NCBI GenBank assembly: GCA_903870275.1
Contig: CAIQCK010000103.1
Span: 3,819 to 67,818 of the forward strand
Length of the DNA: 64,000 bases
Direction of reading: 5' to 3'
DNA from: an uncultured bacterium
GTDB taxonomy: Bacteria > Verrucomicrobiota > Verrucomicrobiia > CAIQCK01
Positions 1 to 64,000 of the stretch are shown one piece after another (the first letter of the stretch is position 1; every line of letters begins with the position of its first letter). The notes below the pieces were generated by a model. That model saw nothing but the letters and a program-made list of their open reading frames with translations, was not told the DNA's origin and ran no database searches. The position numbers and the translations under genes were made by a program.

Positions 1-132
1 TTGGAAGCCCGGGGCAAAACTGCCAGGCCAGCCGATCTGCCGGCCGACGACGCGCCGCCTGTCATCACGCTGCCCGCCACCCCGGCGTCAAAGACAAACG
101 CCTTGCCCAAGCGCAAGTAGCCGCGCGCCGCA

Positions 133-702
133 TTACAGTTTCACCGATGGCGCCTGCCGCTCAACAGCCGCTTCGATCTCGAAGAAATCCGCTGTCTGAA
201 ATCCGAAGGCGTTGGCGATGAATACCGACGGCACAGTCTGGCAGCGCGTGTTGTAGTCGCGGACGTTGGCGTTGTAGAACCGCCGCGCCGCCTGAAGGCG
301 GTCCTCCGTGTCCACCAGCGACTGCTGGAGATTCAAAAAGTTCTGGTTCGCTTTCAGTTCCGGATAGTTCTCCACCACCGCAAAGAGCGATTTCAGCGTG
401 CGCACCAGATTGTTCTCGTCCACCGCCTGGCTCGACGGCCGGCCTGTCGAGGCCACCGCCGCCGCGCGCGCCTGCGCCACCGCCTCGAACACACCGCGCT
501 CGTGCGCCGCGTAGCCGCGCACTGTCTCGACGAGGTTCGGGATCAGGTCGTAGCGCCGCTTCAACTCCGTGTCCACGTTCGCCCAGCTCTCGCGCACCAG
601 GTTGCGAAGCGACACAAGCTGGTTGTAGAGCGCCACGAAGATAAGCAGCGGCATCCCGAGAATGATCACCACGACGATGATGGGCAGGCAGTTGGCATTC
701 AT
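133..702 (-). CDS. lemA: LemA family membrane protein
   Basis: Translation from internal Met (MNANCLPIIVVVIILGMPLLIFVALYNQ...) shows N-terminal TM helix followed by conserved LemA core (NQLV..R..V...WANVD..LKRRYDLIPNLVETVRGYAAHE). Start codon chosen at 700-702 (ATG); upstream part of track ORF is Gly/Arg-rich and unlikely coding. Confidence 0.8.
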   Translation of the reverse strand: MNANCLPIIVVVIILGMPLLIFVALYNQLVSLRNLVRESWANVDTELKRRYDLIPNLVETVRGYAAHERGVFEAVAQARAAAVASTGRPSSQAVDENNLVRTLKSLFAVVENYPELKANQNFLNLQQSLVDTEDRLQAARRFYNANVRDYNTRCQTVPSVFIANAFGFQTADFFEIEAAVERQAPSVKL

Positions 703-1418
703 GCTTGTGCTCGCTCGCGGAGTTTGTCGAACAGGTAGTGCGGCAATCCTTCGACGAGGCTGCGCGCCAGATCGAGCGCCGCCGCCATCGTTTCCGGTTC
801 CCACGTCCGCTCGTCGAAAATCAAGATGGCCGAGCCGTTAAATTCGATGTGCCGGAACGGGCTGGCCAGCAGCCGCTGCATTGTCTGCGCGTTGATGATG
901 TCGAAGGCGATCTCGCGGTTCTCGGCCTTCACGTGGAAGACGCGGTTGAACTCCGCGCTCTCAAACTCCAGGTCGTGAAAGCCGACGAGATGCGCGGCCT
1001 TGTCGAGGAAGTTTTCCGGCCGCAGCCAGATCGCCGGCACGGGGTAGCTCAACTCCACAATCCCCGCCGAGCAGTAGGTGGTGTGCTCCTGCCGCTCCAT
1101 GTTGCCCTTGCTGTCGGTGGTGTAAGTGACCGTGGTGTATTGGAAATCGCATGCGCAATAGTTGCGGCCCTCCACCGCGCCGCGGATCACGTTGGAGGCG
1201 TAGCTGGAGTCGCCGCGCTGGAACAGCTCGAACTGCGCGAACGTGCCGGGCACGCCGATCGGGTCTTCGCCGCTGAACGCCAGCCCGCGTGCCGCCGCCA
1301 GTTGCGCCAGCGCCTGCCGCCGTTCCTGCGCGCGCTTGGCCGACCACCACACCAAAAAACCAACCACCGCGCCGATGGCGAGTATGAAGAACCAGAATGT
1401 GTTGCCGTCGAAAGGCAC
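699..1418 (-). CDS. LemA-associated membrane protein (DUF3137-like, hypothetical)
   Basis: 239-aa ORF with N-terminal TM helix (FWFFILAIGAVVGFLVWW); stop overlaps lemA start (ATGA at 699-702), suggesting translational coupling. DUF3137 assignment from recalled LemA-neighbour context, not verified. Confidence 0.5.
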   Translation of the reverse strand: MPFDGNTFWFFILAIGAVVGFLVWWSAKRAQERRQALAQLAAARGLAFSGEDPIGVPGTFAQFELFQRGDSSYASNVIRGAVEGRNYCACDFQYTTVTYTTDSKGNMERQEHTTYCSAGIVELSYPVPAIWLRPENFLDKAAHLVGFHDLEFESAEFNRVFHVKAENREIAFDIINAQTMQRLLASPFRHIEFNGSAILIFDERTWEPETMAAALDLARSLVEGLPHYLFDKLRERAQA

Positions 1419-1443
1419 GACGAAGCTGTAGCAAGCCTTGGCG

Positions 1444-3777
1444 CTATTTGCGAACCGAAATCAGCGCAGGTGGCACCAGGTTTTTCAGCCCGATCAGCGA
1501 GAAAACGTAGAGCGCGGCGGCGATCACCAGCAGCCATTGGTAGCCAACCACCAGCGAGAGGTATTCGAGCAGTCCGCCCAGCACCGCGCCCGCAATGTTC
1601 GCGCCGAACGCCAGTTCGGGCGACTTCGAGTTCCGGAACGAGCAGGCGAAGATGACGCCGGCGAAAAGAATCGGCAGACACATGACCACCGCGGACTTGG
1701 CCACTCGCAGCGCGAAGGTGTCCGCCAGAAGCCAGTCGAGTGGGATGCAGAGGTTGACGGCAAGGGCGGCGGCGAGTCCCGCGTAGTAGGGCCACATGCG
1801 TTGCGGCCGCGCCAGCAGGACGTACAGATTCGCCGCCAGAATCATCGCGAGAATCGCCGCGAAGACGATGGAGTTGACCAGCCAGGTGGAACCGAACAAC
1901 TGCGCCGCCTGGGTCACGCTTTTTGTCTCGATCAACATAAAGCCGGCTCCGAGGAAGAAGAAGTGCGGATTGACGCCGCGCAGCGTGCGGACCGGCGCGA
2001 AGACGGCCAGCAAGCCGAGCGAGAGGCCAAGCATCAGCGCCAGCCCCCGCCAGTTGTGCGCCGGGATGCGCGGCTCGCGCAAATAGAGGAACGGCCAATC
2101 GTCCTCGGGCAGTTTCCAGGTTTGCGACTCGATCAGGCTGGCCGATTTGAGGCGCACCGCCTCGCCCTCCGGCGCCGGTCTGCCTGCCAAATCGGCGGTG
2201 GTTGCCGTGAAGCCGTTGAGGGTTCGGTGGAAGTTCGGGTCCTGGTTGAAGAACAGAAAACTTCCGTGCTCGCTGAATTGTTTGCGAATCGGGCTGAGCG
2301 CATCGAGACCGCCGCCCAGCAGCATCGCCATGTGCATTCCCTCGCTCTCACTGTCGCGAATCTCGTCGCGCGGCGGCAGTGAAAGCAGCAGCGGCTCGCA
2401 ACCGAAGCTGTCGCGCATCATCCGGTGCAACCGGGCCACAATCCAGCCCTGGCGGTAGAAGTTGTAGGCGGCAAACACGCCACCGGGCTTCAAGTGCCGC
2501 GCGACGTCCGCGAACGCCTGCCGGGTGAACAGGAAATTTTCCAACCGGATGCTGGAAAAGCTGGAGTGCAACGTCAGCGAGTCCACGAGCGCATAGACGA
2601 TCAGGTCGTATTTCCGGTCGGTCGTCCGCAGGAAGGAGCGGCCGTCGTCAATAATCAACCGCACGCGCGGGTCGTCGTAAGGCCGGTTTGGGTGATGCCG
2701 CCGGCCAAGCCGCGCAATGGCCGGATCAATCTCCACCGCGTCAATGTGCTCCGCCCCTTGCGCGAGTCCGTGGGCCACGTCGTTGCCCGACCCGGCGCCG
2801 ATCACCAGCACGTCTCGAATCGGCGGCAATCCGGCGTCACGCCTCAGCAGATACGGCAACGCGTAGGCCGTCGCCGCCTTGGTGCGGTCCACCATGCGCT
2901 GGTGCGACAAATCATTAACCGAGATGTCCTGCGTCTCCGGCGCGTAACGGATGGAATAATAAGGCGACCAGTGAAACACACACACCGTCCCGCGCCAGCC
3001 CGTCACGCCGATGGCCACCAGCACAACGGCCAGCAGCGCCGTGTTCGAGACGGTGAGCCGCCCCGACGCCCGCAGAAAATAAATCACGCACGCCATGCCG
3101 ACGGCGAACCAGGCCACGGGCGGCAGTTCGCAATACGCCATCGCCCCAAACGCCACGATGCCCGCCAGGCTGCCCGCGATGTTGATGGTGTAGGATTGGA
3201 TGCGATTCTCGATCGCGGCGAGCTTGTTTCCCAAAATCTGGCCGAGCGCCACGAACCACAACGCAATCAGCGTGAAAAAAACGCCCATCAGCAACTCGAC
3301 CGGGATGACCAGTTTCGCCGTCGCCGCTCCCGCGAGTTCGGTGCCGAAGTAAACGAGTTGCGGGCTGCGCTGGTTGCCGACATCCACGCCCGCCAGCCAC
3401 GCGCTGCCCACGGCTGCATAGACCGCCAGCGCCGCCGCGCAGGTCACGCCCATCAGCGTCGGCAGATATGGCAGCACTTTCCACCGGCCGTCGCACGCCA
3501 GACAGCCGACCGACATCCCGACGAACGCCGCCAGCAGCACCGTGTTGGTGAAGAACGTCAGCGAAAAAACGTAGGCGGGAAACCACCGGATCGCGGCCAG
3601 TTCCAAAAACAGGATGGCGAAGCTGATCAGAAACAAATCGAACTTCGGGCGCGCCGCCGCCGGCGCCGGCGATGGCCGTCCCCGCGCCGCGCGCTGGGCC
3701 GCCAGCCACGCCCCCAAGCCGATCATCGCACCGCCCACCAGCGCAAAACACCAAAACGCGTCGCTGTCAAAATCCAT
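1444..3777 (-). CDS. polytopic membrane protein with central spermidine synthase-like (polyamine aminopropyltransferase) domain
   Basis: 777 aa. Multiple hydrophobic segments at both ends. Central SAM-binding Rossmann motif VLVIGAGSGNDV...IDAVEIDPAI...RLIIDDGRSFLR...YDLIVYALVDS typical of SpeE-family. Membrane-fused SpeE-like proteins are common in Planctomycetes/Verrucomicrobia. Confidence 0.75.
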   Translation of the reverse strand: MDFDSDAFWCFALVGGAMIGLGAWLAAQRAARGRPSPAPAAARPKFDLFLISFAILFLELAAIRWFPAYVFSLTFFTNTVLLAAFVGMSVGCLACDGRWKVLPYLPTLMGVTCAAALAVYAAVGSAWLAGVDVGNQRSPQLVYFGTELAGAATAKLVIPVELLMGVFFTLIALWFVALGQILGNKLAAIENRIQSYTINIAGSLAGIVAFGAMAYCELPPVAWFAVGMACVIYFLRASGRLTVSNTALLAVVLVAIGVTGWRGTVCVFHWSPYYSIRYAPETQDISVNDLSHQRMVDRTKAATAYALPYLLRRDAGLPPIRDVLVIGAGSGNDVAHGLAQGAEHIDAVEIDPAIARLGRRHHPNRPYDDPRVRLIIDDGRSFLRTTDRKYDLIVYALVDSLTLHSSFSSIRLENFLFTRQAFADVARHLKPGGVFAAYNFYRQGWIVARLHRMMRDSFGCEPLLLSLPPRDEIRDSESEGMHMAMLLGGGLDALSPIRKQFSEHGSFLFFNQDPNFHRTLNGFTATTADLAGRPAPEGEAVRLKSASLIESQTWKLPEDDWPFLYLREPRIPAHNWRGLALMLGLSLGLLAVFAPVRTLRGVNPHFFFLGAGFMLIETKSVTQAAQLFGSTWLVNSIVFAAILAMILAANLYVLLARPQRMWPYYAGLAAALAVNLCIPLDWLLADTFALRVAKSAVVMCLPILFAGVIFACSFRNSKSPELAFGANIAGAVLGGLLEYLSLVVGYQWLLVIAAALYVFSLIGLKNLVPPALISVRK

Positions 3778-3844
3778 TCTGAACCTCTAGCAGGCTGCCG
3801 TGCCGATTGCGAATCGAAATCGCCGGTGATACTCTCCCGACGCT

Positions 3845-4375
3845 ATGGAGATTTTCGCCATCGGCCACTCGACCCAACCGCTGGAGGATTTCGTGGCGCT
3901 GCTCAAGGCGCATGGGATCGAAACCCTCGCCGACATTCGCACGGTGCCCAAGTCGCGCTACAACCCGCAGTTCAACCAGGACCGGCTCGCCCTCGAGTTG
4001 CCGCGCGTCGGCATCCGCTACGTTCACCTCAAGAACCTCGGCGGCCTGCGCCACGCCCGGCCCGACTCGCAAAACCTCGGCTGGGAGAACCCGGGCTTCC
4101 GCGGCTACGCCGACTACATGCAGACGGAGCCGTTTGCCGCGGGGTTGAACGAACTCATCGAGATGGGCGCGCAAAGCCGGACCTCCATCATGTGCGCCGA
4201 GGGCAACCCGGCGCGCTGCCATCGCAATCTGCTGGCGGACGCGCTCACCGTGCGCGGCGTGACCGTGCTGCACATCTCCAGCCCCAAAAGCGCCCATCCC
4301 CACAAGCTCACGCCGTTTGCCTGCGTCGAAGGCACGCGCGTGACCTATCCGGGTTCGCAACCCAATCTGCTCTGA
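3845..4375 (+). CDS. DUF488 family protein
   Basis: 176 aa. Sequence MEIFAIGHSTQPLEDFVALLKAHGIETLADIRTVPKSRYNPQFNQD...MCAEGNPARCHR matches the conserved DUF488 signature (IGHS...DVR..P.S). ATG at 3845. Confidence 0.75.
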   Translation: MEIFAIGHSTQPLEDFVALLKAHGIETLADIRTVPKSRYNPQFNQDRLALELPRVGIRYVHLKNLGGLRHARPDSQNLGWENPGFRGYADYMQTEPFAAGLNELIEMGAQSRTSIMCAEGNPARCHRNLLADALTVRGVTVLHISSPKSAHPHKLTPFACVEGTRVTYPGSQPNLL

Positions 4376-4395
4376 CTTCGTCCATGTGTTTTTTA

Positions 4396-4490
4396 GTCGC
4401 CGACGTGTAGCCACCGACGCGTAGCCGCCGACGTGAGGAGGCGGAAAGGTCGTGACTGAAAAACATTCGCCTCCTTACGTCGGCGGCTAC
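4396..4490. repeat. REP-like palindromic element in mutS leader (imperfect 23-bp inverted repeat plus partial direct copy)
   Basis: Arms GTAGCCGCCGACGTGAGGAGGCG (4421-4443) and CGCCTCCTTACGTCGGCGGCTAC (4468-4490) are reverse complements (1 mismatch) around a 24-nt loop. A partial direct copy gtgtagccaccgacgc precedes at 4406-4421. A near-identical arm recurs at 27010-27033. Confidence 0.5.
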
Positions 4491-4574
4491 GGTTCGTCCT
4501 CGTCTCGTGCTACGCGTGAAAAAACGGGGCCAGTCAAAAATCCGTGTTCCATCCGTGTTCCATCCGTGGCTAAT

Positions 4575-7142
4575 ATGCCGCCAGTGACAACGACACCTGA
4601 TCCCAGCCTGACGCCCATGATGCAGCAGTATCGCCGCATCAAGCGGGAAATCCCCGCCGACGCGCTGCTCTTGTTCCGGCTGGGCGATTTTTACGAGATG
4701 TTTTTCGACGACGCAAAGTCCGGCGCGCAGACGCTCAACCTCACCCTCACCCACCGCAACCACGTCCCGATGTGCGGCATCCCGCATCACGCCGCCGAGG
4801 GCTACATCAGCCGCCTCCTGCGCGCGGGCCGCAAGGTCGCCATCTGCGACCAGATGGAGGAGCCGCGCCCCGGCCAGCTCGTGAAACGCGAGATTTCCCA
4901 AATCCTCAGTCCCGGCGCGCACTTCGACGGCCGGATGCTCGACGCCTCCCGCAACAACTACCTCGCCGCGCTCAGCACCGACGGCAAACGCTTCGGCTTC
5001 GCCCTCGTGGACCTGACCACCGGCGACTTCAGGCTGACGGAGCTGGACTCCGCCGAATTGCTCGCGCACGAACTGACGCGCACGCGGCCCGCGGAGGTCG
5101 TCGCGCCGGCGGCCAAGGTCGAGGAGTTGTCGAAGCTGCTGACCGATTCCCGCGTGATGATCACCGGCCACGAGGACTGGGTGTTCGAAAACCAGACGGC
5201 GTTCTTCACGCTGCGCGACCATTTCAAGACGCAATCGCTCGACGGCTTCGGCTGCGCGGGGATGACGCTCGGCATCGGCGCGGGCGGCGCGGCGCTCTAC
5301 TATCTCCAGAACGTCCTCCGCCGAAACGTCAGCCACATCCGCCGCCTGCAAGTGTATCAAACCGCTGAGTTCCTGGTGCTCGACTCGATCTCGCAGCGGA
5401 ACCTCGAACTGGTCGAGCCGCTCCGCCCCGACGCGCCAAAGAACTCCACGCTCTTCGCCGCGCTCAACCGCACCGCCACAGCGATGGGCGCGCGGCTGTT
5501 GCGTGAGTGGATCACGCATCCGTTGCGCAACGCCGAGGCCATCCGCGCGCGGCAAAAGGTGGTCTTCGAGTTCCACGACATGACCGACGTGCTCGCGGAC
5601 TTTCGCGACCAGCTCAGCCTCGTGCGCGACCTGGAGCGAACGCTCGCCCGGCTCACCGCCGGCAGCGGCAACGCTCGCGACCTGCTCGGCCTGAAGGAAT
5701 CGCTCGCCGCCCTGCCCCTCTTGAAGAGCATCGTCGAGCCGCTCGCCTCGCCGCTGGCGCTGACGTTGCGCGGCTCCATCATCGAACTGCCCGACACGTG
5801 CGACCTTGTCCAACGCGCCATCACCGACGAGCCGCCGTTTACGCTCAGCGACGGCGGCGTCATCCGCGAAGGCTTCAGCCCGGAGCTGGACGAAATCCGC
5901 CGCGCGTCCAAGGAGGGCAAGGAGTGGATCGCCAAGCTCCAGCAGGACGAGATCGAGCGCACCGGCATTTCGTCGCTGAAGGTCCGCTACAACTCCGTCT
6001 TCGGCTACTTCATCGAGGTCACCAAGTCCAACCTCGCCAAGGTTCCCGACAACTACACCCGCAAACAGACCGTCGCCACCGGCGAGCGGTTCATCACGCC
6101 GGAGTTGAAGGAGGTCGAGGGCAAAATCCTCGGCGCGGACGAGCGCGCGGCGAAGCTGGAGGTGGAGTTGTTCCATCAGGTCCGCGCGAAGGTGCTGGAG
6201 CAGACCGCCGCCATCCAACAGACCGCCTCGGCCGTCGCCCACCTCGACGTGCTGGCCGGCTTCGCCGAACTGGCGCGGCACCAGAACTACCATTGTCCGG
6301 AGGTCAACGAGGAGGCGCGCATCGAGATCCGCGACGGCCGCCATCCGGTCGTCGAGCAGCTCATGACCGAAGAGCGGTTCGTGCCCAACGACACCGTCAT
6401 GAACGGCTCCGAGGCGCGCGTGCTGGTCATCACCGGCCCGAACATGGCCGGCAAGAGCACCTACATCCGGCAGGTGGCGCTCTTGGTGCTCATGGCGCAG
6501 ATCGGCTCGTGGATTCCCGCTGCCAAGGCCACCGTCGGCATCGTGGACCGCATCTTCACCCGCGTCGGCGCCAGCGACGACCTCGTGCGCGGCCAGAGCA
6601 CGTTCATGGTGGAGATGAACGAGACCGCCAACATCCTCAACAACGCCACCGCCAAGAGCCTCGTCATCCTCGACGAGATCGGCCGCGGCACCAGCACGTT
6701 CGACGGCCTCTCCATCGCGTGGTCGGTCGCCGAGCACCTGCACAACGAGGTCAAGGCCAAGACGCTCTTCGCCACGCACTATCACGAGCTGACCGAACTG
6801 GCCCGCACCTGTTCCGCCGTCAAGAACTACAACGTCGCCGTCCGCGAGTGGAGCGACCAGATCATCTTCATCCGCAAGATCGTCGAGGGCGGCACCGACA
6901 AGAGCTACGGCATCCACGTCGCCCGCCTCGCCGGCCTCCCCCGCCCCGTCATCGAGCGCGCCAAGGAAATCCTCCGCAACCTCGAGGAGAGCGAACTGAC
7001 CCCCGAAGGCCAGCCCAAGATCGCCCAGCACGAGCACGGCCGGGGGAAAGCCGGAACGCGAAAGGCGAAAGGCGGAACCAAGCCCGCCAAAGTCAGCGAG
7101 CCGCCCCCGCAGATGTTTTTGTTCGGGGATAAGGTGAAATGA
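4575..7142 (+). CDS. mutS: DNA mismatch repair protein MutS
   Basis: Conserved N-terminal mismatch-binding region (TPMMQQYRRIKRE...GDFYEMFFDDA), Walker A GPNMAGKSTYIRQVAL, and STF.VEM / DE.GRGTST / TH(Y)HEL motifs. Start set at ATG 4575 (MPPVTTTP...); the upstream part of the track ORF covers the palindromic repeat. Confidence 0.95.
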   Translation: MPPVTTTPDPSLTPMMQQYRRIKREIPADALLLFRLGDFYEMFFDDAKSGAQTLNLTLTHRNHVPMCGIPHHAAEGYISRLLRAGRKVAICDQMEEPRPGQLVKREISQILSPGAHFDGRMLDASRNNYLAALSTDGKRFGFALVDLTTGDFRLTELDSAELLAHELTRTRPAEVVAPAAKVEELSKLLTDSRVMITGHEDWVFENQTAFFTLRDHFKTQSLDGFGCAGMTLGIGAGGAALYYLQNVLRRNVSHIRRLQVYQTAEFLVLDSISQRNLELVEPLRPDAPKNSTLFAALNRTATAMGARLLREWITHPLRNAEAIRARQKVVFEFHDMTDVLADFRDQLSLVRDLERTLARLTAGSGNARDLLGLKESLAALPLLKSIVEPLASPLALTLRGSIIELPDTCDLVQRAITDEPPFTLSDGGVIREGFSPELDEIRRASKEGKEWIAKLQQDEIERTGISSLKVRYNSVFGYFIEVTKSNLAKVPDNYTRKQTVATGERFITPELKEVEGKILGADERAAKLEVELFHQVRAKVLEQTAAIQQTASAVAHLDVLAGFAELARHQNYHCPEVNEEARIEIRDGRHPVVEQLMTEERFVPNDTVMNGSEARVLVITGPNMAGKSTYIRQVALLVLMAQIGSWIPAAKATVGIVDRIFTRVGASDDLVRGQSTFMVEMNETANILNNATAKSLVILDEIGRGTSTFDGLSIAWSVAEHLHNEVKAKTLFATHYHELTELARTCSAVKNYNVAVREWSDQIIFIRKIVEGGTDKSYGIHVARLAGLPRPVIERAKEILRNLEESELTPEGQPKIAQHEHGRGKAGTRKAKGGTKPAKVSEPPPQMFLFGDKVK

Positions 7143-8236
7143 ATGCCGTAGGCAAGATTGGAATGTTCTGCCTTCTCTTGGCGGCAGTGGTTGTTTCTTT
7201 CCTTACGGGCTGTGCAATTGCGCGAGTGCCATATGACGTGACGGTGAAGTATGCAGAGGTTCGTGGTAACATGATTAAGGAGGAGTTCCACAAACAAGTC
7301 CCCTCAGAAATCAAGACATTTGAAGACCTAACCAAGCTGCTGGACGCCTACGACAAGTTCAAAGGCGTAAAGCAGATGAGCTTCGAAGAAAGCGTCTGGA
7401 CCGATGAGGCTCGCGAGGCCATTCGCGGTTTGGAATTCAATCATAACACTTCAGCAGTTTTCTTGGTCGAGATAGTTAGGCGAGAGTTCGATTGCGAAGA
7501 CTTTTGCAAATTCGCCGCGGAACACAGAAACGCAACTGTGGAGTTACTTGATCGCCTTGCAGATCACCCCAGAGAATCTGTTTGGCTTCAAGTCACCAAG
7601 AATTCGAACGTGACCACAGAACTGTTGCGAAAGATATATTTCAACCCAAAGTCTAATTTCTATGTTCGCGGTTACGCAGCTCACAATCCAAAGGCTCCGC
7701 CCGAAATCGTCACCGCTTTTCTTCAGGAAGCGATGTCGAACACGGATCCAAGAAAGAGATGCTGGGCTAGCGGTTTTCCACGCGCGTCGTTATCCTTAGG
7801 AGATTATTCAAAATTGTCGAAAGACCTCGACAAACGCGTTAGAGATGCGCTGGCTAGAAATCCATCAGCGCCAATCTCCATGCTGGAGTCACTTTCGGAA
7901 GATGCTGACCCATATGTGAGCCGGCACGCCCGCGAAACAATTCAAAAGGTGAAGACAAATCACTTCACAAAGAAGGCTCAAGATTTTGTTTGCAGCAACA
8001 AAACGGTTCTTAATCTGATCGGCTCGGTGCCAGAATTTCACCAATTCGATACCAGTTCCTCTAAAGAGCCGTGCCCCGACGGCGGATTTGCGGGACACAC
8101 CTACTTCAGAGTAGAGACACCATCAGCGCACAAAGGCTGTTTGATCAAGATTAGTTGGCGATCCAAAGATTGCGAAGACGACTTCCAACCATTGGAAATT
8201 CAGGCAAACAGCAAAGTGATTTGGAAGACGCAATAA
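7139..8236 (+). CDS. lipoprotein with HEAT-like repeats (hypothetical); low-GC gene
   Basis: Signal peptide with lipobox (LLLAAVVVSFLTGC). About 5 degenerate HEAT/PBS-lyase-like helical repeats in the central region. ATG overlaps the mutS stop (ATGA). GC content visibly lower (roughly 45-48%) than flanking DNA. Confidence 0.65.
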   Translation: MNAVGKIGMFCLLLAAVVVSFLTGCAIARVPYDVTVKYAEVRGNMIKEEFHKQVPSEIKTFEDLTKLLDAYDKFKGVKQMSFEESVWTDEAREAIRGLEFNHNTSAVFLVEIVRREFDCEDFCKFAAEHRNATVELLDRLADHPRESVWLQVTKNSNVTTELLRKIYFNPKSNFYVRGYAAHNPKAPPEIVTAFLQEAMSNTDPRKRCWASGFPRASLSLGDYSKLSKDLDKRVRDALARNPSAPISMLESLSEDADPYVSRHARETIQKVKTNHFTKKAQDFVCSNKTVLNLIGSVPEFHQFDTSSSKEPCPDGGFAGHTYFRVETPSAHKGCLIKISWRSKDCEDDFQPLEIQANSKVIWKTQ

Positions 8237-8259
8237 TCTTCCACAAAATTCCTCACCCC

Positions 8260-9405
8260 ATGCTTATGAAACGAATCACCGCCACCACGGTCGCGCTTTG
8301 GTTCCTGACCTCCGTGCTGTCAGCCTCGGACGGGACGGCGCCGACCGATGTGCCGCAGATTCCGCTGTGCATGATCGGCGACAGCATTACCTGGGCGGGC
8401 GAAGGCGATTACTGGCGGCAGGATCTCCTGGAGCAGCTTCCCGCGCTGGCTTTTGTCGGCACGCACACGGCCAAGCTCGGCTACAGCCACGCGGGCGAAG
8501 GCGGCAACGGCACGCGGGCCGTGCTCGCGCGCCTCGGCGATATCCCGGATTGTCCATACTACTCGCTGCACATCGGCACCAACGACAACAACCTCAAGGA
8601 CGCGTCCGCCATCGAGTCGCACGCCGCCGCCACCGCGGACCGCATCGTCGCCATCGTGCAGGGGCTGTTGAAGAAGCCGTCGGTGCGAAAGGTGTTCCTG
8701 TGCAGCATTCTCCCCTGCCAGACGGACAACCCGTTGCGGGACCGGACCAACGCCGCGACCAACGTGGTGTTGCGACAGAAGATGGCGGCGTTTCCCAAGG
8801 ACAAGGTGGTTTGGGTGGAACTGGAGAAGCCCGTCCGCGCCATCGAGAACTGGGGTCCGATGATCAAGCTGCACCCGACGCAGGAAGGATACAAGGTGAT
8901 GGGGAAGCTGCTGGCCGATGCCATCGCCGCGGCCCTCGGCGTGCAGGATCGCGCCGCCGTGCCGAAACCGCGGCCCGGTTGCGGCGTGCGGGTGGAGAAT
9001 CTTTGGGACGGCGGCGGCAACGGTCGCACGCGTGCGCCGATCATCGCCGGCTGGTATACGGCGTCGTTCGACGTGGTGCGCGCGGCCGGGCCGAAGGCCA
9101 CGGTGACGATCCGCGGCGAACTTCCGCCCGCAAAGGACCCCAAAACCGTGCAGCACGCATTCAACCAGTCATTCCCCGTGGCCTCCGGGGACGCCGGCAA
9201 GCGCGTCACGGTCAACTTCTTCACGGAACACGAGGGCTACAAATACACGCGCTCGCCGTTGGCGTTGACGGCCTCCGGATGCGAGATCACGAAAATCCTG
9301 GTCGAGAAGCGGCGGCCATCCGGCAAAGCCTCCACCTACGGCCAAGGCTCGTATGTGGACACCGCGACCGCACCCCTGCCCGGCGAACTTGTGGAACGAC
9401 CGTAA
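8260..9405 (+). CDS. SGNH/GDSL-family hydrolase with C-terminal beta-rich domain
   Basis: Signal peptide (MKRITATTVALWFLTSVLSA), block I GDS motif (CMIGDSITWAG), GTND block III-like (HIGTNDN). Start at ATG 8260; ATG 8266 is an alternative. Confidence 0.7.
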   Translation: MLMKRITATTVALWFLTSVLSASDGTAPTDVPQIPLCMIGDSITWAGEGDYWRQDLLEQLPALAFVGTHTAKLGYSHAGEGGNGTRAVLARLGDIPDCPYYSLHIGTNDNNLKDASAIESHAAATADRIVAIVQGLLKKPSVRKVFLCSILPCQTDNPLRDRTNAATNVVLRQKMAAFPKDKVVWVELEKPVRAIENWGPMIKLHPTQEGYKVMGKLLADAIAAALGVQDRAAVPKPRPGCGVRVENLWDGGGNGRTRAPIIAGWYTASFDVVRAAGPKATVTIRGELPPAKDPKTVQHAFNQSFPVASGDAGKRVTVNFFTEHEGYKYTRSPLALTASGCEITKILVEKRRPSGKASTYGQGSYVDTATAPLPGELVERP

Positions 9406-9504
9406 ACGCTGGCGACAGATTTACCCGGCGCTGATAGAAATCTCTGCAAAAGCCGTTGTCCACACTGTAGCGGCGGTCCCATGAAAATAATAGCAAGTTT
9501 CTCT

Positions 9505-9535
9505 TGACATATAGAGAAAGTATCTATATGTTCTT
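9505..9535 (+). promoter_or_regulatory. candidate sigma70-like promoter (TTGACA-17-TATGTT) overlapping a perfect 8-bp inverted repeat CATATAGA-N7-TCTATATG
   Basis: AT-rich patch in GC-rich intergenic DNA. TTGACA at 9505-9510; inverted repeat at 9508-9515 and 9523-9530. No convincing downstream CDS: ORF 9542-10021 is Pro/Gly-rich low complexity. Confidence 0.3.
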
Positions 9536-10059
9536 CCCGCCATGAATTGGACCGGCACGCGGGCGCAGACCCTCCGGCCGGGAGCCGGCGGCGGCAACCC
9601 GGAGGCCGGCCCGAGCCATCCGCGGATGGTTGCGGGCACCGGCCTCGTGCCGCCATCCAAGACCCGGCCCGGCCCCACAAGCCGGATGGTGACGGGCCAG
9701 ACGCCGCCGGCATGGACCACGGACGATCTGGCGGCCACGCCGCCTCTTGATGGCCCCAAGCGCCAGAACCGCCCCCAACGCGGACGGCTGCGGCTGGTGG
9801 CGGGACGATCATCCTCCCCATCCATCATCTGGGTCAATTTTTCAAAACGAACCCATATGATGGCCCCGGTCCAACCTGGAAAACATCGTTTTCCCGAAGA
9901 AAACCCGGGGTTCGATGCCCGAGGGCCGGGGAATTCAAAAGGTGTTTTTACGAAACGAAGCCAAATGAAAGGAGGCTCATGTCAGGGAATGATACGGTTC
10001 GGAGTTGGCCTTGCCCGGTAGCGGCGGTAGCGGCAAAGCGTCTCCAACCCGCTCGCTCG

Positions 10060-10161
10060 GTCAAGGTTCGGTCAAAGCCAGTCAAAGTGAAAACGCCCAA
10101 AAATAATTTGGCCTAATCCGGGTTGATCCGGCTGCATCCGACCTGATCCGACTCAATCCAA
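10060..10161. repeat. phased direct-repeat array: GTCAA(A/G)G x3, then ATCC(G/A) x5 at exact 10-bp spacing
   Basis: GTCAAGG/GTCAAAG/GTCAAAG at about 10060, 10070, 10081. ATCCG at 10116, 10126, 10136, 10146 and ATCCA at 10157, i.e. one-helical-turn periodicity. About 150 bp upstream of the CDS starting at 10302. Confidence 0.45.
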
Positions 10162-10301
10162 CAGAAACCGACCCAGTGAAACCCATGAAACATTGCAAAC
10201 GCACGATGGCTGTGGCGGCGGAACAAAACCAAATCATGCCACCGAAGGGCAAACATTTCACCGAGACTTTCTGGCTGGTTGCCATTAGGATGGCGCCCGA
10301 C

Positions 10302-10817
10302 ATGAAACGGCTTCTCATTCTGCTCCTGTTCGCCGCTGCCGTGTCCGTGGGCGCGGTGGAGGTGGATGTCACGCTCAAGAACGGCAAGAAGGTGACGGGC
10401 GGCGTGCTGGTTGATAACGACCGCGAGATCATCATCCTCGTGCAGGCGTCCAACGGCGTTTACCGGCAGACGATCAAGAAAGCCGACGTTGCTGGGGTCA
10501 AAGAGCACGCCGCGCCGAAAGCCGGGCCGCCCGGCCCCGCGGACGTGGCACGGCTGCAAAAGAGCATCAAGGCCGCCGAGGAGGACGTGCGCCGGCGCGA
10601 GGCGGAGATCCCCATTGCCCAGAAGGCGCTGGATGATTTCTACGGCAGCCACCCCGACGCCAAGGCGGCAACGCTGGACAGGGAGCGGAAGTTGCGTGCG
10701 CGACTGGCGACGACTCGAACGCAAGTGGATATCGCCCGCTCCAAACTCAACGCACTCACCTTGGACCTCGGAGCGATGAGCCGCCAGTTGACCGAGCCGC
10801 CGCCGCAGGCGAAGTGA
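10302..10817 (+). CDS. hypothetical secreted protein with C-terminal coiled coil
   Basis: Start at ATG 10302 gives a signal peptide (MKRLLILLLFAAAVSVGA). Beta-rich N-domain then a charged helical region (ARLQKSIKAAEEDVRRREAEIPIAQKALDDF). Confidence 0.5.
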   Translation: MKRLLILLLFAAAVSVGAVEVDVTLKNGKKVTGGVLVDNDREIIILVQASNGVYRQTIKKADVAGVKEHAAPKAGPPGPADVARLQKSIKAAEEDVRRREAEIPIAQKALDDFYGSHPDAKAATLDRERKLRARLATTRTQVDIARSKLNALTLDLGAMSRQLTEPPPQAK

Positions 10818-10839
10818 GGAAGCGGTGAGGCGAACCCTC

Positions 10840-11583
10840 TCAACCCTGCCGCCCTGCGGGAACTGTTCCCTTCAGAAGAACGCTGGTTCCCAGCGGCAAA
10901 GGAAGCCCCTTGTCCACCTGCAACAACGCGCGAAGGACGGCACTGGTGAACGGGTGGGTTTTGCTGTCGCCCGAATCGGCAAGCGGGTAGGCACGGCGCA
11001 AAATTCTGCTGTAGAGCAGGCAAACCGGGATCAGGGTGAATCCAAAATACCGCACTCGATCAACCACGACGGCACGGCCGACCGTTTGGCGCAACGAGCG
11101 GATGGAGTAGCGCCGGTAGTGCCCGAGGGATTCATCGTGAAAACCGAACAGCCATTGGCCCGCCGGCACGGTGAGCATCAAGAGGCCGCCGGGGCGCGCG
11201 CACGCGATCAATTTCTCCACGGCTTTCACATCGTCCCGGATATGCTCGATCACGTCGGTGGCGATCACGCAATCGTAGGGCTGGCTGACCTGAAGGTCTT
11301 CGATGGAGCAAACCTTGAACGTGCAACGGGGAATCGCCAGTGCCCCCGCCGTCTGCCTTGCCAGCTCGATATACTCGCGCGAAGGATCAACGCCCATGAC
11401 ATCGTGACCGGCTTCGGCCAGCAGGAACGACAGATCCCCCGAACCGCATCCCGCGTTCAAAATCCTCAGCGGCTTCGGCTCTGCGCCCAGCCATTCCAGG
11501 AGGATGCGATACTTCGTGTGCGCATACAAATCCCGCGAGCGCGCCAGCAAGTCTTGATACTGATAAGCGTTAAAGCCGTTCAT
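10840..11583 (-). CDS. class I SAM-dependent methyltransferase
   Basis: Motif I LNAGCGSGDLS, post-I acidic residue (GHDVMGVD), motif II-III (DCVIATDVIEHI...ARPGGLLMLTVP). Confidence 0.8.
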   Translation of the reverse strand: MNGFNAYQYQDLLARSRDLYAHTKYRILLEWLGAEPKPLRILNAGCGSGDLSFLLAEAGHDVMGVDPSREYIELARQTAGALAIPRCTFKVCSIEDLQVSQPYDCVIATDVIEHIRDDVKAVEKLIACARPGGLLMLTVPAGQWLFGFHDESLGHYRRYSIRSLRQTVGRAVVVDRVRYFGFTLIPVCLLYSRILRRAYPLADSGDSKTHPFTSAVLRALLQVDKGLPLPLGTSVLLKGTVPAGRQG

Positions 11584-11622
11584 GGCTGAATTACCGGGCG
11601 ACCGGTTCTCGCGACGGTTGTC

Positions 11623-12369
11623 TCACCGATTATAGACTCCGCGGCGGCGATTATAGGCGATGGCGAGCACGTCGCAGAAGGTCCTCACGTTCCGCAAAAA
11701 ACCGGCCCGGGTCGTGCCGTAGTCATTGTTCCACGTGACCGGGATGTCATAAATCCGATACCCGTGAAGCCGGGCGATGGCCAGCAGTTCGACATCGAAC
11801 GCAAATCCGGCGACGGTTTGCCGGCTGAAGACCGTCGTGGCGGCCGCGCGCGAAAAACACTTGAACCCGCACTGGCTGTCCTTGATCCCCGGAAGGACCA
11901 GCCACTGGTAGAACCATCGGAACAAAGCAGCGCCGAACCGGCGGAAAAGCGGGATGTGTTGGACCAGCACGGTGGAGGCGTTGGTCCGGGATGCAATCAC
12001 CACGTCGGCGCCGTTGGCCATCAGCGGCAGCACCTTTTCCATCTCCAGCAATCGCGTCGCATTGTCGGCGTCCATGAACATGATGAGGTCGTGCCGGGCC
12101 AGACTAACGCCATGTTTCACCGAGGCGCCTTTGCCGGCCGGGCCGGGATTCCAATGCGCCTTCATGTTGGGATGCGCCTTCAACAACTCCGCCATCGGCT
12201 CCATGTCTTCGTGCGTCGTCGCTTCGCCGACGAGGAGGACTTCCCAGGGCGCGCTCCATCGCTTGAGATAATCCAATACGTCCTCCAGCGTCCGGGCCAG
12301 TTGAACTCCCTCGTGGAAGAACGGAATGATCACTGAGAGCGAGGGTCGTTGCGGCATGGCGGGTGGCAT
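11623..12369 (-). CDS. family 2 glycosyltransferase (polyprenol-phosphate sugar synthase-like, Dpm1/GtrB-type)
   Basis: LSVIIPFFHE ... EVLLVGEATTHEDMEP ... FMDADN (DxD) ... typical GT-A GT2 N-terminal layout; about 245 aa. Confidence 0.8.
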   Translation of the reverse strand: MPPAMPQRPSLSVIIPFFHEGVQLARTLEDVLDYLKRWSAPWEVLLVGEATTHEDMEPMAELLKAHPNMKAHWNPGPAGKGASVKHGVSLARHDLIMFMDADNATRLLEMEKVLPLMANGADVVIASRTNASTVLVQHIPLFRRFGAALFRWFYQWLVLPGIKDSQCGFKCFSRAAATTVFSRQTVAGFAFDVELLAIARLHGYRIYDIPVTWNNDYGTTRAGFLRNVRTFCDVLAIAYNRRRGVYNR

Positions 12370-12622
12370 GAACTAAAGCAAGCCTCTCAGGAACTCGATG
12401 TCTCCACGCTCGGCGTGTTTCATGGGTTATATGTTCGTCCATCCTGGAGTTGGCGCAAGAACATTTATCGCACCGCCCCCGACCCGACTCCGGCTGATTC
12501 GATTGCGCACACAAGCTCTCCCAAAAGCATCCGGGCAAATGAACCACCCGCGTCCTCTGCATCACCGCGCACCCATCGCCATGCGGCTCCGAAGCCGGCG
12601 TCCAGCCGGCGTCAGGGTCCGC

Positions 12623-12650
12623 TTGCAAAACTTTCCGCCGCGTGTAGAAT
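12623..12650 (+). promoter_or_regulatory. candidate sigma70-like promoter TTGCAA-16-TAGAAT upstream of MscS gene
   Basis: TTGCAA 12623-12628, TAGAAT 12645-12650. AAAGGAG RBS lies 7 nt before ATG 12691. Confidence 0.4.
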
Positions 12651-12690
12651 GCTCCCGTCTGCAAACGGCCAAACCGAAAAGGAGCGCAGC

Positions 12691-13527
12691 ATGAACAACA
12701 CTCTAATGACGTGGAAAGACACGCTTGTGGATTTCCTCATCCGCAAGGGGTTCGACATCCTTGGCGCAATTGTCATCCTCATCATCAGCGCGATCCTGGC
12801 GCGCTGGCTTGGCAAGCAGATCGAGAACTGGCTCGCGAAGCAAAAGATGGAGTTGCCCATTCGCACGCTCATCGTGCGCGTCGTCAAGATGCTGGTGTTC
12901 GTGCTGGCCGGCGTGCTGGTGCTCGAGAAACTGGGCGTGGCGATCGGGCCGATGATCGCGGGCATCGGCGTGGCCGGCGCGGGCATCGCGCTGGCGCTGC
13001 AAGGCGTGCTGAGCAACGTCACCGCCGGGTTGCAGCTCATTCTCACCAAACGTTTCCACGTCGGCGAATACATTGAAATCCTCGGCGAGCGCGGACAAGT
13101 CCACAACATCGAGTTATTCTCCATGGTACTGATCCGGCCGGACGGGTCGCGGGCCGTCATCCCCAACAGAAAGATCATCGGCGAGATTTTTCACAACTAC
13201 GGCACAACCCGGCAAGCCAGCCTCAGCGTCGGCGTGGCTTACGATTCGGACATCCCTCTGGTGTTCTCCACGATTCGCGAAGTGCTTGACGCCAACCCGC
13301 GCGTCATGAAAGACCCCGCGGCGGGCATCGGCATCGCCTCGCTGGGTGAGAGCGCCATCAACATCGGCATTTCGCCCTGGGTCACTTTGCAGGATTACGG
13401 AGCGGCCCAGGAGGAAATTTACAAGGTCCTCATCGAGAAGTTCCGAGAGAAGCGCATCGTAATCCCGTGCCCCCGACGCGACGTCCGATTGTTGAACACG
13501 CCGGCGGGCGGCGCGGCCGCGGCGTAA
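12691..13527 (+). CDS. small-conductance mechanosensitive channel (MscS family)
   Basis: Three N-terminal TM helices; conserved MscS TM3/beta-domain region (GVAIGPMIAGIGVAGAGIALALQGVLSNVTAGLQLILTKRFHVGEYIEI...VIPN). Start ATG 12691 with strong RBS; upstream part of track ORF rejected. Confidence 0.85.
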   Translation: MNNTLMTWKDTLVDFLIRKGFDILGAIVILIISAILARWLGKQIENWLAKQKMELPIRTLIVRVVKMLVFVLAGVLVLEKLGVAIGPMIAGIGVAGAGIALALQGVLSNVTAGLQLILTKRFHVGEYIEILGERGQVHNIELFSMVLIRPDGSRAVIPNRKIIGEIFHNYGTTRQASLSVGVAYDSDIPLVFSTIREVLDANPRVMKDPAAGIGIASLGESAINIGISPWVTLQDYGAAQEEIYKVLIEKFREKRIVIPCPRRDVRLLNTPAGGAAAA

Positions 13528-13575
13528 GCTGAAGCGGAATTCATCGTGCAAAAACTCACGGGCGGTTCCCGCGCG

Positions 13576-14769
13576 TCACTCGCTCTTCTCAATCGGCTCA
13601 AAAAGTCCGAGCACGCTGGTGAAGCCGTGCACGAAGACCTTGTCGCCGACGGGGCCGATCTCGCCGTTGCAGAAAAATCCCGCCAGCGGCAACGCGCCGA
13701 GTTTCTCGTGAATGAGGCTCACGTCGTGGTTCGGCAGGCCGAACAGATTTTCGCCGCGACCGAGGCAGGAAAACAGCAGCGCGCCCTGCGGCGGGCTTTT
13801 CGCAAGCGCGGTTTTCTGCCGCTCGATCAACTCGCGCAGGTCTTCGTTGGCGGTGGCGCCGTCGCGCAGCTGGAATTGGATCGTCTGCCCGGAATGAATC
13901 TCCCGGTCGCCAATGGCGATGGCGCCGTTGTTCGGGTCGAGACCGACGATGTTGCGGATGAGGAAATCGCCGCGATGGAACTCGGCCTGATACTCGTTGA
14001 TGACACGGCCGACAAACAGCGCCTGCTGCGCCAGTTGCCGGTCCTGTTCGGAGAGCGCCTTGAGCGTTTCCTGCAACGCCACCACGGGCGGCTGGTTGGC
14101 CAGTTCGACGATGACGTTGCGCTGCGCTTTGGTGATGATGAGGGGTTCGCCGATGGGCCGGCAACCCTGGCTGACAATCACGCGCAACCGCACCGGTCCC
14201 ATCAGTGCCACGCCGACCGCGCCGCTGTCGTAAACCTTTTCGCCAATCCAGACGCGGTTCTCGCCGGCCTGCCGCGCGCCGCTGGCCAGCCCGCCGATAA
14301 TCGGACGGCCCGGATACGCCGCGCCGAGTTCCTCCACCGCGCGCGTGGCGTCCATGCTGAAAGGGTCAGGCAAAAAGATGAATGACGCCTCGTCCTCCGG
14401 TCCGACGCCCAGTTCCGAATGCCAGAAGGCCGGGCCGTTGGATTCCTCCACCTGTTCCTGCGTGATGCGAAACGGTTCGACGGTCACGCCGGGCATCGAA
14501 ACCGCCCAGAGCGCGATGGCGACTGATCCCTCCACTTCGCGATCCGCGCCGATGATGCCGCCGCCGGTGCAGCCGACAAGCCGCCGCGCGCCAACCCGGA
14601 GGTGAACGTCCTCGATGAGGTCCGGCAGCACATCCACAAAACGCGGCGAAACGAACAGCAAGGCAAGGTCCACCTTGGCCGCGCCAAGCTGCGCGCGCAC
14701 TTGCTCGCACAACTCAACAGCCGCCTTGCCGGCGTCGCGTTCGACGGATATGGCCGCGGAGAACTTCAT
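13576..14769 (-). CDS. FIST domain signal-transduction protein (FIST_N + FIST_C)
   Basis: About 397 aa. Characteristic layout: DLALLFVS...CTGGGIIG (FIST N) and C-terminal ...LFSCLGRG...GFFCNGEIGP (FIST C). Start at internal ATG 14767-14769 (MKFSAAISV). Confidence 0.7.
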   Translation of the reverse strand: MKFSAAISVERDAGKAAVELCEQVRAQLGAAKVDLALLFVSPRFVDVLPDLIEDVHLRVGARRLVGCTGGGIIGADREVEGSVAIALWAVSMPGVTVEPFRITQEQVEESNGPAFWHSELGVGPEDEASFIFLPDPFSMDATRAVEELGAAYPGRPIIGGLASGARQAGENRVWIGEKVYDSGAVGVALMGPVRLRVIVSQGCRPIGEPLIITKAQRNVIVELANQPPVVALQETLKALSEQDRQLAQQALFVGRVINEYQAEFHRGDFLIRNIVGLDPNNGAIAIGDREIHSGQTIQFQLRDGATANEDLRELIERQKTALAKSPPQGALLFSCLGRGENLFGLPNHDVSLIHEKLGALPLAGFFCNGEIGPVGDKVFVHGFTSVLGLFEPIEKSE

Positions 14770-14811
14770 CCGCTGTAAAATGCGCGCCCCTTGCCCTTCG
14801 CGCAAGCTCTT

Positions 14812-16281
14812 TCAAGGAAACACGTCCTCGCCCGTTTTCCCCGGCATGACGAGCGCCCCATGCACGCAGTCCGGCCGCGCATACAACATGCAGCCTTTGT
14901 CGCTGTAAAGGCGCGACCATTTTAGCTCGTTCACAATCTCCTGCTCTCGCGGCCAGCCGCGCGGCACGAGCGCGAAGTCCGTGGGGTAATCGGACAGCAG
15001 CCGCCGCCAGCCCGCTCGGCCCATCGAGAAGTCCAGCGAACAACGCACCGCGTCGCGCGTGAACACCGTCACATGGCGGCCGTCGGCGGACATGCGGCAT
15101 TGGCCGTGCAGCTTCCACACGACAAACTCGCCCCACGGAAACCAGATGGCGAGATTGCCGCGAAGGCCATTGGCCTTCATGAACTCGACGCCGCCGACCG
15201 GATAATAGATGCCACCGGCGTGGGGACTGCCCGGCACGCGCAGATGCCACGGCGCGCTGCGAAGCCACAAACCAAAAACGAGCGCCGCGATAACCAGCGC
15301 GCCAACGGGCACGATGCGCTGCGCCGCCGCCGTCTCCGCTCGCGGCCAGCGCTGGCGCAGGCGGGCCGCCCACCGTTCCATCACCGGCGGCAACAAAGCG
15401 ACGGCGCCAATGGCCAGCAACGGTATCTGCCGGTTCTGGCGTGTGCCCATGACGGCGAACAGCGCGAGCACCATCCACCGCCGCACATCACGCTCGCGGG
15501 CCGCCAGCAAAACGGCGAACGCCAGAAAGACGAGGATTTGAAACTCCGGATAGTTGTTGGTAAACCAGGCAACCGACTGCCACTCGGTGATGTCCTTGTT
15601 GGGGTCGCGGAGCGTTTCCCAAACCATCGCCCAGTAGTTCGCGTGATAAGGATTGACCAGCGTCGCCGCGGCGCAGGTGGCCGTGATGAGAGCGAGCCGT
15701 TTCGCCGTCGCCAGTTCGCGCCACGATCCAACCGTCCACATGCCCATCAGCACGAGTCCGATCAGCACCCCGGCATGCAGGTTGACCCACAACACGAAGA
15801 AGGCGGGCATCCACCACCACGCGCGCCCACAGCGGAGCCACGCCAGCAGCATCGCCACGAACAGAAAGGAAAACATCGTCTGCCGAAACGGCATCGCACC
15901 GACAGCCAATGAAGGAATGGCGCACGCGACAACCAGAAGCGTCACCAATGCCGACGCGCCCTCGCGCCGCGCCGCGCGATACGCCACCACGAACGTGCCG
16001 ATCATCAGCGCCAGCGTCAGCCCGCGCGCCGCCGCGCCGCCGCCCCAGACGAACAGCGGATAGGTCAGCGCGTTGCTCAGCCAATGGTGGCACACCCACG
16101 ATCCCGTCGGCAGGTAGGAGTCCGCGTCCACGCGGGGCGCGCCGCCGGTGTCCCACACGAGTTTGCCTTCCGAGAGATAACCCCAGAGATCATAGGTGGC
16201 GATGTAACCGCTGAGATAGACCAGCGCAATGCTCCAGACCAGCGCGTGGGCGGCAATGACGAGCAGGCGTTCGCGATTCAT
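14812..16281 (-). CDS. polytopic membrane protein (GT-C-like putative glycosyltransferase; hypothetical)
   Basis: About 490 aa from ATG 16279-16281 (MNRERLLVIAAHALVWSIALVYL). About 10 predicted TM helices then a soluble C-terminal domain. Upstream 110 codons of track ORF lack coding character. Confidence 0.5.
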   Translation of the reverse strand: MNRERLLVIAAHALVWSIALVYLSGYIATYDLWGYLSEGKLVWDTGGAPRVDADSYLPTGSWVCHHWLSNALTYPLFVWGGGAAARGLTLALMIGTFVVAYRAARREGASALVTLLVVACAIPSLAVGAMPFRQTMFSFLFVAMLLAWLRCGRAWWWMPAFFVLWVNLHAGVLIGLVLMGMWTVGSWRELATAKRLALITATCAAATLVNPYHANYWAMVWETLRDPNKDITEWQSVAWFTNNYPEFQILVFLAFAVLLAARERDVRRWMVLALFAVMGTRQNRQIPLLAIGAVALLPPVMERWAARLRQRWPRAETAAAQRIVPVGALVIAALVFGLWLRSAPWHLRVPGSPHAGGIYYPVGGVEFMKANGLRGNLAIWFPWGEFVVWKLHGQCRMSADGRHVTVFTRDAVRCSLDFSMGRAGWRRLLSDYPTDFALVPRGWPREQEIVNELKWSRLYSDKGCMLYARPDCVHGALVMPGKTGEDVFP

Positions 16282-16503
16282 GGGCGCGTGAGGACAATCG
16301 CGGCTTTCACTCATTGGCACAGCACGGCGGCGGGCGAAACGCCCAACGTCGCCTCGAAGATGTTGAAAACCAAGACGGCGAGCTTGACGTGCATCGTGCA
16401 AAGGATAGCCGCCCGCCGCATGCTTCGTCAACGTTACGTCGGACACCGTCGTCCGCAAAGAAAAACGCCTTGACAGAAAAATGCGGGGGTCGAGGATGAA
16501 CAC

Positions 16504-18084
16504 GTGAACGGCATGGCACGATTGCAGCGGCGGGACTGGGGCATTGCTGCATTGATCTTCCTGGCGAGCGCCGCGATACGCATCCCGTTTCGCAGTGAAC
16601 TGGCTTATCATTGGGATTGCATCGAGTTCTCACTGGGGATCAGCGACTACAACATGCTTCTCAACCAGCCGCATCCGCCCGGTTATTTTCTTTTTGTGAT
16701 GCTGGGCCGGCTGGTGAATCTGTGGCTGGGCGACCCGCACGCGAGCCTGGTGTGGGTCAGTCTTGTCGCGGGCGCGGCCGTGGCGGGCGGCGGTTATCTG
16801 CTGGGCACGTCGCTTTTCGGCCGGGCTTGCGGCGCAGCCACCGCCGTGATTCTGGCCACCGGCCCGACGTGCTGGTTCCACGGCGAGGTGGCCATGGCCA
16901 CGATGCTGGATTCCGCGCTGACACTGGCGACGGTGCTCGTGTGCCTGTGGGCCATCCACCGGGGCGGCGCGTGGTGGCAGGTGGCGCTCATGTCCCTGTC
17001 GCTGGCGCTGGTGGCATCCAACCGGGGCCACGTGGCCATCACCCTGGTGCCGTTCTGGCTTTACACGTTTTACCGGCTGCAACCACCCCGCGGGCTGAAG
17101 TTGCTGGCGGGGTTGCTGATGACCGCCGTCTTCTGTCTGGCATGGCTGGCGGCGTTGGCACACCTCTGCGGCGGCTTTGACGTTTACCTCGGCTGTTCCA
17201 TCCGCATGTGGCGGCGGCTGGGCGAGTATATGCCCTGGGGCTCGGGCATGTTCCAGGTGGTCGCCAGCGCGATGCAAATGGCGGCCTGTTGCTGGACGGG
17301 CTTGCTGCTGGCGGCCGTCATTGCGATCATCGAATTGGTGCGGTGGGCGATGTTTCAATCGCGTGAAAACAAAATCCGGTTCTTCGCGCAGCACCGCGAA
17401 TCATTGCTGCTATTGGCTTTTTGGCTGGGGCCGCAGGTGGCGTGCGGTTTGTTTGTGTTCTTCACGACCTCGCCCGGCCACGTGCTGAGTTACTTCCCGG
17501 TGCTGGCCGTGCTGGCTGGACTGGCGTTGTGCCGGGCCGCCGGCGGTCTCGGTGGAGAACGCCCTGCCGGCGGACTGAAATGGCCGGTTTTGTTTGCCGT
17601 GCTGGGCGCCGTCGCGCTGGTCAACGCGGGCGTCTTTATCTTCCAACCCAGAGGGTCGTTCGCGCTGCCGCTCACCTCGGCGCAACGCCGGCAGGACGAG
17701 CAACAACTCAAATCCTATTTCAAAACAATCCGCTCCGGTTATCCGCCGGAGACAACGTGGATTTGTCATTATGGCGAGTTTTTGTACTGTGGTTTTCAGC
17801 ACTTCGCGTATTACATGCCGGAGTATCACAACGTGTTGCTGGAGCGCGACCGGGCCTTGCCCAAACCCTACTCGGAAGAATTCTGGGTGAGCCACCAAAG
17901 ACACCTGACGTTTATCGAGCGTCTGGAGTGTCCGCCGGGCGTGACGCGTCTGTTGCTGGTGGTGCCGCCGCCCTGGTCGCTCGATTCCCTGTTCGCGCGG
18001 TTTTTTGACCTCGCCAAAGCGCGCCCGGTGCCGGGAACAGCGGGCATGTTGTTCGAGCTGCCCGTCGAGATCGCCCGCCCATGA
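16504..18084 (+). CDS. GT-C fold membrane glycosyltransferase (PMT/ArnT-like; family uncertain)
   Basis: 526 aa, more than 10 TM helices. First periplasmic loop has acidic motif HWDCIEF and PPGYF reminiscent of the PMT/ArnT-type DE loop. C-terminal soluble domain. Confidence 0.55.
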   Translation: MNGMARLQRRDWGIAALIFLASAAIRIPFRSELAYHWDCIEFSLGISDYNMLLNQPHPPGYFLFVMLGRLVNLWLGDPHASLVWVSLVAGAAVAGGGYLLGTSLFGRACGAATAVILATGPTCWFHGEVAMATMLDSALTLATVLVCLWAIHRGGAWWQVALMSLSLALVASNRGHVAITLVPFWLYTFYRLQPPRGLKLLAGLLMTAVFCLAWLAALAHLCGGFDVYLGCSIRMWRRLGEYMPWGSGMFQVVASAMQMAACCWTGLLLAAVIAIIELVRWAMFQSRENKIRFFAQHRESLLLLAFWLGPQVACGLFVFFTTSPGHVLSYFPVLAVLAGLALCRAAGGLGGERPAGGLKWPVLFAVLGAVALVNAGVFIFQPRGSFALPLTSAQRRQDEQQLKSYFKTIRSGYPPETTWICHYGEFLYCGFQHFAYYMPEYHNVLLERDRALPKPYSEEFWVSHQRHLTFIERLECPPGVTRLLLVVPPPWSLDSLFARFFDLAKARPVPGTAGMLFELPVEIARP

Positions 18085-18085
18085 A

Positions 18086-18107
18086 GCCGGCCAGGCAACC
18101 GGCCGGC
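18086..18107. terminator. GC-rich hairpin between convergent genes (GCCGGCC-N8-GGCCGGC)
   Basis: Perfect 7-bp G/C stem located between the stop of 16504..18084 (+) and the stop of 18113..19675 (-). Confidence 0.4.
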
Positions 18108-18112
18108 ACGAA

Positions 18113-19675
18113 TCACTGCTTGCTTCGGTAGGAGCCAACCACCAGGTCGCTGATGAACCGCTCCGGGTTTTCCACGGCGGCGCGCGTCAGGATGAATTCG
18201 TTCTGGCCGGAGTTTTTCTTGATCAGCCGCAGGCCAAACTCAAAGTCCTTGAACAACTCATCGCAGAAGTCGCGCACCGGACGCTGCGCGGCGAGCGCCC
18301 GCTCCACGACGGCTTCGACACCGTCCGGATCAAAGCCGAGTGTCAACTCGTGTTTCCGGCTGAACCGCTCCGCCCACTGCCGCGCCAGCATGCGCGCCAC
18401 GATCTGCGGCTCATAGTTCGGATCGGCGAGCAGTTTCTCCAGCTCGCGCGCCGGGTTCTCGATCACCTCCGCGGTGACAACAAAACTGCGGACACTGCTC
18501 GATGGCAGATGAAACTTGAACTCGCGCAACGCCCGCTCGCAAACCGTCAGCAGCGCGCGCGCGCCGGTCCGCTCGGTCGCCGCCTGCCGGGCAATGGCGC
18601 GCAAGCCCTCCTCCGCAAAGAGCACGTCAATGCCGAACGCGCGGAAACTCTGCTCATACTGGTGGATCACCGAGCCTTCGCTCTGCCTGAGAATGGCGAA
18701 CAGGTCGTCCTCGGCCAGTTCGTCGCACACGACGCGCACGGGCAGCCGGCCGACGAACTCCGGCTCGAAGCCGAACTGGATGAGGTCCTCCGTCGTCGCT
18801 TTTCGCAACAGGTCGCCGCGGGGAATCTCGCCGCGGATTTTCGCGCCGAAGCCGATCTGCGCCTCGCGCAGCCTCGATCGGGCGATGTCCTCGAGTTTGT
18901 CGAAGGCACCGCTGACGATGAAGAGGATGTGGCGGGTGTTGATGGTCTGCCGCTTGATCTTGCCGTGGCGCTGAAATTCCATCGCCGCCTGGAGCTGGCC
19001 GGTGAGGTCGGTCTGCGAACGCAGCGGCACCTCGGTTTCCTCCATCAGCTTCAGGAGGTTGCTCTGCACGCCACGGCCGGAGACGTCGCGGCCGATGTTC
19101 TGCGCGGCGGCGGCGATCTTGTCAATCTCGTCCACGTAGATGATGCCGTATTGGGCGAGCTTGACGTTGCCGTCGGCGCGCGCGACCAGCTCGCGCACGA
19201 GGTCCTCGACGTCGCCGCCGACGTAGCCGGTCTCGCTGAACTTGGTGGCGTCGCCTTTGACAAACGGCACGCCGATGAGCTGGGCGATGCAGCGGATGAG
19301 GTAGGTCTTGCCCACGCCGGTCGGCCCGATGAGCACCACGTTCTGCTTGTGATACTCGTGGGTGGCGCGGCCGGTCTCGGCGAGCTTGACGTGGTTGTAG
19401 TGGTCGCACACGGCGATGGAGAGAACTTTCTTGGCCTCGTCCTGCCGGATGACGAACCGGTCGAGATGGGCCTTGATGTCCTTGGGCTTGAAGTTGAAAT
19501 CGAACGTGAGCGGCTTCTCCTCGGCGGCCTCGCCGGGTTCGTCGGTGGCAGCCCTCTCCGGCTGGTTCGGGACGCTGACGAAGACAGCCTTGTCGCCAAA
19601 CTGCTGTTTCATGAAATCGGAGAGTTTCTTCTGCACCTCTTCCGGCGTCGGCGAATTGTTCGCTTGTGGTTTCAT
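18113..19675 (-). CDS. ClpX-like AAA+ ATPase lacking the N-terminal zinc-binding domain, with about 120-aa C-terminal extension
   Basis: Walker [11 protein letters not shown], Walker [11 protein letters not shown], sensor/arginine-finger region and ClpX-type GFxPEFxGRLP motif ([12 protein letters not shown]). No C4 zinc ribbon at the N-terminus. Start at ATG 19673-19675 (MKPQANNSP). Confidence 0.8.
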
Positions 19676-19831
19676 CGCGGCCGAATATACACGGCGGGAA
19701 TAGTGGTTGCACCGCCATTCCGCGCGCGGGCGGGCCATGCCGCTCCAAACACACCGTAAATTTCCGCTGGCCCGGCGCACTTCCTGTTTGACGCGTTTCC
19801 CTTGGGTTTGCTAAAAGCCACATGCGCTTTT

Positions 19832-20620
19832 ATGGCTATGATGTTCGGCAACCTGCTAATTCGAGCGGTCGGCGGCGTTCTTGTATTGAGCGCGGCGGCC
19901 TCCGCGACCCTGGCACAAACCGCCGGTGATTTTTTTATCCTCAAGATCGGCCAGCGCCGTGACGTCGTCATCACCCGCGCTGACGCGAAGAATCTCTATT
20001 ACCAAACGCCCAGCGGCGACGCGCCCATGCCGTGGCCGAGCATCAAGAACGAGCCGGGCAGTTGGAATCTGGCCGACCGGCCGGGCGTCAAAGAGGCGCT
20101 CGCCAGCGCCGATGCCGGCCAATACGCCGCCGCGCTGGCGGTCTTGAAACCGCTGGTGGAACGCTACATGGTGCTGCCGGTGCCGTGGGTCCAGGACGCG
20201 GTGGTCGCGGTGGTCCGGTGTCATACGGAGTTGAAGCAGTTCGCCGACGCGGACGCCGTGGCGAAAAAGTTTTCGGAATTCCAGCCCGGTCAGGCCAATC
20301 GCGTGAAGCCCTACCTCGCCATCGCGCTGGCCGGCCAGAAGAAGTATGACGAGGCGATCACTGTGCTCAGCGAAGTGGTCAAGTCCAGCGAAACCAAACT
20401 GGTCGTGACGTTCGCGGAGGCGCGGATGTTCGGCCTGGCGTATCTGGCGCTGGGCGACTGCTACGCTGCCAAAGGCGATGCCGCCAAAGCGCTGGAATGT
20501 TATTTGACGACGGCCGTCCTTTATTATCAGGATGAACCGACCGCCCGCCAGGCGCAGGCCAAGGCGGACGAATTGAAAAAGAAACTGCAACCGCAAACAG
20601 CCAAGGCATCCGATCAATAA
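19832..20620 (+). CDS. TPR-like secreted protein
   Basis: Signal-peptide-like N-terminus (MAMMFGNLLIRAVGGVLVLSAAASA). C-terminal helical repeats (LALGDCYAAKGDAAKALECYLTTAVLYY). The track ORF begins at TTG 19802; ATG 19832 preferred. Confidence 0.55.
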   Translation: MAMMFGNLLIRAVGGVLVLSAAASATLAQTAGDFFILKIGQRRDVVITRADAKNLYYQTPSGDAPMPWPSIKNEPGSWNLADRPGVKEALASADAGQYAAALAVLKPLVERYMVLPVPWVQDAVVAVVRCHTELKQFADADAVAKKFSEFQPGQANRVKPYLAIALAGQKKYDEAITVLSEVVKSSETKLVVTFAEARMFGLAYLALGDCYAAKGDAAKALECYLTTAVLYYQDEPTARQAQAKADELKKKLQPQTAKASDQ

Positions 20621-20677
20621 CAGCGTTTCACCACGAAAGCAAAAGTGCGTCGTCTTTGAGCCAACCGGAAATAACTT

Positions 20678-21646
20678 ATGAAAAATAAATTGAACATCCG
20701 TTTCGAAGCTCGTCATCGCTGGACGGCGGTCGCCACGCTGTTGGCTCTGAGCGCGGCATGGCCGGCCAACGCTTCGGCCGCGGCGGCTCATGAGACGCTG
20801 TGGGACACGCTCAAAGCCGGCGGTCCGATGCTGATCCTCATCGGCGTTCTCTCCGTGCTCACCGTGGGACTGATTTTGGAGTGCTCCTTCCGGCTGCGCG
20901 TGTCCAAAGCCGCGCCGAAGGCGATCGTGGATTTGTTGCAAAAGGCCATCGCCGACGGCAACTACCAGGAAGCGTGGCGCGTGTGCGACAAGAACCCCAC
21001 CTTCATGACCAACGTCCTCAAGCCCGCCATCCAGCGTGTCGGCCGCGGCAAGGAGGTCGTCCGCGAAATCATGTCGGACCACGCGTTGAAAGAGGCGATG
21101 GGCTGGCGCGCGCGGTGCAGCTATCTCTCCATGATCGGCGTCGTCGCGCCGATGTTCGGCCTGATGGGCACGGTGGTGGGCATGATTCACGCCTTCGCCG
21201 CTCTCGCCGGCGGCGGCATCATCGCCGACCCGACGAAGCTGGCCGGCGCCATCTCCGAGGCGCTGGTGAACACCGCCGCCGGTTTGTTTGTGGCGGTGCC
21301 TGGGTTCATGGCCTTTTACTTTTTCCGCAACCGCACGCAGGAAGTCATCGTCGCGGTTGAAGACGTCCTCAACATCCTCCTGGAGGACGTTCCCTACGAT
21401 CAGCTCCAGGGCATCAAGATCGGCCCGCAACTCGAAGCCGAGCTGAGCGGCGAGGCGGCTTCCACCACTCCATCCGGCGGTGAGGCGGGTTCTGCCTCTC
21501 CATCCGGCGAAGGAGCCGCGGGCGAGATGCCCAAGGCGGCGCCGGCTGCGGGCGCGGTCATCGTCCCCTGCCCCAACTGCAACGCGCAGATTCCGCAGGG
21601 CATTCCGACCTGCCCCAACTGCAAGTCCACGCTGGAGTGGGCCTGA
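20678..21646 (+). CDS. exbB: MotA/TolQ/ExbB proton-channel protein with C-terminal Gly/Ser/Ala-rich linker and C4 zinc ribbon
   Basis: Signal peptide plus 3 TM helices with the conserved MotA/TolQ/ExbB region (GLMGTVVGMIHAF...AISEALVNTAAGLFVAVP). C-terminal tail ...CPNCNAQIPQGIPTCPNCKSTLEW. Confidence 0.8.
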   Translation: MKNKLNIRFEARHRWTAVATLLALSAAWPANASAAAAHETLWDTLKAGGPMLILIGVLSVLTVGLILECSFRLRVSKAAPKAIVDLLQKAIADGNYQEAWRVCDKNPTFMTNVLKPAIQRVGRGKEVVREIMSDHALKEAMGWRARCSYLSMIGVVAPMFGLMGTVVGMIHAFAALAGGGIIADPTKLAGAISEALVNTAAGLFVAVPGFMAFYFFRNRTQEVIVAVEDVLNILLEDVPYDQLQGIKIGPQLEAELSGEAASTTPSGGEAGSASPSGEGAAGEMPKAAPAAGAVIVPCPNCNAQIPQGIPTCPNCKSTLEWA

Positions 21647-21703
21647 GCGCGGGATGGTGTTCGAAGCCATGATGGTCTAGCTTGGCAGTAGCCGCGAGAA
21701 GCC

Positions 21704-22192
21704 ATGAGAAAAGAGTCCAAAGCCAGCAGGTTCATGAACGACATGGAGGATCCGGACATCTGCATCGCAGCGATGGCGGATTGCCTGTTCGTGCTCCTGA
21801 CTTTTTTCATGTCCATTTGCTCGCTGGACGTGATGCGCGCCACATTGGAGGTGGCGCTACCGGACGCGCTGAGCGCTCGCGAAATCAAGGAAGGCCGCCA
21901 GGGCTGGGCCTACATCCACATGGTCTGGCAACCGGTGGAGCGCGTCGCAGTGACCACTTTTGAAGGAAAACAATACACCGAGCCGGAGCAGCTCGCGCCG
22001 ATCCTCAGCCGGCGCATGAACGATACCAACCTCAAGAGCGCCTACATCCGCGCGCAAAAAGACTGCCCGTATATTTTCATCTCGCGCCTGACCAAAGTGA
22101 TCGCCGAAGCGGGCATTCCCAACCTGGTCTTCGGGACTTACGAGTCGGGCGGCGCGGGAGCCAAGGCCGCCGCCGCCGCAAAAAAACCATGA
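21704..22192 (+). CDS. exbD: biopolymer transport protein ExbD/TolR
   Basis: Single N-terminal TM (ICIAAMADCLFVLLTFFM) and ExbD periplasmic fold; 162 aa. Confidence 0.8.
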   Translation: MRKESKASRFMNDMEDPDICIAAMADCLFVLLTFFMSICSLDVMRATLEVALPDALSAREIKEGRQGWAYIHMVWQPVERVAVTTFEGKQYTEPEQLAPILSRRMNDTNLKSAYIRAQKDCPYIFISRLTKVIAEAGIPNLVFGTYESGGAGAKAAAAAKKP

Positions 22193-22611
22193 GAACAGAA
22201 GCGCCGGAAGAACAGGAAATCGGTTTTCAGATCACGCCCATCGTGGACATCGTCGCGTTGCTGATCATGTTCTTCATGTGCACCGCCTCCAAGGTGAAGC
22301 CAGAAGGCCAGATCGGCGTCACCCTGCCCGGCTCCGGCGAAGGCGCCAGTGTCGCCGAAGTGGAAGTCTATCTCGGCATCCAGCCCGACGGCGCGGTCAC
22401 GTTCAACGAATCGCCCATCGGCACGCCCATGGACGACAAACTGCAACAGTTGCGCGACAAGCTCCAGTCCATTACCAAGCGGTTCGGCGACAAGATTCCC
22501 GTCTATATCGCGCCGGCGCCCAATTGCATGCACCAGCGCGTGATAGACGTGCTCGATGCCTGCGCCGCCTCCGGCATCAAAAACCTCTCCTTCTCCGAAG
22601 CAGCCGGGTAG
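22189..22611 (+). CDS. exbD: biopolymer transport protein ExbD/TolR (second copy)
   Basis: ITPIVDIVALLIMFFMC TM then ExbD domain; start overlaps the previous stop (ATGA). Confidence 0.8.
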   Translation: MRTEAPEEQEIGFQITPIVDIVALLIMFFMCTASKVKPEGQIGVTLPGSGEGASVAEVEVYLGIQPDGAVTFNESPIGTPMDDKLQQLRDKLQSITKRFGDKIPVYIAPAPNCMHQRVIDVLDACAASGIKNLSFSEAAG

Positions 22612-22717
22612 CGTGGTGCCGCCCCGGGTTTCTTCCTTCAGAGTCTGTTTTTCCGCCTTGCCTTCGACTGCGCCGGCTCCTACGTTGCCGTGCGTGGTCA
22701 GGCGACTCAAATGCCCC

Positions 22718-22912
22718 ATGAAAACGACCGACAGCTACAAGGCCAAATTGGATATCTGGGCGCGGGAGCACCAGCCATGCCCACAGCCGAAGATCGCCAA
22801 TCTTCCGCGCTTTGGTTCCAAGAAGTTCAACTCCTACGCCGAGCTGAACGCGTGGAAGAAACAGCTGCTCGAAACGCTGGCCAGCCGCGGCGGAGCGCGA
22901 TGGACGACGTAA
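22718..22912 (+). CDS. small hypothetical protein (64 aa)
   Basis: ATG 22718 (MKTTDSYKAKLDIWAREH...). Overlaps the next gene by 13 nt. No recognisable domain; coding status uncertain. Confidence 0.35.
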   Translation: MKTTDSYKAKLDIWAREHQPCPQPKIANLPRFGSKKFNSYAELNAWKKQLLETLASRGGARWTT

Positions 22913-23349
22913 TCCGCCTATTCAACCGGCATCGCGTGCGCTACTTGCTGATCGGAGGGCAGGCTGTGCGATTGGAGGGCATGCCGCGCTTCACCATGGA
23001 CTGGGATTTTTATGTTCCTGCGCGTGATGCGGTGAACATTGAAAAGATCAACCGTCTGTTGGCCGACGAACTGGACGCTCCATTGCTCCCGCTCGGCCCG
23101 CACGGCGAGAATTTTGTGCAAACCTATCAGACTCGCTGGGGAATCATCCAATTCCACCTCGGCGGTGTTGGACTTCCGGCTTTCGATAAAGCTGAAAAGC
23201 AAACCGTGGTTCATGTCACCGAAACCGGCGCCCGCGCGCGCTGCATGTGCACCAAGGACTTGATTGCGAGCAAGAAGCGCGCCGGACGCCCGCAGGACTT
23301 GCTCGACGTGGAGTTCTTGAAAAGAAAAACGGCGGCGAGTTCCTCTTAA
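22900..23349 (+). CDS. minimal nucleotidyltransferase (Pol-beta superfamily, MNT-like)
   Basis: hGGxAxxxxGxxRxTxDhDh motif (LLIGGQAVRLEGMPRFTMDWDFYV). C-terminal KKRAGRPQDLLDVEFL resembles the conserved AGR.KDL.D tail of MNT/DUF6036-type proteins. Start ATG 22900. Confidence 0.6.
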   Translation: MDDVIRLFNRHRVRYLLIGGQAVRLEGMPRFTMDWDFYVPARDAVNIEKINRLLADELDAPLLPLGPHGENFVQTYQTRWGIIQFHLGGVGLPAFDKAEKQTVVHVTETGARARCMCTKDLIASKKRAGRPQDLLDVEFLKRKTAASSS

Positions 23350-23411
23350 AGAGATCCGCCACCCGCTGCCAGCACACCCAGCCGGTGTCCGTGCAATTTG
23401 GAAAGAATAGT

Positions 23412-23439
23412 TTGACAAGTCAGGGGCGATTCCTAGGAT
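23412..23439 (+). promoter_or_regulatory. candidate promoter TTGACA-16-TAGGAT upstream of fabG
   Basis: TTGACA 23412-23417, TAGGAT 23434-23439; fabG ATG at 23455. Confidence 0.35.
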
Positions 23440-23454
23440 ACGCGCGGCTTTTTT

Positions 23455-24198
23455 ATGGGCAATCTAAACGACAAAATTGCGTTGGTTACGGGCGCGGGCC
23501 GCGGCATCGGCCAGGCTATTGCGCTCAAACTGGCTGCGAACGGCGCTGATGTGGCCGTCGTGGACCTCAAACCTGAGTTCTGCACCGAGACGTGCGACAA
23601 GGTCCGCGCGCTGGGCCGCCGCGCCTGGGCGTACGGCGCCGACGTCTCCAAAGCCGCCTCCGTGGAGGAGACGGTCGCCAAGGTCCTCGCCGACTGCGGC
23701 AAGGTGGACATTCTGGTCAACAACGCCGGCATCACCAAGGACACGCTGCTCATGCGCATGAGCGAGGCGGACTGGGACATGGTGCTGGACATCAATCTCA
23801 AGGGCACGTTCCTCTTCACCAAGGCGCTCGCGCGCGATTTCGTCAGACAGCGCTCCGGCCGCATCGTGAACATCGCCTCCGTCATCGGCCTCGTCGGCAA
23901 CGCCGGCCCGTGCACCTACGGCGCGTCCAAGGCCGGCGTCATCGGCCTGACCAAGTCCGTGGCCCGCGAGTTGGCCTCGCGCAGCGTCACCTGCAACGCC
24001 GTCGCCCCCGGCTTCATCGAAACAAAGATGACGGCGGCCCTCGGCGAGGAGATCCGGCAGAAGCTGATGACCCAAATCCCGCTGCGCCGGCTCGGTTCCC
24101 CCGAGGACGTGGCCAATGCAGTGCATTTTCTGGCAAGTGACCAGGCCGCTTACATCACCGGTCAGGTCTTGACAGTGGACGGCGGAATGGTGATGTAA
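23455..24198 (+). CDS. fabG: 3-oxoacyl-[acyl-carrier-protein] reductase
   Basis: Short-chain dehydrogenase/reductase (SDR) with TGAGRGIG cofactor motif, NNAG, catalytic S...YGASKAG; 247 aa; fabG synteny with acpP/fabF. Confidence 0.95.
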   Translation: MGNLNDKIALVTGAGRGIGQAIALKLAANGADVAVVDLKPEFCTETCDKVRALGRRAWAYGADVSKAASVEETVAKVLADCGKVDILVNNAGITKDTLLMRMSEADWDMVLDINLKGTFLFTKALARDFVRQRSGRIVNIASVIGLVGNAGPCTYGASKAGVIGLTKSVARELASRSVTCNAVAPGFIETKMTAALGEEIRQKLMTQIPLRRLGSPEDVANAVHFLASDQAAYITGQVLTVDGGMVM

Positions 24199-24234
24199 AT
24201 AGCAAACATCTGAGAGAATAAGGAGAATACAACC

Positions 24235-24492
24235 ATGGCAGACAACAAAGGCAAGCCCACCTTCGAGCGCGTTAAGGACATTATTGTCGAACAGCTCGGC
24301 GTCAACCCCGACCAGGTGAAACCGGAAGCGCGTTTCATCGAGGACCTCTGCGCCGACTCGCTGGACACCGTCGAGCTGGTCATGGCTTTCGAGGAAGAGT
24401 TCGGCACCGAGATTCCCGACGAGGATGCGGAGAAGCTCCAAACCGTCGGCGACGCGGTCAAGTATATCGAGGAAAAAGCTCCCAAGAGCTAA
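24235..24492 (+). CDS. acpP: acyl carrier protein
   Basis: 85 aa with phosphopantetheine attachment motif [20 protein letters not shown]; AAGGAGA RBS upstream. Confidence 0.95.
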
Positions 24493-24514
24493 GCTCCATT
24501 CGAGCGGTTTACAC

Positions 24515-24566
24515 GGGGCATTGGTGGCGGCGCGACAGGACGCTTGACAACCGCACCCAATGCCCC
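24515..24566 (+). promoter_or_regulatory. acpP-fabF intergenic stem-loop (10-bp stem GGGGCATTGG / CCAATGCCCC, 32-nt loop)
   Basis: Arms at 24515-24524 and 24557-24566. Loop contains TTGACA (24544-24549). Candidate attenuator/processing site or internal promoter. Confidence 0.35.
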
Positions 24567-24581
24567 AACTGTCTAATTCAT

Positions 24582-25829
<1,248 letters not shown>

Positions 25830-25958
25830 GCGCCTTCCCGGGAGCGCGGGCATCCTGCCCCCCGACGTTCACGCGCAGGCGCAGCCAGTTAGAAGGCGGT
25901 TGATGGAACCGTCTCTGTTGCGACCACTTTTTTTATCCATACTTTATTCGAACGCAGC

Positions 25959-26792
25959 ATGCAATTTACCATCGTCACACCCAGCTTCAGGAATTCTTCC
26001 TGGCTTAAGCTGTGCATCGCCTCGGTGGCCGACCAGGGTGTGGAGGCGGAACACATCGTCCAGGACTCCTGCTCCGATGACGGCACGCAGGACTGGCTGC
26101 CGCACGACTCCCGCGTCATCTCCGTCATCGAAAAGGACACGGGCATGTATGACGCGGTCAACCGCGGATTCCGCCGCGCACGGGGGGAATTGCTGGCCTA
26201 TCTCAACTGCGACGAACAATACCTTCCCGACGCTTTGCGCAAGGTAAGCCGTTTCTTTGACCAGCATCCCGGCGTGGACGTGATTTTCGGCGACACCGTG
26301 ATCGTCGGCCCCCAGGGCGAATACATCTGCGAGCGCCGCGCGCTCCTGCCCCATCGCCTCCATACCCTCATCAGCATGAACCTGAGTTTCCTCACGGCCG
26401 CCACCTTCATGCGGCGGCGGGTTTTTCATGAACTCGGACTCCACTTCGATCCAAGCCTGCGTGACGTGGGCGACGCCGAATGGACACTCCGTTTGCTCAA
26501 GGCTGGAGTGCGCATGGCGACGATGAAAGAATTGACCAGCGCGTATACGGAGACAGGAACCAACATGAGCCTCGGCCCGAATATGGCTCGCGAACGGGCT
26601 GTCTTCGCCCAAACCGCCCCGCTGTGGGCGCGCACACTGGCCCCGTTCCTCGTGGCCTATTTCCGGTCCCGCCGATGGCGCGCGGGGCATTACCGCTGCC
26701 AACCGCATTCGTATGTCATCTACACCAAGGACGGCCCCAACGAGCGAAAGCTCTTCCAAGCGAACCAGCCGACCTTCCGATGGTCGCGGTGA
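25959..26792 (+). CDS. family 2 glycosyltransferase
   Basis: FTIVTPSFRNSSWL...DSCSDDGT...YLNCDEQYLPD (DxD-like) typical GT2 GT-A fold; 277 aa. Confidence 0.8.
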   Translation: MQFTIVTPSFRNSSWLKLCIASVADQGVEAEHIVQDSCSDDGTQDWLPHDSRVISVIEKDTGMYDAVNRGFRRARGELLAYLNCDEQYLPDALRKVSRFFDQHPGVDVIFGDTVIVGPQGEYICERRALLPHRLHTLISMNLSFLTAATFMRRRVFHELGLHFDPSLRDVGDAEWTLRLLKAGVRMATMKELTSAYTETGTNMSLGPNMARERAVFAQTAPLWARTLAPFLVAYFRSRRWRAGHYRCQPHSYVIYTKDGPNERKLFQANQPTFRWSR

Positions 26793-26843
26793 CCCGTCAG
26801 AAATCACGACGAAGCACGCAACCCTTGATATGACCGCCCTTCT

Positions 26844-26888
26844 TCGCTGTAGCGGCGGTCTCCAACCACCGAGCTGTTCATTATCAAC
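26844..26888. repeat. short repeat (half copy of hairpin element CTGTAGCGGCGGTCTCC...TTCAT(T/C)ATCAAC)
   Basis: Matches 27058-27105 (left arm plus loop of the hairpin element below). A third copy of the core CTGTAGCGGCGGTC is at 9465-9478. Confidence 0.5.
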
Positions 26889-27000
26889 CTCAACTACACG
26901 CCCAACACCGCGCGCGAGTCGAAAGTGGACGCCATCCTCAACAACGCCCCCGGCTTTGGCGGCCACAACTGTTCCCTCGTCGCCAAGCGGTTCGTGTAGG
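26888..27000 (+). pseudogene. diverged duplicate of the fabF 3' end (last about 37 codons plus stop)
   Basis: About 95% identical (6 mismatches over about 112 bp) to 25718-25829. Retains frame and a TAG stop ([36 protein letters not shown]) but has no 5' part. Confidence 0.6.
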
Positions 27001-27057
27001 CAGACGCCTGTAGCCGCCGACGTAAGGAGGCGGTCATGTTCGCATCCTCGATCTTTC

Positions 27058-27130
27058 CGCTGTAGCGGCGGTCTCCGACCGCCGAAATGTTCATCATCAA
27101 CAACCGGCGGTCAGAGACCGCCGCTACAGC
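27058..27130. repeat. palindromic hairpin element (17-bp perfect stem GCTGTAGCGGCGGTCTC / GAGACCGCCGCTACAGC, extendable to about 27 bp)
   Basis: Arms at 27059-27075 and 27114-27130. Preceded by a REP-like arm CTGTAGCCGCCGACGTAAGGAGGCGG (27008-27033) shared with the mutS leader element. Confidence 0.5.
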
Positions 27131-27199
27131 CACCGCTTGTCCGCGTGACTTCCCCCGCCCCTTCTGGTAGAAACGCCGCCAAGGAGAGCGGCAGAGACG

Positions 27200-29605
27200 A
27201 TGAAGAAGTGGCTGAAGATTCTGTCTGTGGTATTGCTCGGGGCTCTAATGGCAACGGGCGCGTTCTTCGTCGCCAAACCGGCAAGGATGCCGGTGTTCCA
27301 ATCAACTTCTGTTTTCCGGCATTATCACACTTTGTGCGTGCCTTACCGCCGACCACCGGCGCTTGATGCGGCCGAAGCAACCCCCATATTGGAACACGCC
27401 ATCCAGCGAATCCGCCAGCGCCTCTTTAAAGCCCGCAATCGTTTGCCGGCACTGTCGGAAATAGACAAAGCAACAATCAAGGGATGTGACTTCACATATC
27501 GGAAAGGAGACGTCTCCCGCGATGAGACAGGCAAGCGGGTTTTTGATCCGCCGGATTCCTGCTACTTGTCCCTGCATGCCGAATATCCGTTCTGGGAATC
27601 AATGATGCTGTCAGTTGTTCCAAAGGAGTATTCAGTGTATGGGGATTGTTTTGCTGTCTACGCATCGGTAACTACGGAAACCGGTCAGTCCGAGATTTAC
27701 AAAATAATTCAGCAGGAAATGGACCGTGCAGTTGAAGAACTCCAAACGGCGGTCCGGTCCAAAATGCTCAAGGCAGGGGAAGGAATCTTTCTGGCCGTCA
27801 GAACCAGCGACGCCGCAAAGGTGGAGCAGTTCCTGGCCCGCAAACCCGAGTTGGCCAATGCCAAAGACACCCATGGGCTTGCGCCGCTTCATTGGGCACA
27901 AGACACGCGCGTTGCGGAGTTGTTGCTGGCGAAGAAAGCCGATGTTACCGCCAAAGACAACTTCGGTCTCACGCCCCTGCACTGGGCGGTCTATAATGGC
28001 CGCTTCGAACTCGTAAAACTGCTCGTCGCCAACAGGGCCGACATCAACGCCAAAACCACCGATGGCTGGACTCCCACGGACCTCGCCGAGGAACTGTACG
28101 GTGAAGCCGGGAAAGCAACGTCTTTTCTTCTCCAGCACGGCGGAATTCCTGGCCTGCCCGACGCAAGATTGATGGTAGTTCTTAGATGGCTCGACAAAAC
28201 GCACTTGAAGCGAGCGCTGCAAATGAAACCTAATTTCGTTGCCCTGAAGGACGAACAGGGGCGCACCGCACTGCATCACGCAGTTTTATCTCGCAACAGA
28301 GAAGCGGTGGAACTGCTTTTGAACGCCGGCGCGGATCCCAACATCAAGGACAATTATGGAAACACGGCAATATTGACGCCAAATGTCATGGTTGATCCAA
28401 AACTGCTGGAACTGCTGCTGACTCACAAGGCCGACCTCAACGTCATGGACGAGAAAGGCCGGACGCCTCTCGACCGTGCACTACTGGATCATGCATCAGA
28501 AATCGTCGCTCTTCTTCGCAAATACGGCGCCCAGAGAGGAGTAGAACCCCTTCGCAATACCATAATGCAACAAGACATGGGCGAACTGAAAGTATTGCTG
28601 TCATCCCAAACGGTTGACGTCAATAAGAAGGACCGTTATGGCAGTTATCCCGTTCATCTTGCGGTGTTTTACAAAAACATCGAAATGCTGAAGCTGTTGC
28701 TGGATCACAACGCTGATCCCAATGTCAGGGACAAAGAAGGTTATACATTGTTCCAAGTGTTCCTCGGATCCAAAGAAATGATGGCTTTGCTGATCGCCCA
28801 CGGAGCCGATGTTAACGCCAGAGACGGGTGGGGTGCCACGGCGCTTCATCATGCAGTCGGACTTATCAACAACAAGGAAGCCGTAGAGTTCCTCATTGCC
28901 AACAAGGCCGACGTCAACGCTGAAGACAAGAATGGCTGCACACCTTTGGATCGCGCATTTCGGCACAGCTCTAACCCGCATCACAGAATTGTGATTGATC
29001 TTCTTCGAGAGCACGGTGGCATATTCAAGAAATACCAGAAAGAAGCCAGCATCATGGAGTCACACCTCAAGAGACGGCAGTACATAATGGCTGGGATGCC
29101 TCTCTTTCCATACGGTTTAACAAACATAATTATTCGCCCGTTGCCGATAGTCCGCAAAAAAACATCGCTTACTCCTATTCAGGATATGGAGTTGCGGAAC
29201 ATGCCGGATGTGAAGGCCGCCAGCGAAGCACTGTCGGAAACTGGCAAAAAGTCTGCCAACGTGAGAAGAGCGACAATGTCCAAACTGGGATATCACATTG
29301 AGTCTCGCACTAATGGCACGTCGAATGTCGGGACAAGCGTATTCCGTGGGTGGTTTACTGCCGATGGGGAGCGGGTGACGACCAAGCAATTGACGGAATT
29401 CGACGATTTGCCGGACGTGAAGGCCAGTCGTGAAGCCACTGCACAAGCTGGCATGCTATACTGGGCAGTGAGGAGAGCAGCAACGACCACGCTTGTTAAT
29501 CAGACAGGTTATGGCACCAATCGCGCATCATCGGCGATTCAAGCACCGCCGGCGGGATCGGGCACGAATGGAGCGGTGCAGGTGAAGGGGAATGTGATGC
29601 GATGA
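27200..29605 (+). CDS. ankyrin-repeat protein with N-terminal signal peptide/TM and unknown N- and C-terminal domains (low-GC gene)
   Basis: 801 aa. About 10 or more ankyrin repeats (G.TPLHWA..NG....V.LLL..GAD.N). N-terminal hydrophobic segment (ILSVVLLGALMATGAFFVA). C-terminal region has an internal duplication (MPDVKAASEA / LPDVKASREA). GC visibly lower (about 50%). Confidence 0.85.
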   Translation: MKKWLKILSVVLLGALMATGAFFVAKPARMPVFQSTSVFRHYHTLCVPYRRPPALDAAEATPILEHAIQRIRQRLFKARNRLPALSEIDKATIKGCDFTYRKGDVSRDETGKRVFDPPDSCYLSLHAEYPFWESMMLSVVPKEYSVYGDCFAVYASVTTETGQSEIYKIIQQEMDRAVEELQTAVRSKMLKAGEGIFLAVRTSDAAKVEQFLARKPELANAKDTHGLAPLHWAQDTRVAELLLAKKADVTAKDNFGLTPLHWAVYNGRFELVKLLVANRADINAKTTDGWTPTDLAEELYGEAGKATSFLLQHGGIPGLPDARLMVVLRWLDKTHLKRALQMKPNFVALKDEQGRTALHHAVLSRNREAVELLLNAGADPNIKDNYGNTAILTPNVMVDPKLLELLLTHKADLNVMDEKGRTPLDRALLDHASEIVALLRKYGAQRGVEPLRNTIMQQDMGELKVLLSSQTVDVNKKDRYGSYPVHLAVFYKNIEMLKLLLDHNADPNVRDKEGYTLFQVFLGSKEMMALLIAHGADVNARDGWGATALHHAVGLINNKEAVEFLIANKADVNAEDKNGCTPLDRAFRHSSNPHHRIVIDLLREHGGIFKKYQKEASIMESHLKRRQYIMAGMPLFPYGLTNIIIRPLPIVRKKTSLTPIQDMELRNMPDVKAASEALSETGKKSANVRRATMSKLGYHIESRTNGTSNVGTSVFRGWFTADGERVTTKQLTEFDDLPDVKASREATAQAGMLYWAVRRAATTTLVNQTGYGTNRASSAIQAPPAGSGTNGAVQVKGNVMR

Positions 29606-29640
29606 GTGAAGAGTTTGGAAATTCCGGCAACTCTTCACTC
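29605..29640. terminator. bidirectional hairpin terminator (perfect 12-bp stem GAGTGAAGAGTT / AACTCTTCACTC, 12-nt loop)
   Basis: Immediately after the ankyrin gene stop; followed by T-rich TTCATTCTTAACTTTT. Sits between convergent genes (ankyrin +, GT4 -). Confidence 0.6.
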
Positions 29641-29654
29641 TTCATTCTTAACTT

Positions 29655-30734
29655 TTAACTCTTCACTTTCCTTCCCGCCAGCTCCTCGTAGAGATCCTCC
29701 AGCCGCCGGGCCATCCGGTCGAGGCTGAAGCTCTCCACCACGTGCGCGCGGGCGGCGTCGGCGAGACGTTGCGCCAGAGCCCGGTCGCGCAACAGCCGCG
29801 CCACGGCCTCCGCCAGCGCCCCCACGTCGCCCGATTGCACCACAAGGCCGTCGCGCTCGTGCGTGACGATCTCGCGCAGACCGTCCACGTTCGTCACGAC
29901 CACCGGCCGCGCCATCGCCATCGCCTCCAGCACGGCCAGCCCCAATCCCTCCCACAAGGCCGGCAGCACCACCACCGCCGCCCGTGCCAGCACCGGCTGC
30001 ACGTCCGGCACCGTGCCGAGGAAGTTGACGCGGCTGCCGATCCCAAGCTGCCCGGCGCGTGTTTGCAGTTCATCTCGCAGCATGCCGCCGCCGGCCAGTT
30101 CGAGCCGCAGGTCGGGAAACTCGCTCAACAACCGCCGCATGGCCTCCAGCAGGATGCGGTGGCCCTTCTGCTGGGTGAAGTTGGCCACGCAGACGACCGG
30201 CCCGGCCGCCGGCAGCGGTTGCGGCGCGAATTTTCCGCAATCCACGCCGTTGTGAATCACCTCCAGCCGGCGCGCGTGCCGATACTCCGCCGCCACCGCG
30301 CTCGACACCGCCACGACCGCGTCCACGCGCCGCTCCACCCAGCGCCCCACCGGCCGCAGCCGGCGGTCATGCCGGTCGTAATAGCGGACATTGTGCTTGG
30401 TGGAGACAATCGCCCGCGTCCACGCCAGCCGCCCCGCCGCATAACCCAGAATGTCCGCCTGGATCAGATGCGTGTGCAGGACCTCGATCCGCTCCCGCTT
30501 CAGCAACTGCGCCAGCCGCCACGCCGGCCAGGGGTCGAACTTCTGTGTCGAGCGCAGATGGTGAACGCGGATGCCGGCCCGCTCCAGTTCCGCCGCCAGC
30601 GGCGCGTCGCCGTGAAGATAAGCCACCTGCGGCTCGACCTTGGTGCGGTCAAGGCGTGGCAGCACCGTCGTCAACAGGCGCTCGGCGCCACCGACGTTCA
30701 GCTCGGTAATAAAATTCAAGACGCGGCAAGGCAT
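29655..30734 (-). CDS. family 4 glycosyltransferase (GT-B, glycosyl transferase group 1)
   Basis: N-terminal NFITELNVGGAERL and C-terminal E..G....EAMA.G.PVV.T..GG..E motif (GLGLAVLEAMAMARPVVVTNVDGLREIV). Start ATG 30732-30734. Confidence 0.85.
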   Translation of the reverse strand: MPCRVLNFITELNVGGAERLLTTVLPRLDRTKVEPQVAYLHGDAPLAAELERAGIRVHHLRSTQKFDPWPAWRLAQLLKRERIEVLHTHLIQADILGYAAGRLAWTRAIVSTKHNVRYYDRHDRRLRPVGRWVERRVDAVVAVSSAVAAEYRHARRLEVIHNGVDCGKFAPQPLPAAGPVVCVANFTQQKGHRILLEAMRRLLSEFPDLRLELAGGGMLRDELQTRAGQLGIGSRVNFLGTVPDVQPVLARAAVVVLPALWEGLGLAVLEAMAMARPVVVTNVDGLREIVTHERDGLVVQSGDVGALAEAVARLLRDRALAQRLADAARAHVVESFSLDRMARRLEDLYEELAGRKVKS

Positions 30735-31864
30735 TGGTTGATTTCCTGAATCACGCGGTCCACGTCGAGTTGCCGCATGCAGCGGTGTTGAAAGTCGCAA
30801 CGCATCGGCGGGACGGCGGCGCAGTGTTGCTCATTTTCGGCGGCGGAACAAGCCAACATTGTCCACACCACGCGCTCGTTGGGCCAGCGCGGCAGGAAGC
30901 GCGGGTTTGTCGGCCCGTAGATTGCCACCGTCGGCACGCCGAGGCTCGCAACAATGTGCGTCAGTCCCGTGTCGAGTCCGACATAAACGCGGCAGCCGCG
31001 CGCCAGCGCCGCCACCTGGCGCACCGTCAGGTTGACGATCTCCGCCGGGTCGGACGGTCCGCCGACGAGCGCCACGCGCAAACTGCGCGCCCGGAAATGT
31101 CCGGCGACGGCGCGAAAATTCTCCACCGGCCAGAGCTTCAGCGGAAACCCCGCGCCAACGTGCAGGAGGATGTCGTACGCCGGGGGCGCAGCCGTCCCGC
31201 CCGCCGAAAGGGTGAAGTATACCCCTCTCGTAGACGATACCGGATTTGCCCCCCACCCTTGTCCCAAGGGTGGAACGCCGACACTCCCGGCAATTTCATT
31301 CTCGAGATAAATCGCCGGCATCTGGCCGCCCGCGTCCGCGCCGGCCAGTGCCGCCACCGCGTTGTATTTTTCCACCAACGGAATTTGGGAAACCGGCCGC
31401 AGTTCGCGGTCGAACACAAAACCCAATCCCGACCGCGAAAATCCGACGCTCCAACGCGGCCGGGCCAGCGCCGCCAGCGCGCAACTCGCCGGCACGCCGG
31501 TGAAATCCACGAGCAAGTCGCAACCGCGCAGCCGTCGCGCCAGCGCGAACAGTCCGCGCCAATCCGTGCGCGGCTCGCGGGTCCGGTCGTTGCAAAGCCC
31601 GTCGAAGCAAATGATCTCGCGCAGATGCGGATTACCAAGCAGCGCTTCGCGGGCGCGCGATTTGACGACGGCGTCCATGACGGCGTTTGGAAAGCGGCGT
31701 TTGAGCACGGCGATGGCCGGCGTGGCCAAGAACACATCGCCGAGATAATGGAAATGCAGGATGCCAATGCGGCGGACGTTTTCCGGTGTCGGCGCGCGAC
31801 GACCGCGCCGCCGCCACAGCGCGGCGCCGGCGGCGTGAAAGAGACCGGCCAGCAAACGTTTCAT
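30716..31864 (-). CDS. family 9 glycosyltransferase (ADP-heptose:LPS heptosyltransferase-like)
   Basis: RIGILHFHYLGDVFLATPAIAVLKRRFP (GT9 N-terminal signature) and C-terminal VGLDTGLTHIVASLGVPTVAIYGPTNP. Start ATG 31862-31864; the upstream extension of the track ORF runs through the tRNA. Confidence 0.8.
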   Translation of the reverse strand: MKRLLAGLFHAAGAALWRRRGRRAPTPENVRRIGILHFHYLGDVFLATPAIAVLKRRFPNAVMDAVVKSRAREALLGNPHLREIICFDGLCNDRTREPRTDWRGLFALARRLRGCDLLVDFTGVPASCALAALARPRWSVGFSRSGLGFVFDRELRPVSQIPLVEKYNAVAALAGADAGGQMPAIYLENEIAGSVGVPPLGQGWGANPVSSTRGVYFTLSAGGTAAPPAYDILLHVGAGFPLKLWPVENFRAVAGHFRARSLRVALVGGPSDPAEIVNLTVRQVAALARGCRVYVGLDTGLTHIVASLGVPTVAIYGPTNPRFLPRWPNERVVWTMLACSAAENEQHCAAVPPMRCDFQHRCMRQLDVDRVIQEINQCLAAS

Positions 31865-31897
31865 GACGGCTGCAGACTTCACCGCTCGGATGGAAAA

Positions 31898-31972
31898 TGG
31901 TGGGCGCTGTTGGGATTGAACCAACGACCCCTTGCGTGTGAAGCAAGTGCTCTCCCACTGAGCTAAGCGCCC
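31898..31972 (-). tRNA. tRNA-Val (anticodon CAC), CCA encoded
   Basis: Reverse complement GGGCGCTTAGCTCAGTGGGAGAGCACTTGCTTCACACGCAAGGGGTCGTTGGTTCAATCCCAACAGCGCCCACCA folds as a cloverleaf. Acceptor GGGCGCT/AGCGCCC, D-arm GCTC-AGTGGGA-GAGC, anticodon stem CTTGC/GCAAG with loop TTCACAC, T-arm GTTGG-TTCAATC-CCAAC. Confidence 0.85.
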
Positions 31973-32105
31973 AACCGAGGGCCGAAATTTATAATGCAGC
32001 GCGGCGGCGGTTTCAACCGGTAATTTCAACAACGTTTGGAATGGGGGCACATCGCGCTTCACCGACCGCCCTGAAAAGGCGGCGGGCAGCTCATCGGTTT
32101 TCGAT

Positions 32106-33254
32106 TCAGACCGCCGGCAGCGTGAACCAGAACGTGCTGCCCTTGCCGACTTCGCTTTCCACACCGATCTGGCCGCCGTGCGCTTCGATGGCGAGTTTGC
32201 TGAACACCAGCCCCATGCCGACGGTGTATTGACGCAAGTTCTGTTCAACCACGCCGTATTTTTCGAAGATTTTCCCGCGAGATTCGGGGCGAATCCCCGA
32301 TCCCGTGTCGGTCACCGCCACGCGCGCCATGGCATGGTGCCGGCTCACGGTGACACGGATCCGGCCGTTGTCGGGAGACGCCTTGATGGCATTGCCAACC
32401 AGAGCGGCCAGCACCCGTTGAATGATCTCCTTGTCGGCGTTGGCCACGACCGGCTCCAGTTGCAATTCGACGCTCAGAAAACGCTCTTCCACCAGGGAGC
32501 CGATGGATTCCATGACCGCCTGCATCAAGACCGCGAGGTCGTAAGCCTGCCGGTTCAAAGGCAGTTCACCCGCCTCCAGGCGGCTGGCATCCACCAGCGA
32601 GGCAATCATGCCGACCAGCCTCTCCGTGTTCTGACGAATGCTGTCGAAATACCGCACCTCGGTGCTGGTGAGTTTTCCGGCGGTCTTCGCCTTGAGCAGG
32701 TCCAGATAACCCATCATCGCCGCGATCGGCGAGCGCAAATCGTGCGCGATCATATGAACCAGATTGTCGCGGAAGATTTCGAGGTCGCGGAGGTGAGTGT
32801 AGCTCATCTGCAGCTGCTGGTTTTGCTGCTCCAGATTTTCTTGATAGCAGCGGTTGGCTTCCGTCAGGCGCGCGCGCTCGTCTTCGGACGCCTTCAGCCT
32901 GACGGCGTTGCCCACGCAACGCAGGATCGTCTCCTTGGAAATCGGCTTGACGAGGTAGTCGAACGCGCCGGCCCGCACGGCGGCGGCGGCCGTTTCCACG
33001 GCGGGCTGGCCCGTGATCATGATGACCTGAATGCGCGGCGATTCTTTGTGAATGGCTTGCAGGAGTTCCACGCCCGTGATGCGGGGCATCACGATGTCGG
33101 ACACCACCACGTCATAGTTTTTGGACGGGAGCCGTTGCAGCACCGCGACGGTTGCATCCTCCGCTGTTTCCACTTCGTATCCCGCATCCCGCAGAAACTC
33201 TTGCAGCGTCAGGCGGATGCTTTTTTCGTCGTCCACAATCAATATGCGAGCCAT
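32106..33254 (-). CDS. hybrid response-regulator receiver / histidine kinase (REC-HisKA-HATPase)
   Basis: N-terminal REC (ILIVDDE...DVVVSDIVMP...LVKP), H-box MIAHDLRSPIAAM, C-terminal ATPase G-boxes (VTDTGSGI...GMGLVFSKLAIEAHGG). Confidence 0.85.
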   Translation of the reverse strand: MARILIVDDEKSIRLTLQEFLRDAGYEVETAEDATVAVLQRLPSKNYDVVVSDIVMPRITGVELLQAIHKESPRIQVIMITGQPAVETAAAAVRAGAFDYLVKPISKETILRCVGNAVRLKASEDERARLTEANRCYQENLEQQNQQLQMSYTHLRDLEIFRDNLVHMIAHDLRSPIAAMMGYLDLLKAKTAGKLTSTEVRYFDSIRQNTERLVGMIASLVDASRLEAGELPLNRQAYDLAVLMQAVMESIGSLVEERFLSVELQLEPVVANADKEIIQRVLAALVGNAIKASPDNGRIRVTVSRHHAMARVAVTDTGSGIRPESRGKIFEKYGVVEQNLRQYTVGMGLVFSKLAIEAHGGQIGVESEVGKGSTFWFTLPAV

Positions 33255-33266
33255 GCTTTCCTTTCG

Positions 33267-36200
33267 TTAGTCCTTGACGGGCAAATCCAGATGAAACCGC
33301 GTGTATAGCCCTGTTTGTGTCTCAAAGTGCAGTCCCCCTTGATGGTCTTTCGCGATGCCGTGGCTGATGGACAGTCCCAGACCCGTTCCTCCTTTTCCGA
33401 CCTTGGTGGTGAAGAAGGGGTCGAAAACACGGTCGCGGATTTCCCGAGGCACGCCGACCCCCTGGTCTTCAACGGTCAATCGAATCCAACGGCTTCCTTC
33501 CTTCTCCAGCGACCGGGCGGTGACGCGAATCGTCTTGTTTGCATCATGTTTCGGATACTTCTCGTTCAGCGCGTCGCGGGCGTTCGTCAGCAAGTTCAGA
33601 AACACCTGCTGGATTTGCTGGCTGTGGCACTTCACCTTGGGCAGGTCGGGAGGAACGTCCACGGTCAAGGCGATCTGGTCGTGCCGCATCACGGTCTGAA
33701 TGAGCCGGAGGACGGAGTTGACGATGTCGCTCATGTGCGTCCACTCGTGCTGCCGTTTGTCCTGCCGCGAAAAGGAGAGCAGGTTTTGGACGATCTGGGA
33801 CACGCGATCGGTTTCCTTGATGATCTCCGCCGCGTATTCCCGCAGGGGATTGTCCGCCGCCAGCCGGTCCACCATCAACTGCGCGTAGTTCATGATGCCG
33901 TTGATGGGATTGTTGATCTCGTGGGCGACGCCGCCCGCCAGCGTGCCGAGGGACTCCAGCTTTTGCGATTGGCGCAGTTGGGTTTCAAGCTCGGCTTCGC
34001 GCGTCACATCGAGCTTGAGGGCGATGTAGTTGACAATCCGGCCTGCTGCGTCCCGCACGGGGGAGATGGTGGCGTCCTCCTGGTAAAGCGTGCCATCCTT
34101 CTTTTTGTTGATCATGCGGCCATGCCAGACCTCGCCACGCGTGAGTGTCTCCCACATGTGCTGGTAGAACGCGGTGTCGTGTTTGCCGCTTTTGAGAACG
34201 CGCGGGTTCTGGCCAAGAGCCTCGTCGCGCGTGTAGCCGGTGATTTTCTCGAACGCCGGGTTGACATAGAGGATTGTGCCATGGGCATCGGTGATGACAA
34301 TGGTCTCGGCGGCTTGTTCCATGGCCGTGACCAGCCGCAGACGCTCCTCCTCCGCCCGCTTGCGCTCGGTGACGTCTTCCACAAATCCTTCGTAGAAAAG
34401 CACCCTGCCTTGCGAGCCCCGCGTGACGCGCGCGCTGGTGGAAACCCACATCGTGCTGCCGTCCTTGCGGTAGGCGCGGTTTTCAAATCCCCGCACTTCG
34501 CCCCGCTCTTCCAGTTGCCGTTGAAACTCCCGCCGGTATTCAGGGTGCAGGTAAAACTGGCGACCGATGTCCTGAACGGACGCCAGACACTCGGCGGGCG
34601 ACGCGTAGCCGTGCATGGCCGCGAACGCCGGGTTGACCGTGATCAACTTGCCGTCGGGCGTGCTCTGAAAAATGCCTTCCGCCGCGTTCTCAAAAATGCC
34701 GCGGTATTTCTCCTCCGCCTGGCGCAGTGCATCCTCCGTCCGCCGGCGTTCGGAAATGTCCCGGCTGACCCCCACGATGCCGACAAAGGCGTTCGTCTCG
34801 TCGAACATCCCGCTGTAGCCGACCTCGCACCATGCCGTCCAGCCATCCTTGCAGAGGTATTTGAGTTCGAGCGTTTCGCGCACGCGTTTGCCGGTCCGCA
34901 TCTGGGGGATCGTTTCGTCCAACTTCCCGCGAAGCGCCGTGGCGGAAGCCGCCACCAGCACTTGTTCCAAACCGCGCGACAGGACTTCCTCCGCCGTGTA
35001 GCCCAGCAACCGTTGAACCGAGGGACTCACGTAATTCAGCCGGCCCAACGTGTCCAGCGTCCAGATCACGTCGCTGGCGTTGTCGGCCAGCAACCGGAGG
35101 CGCTGTTCGTTCTCGCGCAACGTCTGTTCCATGAGCTTGCGCTCGCTGATGTCGCTCACCGTGCCCATCAGCCGGACCCGTTCGCCCTTTTCGTTGCGCC
35201 CGACGCGCCCCCGGACCGCAATCCAGCGCGGCGGCCGGCCCGGCCGGGCAATCCGGCACTCAAAACTGAGATGATCGGTGAACAGCGCCTGCGCAAAGCA
35301 ACGCTTGACCGGCTCAAGGTCTTCGGGCACGACATGCTTCAGGAGGATTTCGTAATTCCATTGGGATGGCGGGATGTCGTAGCCGAAAATTTGGTCGTGC
35401 CGCAACGTCCGCCAACTGGTGTCGCCGACCAAGTCCAACTCCCATGCACCCATCTGGCCTGCGTCCAGCGCGAGACGGAGCCGTTCCTCGCCTTGCTTCA
35501 ACTTCTCTTCAGCTTGTTTGCGCTCCGTCACGTCGTCGTAAACGGCCACCAACTCGCCCGACGGCAGCTTATAGACGTAATTTTCCCGCCACGAAACACT
35601 GCGACCCTGCTGGCGCAACGCACCGGAGTGCCGCTCGGGCACACCGGTTTTCCAAACGCGCCGGAACACGTCCAGCAACCCCATTTGCTGGACATTCGGA
35701 AACGTCTTGGCGATGCCTTTCCCAAGCAGTGCCTCCTTTTTCACGTTTTCGATCTGCTCGGCTGCCGTGTTAAAATCCTTGAAAATAAAATCCTCGCCGC
35801 TTCCCCGGACTTCGTAAACCGCGACGCCGCTTTTGATTCCGTTGAACAACTCCCGGTATCGTTTTTCGTTCTCGGCCAGTTGTTGCTCCGTTTGCGCGAG
35901 CTGCTTGCGATTCTGCGCCTCCTGCAAGGTCCGCCGCACGGCCGGCCCCAAACGGTTCAGCCTGTGCTTGAGCACGTAATCGGTCGCCCCTTGGTGCAGC
36001 GCGTCAATGGCGGTTTCCTCGCCAAGGTTGGCGGAAACGAAGATGAAGGGCACTTCGGGGCGTTTCTTTCGCGCAAGCTTCAGGGCGGACAGGCCGTCGT
36101 AGGACGGCAGGGAGTAATCGGCCAGAATCAGGTCCAGAGCCGGGTTCCGCAACCCGGCGGCAAAATCCGCCTCCGTCCAGACGCGCCGCACGCTGCACCG

Positions 36201-36356
36201 GATGCCTTCGCGCTTCAGTTCGCGCATCACCAGTTCGGCGTCGGCGGGGCGGTCTTCGAGGTTGAGTATCTGGAGTTCCTCGCTCACGGCTTGGCGGTGG
36301 GAAAGCGCACTCCGGATGGACGTTCCGGCGGCTGGTTCAACAACAGCCAGTAACAT
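33267..36356 (-). CDS. REC-(PAS)n-HisKA-HATPase sensor histidine kinase
   Basis: REC domain ([10 protein letters not shown]...LILADYSLP), about 5 PAS/PAC modules, H-box [13 protein letters not shown], HATPase (DQGVGVP...[10 protein letters not shown]). Possible GTG start at 36285-36287 overlapping the upstream gene stop (GTGA); ATG 36354-36356 is the alternative. Confidence 0.85.
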
Positions 36357-36760
36357 CCCAGTTGCGCGACAGCTTCGGAAAAGTTGTCGAAGTTCACGGG
36401 CTTGACGATGTAGCTGTTCACGCCCAACTCGTAACTGCGTACGATGTCCTGCTCCTCGCGAGAGGAAGTGAGCACCACCACCGGGATGGTCTTCACGGAG
36501 TTGTCGGACTTGAGCTTGCGCAAGACATCCAGACCGTCCACCTTGGGCAGCTTCAGGTCCAACAGGATGATCTTGGGCCGGTTGCGCACCCGGCTGTTTC
36601 CGCCGCGAGGACCAAAGATAAACTCCAGCGCCTCTTCGCCGTCCTTGACCCAGACTAGTTTGTTGGTCAGGTTGCGTTTCTTGAGCGAGCGCATGGCCAG
36701 TTCGGCGTCGCGCGGATTGTCTTCAACCAACAGGATTTGAACTTCGCTATTTGTGCTCAT
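36284..36760 (-). CDS. stand-alone response regulator receiver (CheY-like)
   Basis: [13 protein letters not shown]...[13 protein letters not shown]...NSYIVKP; start ATG 36758-36760 overlaps the stop of the upstream kinase (ATGA). Confidence 0.85.
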
Positions 36761-39700
36761 GGTCGTCCCTTTCTTACCGGCAGTGAGAAACAAAACATCG
36801 CGCCCTCGTTGAGAGTTGCCTCCGCCCGGACGCGGCCGCCGTGGCGGTGGATCACGCGCTGGACAATGGCCAGCCCGACACCCGTGCCCTCGAACTCAGC
36901 GTCGCCGTGCAACCGCTGGAACACGCCGAAGAGTTTGCCCACATATTTCATGTCGAAGCCGACGCCGTTGTCCTTCACGTAGTAGAGATGCTCCGAGCCT
37001 TCCGCACGGCCTCCGATCTCAATGATCGCCGTCTCCTTTGGACGGGTGTATTTGATGGCGTTGGAAATGAGGTTTACCCACACCTGGCGGAGCATAGCCC
37101 AGTCGCCCTCCGCCGGCGGCAGCGGATGAAGTTGGAACTGGATCTGCCGGCCCGTCGCCCGGGCCGCGCACTCGTCAAAGACCGCCTGAGCCAACCCGCC
37201 CATGTCAATCTCCACCGCATCCAAGGACTGGCGCCCCACCCGCGAAAACGCCAGCAGATCGTCAATCAACTGGCCCATGCGCTTGGTTTCGTCGCAGATG
37301 ATGTCCACGGTCCGCCGGCCTTCCTCGCCGAGTTGCTTGACATGGTCTTCCACCAGGATGTTCGCGAAGCCGTTGATGGCCCGCAGCGGCGCGCGCAAGT
37401 CGTGCGACACCGAGTAGGAAAACGCCTCGAGTTCCTTGTTGGCCGCCTCCAGTTGGGCAGTGCGCTGGATAACGCGCGTCTCCAGTTCGGCGTTGAGGGT
37501 GTTGATTTCCTCCTCCGTCCGCTTGCGCTCGGTGATGTCGCGACCCACAACCACCGATCCGACAATCGTACCGTCTTTGTCGCGAATAGGGGCGAAACTG
37601 TAGCTGCCCACCCACGTTTCGCCCGTGTCTTTGCGTCGCAGCACATGCTCCACATTGGTGGCCGTTTCGCCCCGGAGCGCTCTTGGAACCGCCCACTGAT
37701 CCGACGGCACCGGTTCGCCATTGGTCATGAATACGTCCAGAATCGCGTTGTAATCAGCCAGGATTCGACTGCATTGATCCTTGCTCTTGAACTTATGGAA
37801 CGTCGCGAAGGCGTCGTTGAACTCGATAAACCGCCCCTTGGAATCGGAAATAAACACGGCATCGGTCATGCTGGACATAGCTGCCTGCATTTTCGCCCGG
37901 CTCGCCAGCATCAGTTCCTCGGCCTGTTTGCGCGCGCTGATGTCACGCACAATGACTTGCGCGCCGGGCTTTCCCTCAAAGGTGAACGGCATGGCCCCCG
38001 CCTCCACGTCCACCACGCTGCCATCCAGTCGCAGAAACTGCTCTTCGATGATGGGAAGCGGCTCCGGGTTTCTTTCCATGGCCGCCATGCGCTCCAGAAC
38101 CTCCTGCCGGAACCTTGGGTGGATGAAATCCAAAATGAACTTGCCAAGCAGTTGTTCCGGCCGATCCGCGCCGAAAAGTTTCAGGCCGGCCGGATTGATG
38201 TAAACAAACTTCCGGTCCGAGGAGATGAAAATGGTGTCCGGAGACGACTCCACCAGCCGGCGGTAACGCTCCTCGCTTTCCCGCAGACTCTGTTGGCTCA
38301 GCCGATAGGCGATGGCTACCGCCAGATTGTCGGCCAGCCGCTCCAGCAACGCGACGCGTTCCGGCGTGAAACGCCCTTTGCGCTTGTCGTTGATTTGCAA
38401 CAGTCCGCAGGTGGTCTGGCTCGTGCGCAACGCCACGAGGGCTACCGATTCATAGCCTTCGCCATTGCAACGATTGCGCGTGCGGCCCTGGCGGTCGGCT
38501 TCCGTGGTGCCGGCCAGGAGTTCGGTGGTGGAATTGGTCCAAAAACTGCCGCGCGCGGTGAAGAACGGCTTCGTGCGGTTGAACCGTCCGCAGATCACGT
38601 TGCCGCACATGCAATCCAACACGGGATGGCCGTCGCTGTCCTGCAACGGCCGGCCCTCCGCGTCGTGCAGGCACAGTTTGTCTTCCGCGCGGACAAATTC
38701 CGCCGGAAACCCGCGTGTCTCAAAATACGGATAGTCGCCGTCCTCGCGCAGCCGGATGCCCACGGCATCGCAGTCGAGCCACTCCTTCAGCAACAGCGTC
38801 GAGTCCCGCAACAACTCGCGCAGGTTGCTGGCGGCGTTGAACACCCTGAGCAAATGCACCGTGATCTCGCGATCTCCTTCCAATCGCTTGCGTTCTGTGA
38901 TCACGTCGAACACGGCCACGAAGTGTTCCTTGGCGGGGCTATACACCGCGATTTCGAACCAGTCCTGCAGGCCCTCCACATAAACCTCGAACCGCTCCGG
39001 CACGCCGGTCGCCGCCACACGACCGTAGGTTTCAAGCAACTTTGGGTCGGCCTCGCGAATGCCGGGGATGATTTCGGTGATTTTCCGTCCGACGACATTC
39101 TTCAAGCCGGTTAGTTTTTCAAAAGCGTCGTTGACAGCCAGATAGACGAAGTCCTGCGGCCGGCCTTCCTCGTAAATCATCCGGCAATAGGCGAAACCGT
39201 TGAGCATGTTCTCGAACAAGAAGCGGTATTTCTCCGCGCTTTGCCGCGCCAGCTCCTGCGCCTCCTTGCGCTGGGTGATATCGCGGATGATGGCCAGCCC
39301 GCAGCGGACGCCGCCGACCTCCACAAACCGGTCGCTGCTCTCCACCGGGAACGTCGTGCCGTCCTTGCGCCGGTGGACGGTTTCAAACATGGCGGTGCTG
39401 TCGCGTTCCAGCCGCCAGACTTGTTGCGCGGCATCCTCGTGAGCCTCTGGCGCGCGCAAGTCAGTTAGCCGCATCCGCAGCAGTTCGGCCCGCGAATAAC
39501 CGTAGCTCTCCACGGCACGGTCGTTGGCTTCGAGGATCTTCCACTCCTTGTCGGTCAGCAGGATGATGTCGTTGGCGTTTTTCATCAGGTGCTCGATGCG
39601 CTGGGCCATCGCCACCCGCTCCTGCTCGACCCACAACTGGCGTCGCAACAAATTCACATCGTGCCGCCGCCAGAGCATCGCCACGCTGAGGCAGACGACG

Positions 39701-41385
39701 ACGGCCAGCAATCCCATCCCGCCCCAAACGGTTTGGGCCTGCCGCCGCAACTCGGCATAAATTTCGTCCCGATCCACCTTCGCGATCATGAACCAAGGCG
39801 TATCGGGAACGGCGCGGATGACGGCCAGCACCGGCACGCCGCGATAGTCCGCGCCCTCCACGCGGCCGGTCTCGCCCCGCGCCGCCATCGCCGCCGGCAA
39901 ATCTTTCTTGCCGATGGGCATTCGCAACGCGAGGGCAGTGTTTGTGCGATGGCGCAGTTCGCTCAGAAACAGCACGTCCCCGCCTTCGCGCCGCACCAGC
40001 AGCGTCTCTCCCGTCCGACTCGGCGTCGGCCACTCTCGCAACAGCGGATAGAGAAACCGCTCCGGGTCCACCTCCATGTCAATAGCGCCGATGGCTGGGC
40101 CGCCGTTCGCCGCGAGAATTGGCACCGCGAGGTCGAGATGGATATCTCCGTTGAACCGGCTGCGGTGCAGGTCGGACATGACAACCTCGCTCGAGCGCAT
40201 GGCTTGCTGCGCGTAGCTCACGCCGATGGGGCCAACACCGGTTCTCTCCGAGGGAGAAACCAGAAGCACCCGGCCCGTCGCGTCCGTCAGCGCCACGCAC
40301 AAAGCCTGGTTGTGTTCCCTCAAGGCGTCGAGCCATTGCGTCAGCCGTTCGGGCGAGATGCTGTTGGTCGAATCCTTGAGAAAGTGATTCATCGCCTCGA
40401 TCATGAAGGGATTCAGCAGCCAGGAGCGGGCGTCGCCGAGGCGTTCGGCGCGCCAGTCCACGATCTGCCGCACCTTCAAGTCCGCAATGGCGGTCACGTC
40501 GCCCATCGCGCTCTTGCGCGCCAGGGTGTCCAGATGATTGAGGAAGAAGAAACCGGCGGCCGCTGTCGCCGCGACAACAGACATCAATGCCGCTAGCAGC
40601 GTCAGGCCGAAACTCCGCCGTGACGGCAACGCTGACGCGGCCTGGCCGAACACCATTTGCAACGGCCATCGGTCCAGGCCCGCGGCAAACAAGAGGCCCG
40701 CGCCCAGCAACGTCAACGCAACGGCCGAGGCCGGCGCCATGGGAATCCAGTCGCTTTCGTGAAGGATGGACACGCCCATCGCGTAGCCGAGAATCGCCGA
40801 AAGGCCCAGCAACGTCACCATCAACGCGAATCCGGCGGCCAGTTGTCGAAGCTCCCGCCACCGGCCTATCGGCGGCAGTTGCGTCAGCAACGCCAGCGCC
40901 GCCACCAACAATCCCCCCGCGCTCATCACGGATATCCGACCCACCGGCACGCCGCCGACCTTGGCATGAACGTCCGCCAGCCAGCGTTCGAGGCTGGGGA
41001 TGGCGCCGCTCTCTTTCGTCAACGCCAGCAGACAGAACGCGACCACAGCCAACGCCGCCAGATAAGCCGCTGCTATCGGAACCCAACGCGACGGCCAGCG
41101 GTGGCGCAGGAACAACGCGCCGCTGAGCAGGACTGTCAAGCACGCCGTCAACGGCGCCATCGGCACATGCTCGTCGCCGAATGCGCCCCACTGCCAGCGG
41201 CCACTCCACCATGAGACCATCGCCAGCGCCGCGATGCCCGCCGCGCCAAACGCGCCCCACGCCACCGCGCGGCGCTGAATGATCTGCTGTTTGGAATCCG
41301 CGTTCACGCTCGTTGGCCGTAGTAGCAGTTCGTGGGCATCCCTGGACCGCGAGCGGTCTTCCACCAGGATATCATGGCAGTCCAC
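36757..41385 (-). CDS. giant membrane sensor histidine kinase (multi-TM N-terminus, periplasmic sensor, multiple PAS/GAF, HisKA, HATPase)
   Basis: 1542 aa. About 10 TM segments in the first about 330 aa. Repeated PAS-like modules, H-box [20 protein letters not shown], HATPase G-boxes (DNGVGFD...GTGVGLAIV). Confidence 0.85.
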
Positions 41386-41706
41386 GCAATGTGCGCGATC
41401 CTCCCTGAACTGCTGGCGATTCTCCCCGAACGCCTCAGGACACAGCTTGGCCCCCGCCCGCTGATTTCATCCTCCCTCATCGTTGGATTGATAACACAAT
41501 CCACGAAGGAAAAACTAGTTATGGCTCGCCTTGACTTCATTGCCACCCACCAACGCACAACTTTGCCGTTGTGCATGCCCATTCAAAACGACAGCTACGA
41601 ATGTCACCTCGGTTCAGCATGACCTTCCGTGCGCAGGCTAATACTCTTAACACCCTTCTCCTGACAGCGCTAGTCAGGAACCCGCCGACAGGGTGTAGGA
41701 ATTATC

Positions 41707-42381
41707 CTACACGGCGGCACTGGGCGGGGTCTGCCCGGTCAACTGGTGACGGATGGCATAGTGGATCAGGTCTGTTGTTGTTCGTAGATCCATCTTCTTC
41801 AACAACCGCGCACGGTAGGTGCTGACCGTCTTCTCACTCAAGCCCAGTTCCGCCGCGATGGTTTTGCCGGAACCGCCGGCCACGATGCGGTGCAACACTT
41901 CGAATTCGCGGTTGGAGAGATTCTCGTGGGGCAACAGCGTGCGCGCGCCCAAACTGCTCGCCAGCCGTTCGGCGAACGAGGAACTGACGTAGGTGCCACC
42001 GGCCAGAATCCTCCGCACCGCGTCGGCAAGTTCCTCCGGCGCGCGCTCCTTGGTCAAATACCCCGCCGCGTGAAACTTCAACGAGCGCATGGCGAATTGG
42101 TCTTCGGGGTGCACGCTGAAAACCAACACCGGCAACTCCGGGCGTCTTTGTTTGACCTCGCGCAGCACGCTCAAGCCGTCACGATCCGGCAGCGAGATAT
42201 CCAGAATCAGCAAGTCCCACCGTTCCCTGCCGAGTTGCCGCAGCGTCCCGGCGGCGTCCGCCGCCTCGCCAAAGACCGCGCCCCGAAACTCTTCCTTCAG
42301 AATCTGTTTGATGCCAAGCCGCGTGGTGGCGTGGTCGTCGGTAATCAGGATGCGGAGCGGTTTGCGGGCAGGTTTTTTCAT
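41707..42381 (-). CDS. NarL/FixJ-family response regulator (REC + LuxR-type HTH)
   Basis: RILITDDH...LLILDISLPDRDG...SVHPE, and C-terminal LSNREFEVLHRIVAGGSGKTIAAELGLSEKTVSTYRARLLKKM. Start ATG 42379-42381 overlaps the kinase stop (ATGA). Confidence 0.9.
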   Translation of the reverse strand: MKKPARKPLRILITDDHATTRLGIKQILKEEFRGAVFGEAADAAGTLRQLGRERWDLLILDISLPDRDGLSVLREVKQRRPELPVLVFSVHPEDQFAMRSLKFHAAGYLTKERAPEELADAVRRILAGGTYVSSSFAERLASSLGARTLLPHENLSNREFEVLHRIVAGGSGKTIAAELGLSEKTVSTYRARLLKKMDLRTTTDLIHYAIRHQLTGQTPPSAAV

Positions 42382-43649
42382 GAATGCTTCAAGGGAATCG
42401 CAACCCGGACGGTGGTGCCTTCGCCGGGCGCGCCGTGAATGATCACCTCGCCCCCAAACTCGCGCGCCCGCTCCCGCATGCCCAGCAGGCCCACGGCGCC
42501 GGCGTCGGCCATCTCCCGTGACGAGATGCCGCGGCCGTTGTCCGACACTTCCATCACCGCCCGACCGGCTACGGCCCGCAGCCGCGTGCGAACGCGCGTA
42601 GCTCCCGCATGGCGCGCGACGTTTGCCAGAATCTCCTGGAAGATGCGGAACATCGCCGTGGACCGGCCCGTGTCGAGCACCATTCCCTCCGCCGGCAAGT
42701 CCAACTCGCACTCGATGCCGCTACGCTCTTCAAACTGTTTCGCCCCCCACTCCATCGCCGCCACAAAACCCGACGTGTCCAGCACGGCGGGCCGCAACTC
42801 GGTGGAAATCCGCCGCGCCGTGTTGAGATCGCTTTCGACGCGCTTCATCATCGTTGCAATCCGCCGGCGCACGCCGGACTGGCCCGATTGCTTTTTCTCA
42901 TCCAACCGCCGGTCCAGCCATGCAAGGTCGAGTTTCAAATCCGTAAATGCATGGCCCATTTCGTCGTGAATTTCGCGGGCGATCCGGGCGCGCTCTTCCT
43001 CGCGAACGCTTCGCAGCCGGGCCGCCAGCGTCCGCAACTGTTCCCGCGAGGTCAGCAACCGTTGTTCGACCTGTTTGCGCTCGGTGATGTCGCGAATCGC
43101 GGCGACATGAATGCCGCGCCCCCGGCTTGTGAAATAGCTGCCCGCGATTTCCACCGGGAACACCGTGCCGTCCTTCTTGCGGTGCCAGCGGAGCGGAACA
43201 CTGGTTTCGCGCGCGGCGATGGCTTGCCCGGTTTTTTCCGGTTCCGCGGACATATCGGTCGGTTTCAACTTCAGAAATTCCTCACGACTGTAGCCGTAGA
43301 GCCGGGTCGCGGCGGCGTTGGCGTCCAAAACACGGCCCGTCTCGCCGTCAATCATGAGAATCGCATCGGACTCGATTTCGAACAGCCGGCGATGCCACTC
43401 TTCGGACTCGGCCAGTGCCTCGCCGTCCGGCTTGCGCCCGGCGATTTCGCGCTCGTCCGCCACCCATTTCTCCCGCTGCCGGCCCAATTCCACCGCCACC
43501 GCGTCCAATTCTCTCATCGCCTCGATCAAGTGCCGCTGCGTCGCGGTCTCTGCCGGTTGTTCATCCGGCGCGGCGTCCCACCTTTCCCGTAAAGCCGCCA
43601 GATGCCGCCGGGCTGCCTCGATGCGTTGGTTGATCAGTTTGTCACTCAC
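42378..43649 (-). CDS. PAS-containing sensor histidine kinase (NarX/LiaS-type; HisKA_3 + HATPase)
   Basis: PAS (ILMIDGETGRVLDANAAATRLYGYSREEF), HisKA_3 H-box EEERARIAREIHDEMGH, HATPase (SDNGRGI...GLLGMRERA...GEGTTVRVAIP). Confidence 0.85.
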   Translation of the reverse strand: MSDKLINQRIEAARRHLAALRERWDAAPDEQPAETATQRHLIEAMRELDAVAVELGRQREKWVADEREIAGRKPDGEALAESEEWHRRLFEIESDAILMIDGETGRVLDANAAATRLYGYSREEFLKLKPTDMSAEPEKTGQAIAARETSVPLRWHRKKDGTVFPVEIAGSYFTSRGRGIHVAAIRDITERKQVEQRLLTSREQLRTLAARLRSVREEERARIAREIHDEMGHAFTDLKLDLAWLDRRLDEKKQSGQSGVRRRIATMMKRVESDLNTARRISTELRPAVLDTSGFVAAMEWGAKQFEERSGIECELDLPAEGMVLDTGRSTAMFRIFQEILANVARHAGATRVRTRLRAVAGRAVMEVSDNGRGISSREMADAGAVGLLGMRERAREFGGEVIIHGAPGEGTTVRVAIPLKHS

Positions 43650-43958
43650 ATGTTCAGTTTTGTCAGACGCAGGCCGTCGCCTGCTATCGCCGTTTATACT
43701 GTGGCCGATAATTTGCTCCTTTTTCCAGTGTCAAATGCCCATGACCCTAAAAACTTTCCCCGGTATTTCCCGTTGTCAGCCTGTTGAAACGGCGTAGTCT
43801 GTCCGCCGGCATCGGACGGCGCAATTGGCGAGAGGAGCTTTTCTTCGTTTGAGCCGTCTAATGCCGTGGTGACCCACATGAACTTCAGACCTGGAAACCG
43901 AAGTTGCGCGGGCAAGGATGCCGGTGCCACGGTCAACTTCAGTTTTCGGGTCAAACCC

Positions 43959-46900
43959 ATGACGCCCATGAACATATACACTCAATTCCTTGCCGCGCTC
44001 GCGGCGATAACCCTCCTCTCTCCAACCGGCGTCGCACTCGCCGACAACGAAATCGGCTTCATCGAACGCTTCGCCCTCGCGCCCGACCGCGAAAAGGCGC
44101 TCAGCGAACTCGTGCCCGGCAGCGAGGATTTTTATTACTACCACGCGCTCCATGTCCAGAACGCGCGCGACACCGTCAAACTTGCCGACACGTTGACGCA
44201 GTGGAAAAAGCGGTTCCCCAACTCCGAGCGGCGGTGCGTGATCGAGAACCGCGAGGCGCTCATCGGCTACGAAACCAATCCGCAAACAACGCTGGCGTAT
44301 CTGCGCGAAAAGCTGAGCCTGCATTTCAACCACGTGCAGGAGGCCCGCGACAAAAAACCCGATCTGCCCTCCTCGCTCGACCCGAAACGCATCGCCCGCG
44401 GGGTCTTCGAGAAAGATTCGCTCACCCACGACGGCGGCATGCAAAGCTTCTCCCAAACCGCGCTGGAGGATCTGGTAAAACGCCAAGCGCCGCTCGATGA
44501 ACAGCGCCGCCGCGCTCTGCTGGCGAAGATTCACCGTCCCGATGTGTCACATCTGGTCGAGGTGATCGTCGCCGATTTGAAATGCAAGGAGTCGCGCGGC
44601 TTCGGCGAGTTTGCGATTCACCGCGCATTGTTACCCGACCAACTCGACGCGCTTGTCCGGGCACTGCCGGCGCTGGCGGTGAACGAGGCGTTCGTGTTAA
44701 CGCGACTACGCAAGCTCGCGCCGTCCGCCGATGCCGACATCGAGTTCGGCACCGCCGAGCGCGAGGCGTGGCTGGAGCGCGTGTGGAACTACACGAAGAC
44801 GCTGCCGCCGGCCTTCAACGCGCTGAAAGCTTGCGTGCTTTATCAGCGGCTCGACCACGACCGCAAAAAGAGCGTCTATAACCACGAGCGGTTTCTCGAA
44901 TACGTCAAGCTGCCGCGCAGTTTCTTCTACGTGAACCCGCTCTGGCTCCGGAGCCGGACGCAACTTGGCGAGCCGGTCGCCGATCTCAACATTAGCTTTG
45001 CTGACCCGCTGCCCGGCGTGCGGCCCGTCGGCATGGACGAACCGCTGGTGCGCGATTATTTCGTGCATCTCTTTGCCGCCAACGGCAAGGCCGACAGCGA
45101 TGCCCATGCGCTGCTGTCGCCGTGGACCGATTACATTCGCGAGTCGTGGCTCAAACCGATCCTCGCCGAGGCGATGATCCTCCACGGCATCGGCGACCCG
45201 GAACGCTGGGCGTCGCTGCTCGCGCCCTCGGAATTTCAGCGGTTGAAGGAACGCGTGGACATCGAGTTTCCGCCGACCAACACCCCGTTCACCACGCCCG
45301 GCGCCGACGTGGCGATGGATGTGATCCTCAAAAACACGCCGAAGCTGCTCGTCCGAATATACGAAGTCAACGCCCTGAACTTTTTCCTCGTGCAACACCG
45401 CCAGCTCAACACCGACCTCAACCTCGACGGCCTCGTCGCCAACAGCGAACGCACGCAGACGTTCGACGCCGGCCCATTCAAGCGCGTGCGGCAGACCTTC
45501 AAGTTTCCCGAACTCCGGGGCCGGCGCGGCGCGTGGATCGTGGAGTTCATCGGCGGCGGGCGCAGCAGCCGGGCGCTGGTGCGCGTCGGCCAGTGGCAGT
45601 TACTCCAGCAAACCGGCCCCGGCGGCGATCTGCTGACCGTGCTCGACGAACAAGGCGAGCCGGTGAAGGACGCCGTCGCGTGGCTCGACGGACGGAAGTT
45701 CACGCGCGACGAAAAGCTCGGCCGCATCAACGTCCCGTTCACCCAACAGCCCGGCCGCGCCAACATCGTCATCTCGGACACGGCCGGCACGTTCGCGACG
45801 CTGACGCAGTTCGAGCATCACGCCGAGGACTACCGGCTCGACGCGCAATTTCACGTTGAGCGCGAACAACTACTGGCCCGGCGCGAAGCGACTCTCGCGG
45901 TGCGCACAACGCTCATGCTCGGCGAATCACACCTCGACCCGGCGATCCTCCGCGAGCCGAAGCTCGCCATCACCACGACCACGCTCGACGGCATCTCCAC
46001 AACGCGCGAGGTCCAGGACGTGAAACTGACCGCCGCGCACGAGTTAACGCATACGCTGACGGTGCCTGAGCGGCTGGCGCAACTCCAAGTGACACTCAGC
46101 GGCAAGGTGGACGTGCTCAGCGAGGGCGGCGCCAAGCGCGACTTGAGCGCGTCGCACACGTGGAACATCAACGGCATGGACAAGACCGACGCGATTAGCG
46201 ACGGGCATTTGTCAAAGTTCGGCGGCGATTACGTCTTCGAGTTGCTCGGCAAGAACGGCGAACCGCTCGCCGACCAGCAGGTAGTGTTTGCGTTCACGCA
46301 TCGTGATTTCAGCCGGCCGCAGCACATCGCGCTCAAGACCAATGAGCGCGGTCGCATCGCGCTCGGCCCGCTCACTGGTTTGCGCAGCGCGCGCGCCAAG
46401 TGTCCGAACAATCGCGAGAGCACGTGGGCGCTCGCGGACTTCGAGCGGACGTGGCCCGGCGTGATTCACGCCCGCGCCGGCGAGGCTATCCGGGTTCCGA
46501 TGCCGCTGCACTCGCGAGAGTTCTCGCTGCTCGAAACCCGCGCCGGAACCTTTGTCGCCGACTGCACCGCGCAGATGAAACCCGATGGCGAATTCCTGGT
46601 CATCCCGGCACTGGCCGCCGGCGATTACTCGTTGCGCTTCCGCAACGACAATCGCGAACTCACGGTCAAAATCACCGACGGCAAACCCAGCGCCGGGTGG
46701 TTCCTCGGCAAAAACCGACAACTTCAGGCGAAGAACACCGCGCCGCTCCATATCACCGGCGTGAGCGTGGAAAAAGATGTCATCGAAATCAAACTGGCGA
46801 ACGCCTCGCCGTTCGCGCGCGTCCATGTCGCCGCGTCGCGGTTCGAGCCAGGGCGCGGATTGTTTGGGGGACTAGCCGGCTTTGCGCGATTTGGCGCGGC

Positions 46901-49900
46901 TGAGAGTGCGCCCGCGAAGCAGCCAAACCTTTACGCCGGCGGCCGCGAGATTGGCGACGAGTATCGCTACATCCTCGAACGCCGCAACGGCCGCGTGTTT
47001 CCGGGTAACATGCTCACGCGCCCCGGCCTGTTGCTCAATCCGTGGGAGACGCGAGACACCGGTCTCGCGGAACTCGAACAAAGGGCCGGCGAAATGGCCG
47101 GGGCCACAGCGGGTAATCGCGCCATGTCAAGATACGGCGGCGGCATGGTCGGCACTCCCAACGTGATGGCCGCAGCCGGCGCAGTTGCGGACAGCGATCT
47201 CGATTTCCTCGCTGCGAGCGAGCCGGTGATTTTCAATCTGTTGCCGGACAAGAACGGCGTTGTGCGCGTCGCGCGCGAGGCGCTCGCCGACCGCCAACAC
47301 GTGCAGGTCTATGCGGAGGATCTCGACGACGCCGTCTGGCGCTCGTTTGCGCTGCCGGAGGCGGGGACCAAGTTCACGGACTTGCGGCTCGCGCACAATC
47401 TCGACCCGGCCAAACCGTTCGCGCAGAAAAAGGAAATTGCCGTGCTCAAGCCGGGCGGGGCATTTGCGCTGACCGACACGCTCACCGGCGAACTCGAAAC
47501 CTATGACACGCTCGGCAGCGTGTACGCGCTTTTCACGACGCTCAGCGGCGACGGCAATCTCGCAAAATTCGCCTGGCTGTTGCAATGGCCAAAGCTCGGC
47601 GACGAAGAACGGCACGCGAAATACGGCGAGTTCGCCTGCCACGAGTTGAACTTTTTCCTGTGGCGCAAAGACGCGGCGTTTTTCGAGAAGACGGTGCGGC
47701 CGTATCTGGCCAACAAGAAGGACAAGACGTTCATGGATGACTTCCTGCTCGGTAACGATCTGGCGCGCTATCTCGAACCGTGGGCCTACGCGCGGCTCAA
47801 CGTCGTCGAGCGCGCGTTGCTGGCCCAGCGCGCGAAAGGCGAAGCCGCCAATGCCGCGCGGCATCTGCGCGAGTTGTGGGAGATGGTGCCGCCCAATCCC
47901 GACGAGCAAGACCGCTTGTTCGAGACCGCGTTGCGCGGCCGGGCGCTGGAATCCTTGATCAAACTCGGGGCGGGGACTTTGATCCTCAATGGTTCCAACT
48001 CCTACGCAGGCGGCGTCGTCATCAATGCCGGCAACCTGTCAGTGACGGTGGCAGGAGGAGGTGCACTCGCAACCGCGCCTCTTCCGCCACCCGGCGCCGC
48101 CGCGCCGGCCACTCCCGCTCTCGTTGTGACGAAAGATGCGCGTCACCTCTCTTTTCGTGCCGATCAATTGGAGACGCTGGCGGAGAAGGCCCCAGCAAAA
48201 CAATCGCCCAAAAACCTCAGGGTACCGATGGAAGTTCGGGCTATGGCAGAACAACGCCACGCCATCTTCAAAAAAGCCGGTCTTGCCATGGATGGGGAAG
48301 AAGGTGTTTTGAGAGACAAAAGCGAATCCGGTCGTTGGGGCTACTTCGGCGCAGACGCCACCAAGCACGCCCGCGGCGAGGGGCGCGCCTATTACCGCCA
48401 GCTCGGCGCGACCAAGGAATGGGCGGAGAATAATTACTACAACCTCCGCATCGCGCAGCAAAATGACAGTCTCGTCGGCATCAACGCCTTCTGGCGCGAC
48501 TACGCCCAGTGGGTTGCCGACGGCGCGAAAGCCCCGTTCGTCTCCGCCAACGTCGCGGAAGCGCACAATGACTTCGCCGAGATGATGCTCGCGCTGGCCG
48601 TGCTCGATCTGCCGTTCGAGGCGCCGAAGCACGCCTCCCAAGTCACGAATCACGAATTACGATTCACAGCCGCCAGCCCGGTCATCATCTACCACAAGGA
48701 AATCAAACCGACCGCGCCCGCCGCCGCGCCGCAGGCGGAACTGCTGGTCTCGCAAAGTTTCTTCCGCCAGGGCGACCGTTACCGGCAGGAAGGCAACGAG
48801 AAGTTCGAGAAATACGTGACGGAGGAATTTCTCGCCGGCGCCGTCTATGGCGCCAACATCGTCGTCACCAACCCGACCAGCGCACCGGTGAAGGCCGAGG
48901 TGCTCCTGCAAATCCCGCAGGGCGCGTTGCCGGCGCTCGGCAGCAAGAACACCGATTCGCGCCGGCTGCGGTTGGAGCCTTACACGACCCAGACCTTCGA
49001 GTATTGTTTTTACTTCCCCGCCACGCCGGCCAAGCCCAATGAAACATTCGCCCACTACCCCGTCAACATCGCCGTCGCCGGCCACTGTGCGGCGGCGGCC
49101 CGGCCGTTTGCGTTCAACGTCGTCGTCAAGCTCTCGCAGATGGACAGGGCATCGTGGGATTATCTCTCGCAATACGGCAGCGAGGCGGAGGTCTTCGCGT
49201 TCCTCAACCAGAACAACGTCGAGCGGCTCGACTTCGAGCGCGTGGCGTGGCGCTGCCGGCAGAGCGTGGATTTCTTCCGGAAACTGACGGGGTTCATGCA
49301 GGTCCACCACGTCTGGAACGAAACGGTTTACAGTTACGCGGTCGTTCACAATGACACGCCGGCGTTGCGCGAGTGGCTGCGGCACAAGGACGAGTTCCTG
49401 GCGAACTGCGGCCCGTTCCTCGCCTGCAAACTGGTCGTGCTCGATCCGATCGAGCGGCGCGCTTACGAGCATCTGGAATACTCGCCGCTGGTCAACCAGC
49501 GCGCGCACCGGCTCGGCAACGAGTGGCGCATCGCCAATCCCGCCGTGCGCGACCAATACCTGCGGCTGCTCGACATCCTCGCGCACAAGTCCGCGCTCGA
49601 TGCGATGGACAGCATGAGCGTGACTTATTATTTGTTCCTGCAAGACCGTGTCGAGGAGGCGCTGGCGCGATTCAAGACGATTGACCCGAAACAACTGCCG
49701 GCGCGCGTGCAGCACGATTACTTCCGCTGCTATGCCGGTTTCTACGAAAGCAACCTGGCCGACGCGCGCGCCATCGCGACCGGCTACCGCGACTTCGCCG
49801 TGCCGCGCTGGCAGAAACTTTTCGCCGAGGTCGCCCGGCAGCTCGATGAGATCGAGGACAAAGCCGTCGTCGCGTCGAAGAAATCCGCCGATGACAAACC

Positions 49901-50591
49901 CGACCGCGAGAAACAACAAAGCGAACTGGCGGCGACCGAGCCGGTTTTCGATTTCAAGGTGGAGAACAAAACCATCGCGTTGACCTGGAAACATCTCGGC
50001 GAGGTGACGATCAACTACTACCTGCTGGACCCGGAGTTTTCGTTCAGCAGCAATCCGTTTGTGAGCCAGGACGCCAGCCGGTTCAGCATCATCAAACCCA
50101 ACAAGACCGCCGCGCAACCGCTGCCGAAGGAGAAGGACGCGCTCGACGTGCCGCTGCCCGGCGAGTTTGCGAAGGCCAACGTGCTGGTGGAGATCGGCGG
50201 CGCCGGCCAGCGCAAAGCGCAGGCGTATCACGCCAACACGTTGAAACTGGCGCTGGCCGAAAACTACGGCCGGCTCGAAGCGCGCGACAGCGTCACCGGC
50301 AAGGCGGTGGCGAAGGCTTACGTGAAGGTGTATGCGCGCCTGCGCAACGGCACGGTGCGGTTCTTCAAGGACGGCTACACCGACCTGCGCGGCCGTTTCG
50401 ATTACGCGAGCCTCAACAGCGCCGGCTCCGAAATGGCGCCGGGGATGCCTGGCGAGACAGCGCCCGCGAACGGTCTCGACTACCAGATGCTCAAGCCCGC
50501 CGAGTTGGGCGAAGTGGAGAAGCTGGCGATTCTCATCCTCAGCGACACCAACGGCGCCGCCACCCGCGAGGTCAATCCGCCCCGCCAGTAG
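43959..50591 (+). CDS. giant secreted hypothetical protein (about 2210 aa) containing one autotransporter-associated beta-strand (PATR-like) motif
   Basis: Start at ATG 43959 gives a signal peptide (MTPMNIYTQFLAALAAITLLSPTGVALA). Long continuous ORF with good coding character. PATR-like motif LIKLGAGTLILNGSNSYAGGVVINAGNLSV at about 47950-48040. No other recognisable domain from sequence alone. Confidence 0.8.
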   Translation: MTPMNIYTQFLAALAAITLLSPTGVALADNEIGFIERFALAPDREKALSELVPGSEDFYYYHALHVQNARDTVKLADTLTQWKKRFPNSERRCVIENREALIGYETNPQTTLAYLREKLSLHFNHVQEARDKKPDLPSSLDPKRIARGVFEKDSLTHDGGMQSFSQTALEDLVKRQAPLDEQRRRALLAKIHRPDVSHLVEVIVADLKCKESRGFGEFAIHRALLPDQLDALVRALPALAVNEAFVLTRLRKLAPSADADIEFGTAEREAWLERVWNYTKTLPPAFNALKACVLYQRLDHDRKKSVYNHERFLEYVKLPRSFFYVNPLWLRSRTQLGEPVADLNISFADPLPGVRPVGMDEPLVRDYFVHLFAANGKADSDAHALLSPWTDYIRESWLKPILAEAMILHGIGDPERWASLLAPSEFQRLKERVDIEFPPTNTPFTTPGADVAMDVILKNTPKLLVRIYEVNALNFFLVQHRQLNTDLNLDGLVANSERTQTFDAGPFKRVRQTFKFPELRGRRGAWIVEFIGGGRSSRALVRVGQWQLLQQTGPGGDLLTVLDEQGEPVKDAVAWLDGRKFTRDEKLGRINVPFTQQPGRANIVISDTAGTFATLTQFEHHAEDYRLDAQFHVEREQLLARREATLAVRTTLMLGESHLDPAILREPKLAITTTTLDGISTTREVQDVKLTAAHELTHTLTVPERLAQLQVTLSGKVDVLSEGGAKRDLSASHTWNINGMDKTDAISDGHLSKFGGDYVFELLGKNGEPLADQQVVFAFTHRDFSRPQHIALKTNERGRIALGPLTGLRSARAKCPNNRESTWALADFERTWPGVIHARAGEAIRVPMPLHSREFSLLETRAGTFVADCTAQMKPDGEFLVIPALAAGDYSLRFRNDNRELTVKITDGKPSAGWFLGKNRQLQAKNTAPLHITGVSVEKDVIEIKLANASPFARVHVAASRFEPGRGLFGGLAGFARFGAAESAPAKQPNLYAGGREIGDEYRYILERRNGRVFPGNMLTRPGLLLNPWETRDTGLAELEQRAGEMAGATAGNRAMSRYGGGMVGTPNVMAAAGAVADSDLDFLAASEPVIFNLLPDKNGVVRVAREALADRQHVQVYAEDLDDAVWRSFALPEAGTKFTDLRLAHNLDPAKPFAQKKEIAVLKPGGAFALTDTLTGELETYDTLGSVYALFTTLSGDGNLAKFAWLLQWPKLGDEERHAKYGEFACHELNFFLWRKDAAFFEKTVRPYLANKKDKTFMDDFLLGNDLARYLEPWAYARLNVVERALLAQRAKGEAANAARHLRELWEMVPPNPDEQDRLFETALRGRALESLIKLGAGTLILNGSNSYAGGVVINAGNLSVTVAGGGALATAPLPPPGAAAPATPALVVTKDARHLSFRADQLETLAEKAPAKQSPKNLRVPMEVRAMAEQRHAIFKKAGLAMDGEEGVLRDKSESGRWGYFGADATKHARGEGRAYYRQLGATKEWAENNYYNLRIAQQNDSLVGINAFWRDYAQWVADGAKAPFVSANVAEAHNDFAEMMLALAVLDLPFEAPKHASQVTNHELRFTAASPVIIYHKEIKPTAPAAAPQAELLVSQSFFRQGDRYRQEGNEKFEKYVTEEFLAGAVYGANIVVTNPTSAPVKAEVLLQIPQGALPALGSKNTDSRRLRLEPYTTQTFEYCFYFPATPAKPNETFAHYPVNIAVAGHCAAAARPFAFNVVVKLSQMDRASWDYLSQYGSEAEVFAFLNQNNVERLDFERVAWRCRQSVDFFRKLTGFMQVHHVWNETVYSYAVVHNDTPALREWLRHKDEFLANCGPFLACKLVVLDPIERRAYEHLEYSPLVNQRAHRLGNEWRIANPAVRDQYLRLLDILAHKSALDAMDSMSVTYYLFLQDRVEEALARFKTIDPKQLPARVQHDYFRCYAGFYESNLADARAIATGYRDFAVPRWQKLFAEVARQLDEIEDKAVVASKKSADDKPDREKQQSELAATEPVFDFKVENKTIALTWKHLGEVTINYYLLDPEFSFSSNPFVSQDASRFSIIKPNKTAAQPLPKEKDALDVPLPGEFAKANVLVEIGGAGQRKAQAYHANTLKLALAENYGRLEARDSVTGKAVAKAYVKVYARLRNGTVRFFKDGYTDLRGRFDYASLNSAGSEMAPGMPGETAPANGLDYQMLKPAELGEVEKLAILILSDTNGAATREVNPPRQ

Positions 50592-50747
50592 CGACGCACG
50601 GCGAAAGCGGGAATTCATTGCGGTTTTTGAGATTTCCGGGATGAACTCTGTTGCTTGCTCAGGCTCAAGCAAATCAAAACTCTGTTTCGGATCTAGAGGA
50701 AACACTTCACGCCCACCGGCCAGGGCAAAAGGCTGACAACGCTTCCG

Positions 50748-53222
50748 TCACTTCAACGACCAGGCTTCGAGTCGTCTGGCACCGGTATAGAGAATCTGCC
50801 CGTTCGGCGCAAACGCCAGGGCGATCCCCGGCCCGACCGCATTCACCCGGTTGAACTGAATCTCCACCAGCAACTCGCCGGTACCGATGCGAAACACTCC
50901 AATCCGGCCTTTGTCCGTATTCAAAGGCGCCCCGACGATGGCCAGCCAGCGGCCATCGGGTGAGAAGACCAGCGAGCACGCCCGGTCCGCCACCGGGTAG
51001 GCAAAGCCTTGCTGGAGCCTGCCCGTCGCCACATCCCACAGCCGAGTTCCGTCCCCTGCCGTGGCCGTGGCAAGGCAGCGGCCATCGGACGAAAAAGCCA
51101 GTCCGCTTACTTGGCCGGCATGTTCGTCAAACTGCCGCAATAGCTTGCCCGTGGCGGTGTCAAACAGTCTTATCGTTTTCGTTGAGACCGAGCCGCCGCC
51201 CGCGGCCAGCAGACTGCCGTCAGGCGACACCGCGACGACGCTCTTCACGCCGCTGTCGCCCTTGTGCTGCCACAAAGCGCGCCCGCTCCCGATATCAAAA
51301 CAGGCGATGTCGTTGAAACCGGCATAACCCAGGCGGAGCGCGGCGCGATCAAACGCAAAAGGACCAAGGCCAATGCCGCTGCTGGGCCTGCCTTTCAGTT
51401 CGATCTCCGAAACCAACTTCCGCTCGGCGACATCCCACTCACTTAACCACCCCTGTTGGTGAACTAGCACCACCTTATGTCCGGTATCGTGGAACGCCGT
51501 CCCCAGACACCAAGACCTGGGCTCGCGCGGAACCTGCCACACAGAGTTCCCCGATTTCGCCTCCCAGATTTCGACCGTTCCGTTGGTGAGCGTTGCCAAC
51601 AACTGGCCGTCGGGCGAGAGAATGAGATGCGACGGGTTGACGAAGAGCGGTGTGGCATAGACAGGTTCGGTGAGGATTTGCCTGGGCAGAGGCGACGGCT
51701 TGGGCGCTGGCTGTTCGGCCAGGTCATATTCATTGCGGAGCAAGTTCCGCCATTGGGCCAGCACCGTCTTCTGGTCGGCTGAACTCCGAGGCTGGGCGTC
51801 GTAGATACTCCGCACGCTGACGAGCGGTTCAGGCCGGCCGGCGTTCGAAATCTCCAGCATCTCTTTGAGTGTGTGCCAGTCGGTCAACTCGAACCGGGGA
51901 TGCTTCATTAACGCGATGAGCAATTCCCTCGTGTCGGGGCGCGCAGCCACCCGCACTTCCTGCAAGAATATTTCCGGCTGGTGGAAAGGATCTCTTGCCG
52001 TGACGAGTGCCTTATAGAACCAATCGGTGAGAAAATCCTTCTCCGCGGCGCCACAAACCCGCCACAAACCGCCGGTCAAATAGCCTGCGGCGCCGACATA
52101 ATCCCTTGTTTCGTGTTTCAGCGCCGTCCGCAGGATGTCGCCGGCGCGGGCGGGTTGCAGCGCCGCCGCGCCGATGGACCATGCCGGGTTGACGCCGTGA
52201 TAATCACGTTCCGCATCCTCGCAGGTGAGCAGCGCGCCGGCATCCTCCGGTCGCAGCAATTGGGCGGCATGACGAAGGATGAAATTGGCGATTCTCACAA
52301 AGTTAGGGTTCTTTTTGTTTTCCATCCGCAGGTCTGGATCGTCCGTCACCGGCTTGCGTTGGAGAAATCGCAACAGCGCTTCCGGCCCCAGTTCGCAGGC
52401 CGTGGCCAGCAGTTCCCGGTCTGACGCCAAACAATGTTCCGCCATGTATCCCTCGTTCCAACCTTCGGGGCATAAAACAAAAAGCCGTGTCCATGCGCGC
52501 TCCCTTGGAGGCAGTGCGTCCATCTCCGTCAAGACCCGCTTGATGTCCGATTGGTATTCCGGCTGAATCGGACTTGTTTCGCGCGTGGCGCGGTTCATTT
52601 TGACTGCGAACCAACCCGCCGAATACTGGCGGCCTTCATATTTCTTCCAGTATTTCTTGAAGATTTCCGCCGTCACCCGCGTCTCCCGTTCATCCGAAAC
52701 TCCCCAAAACTTGAGCATGGCTTGAGCCACGTGATCCACCGTCTGCGGACTCTCTAACTCGTCCACGGGACGCGGGCCTCCCATGCTGCTCATGAGTGCG
52801 CTGTTCATGAATTCGTGGAGGTCCGGGAACGTGGGAGCCTCATCGTCCACGAGCGATGCGATCAGCGGCAAATCCCGTCCATCTTCGCGCTCAAAAAGCG
52901 CGCCCAACGCCAGCGTTCGCATCTTCGGGTTGGGATGTTCGAGCAGTGCCGCCAAACTCTCGCGGTTGCCACTCAACGCGCGAAGCTCGCGCGCCAGACG
53001 ATCCTGCTGCGCCGCCAGCCGGTCATTATCCCACAGCCGCAACTGCCGGTTATAAATGAGGGTGGTTCGCGCGAAGTGACTGTAGGTCTGCGCCATCCGT
53101 TCCAACTGGATCTGAACCTGATTGCCGGTGGCGTCGGCCGCTGACAAGGCCGTAGCCGCCAGAAGCCATGCTGCAAACGTGCCGATGCGAGAGAGGGACC
53201 GGTGTTTCAGTTTGCGGAACAT
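50748..53222 (-). CDS. secreted protein with N-terminal alpha-helical domain and C-terminal WD40/beta-propeller repeats
   Basis: Signal peptide (IGTFAAWLLAATALSAADA). C-terminal about 300 aa with WD-like repeats (LSPDGQLLATL..GTVEIWE; AVSPDGSLLAAGG..TIRLFD; AFSSDGRCLATAT..GTRLWD; VFSPDGRWLAIVG). Confidence 0.8.
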   Translation of the reverse strand: MFRKLKHRSLSRIGTFAAWLLAATALSAADATGNQVQIQLERMAQTYSHFARTTLIYNRQLRLWDNDRLAAQQDRLARELRALSGNRESLAALLEHPNPKMRTLALGALFEREDGRDLPLIASLVDDEAPTFPDLHEFMNSALMSSMGGPRPVDELESPQTVDHVAQAMLKFWGVSDERETRVTAEIFKKYWKKYEGRQYSAGWFAVKMNRATRETSPIQPEYQSDIKRVLTEMDALPPRERAWTRLFVLCPEGWNEGYMAEHCLASDRELLATACELGPEALLRFLQRKPVTDDPDLRMENKKNPNFVRIANFILRHAAQLLRPEDAGALLTCEDAERDYHGVNPAWSIGAAALQPARAGDILRTALKHETRDYVGAAGYLTGGLWRVCGAAEKDFLTDWFYKALVTARDPFHQPEIFLQEVRVAARPDTRELLIALMKHPRFELTDWHTLKEMLEISNAGRPEPLVSVRSIYDAQPRSSADQKTVLAQWRNLLRNEYDLAEQPAPKPSPLPRQILTEPVYATPLFVNPSHLILSPDGQLLATLTNGTVEIWEAKSGNSVWQVPREPRSWCLGTAFHDTGHKVVLVHQQGWLSEWDVAERKLVSEIELKGRPSSGIGLGPFAFDRAALRLGYAGFNDIACFDIGSGRALWQHKGDSGVKSVVAVSPDGSLLAAGGGSVSTKTIRLFDTATGKLLRQFDEHAGQVSGLAFSSDGRCLATATAGDGTRLWDVATGRLQQGFAYPVADRACSLVFSPDGRWLAIVGAPLNTDKGRIGVFRIGTGELLVEIQFNRVNAVGPGIALAFAPNGQILYTGARRLEAWSLK

Positions 53223-53230
53223 GGGATGCC

Positions 53231-55657
53231 TTAGTTGATCGTTCCTGCGCCCGCCGATGCGCGCCGCTGCCGGAGACGTGTCAATGATGACTTCGCCGTC
53301 TGGGTAAGCGGAGCGGCGGGGTCGCCGTGAGTCAGTGTTTCAATCACGGACTCCGCCGCAGCCACGCGGCTGTGTTCGAGCGCCATCACGGCCCGCGGAG
53401 GACGCAGGCGCGCGGATAACGGCAGCAATTTAATTTGCTCTGGGTCGGAGACCGTCGCCGGGCGCAGACGCGCAGCCATGAAAGCCACGGCCGCTTCACC
53501 ACCGGCTGCGAGTGTCCACGCGGCTTGATGCGCAGCCCAATGGTCATTGCTGCCAAGCACCTGCCACAAGGATTCCATTTCGGCCTGCGTCAGCGCGAGG
53601 GCGGGCAATCGGCCGTGTTGCAGCCGGCCGGTCATGTCCCAAACCAAGGCGTCAGCGTCGTCTGGCGTGACCAGCATGGTGTCGTCGGGGAAAAAAGCTA
53701 GCGCACGGCCATCTCTTCTGCCGGTTTTCCAGCGGTGGATTTCCTTCCTGGTCAGCACCTCCCAGAACGCAATCTCACCAAACCGGATCGTCGCCAGAAG
53801 GCAGCCATCAGAAGAAATCGCAGCGGCCGCCTCGTGACTTCCCTTCGCAAGGATTTCACCCGTCTTCGCGTCCCAAACACCGCTGCCCACCGCCAGCCAG
53901 TCGCCATCGGGCGAGACGGCAAGGCTTGGGAGCAAATGGTTGGCGCCCTTGAGCGCGCGGACATCTTCGCCCGTCGTCAGGTCTCGCAAGGCCAGATTCT
54001 GGTATTCACCCGCCCACCAAGCTTGGCTGCCGTCTGATGTGGGTTGCACTGAATAGACAGGTTTCTTGGGGCGCGCGGCTTTTTTTTCAGCGCCGGCACC
54101 GTTCGTTGGTTGCGCCGCAGGGATCGGTGCTTTCGGGTTGTCTATTGAACGCAGCAGCTTACCGGAGGCGGCTTCCCACACGCACATCCCATTCCGTGCA
54201 CCCGTCAACACCTCTTTGCCGTCCGCCAGAAACGCCACAGGTCCGTTGCCTTGGTGGTTTTTTCCAAATTGCGAAACCGGTTCTCCGGTCGCCGTATCAA
54301 AAAGAAAGAACGTGTCACCGCCATTGATCCAAGCTGTCGCGGCAAGGACGCGGCCATCGGGCGAAAACCTCAAATGTTGCACACCCCAATGAGACCCCAC
54401 GCCTTCGATCCGTTTCCGTTCTCGCGCTTCCGGCCAAGTCCACAGAATGATTCTGCCGTCCTGGCCGCCCGTGGCGATCGTCCTGCCATCCGGCGACACC
54501 GCGACCGCCTGTACCGGTTCGTCATGGCCGCAGCCGGGATTGATCTCCTGCCAGGTGTCCGTGTTCCAAAACCGAACACGATGCCCCTGTCCGGTGGCGA
54601 GGGTTTTCCCATCGGGCGAAAAGGCCAACGCTCCAACAGCTTCATGACTGGCTGGCAGACGATGAAGTTCTTGGCCGGTGACGGGGTCGTAGATTCTGAC
54701 CATTTCAGAACCCTTGGCGGCAAACCATCGGCCATCGGGCGAGAACACGCCCCCGCTGTAAGTGCCCGGCACATCATGCAACTCTTGTCCCGTGGCGGGA
54801 TCCCAGAATCGCAAAAACGCCCGATGGGCTCCGGGAATTGGCACCATGCAGGAACCCACCACTATTTTGCCGTTGGGTGAAAAGGCGAACCACGCATGAA
54901 AACCCGTCCCACCCGCCAGCCGAACGGGCGGACCTTCCGTATGGACGGGGCAAACCCACATCTCACCTTCGAAGGAACGCCCCCGGGAATAGGCCAAGGC
55001 GAGATACTGGTCGTCCGGAGAAAATTGCAGAGCCGAGACCAACGGAGAAAATTGCATTTTTTGAAACAACTTCTCATCCGATTTCCAACGCCGCAGTTCT
55101 TTCGCCTGTTCCACATCCCAGAAGATGATGTCGCCGCCATCGCCACTGGCTGCTTGAAGCCCGTCCGCGCTCAAGGCCACGGCGCGAGATATCTCCTTCG
55201 CACCGGTCAATTCGGAGCGGCGCTCCCCGGTGGCCGCATCGAAAACATGGATGATTGGAGGCCCGTTCTCCGCCAGCACCACCGTCCGCCAATCCCGCGA
55301 AATCGCGCCAGCCGTCACGAAGGATGTGGGCTTGAACACCTGCCGTTTTTTTCCTGTCGCCACGTCCCAAAGACCGACTTCGTTCCCTGCCTCCGTGAAC
55401 AACACCGATCCATCGGGCGAAAACGCCAAGCTGCGAATGTGTTCCTGGTGCATAAACCTGTGCGAGCCGAGGCGCGCCACTGTTTTTAGAGCGGCTTCAT
55501 CGCCACCCACGGGTTCCGCGCCAATCGCCACTGCCAGTGTTGGATCCCCTGCAATAGTCAACAACATCGAGAGAACGGCCCCCTCCAACATAGATCGAGT
55601 TTTTCCAAGCACTCTTCTCCAGATTCCCGATTTCCGCCAAACAAAAGCTGTTGTCAT
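53231..55657 (-). CDS. WD40-repeat protein (multiple propeller blades) with C-terminal helical domain
   Basis: More than 12 WD-like repeats (AFSPDG..L......WD). Alternative start at MLEGAVLSMLL (about 55591). Confidence 0.8.
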   Translation of the reverse strand: MTTAFVWRKSGIWRRVLGKTRSMLEGAVLSMLLTIAGDPTLAVAIGAEPVGGDEAALKTVARLGSHRFMHQEHIRSLAFSPDGSVLFTEAGNEVGLWDVATGKKRQVFKPTSFVTAGAISRDWRTVVLAENGPPIIHVFDAATGERRSELTGAKEISRAVALSADGLQAASGDGGDIIFWDVEQAKELRRWKSDEKLFQKMQFSPLVSALQFSPDDQYLALAYSRGRSFEGEMWVCPVHTEGPPVRLAGGTGFHAWFAFSPNGKIVVGSCMVPIPGAHRAFLRFWDPATGQELHDVPGTYSGGVFSPDGRWFAAKGSEMVRIYDPVTGQELHRLPASHEAVGALAFSPDGKTLATGQGHRVRFWNTDTWQEINPGCGHDEPVQAVAVSPDGRTIATGGQDGRIILWTWPEARERKRIEGVGSHWGVQHLRFSPDGRVLAATAWINGGDTFFLFDTATGEPVSQFGKNHQGNGPVAFLADGKEVLTGARNGMCVWEAASGKLLRSIDNPKAPIPAAQPTNGAGAEKKAARPKKPVYSVQPTSDGSQAWWAGEYQNLALRDLTTGEDVRALKGANHLLPSLAVSPDGDWLAVGSGVWDAKTGEILAKGSHEAAAAISSDGCLLATIRFGEIAFWEVLTRKEIHRWKTGRRDGRALAFFPDDTMLVTPDDADALVWDMTGRLQHGRLPALALTQAEMESLWQVLGSNDHWAAHQAAWTLAAGGEAAVAFMAARLRPATVSDPEQIKLLPLSARLRPPRAVMALEHSRVAAAESVIETLTHGDPAAPLTQTAKSSLTRLRQRRASAGAGTIN

Positions 55658-55719
55658 GGGTCACCTCGATACGAGCATCACCGCTGCGGTTATCAATGCG
55701 AGTCGGTTCATAAGTGCCT

Positions 55720-57192
55720 TTATGGCGTCGGTTCGGGCGGATCTGGTTTCTTGGTCTTCGGCGCCGGCGACACGGGGGCGGACCCGACAGCAGGCTTGCG
55801 CAGTTTGTTCAGCGCCTCGGCGGCAAAGTGGCGCACGTCCCGATCTGTATCAATCAAGCAGGCGGTCAGTGGGTTGATGGCTCGCGTGTCCCCCAGCCTG
55901 CCCAGCGCCCAAGCGGCTTGGCAGCGGACCTGCTGATTCTTATCGTTCAAGCAAGCGATCAGCAGATCAACGGCTCGCTTGTCACCCAGCTTGCCCAACG
56001 CCCAAGCAGCTAGCCAGCGGACCTGCTGATTCTGGTCTTTCAAGCAAATGATCAGCGGCTCGACGGCTCGCTTGTCCCCCAGCTTGCCTAGGGACTCGGC
56101 AGAGTTACTGCGCACCGACCACGCTTCATCTTTCAGGCAGGCGATCAACGGTTCAACGGCCCGCACATCCCCCAAATCGCCCAACGCCGCGGCGGCAGGC
56201 CAAGACAGACGATTGTCCCGGTCTTGGTCCGTCAAGCAGGCGATCAGCGGCTCCAAAGCCCGCTTGTCCCCCACGTGGCCCAGCGCATGGGCGGCTATTC
56301 TGCGCACGACCCAATCCTGGTCTTTCAAGCAGGCGATCAACGGCTCGACGGCCCGTTCGTTCCCCGGTTTGCCCAGCGCCATGGCGGCATGCCAGCGCAT
56401 GACCTTGTCCTCATCCTTCAAACAGGCGATCAGATGCTCAACGGCTCGCACATCCTCCAGTTTGCCCAGGACCGAGATGGCGCCCCAGCGCATGTTCTCA
56501 TCTGGACCTTTCGAGCAGACAATGAGCGGCTCGACGACTGGCTTGCCCAGCTTGCCCAGCGCCTTGGCGGCGCCTGATCTCACACTCCGATCTTGATCTT
56601 TCAAACAGCCGATCAGCGGCTCGACGGCTGGTTTGCCCAACTTGCCCAGCGCCTCGGCGGTATGGTAGACTACATACAGTTCCTGATTCTTCATCAACTT
56701 CAAGCAGGCGATCAGCGGCTCGACGGCCCGCGCGTCTCCGAGTTTGCCCAGTGCCTCGGCGGCGACCCACCGCAGATTCTGATTCTGATCCTTCAAGCAA
56801 GCGATCAGAGGCTCAACGGCTTGTGCGTCTCCGAGTTTGCCCAACGCCTCGCCGGCGGCCCTGAACACCCTGTATTCTTGATCCTTCAGGCAGGCGATCA
56901 ACGGCTCAACTGCCCGCTTGTCCCCCAGTTTGCCCAGCGCCACAGCCGCACCCGCGCGCACACGCAAATCCGAATCCTTCAAGCAGGCGATCAACGGCCC
57001 GATGGCCCGCTTGTCGCCCAGGTCGCCCAGCGCATAAACCGCACTCTCGCGTCCAAAAAAGCCAAGCGGATCATTCAACTCGTTGATTCGTTCTTGAACG
57101 GTGTCGGTCGTTCCCACCGCCCCGGCCGCCGCAAGACTCATGCAAAGCGTTATTGAACGAATCAACGCCACGACAAAAGGCTTCACGTTCAT
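55720..57192 (-). CDS. HEAT-repeat (PBS-lyase type) protein, about 14 tandem repeats
   Basis: Signal peptide; repeat unit about 31 aa LGDKRAVEPLIACLKDQ...VR..AA.AL repeated throughout; 490 aa. Confidence 0.85.
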   Translation of the reverse strand: MNVKPFVVALIRSITLCMSLAAAGAVGTTDTVQERINELNDPLGFFGRESAVYALGDLGDKRAIGPLIACLKDSDLRVRAGAAVALGKLGDKRAVEPLIACLKDQEYRVFRAAGEALGKLGDAQAVEPLIACLKDQNQNLRWVAAEALGKLGDARAVEPLIACLKLMKNQELYVVYHTAEALGKLGKPAVEPLIGCLKDQDRSVRSGAAKALGKLGKPVVEPLIVCSKGPDENMRWGAISVLGKLEDVRAVEHLIACLKDEDKVMRWHAAMALGKPGNERAVEPLIACLKDQDWVVRRIAAHALGHVGDKRALEPLIACLTDQDRDNRLSWPAAAALGDLGDVRAVEPLIACLKDEAWSVRSNSAESLGKLGDKRAVEPLIICLKDQNQQVRWLAAWALGKLGDKRAVDLLIACLNDKNQQVRCQAAWALGRLGDTRAINPLTACLIDTDRDVRHFAAEALNKLRKPAVGSAPVSPAPKTKKPDPPEPTP

Positions 57193-57369
57193 ATGGCTGC
57201 CTTCATTTTATAACGAACGGTTGCCGATCCGCTTCACCGGTGCAGCCGCCGTTGTTGAGTCCAAGCATTGTGTGTCCGGAGCGCCCGCATGAACTTGTTG
57301 TCGTGTATGCGGCCATCTGTGTTCATCCGGGAATCTGTCAATGATCAGGAGTTGTGACCCCACGCGAAG

Positions 57370-60300
57370 TCATTTGCGGAGGTTGGCGCGCAGCTCGGCG
57401 ATTCGGTCCTGGTAATATGCCTTCTCGACGCTGGAGAGGTTGGCCTCCAACTGGTCAATCTCAGCGAGTGACGGAAGGTGAGTTTCTGTATATGCCGGCC
57501 GGAAGAGGAACAGGTTCAATACTTGTTCCCTCAGATCATCGAAGTATTGTCCGTTGCGCTTCACCGTTCGCGGTGGCAGCAACATGACCATGCGTATCAC
57601 TTCGTTTCGAGCGTCCGTCTCGTCGCTTTCAATCAAGTATCTGCTCGCGGAATAACGAATCTTTGGATGATCGGCCGCAAGCTGTTTGATCGCAAAGACT
57701 TTGATCTCCTGCCCCTTGAGTCCATGAACCGCTTCATAGATGGCATCGCCGAAACAATTGTTTTTTCCGGGCTGCCCGCGAAGTAAAAGAGCCAGTTCGA
57801 GTTTGGCAAGGCCGTAGCCTGGATCGTGTTTGATAAGATACCGCAGCAAGGCCGCCTGAATCGTGCAGGCCCACCCGCCGTTGGAAGATGAATACAGGGC
57901 CTTTACCTCGTCGAGCAAGGCTGGTGAGCCATAACGCCCGATCACGAAGCTCATCTTGAAAAGGTCGCAAGACCGCTGACCACGCCACGAAAGAGCCGCA
58001 ACCCGAAAGGCCGCATCCAGTTCCGGTACAGGTTGCTCCGGAAGCGATGCCAGTCCTTTGAAAGCAAATCGCGGGTAGCCGCTGCGAATGTCCTCCAGCA
58101 AAAGTTTGCGCGCAGCGTCTGAACCCAGTTCGATCAGACGCTGCATAATGTCGTCGGCAATCGTGTGGCCGGCGTCTTGTTCGGGTTTGTCCGGCAGACG
58201 CAACATCGCTTCAAGCACGGGCTGGAATTGCTGGCAGCGCACGCGTGACCACATCTCATCGCCGAGCACGGCACGTTGTTCGTATTCCTGGAGTCCCGGG
58301 AATGCCTGTGCCAAAGCAAGGCGATCCTTCATCGAAGCACCCTCGCCAACGTTAAGATGATACCGAAGCGCCACACGGCTCTTGAGCGGGCGAAACTGCA
58401 TGGGTATGGACGAAACATCGTAACCGGGATCGCCGGACGGTGAACGTTGCGGCTCCTCGATGCTCACCGGTTTGGTTACCCGATTCTCCAGGCTGCGTTC
58501 GCCGCCTGTGCCGTCATAAGCGATGGTCAATGACCAGGTGTAGTTGGTTCCGTATTTGTCCACCCATTGGTCTGCAAACAGATACATCTCATGATTGTCG
58601 AAGTCTTTGAAGCGGTCAAAAGTATAGCCTCTGAAGCGGCCAAAAGTTTCGCAACTGTTCCAAGCCGGTATGTTTCTTTCGGCCTCGGCGCGCGTCATGC
58701 CCGCTTTGATCGAAGCCGCTTGTGCCATCCAAAGCTTCTTGTCCTCCGGCGAACGCATGACTTTGTTGACCTTGACCGGTGCCAGCACTCTTTCCTGATT
58801 GTTTGGAATCCCGAACTTCTCTCTTTTGGAAACGTCGTAAGTGACTATCACTCGCCAGTCTGCCGAGACGAAGTACTGTTCGGTCATAGAATAGAAGTCG
58901 CCCCACCCGCTCCCGCAAAAGTCATAACTGTTTGAAGCCGGAGGAATCCATCGCGGCAAGATCTTCTCCACCTCCGCCCGCGTCATGCCCACCTTCACCG
59001 TCGCGGCACGGGCTTGCCAATCTGTTAGAGTGTCTTTGTCCTCAACGCGCACTGCCGCGTCATCAGCGTTCATTAACACCACCCGCAAACCGCGGTTGCC
59101 AATGCGATTGGGAGGCGCGCCGCCGTTGCCGCGGCAACTCGACGTGAGAAAGGCGGGATCGCGCATAAACGCCCCGCCTCGCAACACATGGCCTGTGCCG
59201 GAAACCGGGCCTTGAGGGTCTACCGGGACATTGGACAGATGCGGCTCATACCAATCCCTGCACCACTCCCAAACATTGCCGTGCATGTCATAGAGGCCCC
59301 ACGCGTTCGGCTCCTTCAACCCGACCGGGTGGGGCCTGTTTCCCGAGTTGGATTCATACCAGGCGTACATGCCAAGGCGGGTTTCGTCGTCGCCGAAGGA
59401 GTACTTGGTGGTGCTGCCGGCGCGGCACGTGTATTCCCACTGCGCTTCGGTCGGCAGCAGCGCCTTCATGCCGGGCACTTTCTCGCTCAGCGTGGCCAGA
59501 AACGGCTGGCAATCGTCCCATCGGACATTCTCCACCGGATTCCTCGGGTCTTTGGTGGGGTGCGGATTGCCGCCCAAGACGGCCAGCCATTGCTCCCGTG
59601 TTACTTCGTATTTCCCCATGTAAAACGGCTGGGTGAGAACGACCCGGTGCTTTTCGTTTCCATCGCCCATCATGAACGAGCCGCCGGGGATGAGGACAAA
59701 CGCCATTGTCACACCGCCGCCCAGGTTCACGGTGAGGGTTCTTTGCGCTTTTCGTATATCGGGCTCGCGGCTGGCTTTCGCAATGTCCGGGTGCCGCAGG
59801 ATACGGCCCTTGCCGGTGACCTCGTTCACGTCAATCGAATGAAAGACCGTTTCGGCGCGATCACTGACCAGACCCAATGCTCGCTCGTTCGGAAGTTTCC
59901 ACAATCTCTGGCGGCTGGCGTCGCTGAAGTCGGTTTTCCATTCGTTCATCAATCGGCCATCAAGAAAGGCGCGTACGCCGTTCTTCCGCACTTGCAGGAC
60001 CGAAGAATAAACCCGGTTGTTCGCCAGAGAGTGAGGCGTCCACACCGTCAGGGGGTTGTTGTTCGCCGTCCTGCCCTTCACCATTTCGAAGCCGAAACAA
60101 CTGTTGCACCAATGCCCCATCACCCAAAGAGCGGGTCTTTCGTCCTGCGAGAACAATTGCCCAACCGGCTCTTCTCCTTCGGTGCGGGTAAAGACTATGC
60201 GAAAATCGTATTCCTCCGGCGGCTCGTAGGGAATTTGCAGCCGCGCTGCCTGCACATCATCCGCACAAACCAGAGCCTCATCTCGCATCCTCCACCTTCC

Positions 60301-63300
60301 CAGAACCGCGTCCTTGATTGGATCAATAAGCGGCAACAATTGGACTGATCCCGGCCACGCCGCAGCGCTAGTCAAGTGAGCGTCTGCGCTGCCTGGCTCG
60401 AAGATCGAACCGTCATCCACCAAACCGAGCGAGCGGACGACGGTGTCACTGCGCCCAAAAACTCCGACAATCGGCTTGCCCATCCCGGCAAGTTTGATGG
60501 TATCGCCAACGCTGTTCTTGCCGCCAAGCCAGCCGCTCTTGTATCCATCATGAGTATCCAGACCACCGCCGGCGCCTTGGATCTTCATGAATTCGATCTC
60601 AAAGCCGTTAAGAAACACAATCCCCATCCCATTGAGTCCGCCAACCGCGTAGCCGGGCTTGGCCTCCACCGTCTGCGTGGGTTCCTGCACCTCTCCCTGC
60701 ACGGCGCCTAGAAACTTTTTCATGCCCGCGCGGTAGATCGGTTGCAAGGATTTCACCACCCTTTGGTTCTTCTCCTCCCCGAAACTGACCTTGAAGCCGA
60801 CCAGGAACAATTGCGGTTGCGGTATTTCCAAAAAGGCAGCGCCGATGCCGCTGCCGAGTGAAGCGGGCAGTTTGAGCATCGTAGATGTTGGTTTTTGCGC
60901 AAATGCCGGCGCGGCCATCTCAGCGTCGTCAAGCCCCGATGTGAGCCGCTTTTGCAATTGCGTTTCAGCAGTCTCGCGACCGGCTTCCGCGATTCCCAAA
61001 TGCGGCACAACCCTGCCTTTGCTGGTGATTTCTAACAGCTGGATCTCTTGAAAAACGACACGGCTTAGGAAACTCCCCACGCCGAGGCAATTGTGGTCTG
61101 GAATGTCCCAATGGGGATGAAGAGTGCCATCCTTGAAGTCTGTGTTCCAAATCGAAATCAGCTCGTTATTCAGGTAAGCCTTCACGCCGTTCTTCCGAAC
61201 TCGCAATAGGGAAGTGTAAATCTGGCCGTTTTTAAGGAAGTCCTGTCGCTTGACAGTGGTTGCATTATGTTGTGAATCCTGGCCGTTGATGTGTTCGAAG
61301 CCAAAAACTTTGTTGTGATCTCCAGCCATTTGCCAGAGGGCGGCGCGTCCAACGTGAGTCACATATTGGGCAATGCAATCGTTGCCGGAGGTGCGGATAA
61401 AAACGATGCGGAAGTCGTATTCTTCAGGCGGCTCGTAAGGAATCATTAGCCTTTCGTGTTTGCCGCTCCCGGAAACGAGACTGTCTCCTTGGAATGTCCA
61501 CGCTCCCTTTACGGCATCCTTCACAGGATCAATCAGCGGCATGAGATTGACGGCGCGCGACCATGCGGCGTCGTTTTCAGGCAGAGTAGCCAGTGCCTCT
61601 AACGTAAAAGTCTGCTTGCCGCTGCCTTGATTTGAGACAACGGTTTTTGACGACAGCCAACCACACAACTTTTTATCGGCGGAGAGTTCGGGAAGCGAAC
61701 TGCCAGAAGGCTCGGAGATTGTGTGAAACGTGACGGTTTCGTAAGGTTTCTTTGCATAAGACACATTCAGGGGTGCATGAGAAGCGGGGAAAACTCGCCA
61801 AGTTTCGTGGGGTGGCGTGCCGAGCGTGTCGGCTACGTAAGCAACTGTATCTGTCGGCACTTCCGATTCAAATGACTCGCCGGATATGAACGTGCATCCC
61901 ATGAAATTGGAACCCTCTGCGCACCACATAACAGTAGGTGGCACCGCGCAGTCAACGAACTGACAGGAACTAATGGTATTCCACTTGCTGCGAAGTAATT
62001 TCATGTGGTCGAATGGCTTGTCCTTCAAGCGCCTGTGCGCGATTTCCGGAAATCGCATTGACACGAATGCACAATGGGTAAACTGGATCCCGAAATCCGT
62101 TCCTTTGAGTGACGGGAACGCAGATTTGTAGAACAGACAGGAATCCGCCACCCACTTGGAGGAATAATAGCTAAACCACGCACCCCGCTTTTCAAACTGG
62201 CATCGGTCAAAGACGGCCCATTTCGCCTTCAGACCGTGGGGGTTAAGATTCTGTCTGATCGTAACGCCTCGTAGTACCGCCGGTTTCTCCGGCGTGCCTT
62301 CGATCGCAAACTCCCCGTCCTTGTTCAGATAAATGTCACCGCCTCGAATTTCCACTCCCGGCGCCACTTTGATCTCTATGGCGTGCCGGATATTTTCCTT
62401 TACTGCGTAAGTGCCGTTCAACACATACGGCCTCGACGTGTCTGTGAACGCGTAGTCCTTCTCGATGTTCAGGGGAAGGTAAGACTCATTTTGCTTATCA
62501 GTTCGCCACGGCGACCACCACAACAGCCCCGCGAGCGCGAAGGCGACAGCCGCGAAGGCTGCGAACACCAACGGCGCCCGCTGGCGCGGAGGAGTTGCTG
62601 CCGCGCCCGCCGCACCGCCCGCGCTCTGGGTCGGTTGCGATGCCGTGATGGTTTCCACCCGCGTCTTGACCTCACTGATTTGCTGATAGCGGCGTTCGGG
62701 TTCCTTTTCCAGCGCGCGCAACACAACTTCGTCCAGCCGCACATCAATTTGCACTTTTCTCGATGGTGGTTCGATGGGTTTGCCGGGCAGTTCGCCGGTG
62801 AGCAGTTCGTAGAGCACCACGCCGAGCGAGTAGATGTCCGCGCGATGATCGGTAACGCGATGCGCCTTCTGTTCCGGGGCCATGTAGGCTGGCGTACCGC
62901 CGGGCTCGGATCGTGATGTGGGCACTCCTGCGCGCGCGTCATTGCTTTCACAAACAGAAATGTCCGTGCTACGGCCGAGCATTTTCGCGATGCCGAAGTC
63001 GGCAATCTTGACGCGACCGTCCTTGTCCAACAGCAGGTTCTCCGGCTTGACGTCGCGATGCACGATACCGTGCTCATGGGCGTATTGCAGCGCCTCGCAC
63101 ACGGGAGGGACAATGGCCAGCGCCTGTTCCGGCGTGAACCGCTCCGCCTTCATCGCCTGGCGCAGGTTCACGCCGTCCACGAACTCCATCAGCAGGTAGT
63201 AGAAGCCGCCGGCCTGGCCGAAGTCATAAACCGTGACGATGTTCGCATGATTCAGCATCGCGAGCGCCCGCGCTTCGTGAGCGAACCGCTCGGCAAATTG

Positions 63301-63609
63301 CGGATCGCCTACGCGTTCGGGGGCGAGCAGTTTGAGTGCGACGAGGCGGTCGAGGTTCTTCTGTCGCGCCTTATAGACCACGCCCATGCCGCCACGGCCA
63401 AGGTATTCGAGAATTTCCAGTTGCGGGAAGTGCGGCGCCAGCTCCAGTGGGGACAGGGCCTTGCGGGACGCGACAGGTTCCGCATCCGGCTTCGTCGGCG
63501 CCATCGCCTCCGCCATCAGACAGCGGGGGCAAAGACCCGCCGTGGACGCCACCGGCAAAACTGCGCCGCACTTCGGGCACGCATTTGTCGCTGAAGAGGG
63601 TTCGCTCAT
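57370..63609 (-). CDS. giant multidomain Ser/Thr protein kinase: N-terminal zinc ribbon + kinase + TM + beta-rich region + 2x LamG/DUF1080-like + FGE-sulfatase (formylglycine-generating-enzyme family) + 2x BamE/SmpA-OmlA-like + C-terminal helical repeat domain
   Basis: Start ATG 63607-63609 (MSEPSSATNACPKCGAVL...CPRC). Kinase motifs GRGGMGVVYKA, VALK, HRDVKPENLL, DFGIA, APE. TM VFAAFAAVAFALAGLLWW. Duplicated about 200-aa modules (LIDPxKDAVxGxW...IPYEPPEEYDFRIVF). FGE domain (GGSFMMG...YEVTREQW...GNVWEWCRDWY at about 59034-59800). Duplicated GMTRAEVE/GMTRAEAE modules. Confidence 0.85.
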   Translation of the reverse strand: MSEPSSATNACPKCGAVLPVASTAGLCPRCLMAEAMAPTKPDAEPVASRKALSPLELAPHFPQLEILEYLGRGGMGVVYKARQKNLDRLVALKLLAPERVGDPQFAERFAHEARALAMLNHANIVTVYDFGQAGGFYYLLMEFVDGVNLRQAMKAERFTPEQALAIVPPVCEALQYAHEHGIVHRDVKPENLLLDKDGRVKIADFGIAKMLGRSTDISVCESNDARAGVPTSRSEPGGTPAYMAPEQKAHRVTDHRADIYSLGVVLYELLTGELPGKPIEPPSRKVQIDVRLDEVVLRALEKEPERRYQQISEVKTRVETITASQPTQSAGGAAGAAATPPRQRAPLVFAAFAAVAFALAGLLWWSPWRTDKQNESYLPLNIEKDYAFTDTSRPYVLNGTYAVKENIRHAIEIKVAPGVEIRGGDIYLNKDGEFAIEGTPEKPAVLRGVTIRQNLNPHGLKAKWAVFDRCQFEKRGAWFSYYSSKWVADSCLFYKSAFPSLKGTDFGIQFTHCAFVSMRFPEIAHRRLKDKPFDHMKLLRSKWNTISSCQFVDCAVPPTVMWCAEGSNFMGCTFISGESFESEVPTDTVAYVADTLGTPPHETWRVFPASHAPLNVSYAKKPYETVTFHTISEPSGSSLPELSADKKLCGWLSSKTVVSNQGSGKQTFTLEALATLPENDAAWSRAVNLMPLIDPVKDAVKGAWTFQGDSLVSGSGKHERLMIPYEPPEEYDFRIVFIRTSGNDCIAQYVTHVGRAALWQMAGDHNKVFGFEHINGQDSQHNATTVKRQDFLKNGQIYTSLLRVRKNGVKAYLNNELISIWNTDFKDGTLHPHWDIPDHNCLGVGSFLSRVVFQEIQLLEITSKGRVVPHLGIAEAGRETAETQLQKRLTSGLDDAEMAAPAFAQKPTSTMLKLPASLGSGIGAAFLEIPQPQLFLVGFKVSFGEEKNQRVVKSLQPIYRAGMKKFLGAVQGEVQEPTQTVEAKPGYAVGGLNGMGIVFLNGFEIEFMKIQGAGGGLDTHDGYKSGWLGGKNSVGDTIKLAGMGKPIVGVFGRSDTVVRSLGLVDDGSIFEPGSADAHLTSAAAWPGSVQLLPLIDPIKDAVLGRWRMRDEALVCADDVQAARLQIPYEPPEEYDFRIVFTRTEGEEPVGQLFSQDERPALWVMGHWCNSCFGFEMVKGRTANNNPLTVWTPHSLANNRVYSSVLQVRKNGVRAFLDGRLMNEWKTDFSDASRQRLWKLPNERALGLVSDRAETVFHSIDVNEVTGKGRILRHPDIAKASREPDIRKAQRTLTVNLGGGVTMAFVLIPGGSFMMGDGNEKHRVVLTQPFYMGKYEVTREQWLAVLGGNPHPTKDPRNPVENVRWDDCQPFLATLSEKVPGMKALLPTEAQWEYTCRAGSTTKYSFGDDETRLGMYAWYESNSGNRPHPVGLKEPNAWGLYDMHGNVWEWCRDWYEPHLSNVPVDPQGPVSGTGHVLRGGAFMRDPAFLTSSCRGNGGAPPNRIGNRGLRVVLMNADDAAVRVEDKDTLTDWQARAATVKVGMTRAEVEKILPRWIPPASNSYDFCGSGWGDFYSMTEQYFVSADWRVIVTYDVSKREKFGIPNNQERVLAPVKVNKVMRSPEDKKLWMAQAASIKAGMTRAEAERNIPAWNSCETFGRFRGYTFDRFKDFDNHEMYLFADQWVDKYGTNYTWSLTIAYDGTGGERSLENRVTKPVSIEEPQRSPSGDPGYDVSSIPMQFRPLKSRVALRYHLNVGEGASMKDRLALAQAFPGLQEYEQRAVLGDEMWSRVRCQQFQPVLEAMLRLPDKPEQDAGHTIADDIMQRLIELGSDAARKLLLEDIRSGYPRFAFKGLASLPEQPVPELDAAFRVAALSWRGQRSCDLFKMSFVIGRYGSPALLDEVKALYSSSNGGWACTIQAALLRYLIKHDPGYGLAKLELALLLRGQPGKNNCFGDAIYEAVHGLKGQEIKVFAIKQLAADHPKIRYSASRYLIESDETDARNEVIRMVMLLPPRTVKRNGQYFDDLREQVLNLFLFRPAYTETHLPSLAEIDQLEANLSSVEKAYYQDRIAELRANLRK

Positions 63610-63653
63610 GTCACTGTCCTGACGTGGAAACAGGGGTTGGTTACAAAGTTTTT

Positions 63654-64000
63654 TTAGCTTCCCAAGGCGGCAAACAAGACGCCCATCTCGGTCTCGACCT
63701 GACCGGGATCTCGCAGCGTGCCGGCAACCTCCGACCTCACCAACTGGCGGAACCGTTTCTTCATGCGATGCACCGCGACCTTCAGCGCGACAGGGTTCAG
63801 TCCGCAGCCAGCCGCCATCGCCGTCTGATCGCCATGTGCCGCATCGCCGGTAAGCCACGGCTTGATCTGCTCGAAGAAAGCCCCGCGCCCTTCCGATGCG
63901 CACTCCCGCTGCAACGCCTCCAAAGCGCGAGCCAGCACGGTTAGTGCCCATTGCCGGTCAAAGGCCGCGTCGGGAGTCAACGCCTTCGGGTCTGCCACCG
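63654..64000 (-). CDS. ECF-type RNA polymerase sigma factor (partial; 5' end beyond window)
   Basis: C-terminal region-4-like HTH (GLNPVALKVAVHRMKKRFRQLV) in 114 visible codons. Stop at 63654, 44 bp upstream of the kinase start. Confidence 0.7.
   Translation of the reverse strand, partial: VADPKALTPDAAFDRQWALTVLARALEALQRECASEGRGAFFEQIKPWLTGDAAHGDQTAMAAGCGLNPVALKVAVHRMKKRFRQLVRSEVAGTLRDPGQVETEMGVLFAALGS

Follow-up and report, generated by a model that had tools for sequence, protein, structure and literature searches.

Organization of the locus

The window analysed here, a stretch of 64,000 nucleotides from an uncultured verrucomicrobial bacterium, contains a kinase/regulator gene pair transcribed divergently from a giant gene:

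41707–42381, − strand: NarL/FixJ-type response regulator, REC + GerE helix-turn-helix, 224 aa
42378–43649, − strand: soluble (cytoplasmic) histidine kinase, PAS-HisKA_3-HATPase_c, 423 aa from GTG 43649
43650–43967, no strand assigned: divergent intergenic region and 5′ leader of the giant gene, 309 bp if the start is ATG 43959
43968–50591, + strand: giant gene, 2207 aa from ATG 43968, with known full-length homologues

Consistent with the original prediction of a PAS-HisKA_3 kinase and a LuxR-type (NarL-type) regulator, Pfam identifies PAS_9, HisKA_3 and HATPase_c in the kinase, and Response_reg (6e-24) and GerE (8e-18) in the regulator. The proposed translational coupling is also present, the start ATG of the regulator overlapping the kinase stop as ATGA in the sequence. 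The kinase start is placed at 43517 by another gene caller, yielding 379 aa. The pair is an ordinary two-gene operon at the end of a cluster of genes for PAS-rich signalling proteins, all on the same strand. No hydrophobic segment is found in the kinase (the top Kyte-Doolittle 19-mer scores 0.87); being soluble and PAS-only, it must receive its signal in the cytoplasm and not from the envelope.

The giant frame is open from 43866 to 50591 (+ strand) without interruption. In independent samples from ENA, JGI and Logan, at least 10 contigs code for an identical 2237-aa product; this, together with the abundance of full-length homologues, indicates that the giant ORF is intact and no sequencing artefact. 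Its start had been placed at ATG 43959 (2210 aa), and some pipelines choose ATG 43878 (2237 aa). ATG 43968 matches the start of all homologues, and M4 is invariant in the family alignment.

A giant protein family of Planctomycetota and Verrucomicrobiota

The giant protein falls into a Planctomycetota-Verrucomicrobiota family that is large, uniform and so far unstudied, spans at least 469 species genomes, comprises 2,693 representatives at 50% identity and, among the members seen, is confined to the PVC phyla. More than 1,000 homologue matches were obtained, the best 120 of which are all about 2,180–2,420 aa long and 60–100% identical; among the 50%-identity representatives, the best 150 are mostly 2,050–2,300 aa, with the match beginning near residue 415. 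Identity is 60–90% within Verrucomicrobiota and 44–46% over the full length to planctomycetal members. Conservation is even along the chain, except in the signal peptide, an Ala/Gly-rich loop and a linker. Such strong cross-phylum conservation would not usually be expected of a protein that baits proteases, and a structural partner of a conserved envelope machinery would fit it at least as well. Some genomes carry two copies of the giant gene, 63–68% identical to each other.

AF2 models were built in two parts (N-half, pLDDT 81.8 and pTM 0.74; C-half, 71.0 and 0.48), and the following architecture is predicted:

43968–44042, + strand: Sec type I signal peptide MNIYTQFLAALAAITLLSPTGVALA, followed by DNEIGF..., the sole hydrophobic segment of the giant protein
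44058–45251, + strand: N-terminal all-helical domain, ~400 aa (AF2 helices, model residues 9–406, pLDDT mostly 85–96)
45258–46949, + strand: about six MG-like beta-sandwich domains (AF2 strands, model residues 409–972; Foldseek)
46989–47189, + strand: Ala/Gly-rich disordered loop separating sandwiches six and seven, bait-like in its placement (pLDDT < 50)
47298–47504, + strand: seventh beta-sandwich, MG7-like (AF2 C-half strands 35–103)
47511–47969, + strand: helical module 1 with conserved YACHELNFF and KKDKTFMD (AF2 helices 106–258, pLDDT 80–93)
47928–48377, + strand: low-complexity variable linker (pLDDT 23–45, conservation 0.23–0.37)
47955–48044, + strand: single PATR / TIGR02601 autotransporter-associated repeat (aa 1333–1362), inside the variable linker
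48351–48602, + strand: helical module 2, TKEWAENNYY motif with invariant residues (AF2 helices 386–469)
48633–49115, + strand: two beta-sandwich domains (AF2 strands 480–640, pLDDT 80–93)
49155–49937, + strand: TPR-like helical repeat module
49944–50573, + strand: two C-terminal beta-sandwich domains with invariant KDGYTDLRGRFDY and conserved C-terminal REVNPP

The signal peptide noted originally is of Sec type I throughout the family, in which AxA is followed by (E)NEIGFIE, without a lipobox. The Ala/Gly-rich loop is 47–74 aa long over 202 members (A 20%, G 15%) and has the lowest conservation outside the low-complexity linker, the length of which ranges from 118 to 327 aa across the family. 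In 47 of 280 members, Ser takes the place of the Cys of helical module 1. The statement that the protein has no recognisable domains other than one PATR-like motif holds for Pfam and NCBIfam, which return no match besides the single PATR repeat; no recognisable catalytic domain was found.

These features bear on the proposal that the product is a giant adhesin or surface protein, whose transcription the divergent NarL-type system would switch through a palindrome upstream of the start. The PATR motif, frequent in autotransporter passengers, speaks for an adhesin. However, the motif is dispensable and positionally variable, occurring in only a minority of family members and at differing places in the variable linker. 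Moreover, the protein contains no tandem repeats, no C-terminal beta-barrel translocator and no membrane anchor, and its family is uniform in length with 44–90% full-length identity over two phyla, a signature of a conserved housekeeping-type family and not of an adhesin.

Gene neighbourhood and the divergent intergenic region

The regulatory half of this proposal can be assessed from the neighbourhood in relatives, for which the original prediction had asked whether homologues keep an adjacent two-component system. They do so solely in the two nearest relatives, P0002 and P0003 (90% and 83% protein identity), in which the entire upstream signalling cluster is also kept beside the giant gene. 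The pair is missing at 74% identity, in Roseimicrobium and in a Verrucomicrobiaceae MAG; tblastn with the kinase and regulator of the window recovered it at none of 82 giant-gene loci, and it is absent beside the giant gene in three Planctomycetota genomes, so that pair-less loci total more than 85. In fact, the giant gene has no conserved neighbour, every neighbouring gene family being limited to 16 or fewer of 84 loci, and it is best read as a stand-alone, monocistronic gene. Unlike the genes of known bacterial A2Ms, it is accompanied by neither pbpC nor a mag-operon partner in the 84 loci. Accordingly, the side-by-side placement of the pair and the giant gene is best explained as a local, recent arrangement, and any coupling between them as lineage-specific.

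The intergenic region contains no sigma-70-like promoter in 43650–43967 by a simple scan, and an Rfam search returned nothing at E ≤ 1. Three features were defined in or next to it:

43803–43869, + strand: leader stem-loop of three stacked helices, its right arm the invariant GCCGTCTAATGCC (RNAalifold, clade-conserved)
43888–43952, + strand: palindrome (hairpin), an inverted repeat inside a lineage-specific insertion
about 43897–43962, + strand: 66-nt insertion specific to the lineage of the window (alignment with relatives)

The leader stem-loop comprises 22 pairs (RNAalifold, 7 sequences), with 88.9% of cells paired versus 36–64% in slid controls; 8 pairs vary on both sides, and covariation reaches 0.407 compared to at most 0.188. 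With a covariance model, the stem-loop was recovered solely in the 8 loci of the clade with at least 72% identity, each time directly ahead of the giant gene.

The palindrome is real, although longer than the 43894–43947 noted originally. Its 19-nt arms (43888–43906 and 43934–43952) are 84% complementary across a 27-nt gap, and the repeat is unique within the window, with 0.03 chance matches expected. Folded as RNA, it reaches −39.5 kcal/mol (z = −3.56, none of 200 shuffles equally stable). It comes to within 15 nt of the start codon, or falls in the coding frame should translation begin at ATG 43878. The surrounding insertion is in frame (22 codons), and is missing in 7 aligned relatives, in which the distance between a conserved upstream motif and the coding anchor differs by exactly 66 nt. 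P0002, the relative at 90% identity, also has the insertion, as seen in translation. Arms of 19 nt with a 27-nt gap are an unusual geometry for GerE/NarL-type sites. The palindrome fits an RNA hairpin better.

Collectively, these data make an adhesin under local two-component control improbable. The 309-bp region shared by the divergent genes, the adjacency and signalling cluster kept in the two closest relatives, and a statistically real palindrome that recurs in the pair-bearing 90% relative would all agree with it. Nevertheless, the adjacency is gone in every relative at or below 74% identity (>85 loci), the kinase is soluble and PAS-only, the palindrome has the arm spacing and start-proximal or intragenic position described above, and the insertion that contains it is missing in pair-less relatives.

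A weaker form of coupling, in which a conserved housekeeping-type gene came, in this genus, under additional control by the 66-nt hairpin insertion, the adjacent pair or both, is less improbable, if still rather unlikely. Such control could work on RNA (translation or stability via the hairpin) or on transcription. The window, conspecific contigs and P0002 carry both insertion and pair, whereas the 72–74% relatives have neither; the hairpin is very stable, and an inferred Ser to Gly change in P0002 (AGT to GGT) would put a C-G pair in place of a C.A mismatch. Furthermore, the conserved stem-loop that directly precedes the hairpin attests to selection on the leader in the clade. On the other hand, the co-occurrence of insertion and pair is confined to a single lineage and so amounts to one evolutionary event, a metagenome scan brought nothing new, and the in-frame insertion may represent a longer signal-peptide n-region if translation starts at ATG 43878.

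Predicted macroglobulin-like fold and possible function

Remote homology and structure prediction by segments, as suggested originally, gave a mixed outcome: AF2 and Foldseek pointed to an MG-like array, but sequence-based comparisons did not. The best 49 Foldseek matches of the N-half in PDB are all C3, C4, C5, A2M, A2ML1, CD109 or TEP1 (E = 1.5e-11 to 1e-7), and the alignments take in the whole 630–650-residue beta chains (MG1–MG6) of C3/C4/C5 over 620–900 columns, although TM-scores are low (0.1–0.16) and identity is 9–13%. Structure matches of the C-half include C3b/C5 alpha chains and E. coli A2M fragments. However, a fibronectin-III array (IL-12 receptor) is already among the N-half matches at E = 1e-7, and GH2 enzymes score on par with C3b for the C-half, implying that part of the macroglobulin signal is generic beta-sandwich-array similarity. 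At the sequence level, neither the window protein nor 22 diverse members have an A2M domain in Pfam or NCBIfam, a weak bMG3 match (E = 0.009) appears in one family member, the family profile finds no match among PDB sequences, and hhalign against E. coli YfhM gives a probability of 0.1%. The thioester (CxEQ) motif is absent from the giant protein, and there is no TED-like match.

We consider it somewhat better than an even chance that two independent units adjoin at this locus and that the giant protein is a macroglobulin-like periplasmic binding protein. It would be exported to the periplasm via Sec and would there bind its target without enzymatic activity, as a large macroglobulin-type protein; in the most likely version, it would form a trap or shield that works non-covalently, similar in principle to the type II bacterial A2Ms, which lack a thioester. 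The thioester-less bacterial A2M MagD traps protease non-covalently (PMC5764988). By analogy, a trap mechanism is suggested for the giant protein, although we consider it less likely than not; in the models, the Ala/Gly-rich variable disordered loop would sit, bait-like, where a bait region would be.

Two further readings of the fold have to be weighed. A PVC cell-envelope scaffold, in which the TPR-like modules and sandwiches make protein–protein or protein–glycan contacts without protease trapping and the A2M similarity reflects a shared domain type only, is a possibility we take seriously while doubting it. There is no conserved gene partner pointing to a machine, among the best 49 matches the collinear MG1–MG6 match occurs with the A2M/TEP family only, and some genomes have two copies of the gene, which fits a single essential scaffold less well. 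The second reading is that of a carbohydrate-active enzyme or glycan binder in which sandwich accessory domains surround a helical catalytic module. This layout is common in polysaccharide-degrading PVC bacteria, but the reading is very improbable here: no CAZy-type Pfam domain occurs in 22 members, the GH matches have TM-scores of about 0.08–0.11 and are explained by sandwich arrays, neither a TIM barrel nor an alpha/alpha toroid is predicted, and just 6 of 84 giant-gene loci have a sulfatase within 10 kb.

Comparison with known systems

The kinase/regulator pair resembles NarXL, UhpBA, LiaSR, MctSR and GacA/UvrY in its domain content (kinase, HisKA_3 + HATPase_c; regulator, REC + GerE) and in the overlap of its two genes, but differs from the named NarL/FixJ systems in having a soluble kinase that carries one PAS domain and lacks a transmembrane sensor. 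The best NCBIfam matches of the regulator are UvrY/GacA, MctR and NarL, every score below the family cut-off; with all equivalog scores far under their cut-offs, the pair is orthologous to no named system.

Some family members are named by NCBI after PATR autotransporters, the Verrucomicrobial 'autotransporter-associated beta strand repeat' proteins. Unlike these, the giant protein has a single repeat in a disordered linker and lacks both a beta-helix passenger and a translocator barrel. With the eukaryotic thioester-containing proteins (C3/C4/C5, A2M, A2ML1, CD109 and insect TEP1), it shares the predicted MG1–MG6 array, the low TM-scores indicating that relative domain orientations differ; no equivalents of ANA, CUB, TED or C345C were detected, and helical modules of another type are present instead.

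Among bacterial proteins, the type I A2M of E. coli, YfhM (ECAM; PDB 4zjg, 4zjh, 4ziu, 4rtd), is a lipoprotein with a CxEQ thioester and TED. In contrast, the giant protein has a type I signal peptide and neither lipobox nor thioester, and pbpC, which adjoins yfhM, does not adjoin the giant gene. From the type II A2Ms (P. aeruginosa MagD and E. coli YfaS) it differs in having no detectable sequence homology, an extra 400-aa N-terminal helical domain, TPR-like modules where CUB-TED would be, a length of ~2,200 aa, no mag-type operon or conserved neighbours, and a PVC-only distribution among the members seen. Nonetheless, like type II A2Ms, it is predicted to be a large, Sec-exported, periplasmic MG-array protein, and both lack CxEQ and carry a flexible variable loop at the bait position.

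Giant exported proteins of Planctomycetota and Verrucomicrobiota

The giant gene is a single ORF, open from 43866 to 50591 (+), and its 2237-aa product recurs unchanged on at least 10 contigs from independent samples. The ORF is therefore intact and without frameshift, as the original prediction required. Three ATG codons can be considered as its start.

Candidate start codons of the giant gene
43959 (+), ATG, 2210 aa, the choice of the original prediction
43968 (+), ATG, 2207 aa, coinciding with residue 1 of every aligned homologue
43878 (+), ATG, 2237 aa, chosen by some pipelines

From 43968, the n-region of the signal peptide (MNIYTQ) carries no positive charge, whereas that of all relatives is charged (MKTHAR...). 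A start at 43878 would add 30 residues, including Arg and Lys, and would put a 66-nt hairpin insertion, which is in frame, within the coding region. For these reasons, the start codon is ambiguous. Type I signal peptides are found throughout the family, with no lipobox among them and no sorting motif at the family's conserved C-terminus. The sequence-model matches of the protein consist of one PATR (autotransporter-associated) repeat at aa 1333-1362 (Pfam, NCBIfam), and no tandem repeats are present in the gene at the DNA level. Overall, the giant protein is Sec-exported, non-repetitive, highly conserved and multidomain.

More than 1,000 homologues were retrieved from 5.8 billion proteins; the best 120 are about 2,160-2,420 aa long, 60-100% identical, mostly full length and derived from Verrucomicrobiota, e.g. 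Roseimicrobium, Prosthecobacter, Chthoniobacterales and Limisphaerales. Full-length homologues with 44-46% identity are found in Planctomycetota (Aeoliella, Pirellulaceae, Thermoguttaceae and Phycisphaerae), and over the family as a whole full-length identity is 44-90%. Relatives are encoded in at least 469 species-representative genomes, a lower bound obtained with clade-biased search patterns. Furthermore, residues 430-1330 were used in an exhaustive HMMER scan of 50%-identity representatives, which yielded 2,693 matches at E <= 1e-3, 1,121 of them at E <= 1e-30; the best 150 of the 2,693 are mostly 2,050-2,300 aa long, and the shorter ones resemble fragments. In full-length representatives this match starts near residue 415, implying that the N-terminal domain is constant in the family. 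Conservation varies little along the chain, dropping in three places: the signal peptide, a loop (about aa 1030-1077) and a linker (about aa 1321-1470). Two copies of the gene, 63-68% identical to one another, occur on different contigs in five metagenome-assembled genomes (loci L011/L027, L006/L046, L050/L078, L012/L020 and L005/L070), which points to mixed bins or to an ancient duplication within Chthoniobacterales and Prosthecobacter.

Members are named in databases 'hypothetical protein', 'autotransporter-associated beta strand repeat-containing protein' or, for Aeoliella in UniRef, 'MG2 domain protein', the last of which was not reproduced with current Pfam. PF28559, listed for some members, proved to be a faint TPR_SusR match and not a family model. 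Literature searches for the family, or for a giant or macroglobulin-like protein of PVC bacteria, found nothing relevant. With thousands of sequence clusters, about 2,200 residues per member and 44% identity between two phyla, the family is among the larger protein families still lacking a domain model, name or study.

The PATR repeat sits in a disordered linker and is absent from most family members. In the window protein it is at the linker's N-terminal end (linker at 47928-48377), whereas in another member, P0083, it is near the C-terminal end; apparently, this low-complexity segment of 118-327 aa acquired it independently. The current autotransporter-derived name is misleading, as it rests on a dispensable 30-residue linker motif. 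An autotransporter or PATR adhesin was rejected, because the single repeat is dispensable and no autotransporter barrel domain was matched. A repeat-type giant adhesin (Bap, RTX or Ig-repeat) was likewise rejected, given the repeat-free DNA and the uniform length and identity of the family.

The kinase-regulator pair and its neighbourhood

The gene pair divergent from the giant gene was originally described as a NarL-type two-component system, and Pfam bears this out with matches exceeding the gathering scores.

Genes of the pair
42378-43649 (-), histidine kinase, 423 aa from GTG, PAS_9, HisKA_3 and HATPase_c
41707-42381 (-), response regulator, 224 aa, Response_reg and GerE

A HisKA_3-HATPase_c kinase and a REC-GerE regulator encoded together, with the genes coupled by an ATGA overlap visible in the sequence, are the hallmarks of the NarL/FixJ type. 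The kinase contains no hydrophobic segment and is therefore a soluble, cytoplasmic sensor. In NCBIfam both proteins are nearest to NarL/UhpA/GacA/MctR, with equivalog scores all far under the cut-offs, so that the pair is not orthologous to any named system; it is a regular, routine NarL-family system. It is more aptly regarded as the final operon in a cluster of signalling genes that share its strand. Directly downstream lies a PAS-rich cluster of large signalling genes (33267-41385, -), comprising a REC-PAS-HisKA hybrid kinase of 1029 aa (33267-36356, -) and a PAS/GAF-HisKA kinase of 1542 aa (36757-41385, -). This cluster is syntenic in the relatives with 90% and 83% identity, where a gene for a 158-aa stand-alone REC protein lies between its members.

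In these two closest relatives of the giant protein, the pair and the entire upstream PAS-rich kinase cluster adjoin the giant gene. By contrast, the pair is missing beside the giant gene in a relative with 74% identity, in Roseimicrobium sp. ORNL1 and in one Verrucomicrobiaceae metagenome-assembled genome, and tblastn with the kinase and regulator of the window detected no such pair at 82 genome loci. It is also missing at the giant-gene loci of three Planctomycetota genomes, among which nothing around the gene is common. The predicted co-occurrence of giant gene and two-component system thus holds for two close relatives and fails at more than 85 other loci. Judged from these gene neighbourhoods, adjacency to the pair is not a property of the giant-protein family, and they offer no evidence for coupling beyond close relatives. 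Moreover, clustering of all flanking ORFs revealed no gene family at more than 16 of 84 loci, and the families recurring at up to 16 reflect synteny inside one clade. With no conserved neighbour and the pair confined to close relatives, the giant gene is a stand-alone unit.

On its other side, the giant gene is followed by two adjoining genes for WD40 beta-propeller proteins (824 and 808 aa) and one for a 490-aa HEAT-repeat protein (50748-57192, -). These separate it from a second giant ORF of 2193 aa (57370-63951), also on the minus strand, which has an N-terminal Ser/Thr protein kinase domain and a formylglycine-generating-enzyme-like (FGE-sulfatase) domain at aa 1417-1625, with the greater part of the ORF free of domain matches. 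The first WD40 gene is found beside the giant gene only in conspecific contigs. An ankyrin-repeat protein of 801 aa is encoded at 27200-29605 (+); ankyrin, WD40, HEAT and Ser/Thr-kinase genes make up a eukaryote-like repeat-protein content typical of PVC genomes. A tRNA-Val gene (CAC; 31898-31972, -) falls within the longest-ORF call at 30716-32248, which means that the start of the glycosyltransferase family 9 gene there has to lie downstream of the tRNA.

A structured leader and an inserted hairpin

The palindrome reported near the start of the giant gene is real. Its 19-nt arms (43888-43906 and 43934-43952) are 84% complementary and 27 nt apart, and it is unique in the window, where 0.03 chance matches are expected. 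As RNA it folds stably (-39.5 kcal/mol, z = -3.56). The upstream DNA of the window was aligned with that of seven loci having 72-74% protein identity, two of which (L059 and L083) are apparently the same contig. A conserved block ends in an invariant GCCGTCTAATGCC about 100 nt ahead of the coding anchor; this element is at a fixed offset in the 72-74% relatives and displaced by exactly 66 nt in the window, owing to a 66-nt insertion at about 43897-43962 that contains the palindrome. The insertion is lacking in relatives without the pair and, judged from the translated N-terminus, present in P0002, the 90% relative that has the pair. The contigs of L085 and L087-L089 belong to the window's species, and the aligned L085 is identical upstream.

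The conserved block itself (43803-43869, +) forms a stem-loop whose three stacked helices comprise 22 pairs, with the invariant element as its right arm. Paired cells amount to 88.9% in the alignment versus 36-64% in slid controls, and eight pairs are changed on both sides, i.e. compensatorily. Covariation is 0.407 versus at most 0.188, the observed value being reached by none of 500 shuffles. A covariance model found the stem-loop only in the clade with at least 72% identity and only ahead of the giant gene (besides the window, at loci L003, L008, L033, L037, L059, L060 and L083). No Rfam family matches the leader region, and a metagenome scan with the motif gave no additional locus. On this comparative evidence, the stem-loop is possibly a clade-specific cis-regulatory RNA.

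Since the palindrome lies within a lineage-specific insertion, it was added recently to a leader that was already structured. It ends 15 nt ahead of the ATG at 43968. Arms of 19 nt set 27 nt apart are not usual for a GerE-type operator and are more in keeping with an RNA hairpin. An 8-nt direct repeat, AACTTCAG, at 43881-43888 and 43935-43942 flanks most of the inserted segment. One hairpin arm resembles an inverted copy of pre-existing sequence, with no other copy in the window, which suggests that the hairpin may have arisen by local inverted duplication rather than from a mobile element.

A regulatory link restricted to this lineage, acting through the inserted hairpin and/or the adjoining regulator, seems rather improbable. 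The original proposal of an adhesin under two-component control is unlikely as well, considering that the family is conserved and uniform, that adjacency to the pair is lost beyond close relatives and that the palindrome is lineage-specific. As stated, that finding is largely ordinary, namely, a routine two-component system beside a large gene. What can be recognised here is an unannotated family, very large and PVC-wide, whose predicted architecture is partly macroglobulin-like, and, in one clade, a leader that appears structured from its covariation.

Predicted architecture of the giant protein

Two AlphaFold2 models were built from a 37-sequence alignment covering both phyla: an N-half (aa 26-1200; pLDDT 81.8, pTM 0.74) and a C-half (aa 1080-2210; pLDDT 71.0, pTM 0.48).

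Predicted elements of the giant protein (approximate residues, 2210-aa numbering)
N-terminus, signal peptide
30-430, all-helical domain
434-997, six beta-sandwich domains
1011-1077, short conserved helix, then disordered loop
1114-1182, seventh sandwich
1185-1337, helical module 1 (YACHELNFF, KKDKTFMD)
about 1325-1475, disordered low-complexity linker with PATR (window 47928-48377)
1465-1548, helical module 2 (TKEWAENNYY)
1559-1719, two sandwiches
1733-1993, helical repeat module
1996-2205, two C-terminal sandwiches, with an invariant KDGYTDLRGRFDY

A Foldseek search of the PDB with the N-half gave 79 matches at E <= 1e-3, of which ranks 1-49 are all complement C3/C4/C5, alpha-2-macroglobulin (A2M), A2ML1, CD109 and TEP1 (E = 1.5e-11 to 1e-7, probability 1.0), with alignments spanning the whole 630-650-residue beta chains, that is, the macroglobulin (MG) domains MG1-MG6. 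Rank 50 is a fibronectin-III array (1e-7). The central part is thus predicted to be an array of MG-type sandwiches like that of the A2M/complement family. Between the sixth and seventh sandwiches lies an Ala/Gly-rich loop of 47-74 aa, which is poorly conserved and has pLDDT < 50. In the model, this variable, flexible loop would stand at the place of the bait or activation segment of A2M/complement proteins, a likeness of position only. With the C-half, Foldseek found alpha chains of C3b/C5 and fragments of E. coli A2M at E = 2e-6 to 3e-4, interspersed with GH2 enzymes. A carbohydrate-active role is nevertheless unlikely: sulfatase genes, which adjoin the giant gene in a few genomes, lie within 10 kb of it at only 6 of 84 loci, and both the domain searches and the C-half model speak against it.

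Relationship to the A2M superfamily and possible role

Consecutive MG sandwiches collinear with MG1-MG6 (and MG7) are present at the level of fold only. In sequence, none of the Pfam and NCBIfam A2M models (MG2/A2M_N, bMG3/5/6/10, A2M, TED) matched the giant protein. Pfam searches of 22 diverse members yielded no A2M match above threshold and one sub-threshold bMG3 match (E = 0.009), and those of Aeoliella and Prosthecobacter-type members gave nothing usable. A family profile found nothing among all PDB sequences, and hhalign against E. coli YfhM gave a probability of 0.1%. The CxEQ thioester motif is not found in the window protein, and a C.EQ tetrapeptide occurs in only 3 of the 361 members of the family. 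The conserved YACHEL was considered as a thioester site and rejected, since it has Leu in the Gln position and Ser often replaces the Cys (47 of 280 members). Superfamily members need not have a thioester: type II bacterial A2M lacks one (PMC5764988). Collectively, membership of the giant protein in the A2M superfamily is not established.

If the models are right, the protein would be a large, macroglobulin-like binding protein acting in the periplasm. It could, tentatively, be a non-covalent protease trap or shield, for which thioester-less type II bacterial A2M, MagD, provides a precedent (PMC5764988). About equally likely is an envelope scaffold without trapping activity, a possibility favoured by the extreme conservation and the TPR-like modules. 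More broadly, and with some doubt, the family may represent an undescribed, vertically inherited and near-universal component of Planctomycetota-Verrucomicrobiota, forming a third, highly divergent macroglobulin-like class that would serve as a periplasm guard or scaffold in the PVC envelope. Besides an MG ring, such a protein would possess a helical domain at its N-terminus and TPR-like modules, but neither thioester nor TED. Its role would be conserved rather than that of a variable colonisation factor, with one genus adding the leader stem-loop and the inserted hairpin.

Comparison with known systems

PATR adhesins have multiple PATR repeats forming a beta-helical passenger and a C-terminal beta-barrel translocator, and Bap, RTX and Ig-repeat adhesins have tandem repeats and vary strongly in length among strains or species; the giant family displays none of these features. 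Type I bacterial A2M (YfhM) has a lipoprotein signal and a pbpC neighbour, as at the E. coli comparison locus, where yfhM adjoins pbpC, whereas the giant family has neither. Type II bacterial A2M (MagD/YfaS) is encoded in the six-gene mag/yfaSTAQP operon, in contrast to the giant gene with no conserved neighbour in 84 loci. In A2M/complement proteins a CUB domain following MG7 carries the thioester domain (TED), an alpha/alpha toroid; TPR-like helical modules are predicted in the place of this CUB-TED unit. If the giant protein is indeed a macroglobulin-like periplasmic protein, the A2M/complement architecture would extend to a third bacterial class, with implications for where the MG-ring architecture comes from and for the protection or organisation of the atypical PVC envelope. 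This class would differ from the other two in domain make-up and would be found in free-living PVC bacteria, not in host-associated Proteobacteria.

What the first reader, a model, noticed from the sequence alone, without database searches (positions are those of the whole stretch)
50748..64000. Co-directional ECF sigma / giant transmembrane multidomain Ser/Thr kinase / HEAT / WD40 / WD40 cluster
Five consecutive minus-strand genes with short gaps (44, 178, 62 and 8 bp): a partial ECF sigma factor, a 2079-aa kinase whose extracytoplasmic part combines LamG/DUF1080-like, FGE-sulfatase and BamE-like modules, a 14-repeat HEAT protein and two signal-peptide WD40 propeller proteins. ECF sigma paired with an STK (kinase acting in place of a classical anti-sigma) is known in Planctomycetes. 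Linkage to periplasmic HEAT and WD40 scaffolds, and this exact ectodomain composition, is not a described system as far as I know. It looks like a dedicated envelope-sensing signalling module.
Basis: partly seen in the sequence, partly recalled or inferred. Interest (0 to 1): 0.65.

Follow-up and report, generated by a model that had tools for sequence, protein, structure and literature searches.

The report
ECF sigma–kinase pair plus neighbours
A verrucomicrobial sigma factor and its membrane Ser/Thr kinase form a widespread, already known kind of two-gene signalling cassette, and the HEAT and WD40 genes behind it are not conserved partners, although the HEAT protein has a domain-fusion link to the kinase's outer tail.

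Summary
The five co-directional minus-strand genes exist as described, and most domain calls hold. These are a divergent ECF-type sigma, a 2079-aa Hanks kinase with one TM helix, a 14-repeat HEAT protein and two WD40 proteins. The two "LamG/DUF1080-like" modules are confirmed at fold level only. The FGE-like domain lacks both catalytic cysteines. "BamE-like" stays unverified.

Only the sigma–kinase pair is conserved. Sigma sits directly upstream of the kinase in 68 of the 80 closest loci, nearly all of them Verrucomicrobiota. The closest clade also shares an ECF-type promoter motif, GTAACC-N14-CGTCAGG, before both genes. No HEAT, WD1 or WD2 relative follows any of the 70 complete related kinases. 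None of 49 WD2 loci or 4 WD1 loci keeps the window's arrangement; one contig, fetched twice, carries an unlinked sigma–kinase pair 4.7 kb away on the other strand.

The kinase ectodomain is a lineage-specific mosaic of modules that occur elsewhere singly. One real link emerged. The kinase's two C-terminal modules (F, G) are fused to a close relative of the downstream HEAT protein (68% identity) in other proteins.

Verdict: a new member of a known kind, the STK-linked ECF sigma factors. The five-gene "module" is only partly supported, for HEAT and not for the WD40 genes. Interest is modest.

The parts
63654..64000 (-). C-terminal 114 codons of a divergent ECF-type sigma factor. The full protein is 253 aa, and the rest lies beyond the window end.
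   Evidence: Translation. The full gene was recovered from identical contigs at L001:557-1315. hhalign against a Pfam-verified ECF sigma gives probability 90%, E=1.6e-6. TIGR02937 gives E=9e-5, below the cut-off.
63611..63648 (-). Promoter-like motif P2, GTAACC-N14-CGTCAGGAC, in the 44-nt sigma-kinase gap. It starts 35 nt before the kinase ATG. A twin site, P1, lies upstream of sigma outside the window (L001:501).
   Evidence: It is the only GTAAC-N14-17-CGTC match in the window. In 15 of the 37 loci of the sigma's own subgroup (its closest relatives) the motif lies upstream of sigma, usually about 119 nt before the sigma F22 codon, and in 15 it lies 32-35 nt before the kinase start; 12 loci have both. 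A PWM built from 26 sites in other loci scores this site 33.8, against 3.4 for the next best in the window.
57370..63609 (-). Single-pass transmembrane Hanks-type Ser/Thr kinase of 2079 aa with a 1712-aa mosaic ectodomain.
   Evidence: Pfam. TM helix at residues 344-367. Identical protein found on 11 metagenome contigs.
63520..63579 (-). Cytoplasmic N-terminal four-cysteine zinc ribbon (CPKC...CPRC, residues 11-30).
   Evidence: Weak Zn_ribbon Pfam hits. The four cysteines are at least 90% conserved in 74 family members.
62620..63417 (-). Kinase catalytic domain (residues 65-330) with VALK, HRDxKPEN, DFG and APE motifs intact.
   Evidence: Pkinase E=3e-50. Conservation across 74 family members.
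62509..62580 (-). Transmembrane helix (residues 344-367).
   Evidence: Kyte-Doolittle hydropathy peak of 2.34, the only one in the protein.
61600..62508 (-). Ectodomain module A (residues 368-670), fold unknown.
   Evidence: No Pfam or PDB hit. Homologous stretches of 50-63% identity occur in three proteins with other architectures, and a weaker one of 28% in a fourth.
60970..61599 (-). Ectodomain module B, a concanavalin-A-like lectin / CBM66 / DUF1080-like beta-sandwich.
   Evidence: 45% identical to module D. AlphaFold model has pLDDT 97.4. Foldseek matches 4b1m/4azz (CBM66), 3imm/3s5q (DUF1080 structures) and ERGIC-53. The module occurs 1-6 times in many verrucomicrobial kinases.
60355..60969 (-). 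Ectodomain module C (residues 881-1085), unknown. Weak jacalin-like hit only.
   Evidence: Jacalin E=0.036, below threshold. Found only in the closest orthologue, P0130/L004, at 72% identity.
59755..60354 (-). Ectodomain module D, a second copy of the lectin-like beta-sandwich.
   Evidence: BLASTP of B against D gives 45% identity, E=1e-61.
59068..59754 (-). FGE-sulfatase-fold domain, non-catalytic.
   Evidence: PF03781 E=5e-39. The best PDB relative is Treponema denticola variable protein 1, 2y3c, E=1e-30. Both catalytic cysteines of bacterial FGE align to R and L.
58420..59067 (-). Ectodomain module F, two repeats of about 100 aa that carry a 'V/IKxGMTRAE' motif.
   Evidence: The two repeats are 30% identical to each other. 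BamE E=0.012, sub-threshold. The single-sequence model failed. The module is found alone or fused to HEAT repeats elsewhere.
57373..58419 (-). Ectodomain module G, a C-terminal helical domain.
   Evidence: No Pfam or PDB hit. Found in 141 of the top 150 hits of the exhaustive search. Several relatives show weak HEAT_2 hits.
55720..57192 (-). Exported HEAT_PBS-type repeat protein (490 aa, about 14 repeats).
   Evidence: HEAT_2 E=5e-98. Repeat count. Hydrophobic N-terminus. 68% identical to the HEAT part of the fusion protein P0280, which is HEAT-Big_2-F-G.
53231..55657 (-). WD1, a WD40 repeat protein with a C-terminal helical domain of about 150 aa (808 aa, or 786 aa from the alternative start).
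   Evidence: Pfam. About 20 orthologue-like relatives. Colinear at about 30% identity with the extracytoplasmic part of sigma-TM-WD40 fusion proteins. The gene neighbourhood is not conserved.
50748..53222 (-). WD2: signal peptide, a conserved helical (HEAT-like) domain of 500 aa, and a C-terminal WD40 propeller.
   Evidence: Pfam. The family has about 50 full-length members and about 35 with the N-domain only. The gene neighbourhood is not conserved.

Best explanation
The conserved functional unit is a two-gene cassette: a divergent ECF-type sigma factor followed by a single-pass membrane Hanks-type Ser/Thr kinase. It is one member of a family of such pairs that is very large in Verrucomicrobiota.

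Inferred working model. The kinase ectodomain binds an extracytoplasmic ligand, most plausibly a glycan or envelope polymer, given two lectin-like beta-sandwiches and a non-catalytic FGE-fold domain. Ligand binding activates the cytoplasmic kinase. The kinase then activates the co-encoded sigma by phosphorylation, taking the place of an anti-sigma factor. The activated sigma transcribes from GTAACC-N14-CGTCAGG promoters that lie before both its own gene and the kinase gene. This gives positive feedback, and there is presumably a further regulon elsewhere in the genome.

What differs between family members. The cytoplasmic half of the kinase (zinc ribbon plus kinase domain) is nearly invariant across the family. 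The ectodomain is swapped freely. Here it is an unusually long, lineage-specific concatenation of seven modules (A, B, C, D, FGE-like, F, G).

The three downstream genes. The HEAT gene is probably a periplasmic partner of the kinase's F-G tail, because F, G and a close HEAT homologue are fused in other proteins. The two WD40 genes are exported scaffold proteins with no demonstrated tie to the cassette. They may be co-transcribed by read-through.

Shown versus inferred. Shown: the domain content, the intact catalytic motifs, the conservation of the pair and of the promoter motif, the mosaic nature of the ectodomain, the fusions, and the lack of conserved synteny. Inferred: phosphorylation of the sigma, the type of ligand, the regulon, and a HEAT-F/G interaction.
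For: Pair conservation. Sigma lies directly upstream of the kinase in 68 of 80 related loci, and just downstream in at least five more.

Kinase. The cytoplasmic part is 59-86% identical across the family, with the Cys4 ribbon and all catalytic motifs conserved, while the ectodomains are unrelated.

Sigma identity. hhalign gives probability 90%, E=1.6e-6, colinear over sigma2 and sigma4.

Promoter. The motif has AAC in the -35 element and CGT in the -10 element, which are ECF hallmarks (PMC8103513). It sits at fixed positions before both genes in the closest clade. Only 9 other matches occur in 1.19 Mb. It is the single high-scoring site in the window.

Mechanistic precedent. Direct sigma phosphorylation by an adjacent Hanks kinase is shown for EcfP/PknT and EcfK/PknS (PMC8999054; PMC13147305).

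Ectodomain. The lectin-like fold of B and D is modelled with pLDDT 97 and matches CBM66/DUF1080 structures. The FGE-like domain lacks both catalytic cysteines. No other protein covers more than 35% of the ectodomain. Modules B/D, A, F and G recur singly elsewhere.

HEAT link. P0280 is SP-HEAT-Big_2-F-G, with 68%, 53% and 71% identity to the window's HEAT protein, F and G. P0284 is SP-F-HEAT.

No synteny for the HEAT and WD40 genes.
Against: - No experiment bears on this family.
- The sigma lacks the phospho-acceptor Thr or Ser at the sigma2.2 'DAED' position that defines the ECF43/ECF59 mechanism. Here the position reads AARE, and in the sister subgroup DAQD. If phosphorylation occurs, it must act at another site. 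Alternatively, the kinase's zinc-ribbon N-terminus could hold the sigma as an anti-sigma domain does.
- Sequence-level support for the sigma assignment is below curated cut-offs.
- The ligand is unknown.
- The HEAT link rests on two fusion architectures from metagenomes, not on conserved neighbourhood.
- The closest relatives of WD1 (70% identity) and WD2 (76% identity) sit on contigs too short to test adjacency. WD1-WD2 or HEAT-WD linkage within the immediate lineage is therefore not excluded.
- The absence of intergenic terminators is compatible with one five-gene transcript.
Confidence: 0.6

Rival explanations
1. All five genes form one dedicated envelope-sensing operon. The HEAT and WD40 proteins act as periplasmic co-sensors or scaffolds that present signals to the kinase, which then activates the sigma.
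For: - The genes are co-directional with short gaps (44, 177, 62, 8 nt), and no terminator-like site lies between them on the coding strand.
- All three downstream proteins have hydrophobic N-termini, so they would share a compartment with the kinase ectodomain.
- HEAT is fused to F-G elsewhere.
- WD1 is colinear with the periplasmic part of ECF-sigma-TM-WD40 fusion proteins (the ECF57 type is described in PMC8999054).
- WD40 is the most common periplasmic accessory domain of PVC kinases (PMC11032199).
Against: - None of 70 related sigma-kinase loci has HEAT or WD relatives downstream.
- None of the 49 WD2 loci or the 4 WD1 loci keeps any of the adjacencies.
- No sigma-type promoter lies upstream of HEAT, WD1 or WD2. 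The best candidate ranks 1805th of 128,000 positions.
- The arrangement is seen only in identical contigs of one population.
Confidence: 0.15
2. The sigma-kinase cassette is self-contained. HEAT, WD1 and WD2 are unrelated neighbours, members of repeat-protein families that are very abundant in PVC genomes, and they merely happen to be co-directional. The HEAT-F-G fusions reflect promiscuous shuffling of common periplasmic modules, not a specific partnership.
For: - Downstream genes of 66 related loci are heterogeneous and often convergent.
- WD1 and WD2 orthologues sit in unrelated contexts.
- HEAT_PBS and WD40 proteins are extremely numerous: 7023 hits at E<=1e-20 for WD1.
- Module shuffling is rampant in this kinase family.
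Against: - The fused HEAT part is a close relative (68% identity over 394 residues), not a generic HEAT protein.
- F is fused to HEAT repeats in two different orders.
- The 8-nt WD1-WD2 gap and the lack of terminators suggest at least some co-transcription.
Confidence: 0.25
3. The kinase controls the sigma without phosphorylating it. Its conserved cytoplasmic zinc ribbon and juxtamembrane region bind and sequester the sigma as an anti-sigma domain does, and release it when the ectodomain is engaged. Kinase activity would then serve autophosphorylation or other substrates.
For: - The Cys4 ribbon and the segment before the kinase domain are at least 90% conserved in 74 family members.
- The sigma has no Ser or Thr at the sigma2.2 switch position, and the sister subgroup keeps an intact DxxD core-binding motif.
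- No separate anti-sigma gene lies between sigma and kinase.
Against: - The ribbon is about 20 residues long and shows no similarity to helical anti-sigma domains.
- All catalytic residues of the kinase are under strong conservation.
- The sigma's N-terminal F-x-T-T-R-W-T/S-x-V motif offers conserved Thr/Ser candidates.
- In EcfK, phosphorylation outside sigma2.2, in the linker, is functional (PMC13147305).
Confidence: 0.2

Closest known systems
ECF43 sigma / Hanks kinase pairs (EcfP-PknT of Vibrio parahaemolyticus; EcfK-PknS of Xanthomonas citri)
   Same: An ECF-type sigma is encoded next to a single-pass transmembrane Hanks-type kinase with no anti-sigma gene. An autoregulatory ECF-type promoter is likely. 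The kinase is expected to activate the sigma (PMC8999054; PMC13147305).
   Different: - The sigma here has AARE, not the QTTA/STTA motif with the phospho-Thr, at sigma2.2.
- It has a conserved N-terminal F-x-TTRW-T/S-x-V motif, which those two papers do not mention.
- The kinase carries an N-terminal Cys4 ribbon and a 1712-aa mosaic ectodomain.
- The phylum is Verrucomicrobiota.
Kinase-linked ECF groups ECF59-ECF62, ECF217, ECF267 and ECF283; the example members of ECF59, ECF61, ECF62 and ECF217 listed are planctomycetes
   Same: They come largely from the PVC superphylum, show conserved adjacency of sigma and kinase, lack an anti-sigma factor, and have been predicted (not tested) to act by phosphorylation (PMC7826278; PMC8999054).
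   Different: Group membership could not be assigned, because no ECF-Hub models were available. ECF59/60 are described as using a Ser at the DAED position (PMC8103513), and this sigma lacks it.
PVC Ser/Thr kinases with periplasmic accessory domains (PMC11032199)
   Same: They are single-pass kinases with a cytoplasmic kinase domain and periplasmic FGE-sulfatase, DUF1080, WD40 or TPR domains. Hundreds of architectures are reported.
   Different: Here seven modules are concatenated into a 2079-aa protein, against a family median of 1001 aa. No other protein covers more than 35% of the ectodomain. The lectin-like modules are too divergent for the DUF1080 Pfam model.
ECF57-type sigma factors with a C-terminal TM plus WD40 extension (Planctomycetes)
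   Same: WD1 residues 52-798 align colinearly (about 30% identity, E about 1e-68) with the extracytoplasmic part of such proteins of about 1100 aa, including the shared C-terminal helical domain (PMC8999054).
   Different: WD1 has no sigma domain and no covalent link to one. The fused sigmas keep a canonical DAED motif and belong to another group.
Formylglycine-generating enzyme (FGE/SUMF1) and non-enzymatic FGE-fold proteins such as Treponema denticola variable protein 1 (PDB 2y3c)
   Same: The FGE-sulfatase fold is present (PF03781 E=5e-39), and the best solved relative is 2y3c (E=1e-30).
   Different: Both catalytic cysteines of FGE are replaced, by R and L. A binding role is more likely than an enzymatic one.

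Membership tests
ECF (group 4) sigma-70 factors | Only sigma2 and sigma4 domains, recognisable by sequence | tested here: met
   hhalign of the 27-sequence family profile against a Pfam-verified ECF sigma gives probability 90%, E=1.6e-6, colinear over both domains. A second ECF sigma gave only 29%. PF07638 (E=0.007) and TIGR02937 (E=9e-5) are below their cut-offs.
ECF (group 4) sigma-70 factors | Autoregulated promoter with AAC in the -35 element and CGT in the -10 element (PMC8103513) | tested here: met
   GTAACC-N14-CGTCAGG is conserved at fixed positions upstream of sigma and of the kinase in the closest clade. Its function as a promoter was not tested.
ECF43 | Adjacent Hanks-type kinase and no anti-sigma factor | tested here: met
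ECF43 | Uncharged sigma2.2 motif with a conserved phospho-Thr (QTTA consensus; the Thr is present in 88% of members) | tested here: not met
   The position reads A-A-R-E in this sigma and its subgroup, and D-A-Q-D in the sister subgroup. There is no Thr or Ser (the criterion comes from PMC13147305).
ECF43 / ECF59-62 / ECF217 (ECF-Hub groups) | Assignment by the group-specific HMMs and phylogeny of the ECF classification | not testable with these tools
   No ECF-Hub models are available here, and the supplements of PMC7826278 are not held.
Hanks-type Ser/Thr protein kinase | Catalytic Lys (VAxK), HRD catalytic loop, DFG and APE motifs | tested here: met
   Pkinase E=3e-50. VALK, HRDVKPEN, DFG and APE are present and conserved in 74 relatives.
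Formylglycine-generating enzyme (catalytic FGE) | FGE-sulfatase fold | tested here: met
   PF03781 E=5e-39. PDB FGEs match at E about 1e-18.
Formylglycine-generating enzyme (catalytic FGE) | The pair of active-site cysteines | tested here: not met
   In the alignment to Streptomyces FGE (6muj/2q17), 'LCHDSYC' corresponds to 'MRDPAFL'. Both Cys are replaced.
DUF1080 / CBM66 (PF06439) lectin-like domain | Match to the family model | tested here: not met
   Modules B and D have no PF06439 hit even at E<=10. In P0139 and P0150 the true DUF1080 domain is a different region from the B/D-like one. Only in P0135 does a B/D-like repeat overlap a threshold-level PF06439 hit.
DUF1080 / CBM66 (PF06439) lectin-like domain | Concanavalin-A-like beta-sandwich fold | tested here: met
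   The AlphaFold model has pLDDT 97.4. The top Foldseek hits are CBM66 (4b1m, 4azz), DUF1080 structures (3imm, 3s5q, 3u1x) and L-type lectins, with probability 1.0 and TM 0.55-0.63.
BamE / SmpA_OmlA | Match to the family model or fold | tested here: inconclusive
   PF04355 E=0.012 (15.8 bits against a cut-off of 23.2), over 18 residues only. The single-sequence model has pLDDT 33. A related F-repeat protein carries a 'faint' BamE hit.
HEAT_PBS-type repeat proteins | Tandem HEAT repeats of about 31 residues | tested here: met
   HEAT_2 E=5e-98 and HEAT_PBS E=1e-85. There are 13 full repeats plus 1 partial.
WD40 beta-propeller proteins | WD40 repeats above the Pfam threshold | tested here: met
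   PF00400 scores 119.9 bits for WD1 and 62.2 bits for WD2, against a cut-off of 27.
ECF57-type sigma-TM-WD40 fusion | Sigma domain covalently joined to the WD40 region through a TM helix | tested here: not met
   WD1 starts with a hydrophobic N-terminus and has no sigma domain. Only its mature part is colinear with the fusion proteins.

The most novel reading that the evidence does not exclude
The lectin-like, FGE-like, F, G and HEAT modules form a recurrent set of periplasmic proteins in Verrucomicrobiota. They are found separately in one neighbourhood of a related MAG and fused in various orders elsewhere. In this lineage the set has been captured wholesale by a Hanks kinase and so wired to an ECF sigma factor that is switched on by a phosphorylation site different from the known sigma2.2 switch. 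The HEAT protein, and possibly the WD40 proteins, would then serve as detachable co-receptors, giving a multi-protein periplasmic sensor that feeds a sigma factor through a kinase.
Probability: 0.12. Interest if true: 0.6.

Novelty: new member of a known kind. Interest (0 to 1): 0.3.

Why it matters
Sigma factors activated by an adjacent Ser/Thr kinase are a recently established signalling mode, with only two pairs studied experimentally, both of them proteobacterial ECF43 pairs. This locus belongs to a very large verrucomicrobial family: more than 586 related stretches among GTDB species representatives. The family keeps the pairing and an autoregulatory promoter. It lacks the phospho-switch residue that explains the studied cases, so it is a candidate for a second activation mechanism. 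The family also shows a constant cytoplasmic transmitter joined to freely exchanged periplasmic sensor modules. The HEAT-F-G fusions give a concrete, testable hypothesis for one periplasmic partner. The specific five-gene 'module', however, is not a conserved system and should not be catalogued as one.

Tried and rejected
- Pfam and NCBIfam on the 114-aa sigma fragment gave no meaningful hits.
- Pfam on the ectodomain segments found no DUF1080 or LamG. BamE and jacalin hits were sub-threshold only.
- A profile search of the B/D module against PDB sequences gave nothing useful. The fold search was needed instead.
- A profile search of the sigma family against PDB sequences gave only weak ECF sigma hits, E=0.1-0.8.
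- The single-sequence model of module F was useless, pLDDT 33.
- PDB sequence searches of modules A, C and G gave no hits.
- Small genes directly upstream of WD2 homologues were tested as possible conserved partners or sigma factors. They are unrelated lipoproteins with no Pfam hit.
- A degenerate TAACC-N14-CGT site lies 12 nt before the WD1 start, at 55671-55692. It looked like a weak copy of the sigma promoter: 3 sites in the window against 0.66 expected. It ranks only 1805th of 128,000 positions with the PWM built from 26 real sites, so it was rejected.
- The simple sigma-70 promoter and terminator scans found nothing in the gaps on the coding strand.
- Rfam found only tRNA-Val.
- The Jogler 2012 and Wiegand 2020 papers and the supplements of the ECF reclassification paper are not held. 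The ECF group could therefore not be assigned.
- The word-indexed protein search missed the F and G homologues. The exhaustive search found them.

Full report
**1. What is in the sequence**

The minus strand between 50748 and 64000 carries five consecutive ORFs.
- 63654-64000: the last 114 codons of a gene cut by the window end.
- 57370-63609: 2079 aa.
- 55720-57192: 490 aa.
- 53231-55657: 808 aa. An alternative start used in some gene calls gives 786 aa.
- 50748-53222: 824 aa.

The gaps are 44, 177, 62 and 8 nt. Identical copies of the kinase gene lie on 11 metagenome contigs. All the contigs shown end about 1.36 kb upstream of the kinase. They supplied the rest of the first gene.

Pfam recovers these domains.
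- Pkinase, E=3e-50.
- FGE-sulfatase, E=5e-39.
- HEAT_2 and HEAT_PBS, E=5e-98 and 1e-85, with 13 full repeats and 1 partial.
- WD40 in both downstream proteins.

The kinase has a single hydrophobic helix at residues 344-367. This puts residues 1-343 in the cytoplasm and 1712 residues outside. No terminator-like hairpin lies in the gaps on the coding strand.

**2. The sigma factor**

The window fragment alone matches nothing. The full protein is 253 aa if translation starts at L001:557. It begins with F-L-T-T-R-W-T-R-V and scores below the curated cut-offs: PF07638 E=0.007 and TIGR02937 E=9e-5.

An alignment of 27 relatives taken from related loci was compared with a Pfam-verified ECF sigma by profile-profile alignment. 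The result was probability 90%, E=1.6e-6, colinear over sigma2 and sigma4. A second canonical ECF sigma gave only 29%. I accept it as a divergent ECF-type sigma.

The alignment places A-A-R-E at the position of the canonical D-A-E-D core-binding motif. In a 77-sequence family alignment this sigma's own subgroup has the consensus aARE/D. The sister subgroup keeps D-A-Q-D.

**3. The kinase**

VALK, HRDVKPEN, DFG and APE are all present. They are conserved, together with an N-terminal C-P-x-C...C-P-x-C zinc ribbon, at 90% or more in 74 family members.

I divided the ectodomain into seven segments.
- **B (671-880) and D (1086-1285).** They are 45% identical to each other. They do not match Pfam DUF1080. 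An AlphaFold model built with 39 homologous modules has pLDDT 97.4. Its best structural matches are CBM66, the DUF1080 structural-genomics proteins and L-type lectins, with TM about 0.6.
- **FGE-like domain.** It is closest to the non-enzymatic Treponema denticola variable protein 1. It has R and L where bacterial FGE has its two catalytic cysteines.
- **F (1515-1730).** It consists of two repeats of about 100 residues. The BamE hit is sub-threshold (E=0.012), and the single-sequence model failed.
- **A, C and G.** They have no Pfam or PDB match.

**4. Is the neighbourhood conserved?**

*Starting from the kinase.* A scan of one genome per GTDB species gave more than 586 relatives. I examined the best 80 loci. 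Most are labelled Verrucomicrobiota or one of its lineages, and a few bins carry other labels. In most of these loci only residues 1-340 of the kinase align, at 59-86% identity.
- A sigma homologue lies directly upstream in 68 loci, and just downstream in at least five more.
- 70 loci have complete kinase ORFs, with a median length of 1001 aa. Only one other kinase exceeds 2000 aa.
- 56 of these loci have at least 2 kb of downstream sequence, and 48 have at least 5 kb.
- None has a HEAT, WD1 or WD2 relative at E<=1e-5, apart from one weak, generic WD40 hit of 28-30% identity in L081.
- Clustering 207 downstream genes found no recurrent family except sigma itself.
- The closest orthologue, L004, has a sigma 82% identical and a kinase N-terminus 86% identical. 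Its ectodomain is shorter (B-C-D only) and its neighbours are unrelated.

*Starting from WD2.* WD2 has about 50 full-length relatives and about 35 relatives with the N-domain only. I examined 49 loci, 25 of them with at least 2.5 kb upstream.
- None has a WD1-like or HEAT-like neighbour.
- One contig type has a sigma-kinase pair, 4.7 kb away on the other strand.

*Starting from WD1.* Four loci with orthologues of 51-55% identity have unrelated neighbours.

**5. A conserved regulatory element**

K-mer counting upstream of the sigma genes revealed GTAACC-N14-(A/G)CGTCAGG.
- In 15 of the 37 loci of this sigma's own subgroup (its closest relatives) the motif lies upstream of sigma, usually about 119 nt before the sigma F22 codon.
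- In 15 of them it also lies 32-35 nt before the kinase ATG, inside the sigma-kinase gap. 12 loci have both sites.
- Only 9 other matches occur in 1.19 Mb.
- AAC in the -35 element and CGT in the -10 element are the hallmark of ECF promoters (PMC8103513).

In the window the motif occurs once, at 63621-63644 on the minus strand. A PWM built from 26 sites in other loci scores this site 33.8, against 3.4 for the next best position. The degenerate candidate before WD1 ranks 1805th. Within the window, then, the recognisable sigma-dependent promoter serves only the kinase. Its twin serves the sigma gene. The downstream genes could still be reached by read-through.

**6. Where the ectodomain came from, and the HEAT link**

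No protein among 5.8 billion clusters covers more than 35% of the ectodomain. Module B/D recurs one to six times in many verrucomicrobial kinases and in some non-kinase proteins, and module A occurs in four other architectures.

An exhaustive HMMER search with F+G found 541 relatives.
- **P0280 (951 aa).** Its order is signal peptide, then HEAT repeats 68% identical to the window's HEAT protein over residues 14-407, then Big_2, then F (53%), then G (71%).
- **P0284 (381 aa).** Its order is signal peptide, then F (56%), then HEAT (51%). It is seen on at least 12 contigs, including one sample (ERZ1426660) that also holds the window's kinase.
- **P0279.** It is a stand-alone protein with a hydrophobic, Cys-containing N-terminus followed by F and G.
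- **Locus L138.** In the MAG that also supplies two of the closest kinase relatives, P0279 sits next to an F-repeat protein. It lies about 4-5 kb from stand-alone B/D-like (46% identity) and FGE-like proteins. No kinase lies nearby.

Two independent fusions of F with a close HEAT homologue are Rosetta-stone evidence that the downstream HEAT protein works with the kinase's F-G tail. This is the only positive evidence tying any downstream gene to the cassette.

WD1 has a weaker, generic link. Its whole mature part is colinear, at about 30% identity and E about 1e-68, with the extracytoplasmic part of sigma-TM-WD40 fusion proteins. That type is described as ECF57 (PMC8999054).

**7. Comparison with what is known**

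- Kinase-linked ECF groups are established bioinformatically: ECF43, ECF59-62, ECF217, ECF267 and ECF283 (PMC7826278).
- Direct phosphorylation is shown for EcfP/PknT and EcfK/PknS. A Thr in sigma2.2, and in EcfK also a linker Thr, supplies the charge needed to bind RNA polymerase (PMC8999054; PMC13147305).
- The present sigma shares the genomic hallmark but not the sigma2.2 Thr/Ser. It fails that ECF43 criterion. Group assignment needs models I did not have.
- For PVC kinases, WD40, TPR, FGE-sulfatase and DUF1080 are already reported as the common periplasmic accessory domains, in 307 architectures (PMC11032199). The ectodomain is thus a new combination of mostly known kinds of parts.

**8. 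Verdict**

The conserved unit is the sigma-kinase cassette with its promoter pair. It is a new member of a known kind. The giant mosaic ectodomain is a lineage-specific elaboration. The HEAT gene is a plausible periplasmic partner, at roughly one chance in three. The WD40 genes have no demonstrated tie.

The most interesting residue of the finding is that this large verrucomicrobial family lacks the known phospho-switch residue. That points to another activation site or to a binding-based mechanism. I rate interest at about 0.3.

Noticed in passing
L001:1-470 (just beyond the window end, upstream of the sigma gene): A tRNA-Leu(TAA) gene (L001:376-463) and the C-terminal fragment of a tyrosine recombinase/integrase (L001:3-368) lie directly upstream of the sigma gene. 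All the contigs shown that carry this locus end at this point. This suggests a variable or repeated mobile element integrated next to the tRNA.
   Followed up: partly
window 54000-62000: G+C content falls to 0.54-0.59 across the HEAT gene and the kinase ectodomain, with the minimum of 0.543 at 60001-62000. Most of the rest of the window is at 0.60-0.66. This would fit recent acquisition or shuffling of the ectodomain modules.
   Followed up: no
L138:4576-13386 (GCA_026397915.1, the MAG that also gave L005 and L018): Stand-alone exported versions of the kinase's ectodomain modules lie within about 9 kb of each other with no kinase nearby. They are a B/D-like protein (46% identity), an FGE-like protein, an F-G protein (59-66% identity) and an F-repeat protein. 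Whether the co-location is more than chance was not tested.
   Followed up: partly
L021, L025, L048, L070, L081 (related loci): In five related loci (at least three of which show a 4-nt overlap) the sigma homologue lies immediately downstream of the kinase instead of upstream, so the gene order of the cassette is inverted.
   Followed up: partly
window 51663-53222 (-), the WD2 N-terminal domain: The first 500 residues of WD2 form a well-conserved family of their own, with 15 invariant columns. About 35 relatives, including some from Planctomycetes (Thermoguttaceae, Schlesneria), consist of this domain alone without the WD40 propeller. No Pfam family covers it beyond a weak HEAT_2 hit.
   Followed up: partly
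L001:538-567: A nine-codon ORF (MMCPGCDGC*) lies between the P1 promoter-like motif and the sigma start codon. Its conservation was not examined and it may be chance.
   Followed up: no
window 43866-50591 (+): A 2241-aa protein with a passenger-associated-transport repeat (PATR) converges on WD2, with their 3' ends about 156 nt apart. The 682-aa ORF at 48657-50705 (-), which almost entirely overlaps it on the opposite strand, looks like a shadow ORF of this gene.
   Followed up: partly
window 27200-43649: This stretch holds a dense block of other signalling genes. There are two large multi-PAS/GAF histidine kinases (33267-36356 and 36757-41385, minus strand). There is also a LuxR-type response regulator (41707-42711) and a PAS histidine kinase (42378-43649), whose listed ORFs overlap by about 330 nt. 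An 801-aa ankyrin-repeat protein lies at 27200-29605 (+), and tRNA-Val(CAC) at 31898-31972 (-).
   Followed up: partly
L087:1516-1911 and L086:9048-9443 (near WD2 homologues): A 131-aa protein with an 'IKPGMTRAEL' motif, resembling the repeats of the kinase's F module, lies two genes upstream of a WD2 homologue in another organism. The tblastn E-value is only 0.03, so this may be chance.
   Followed up: no
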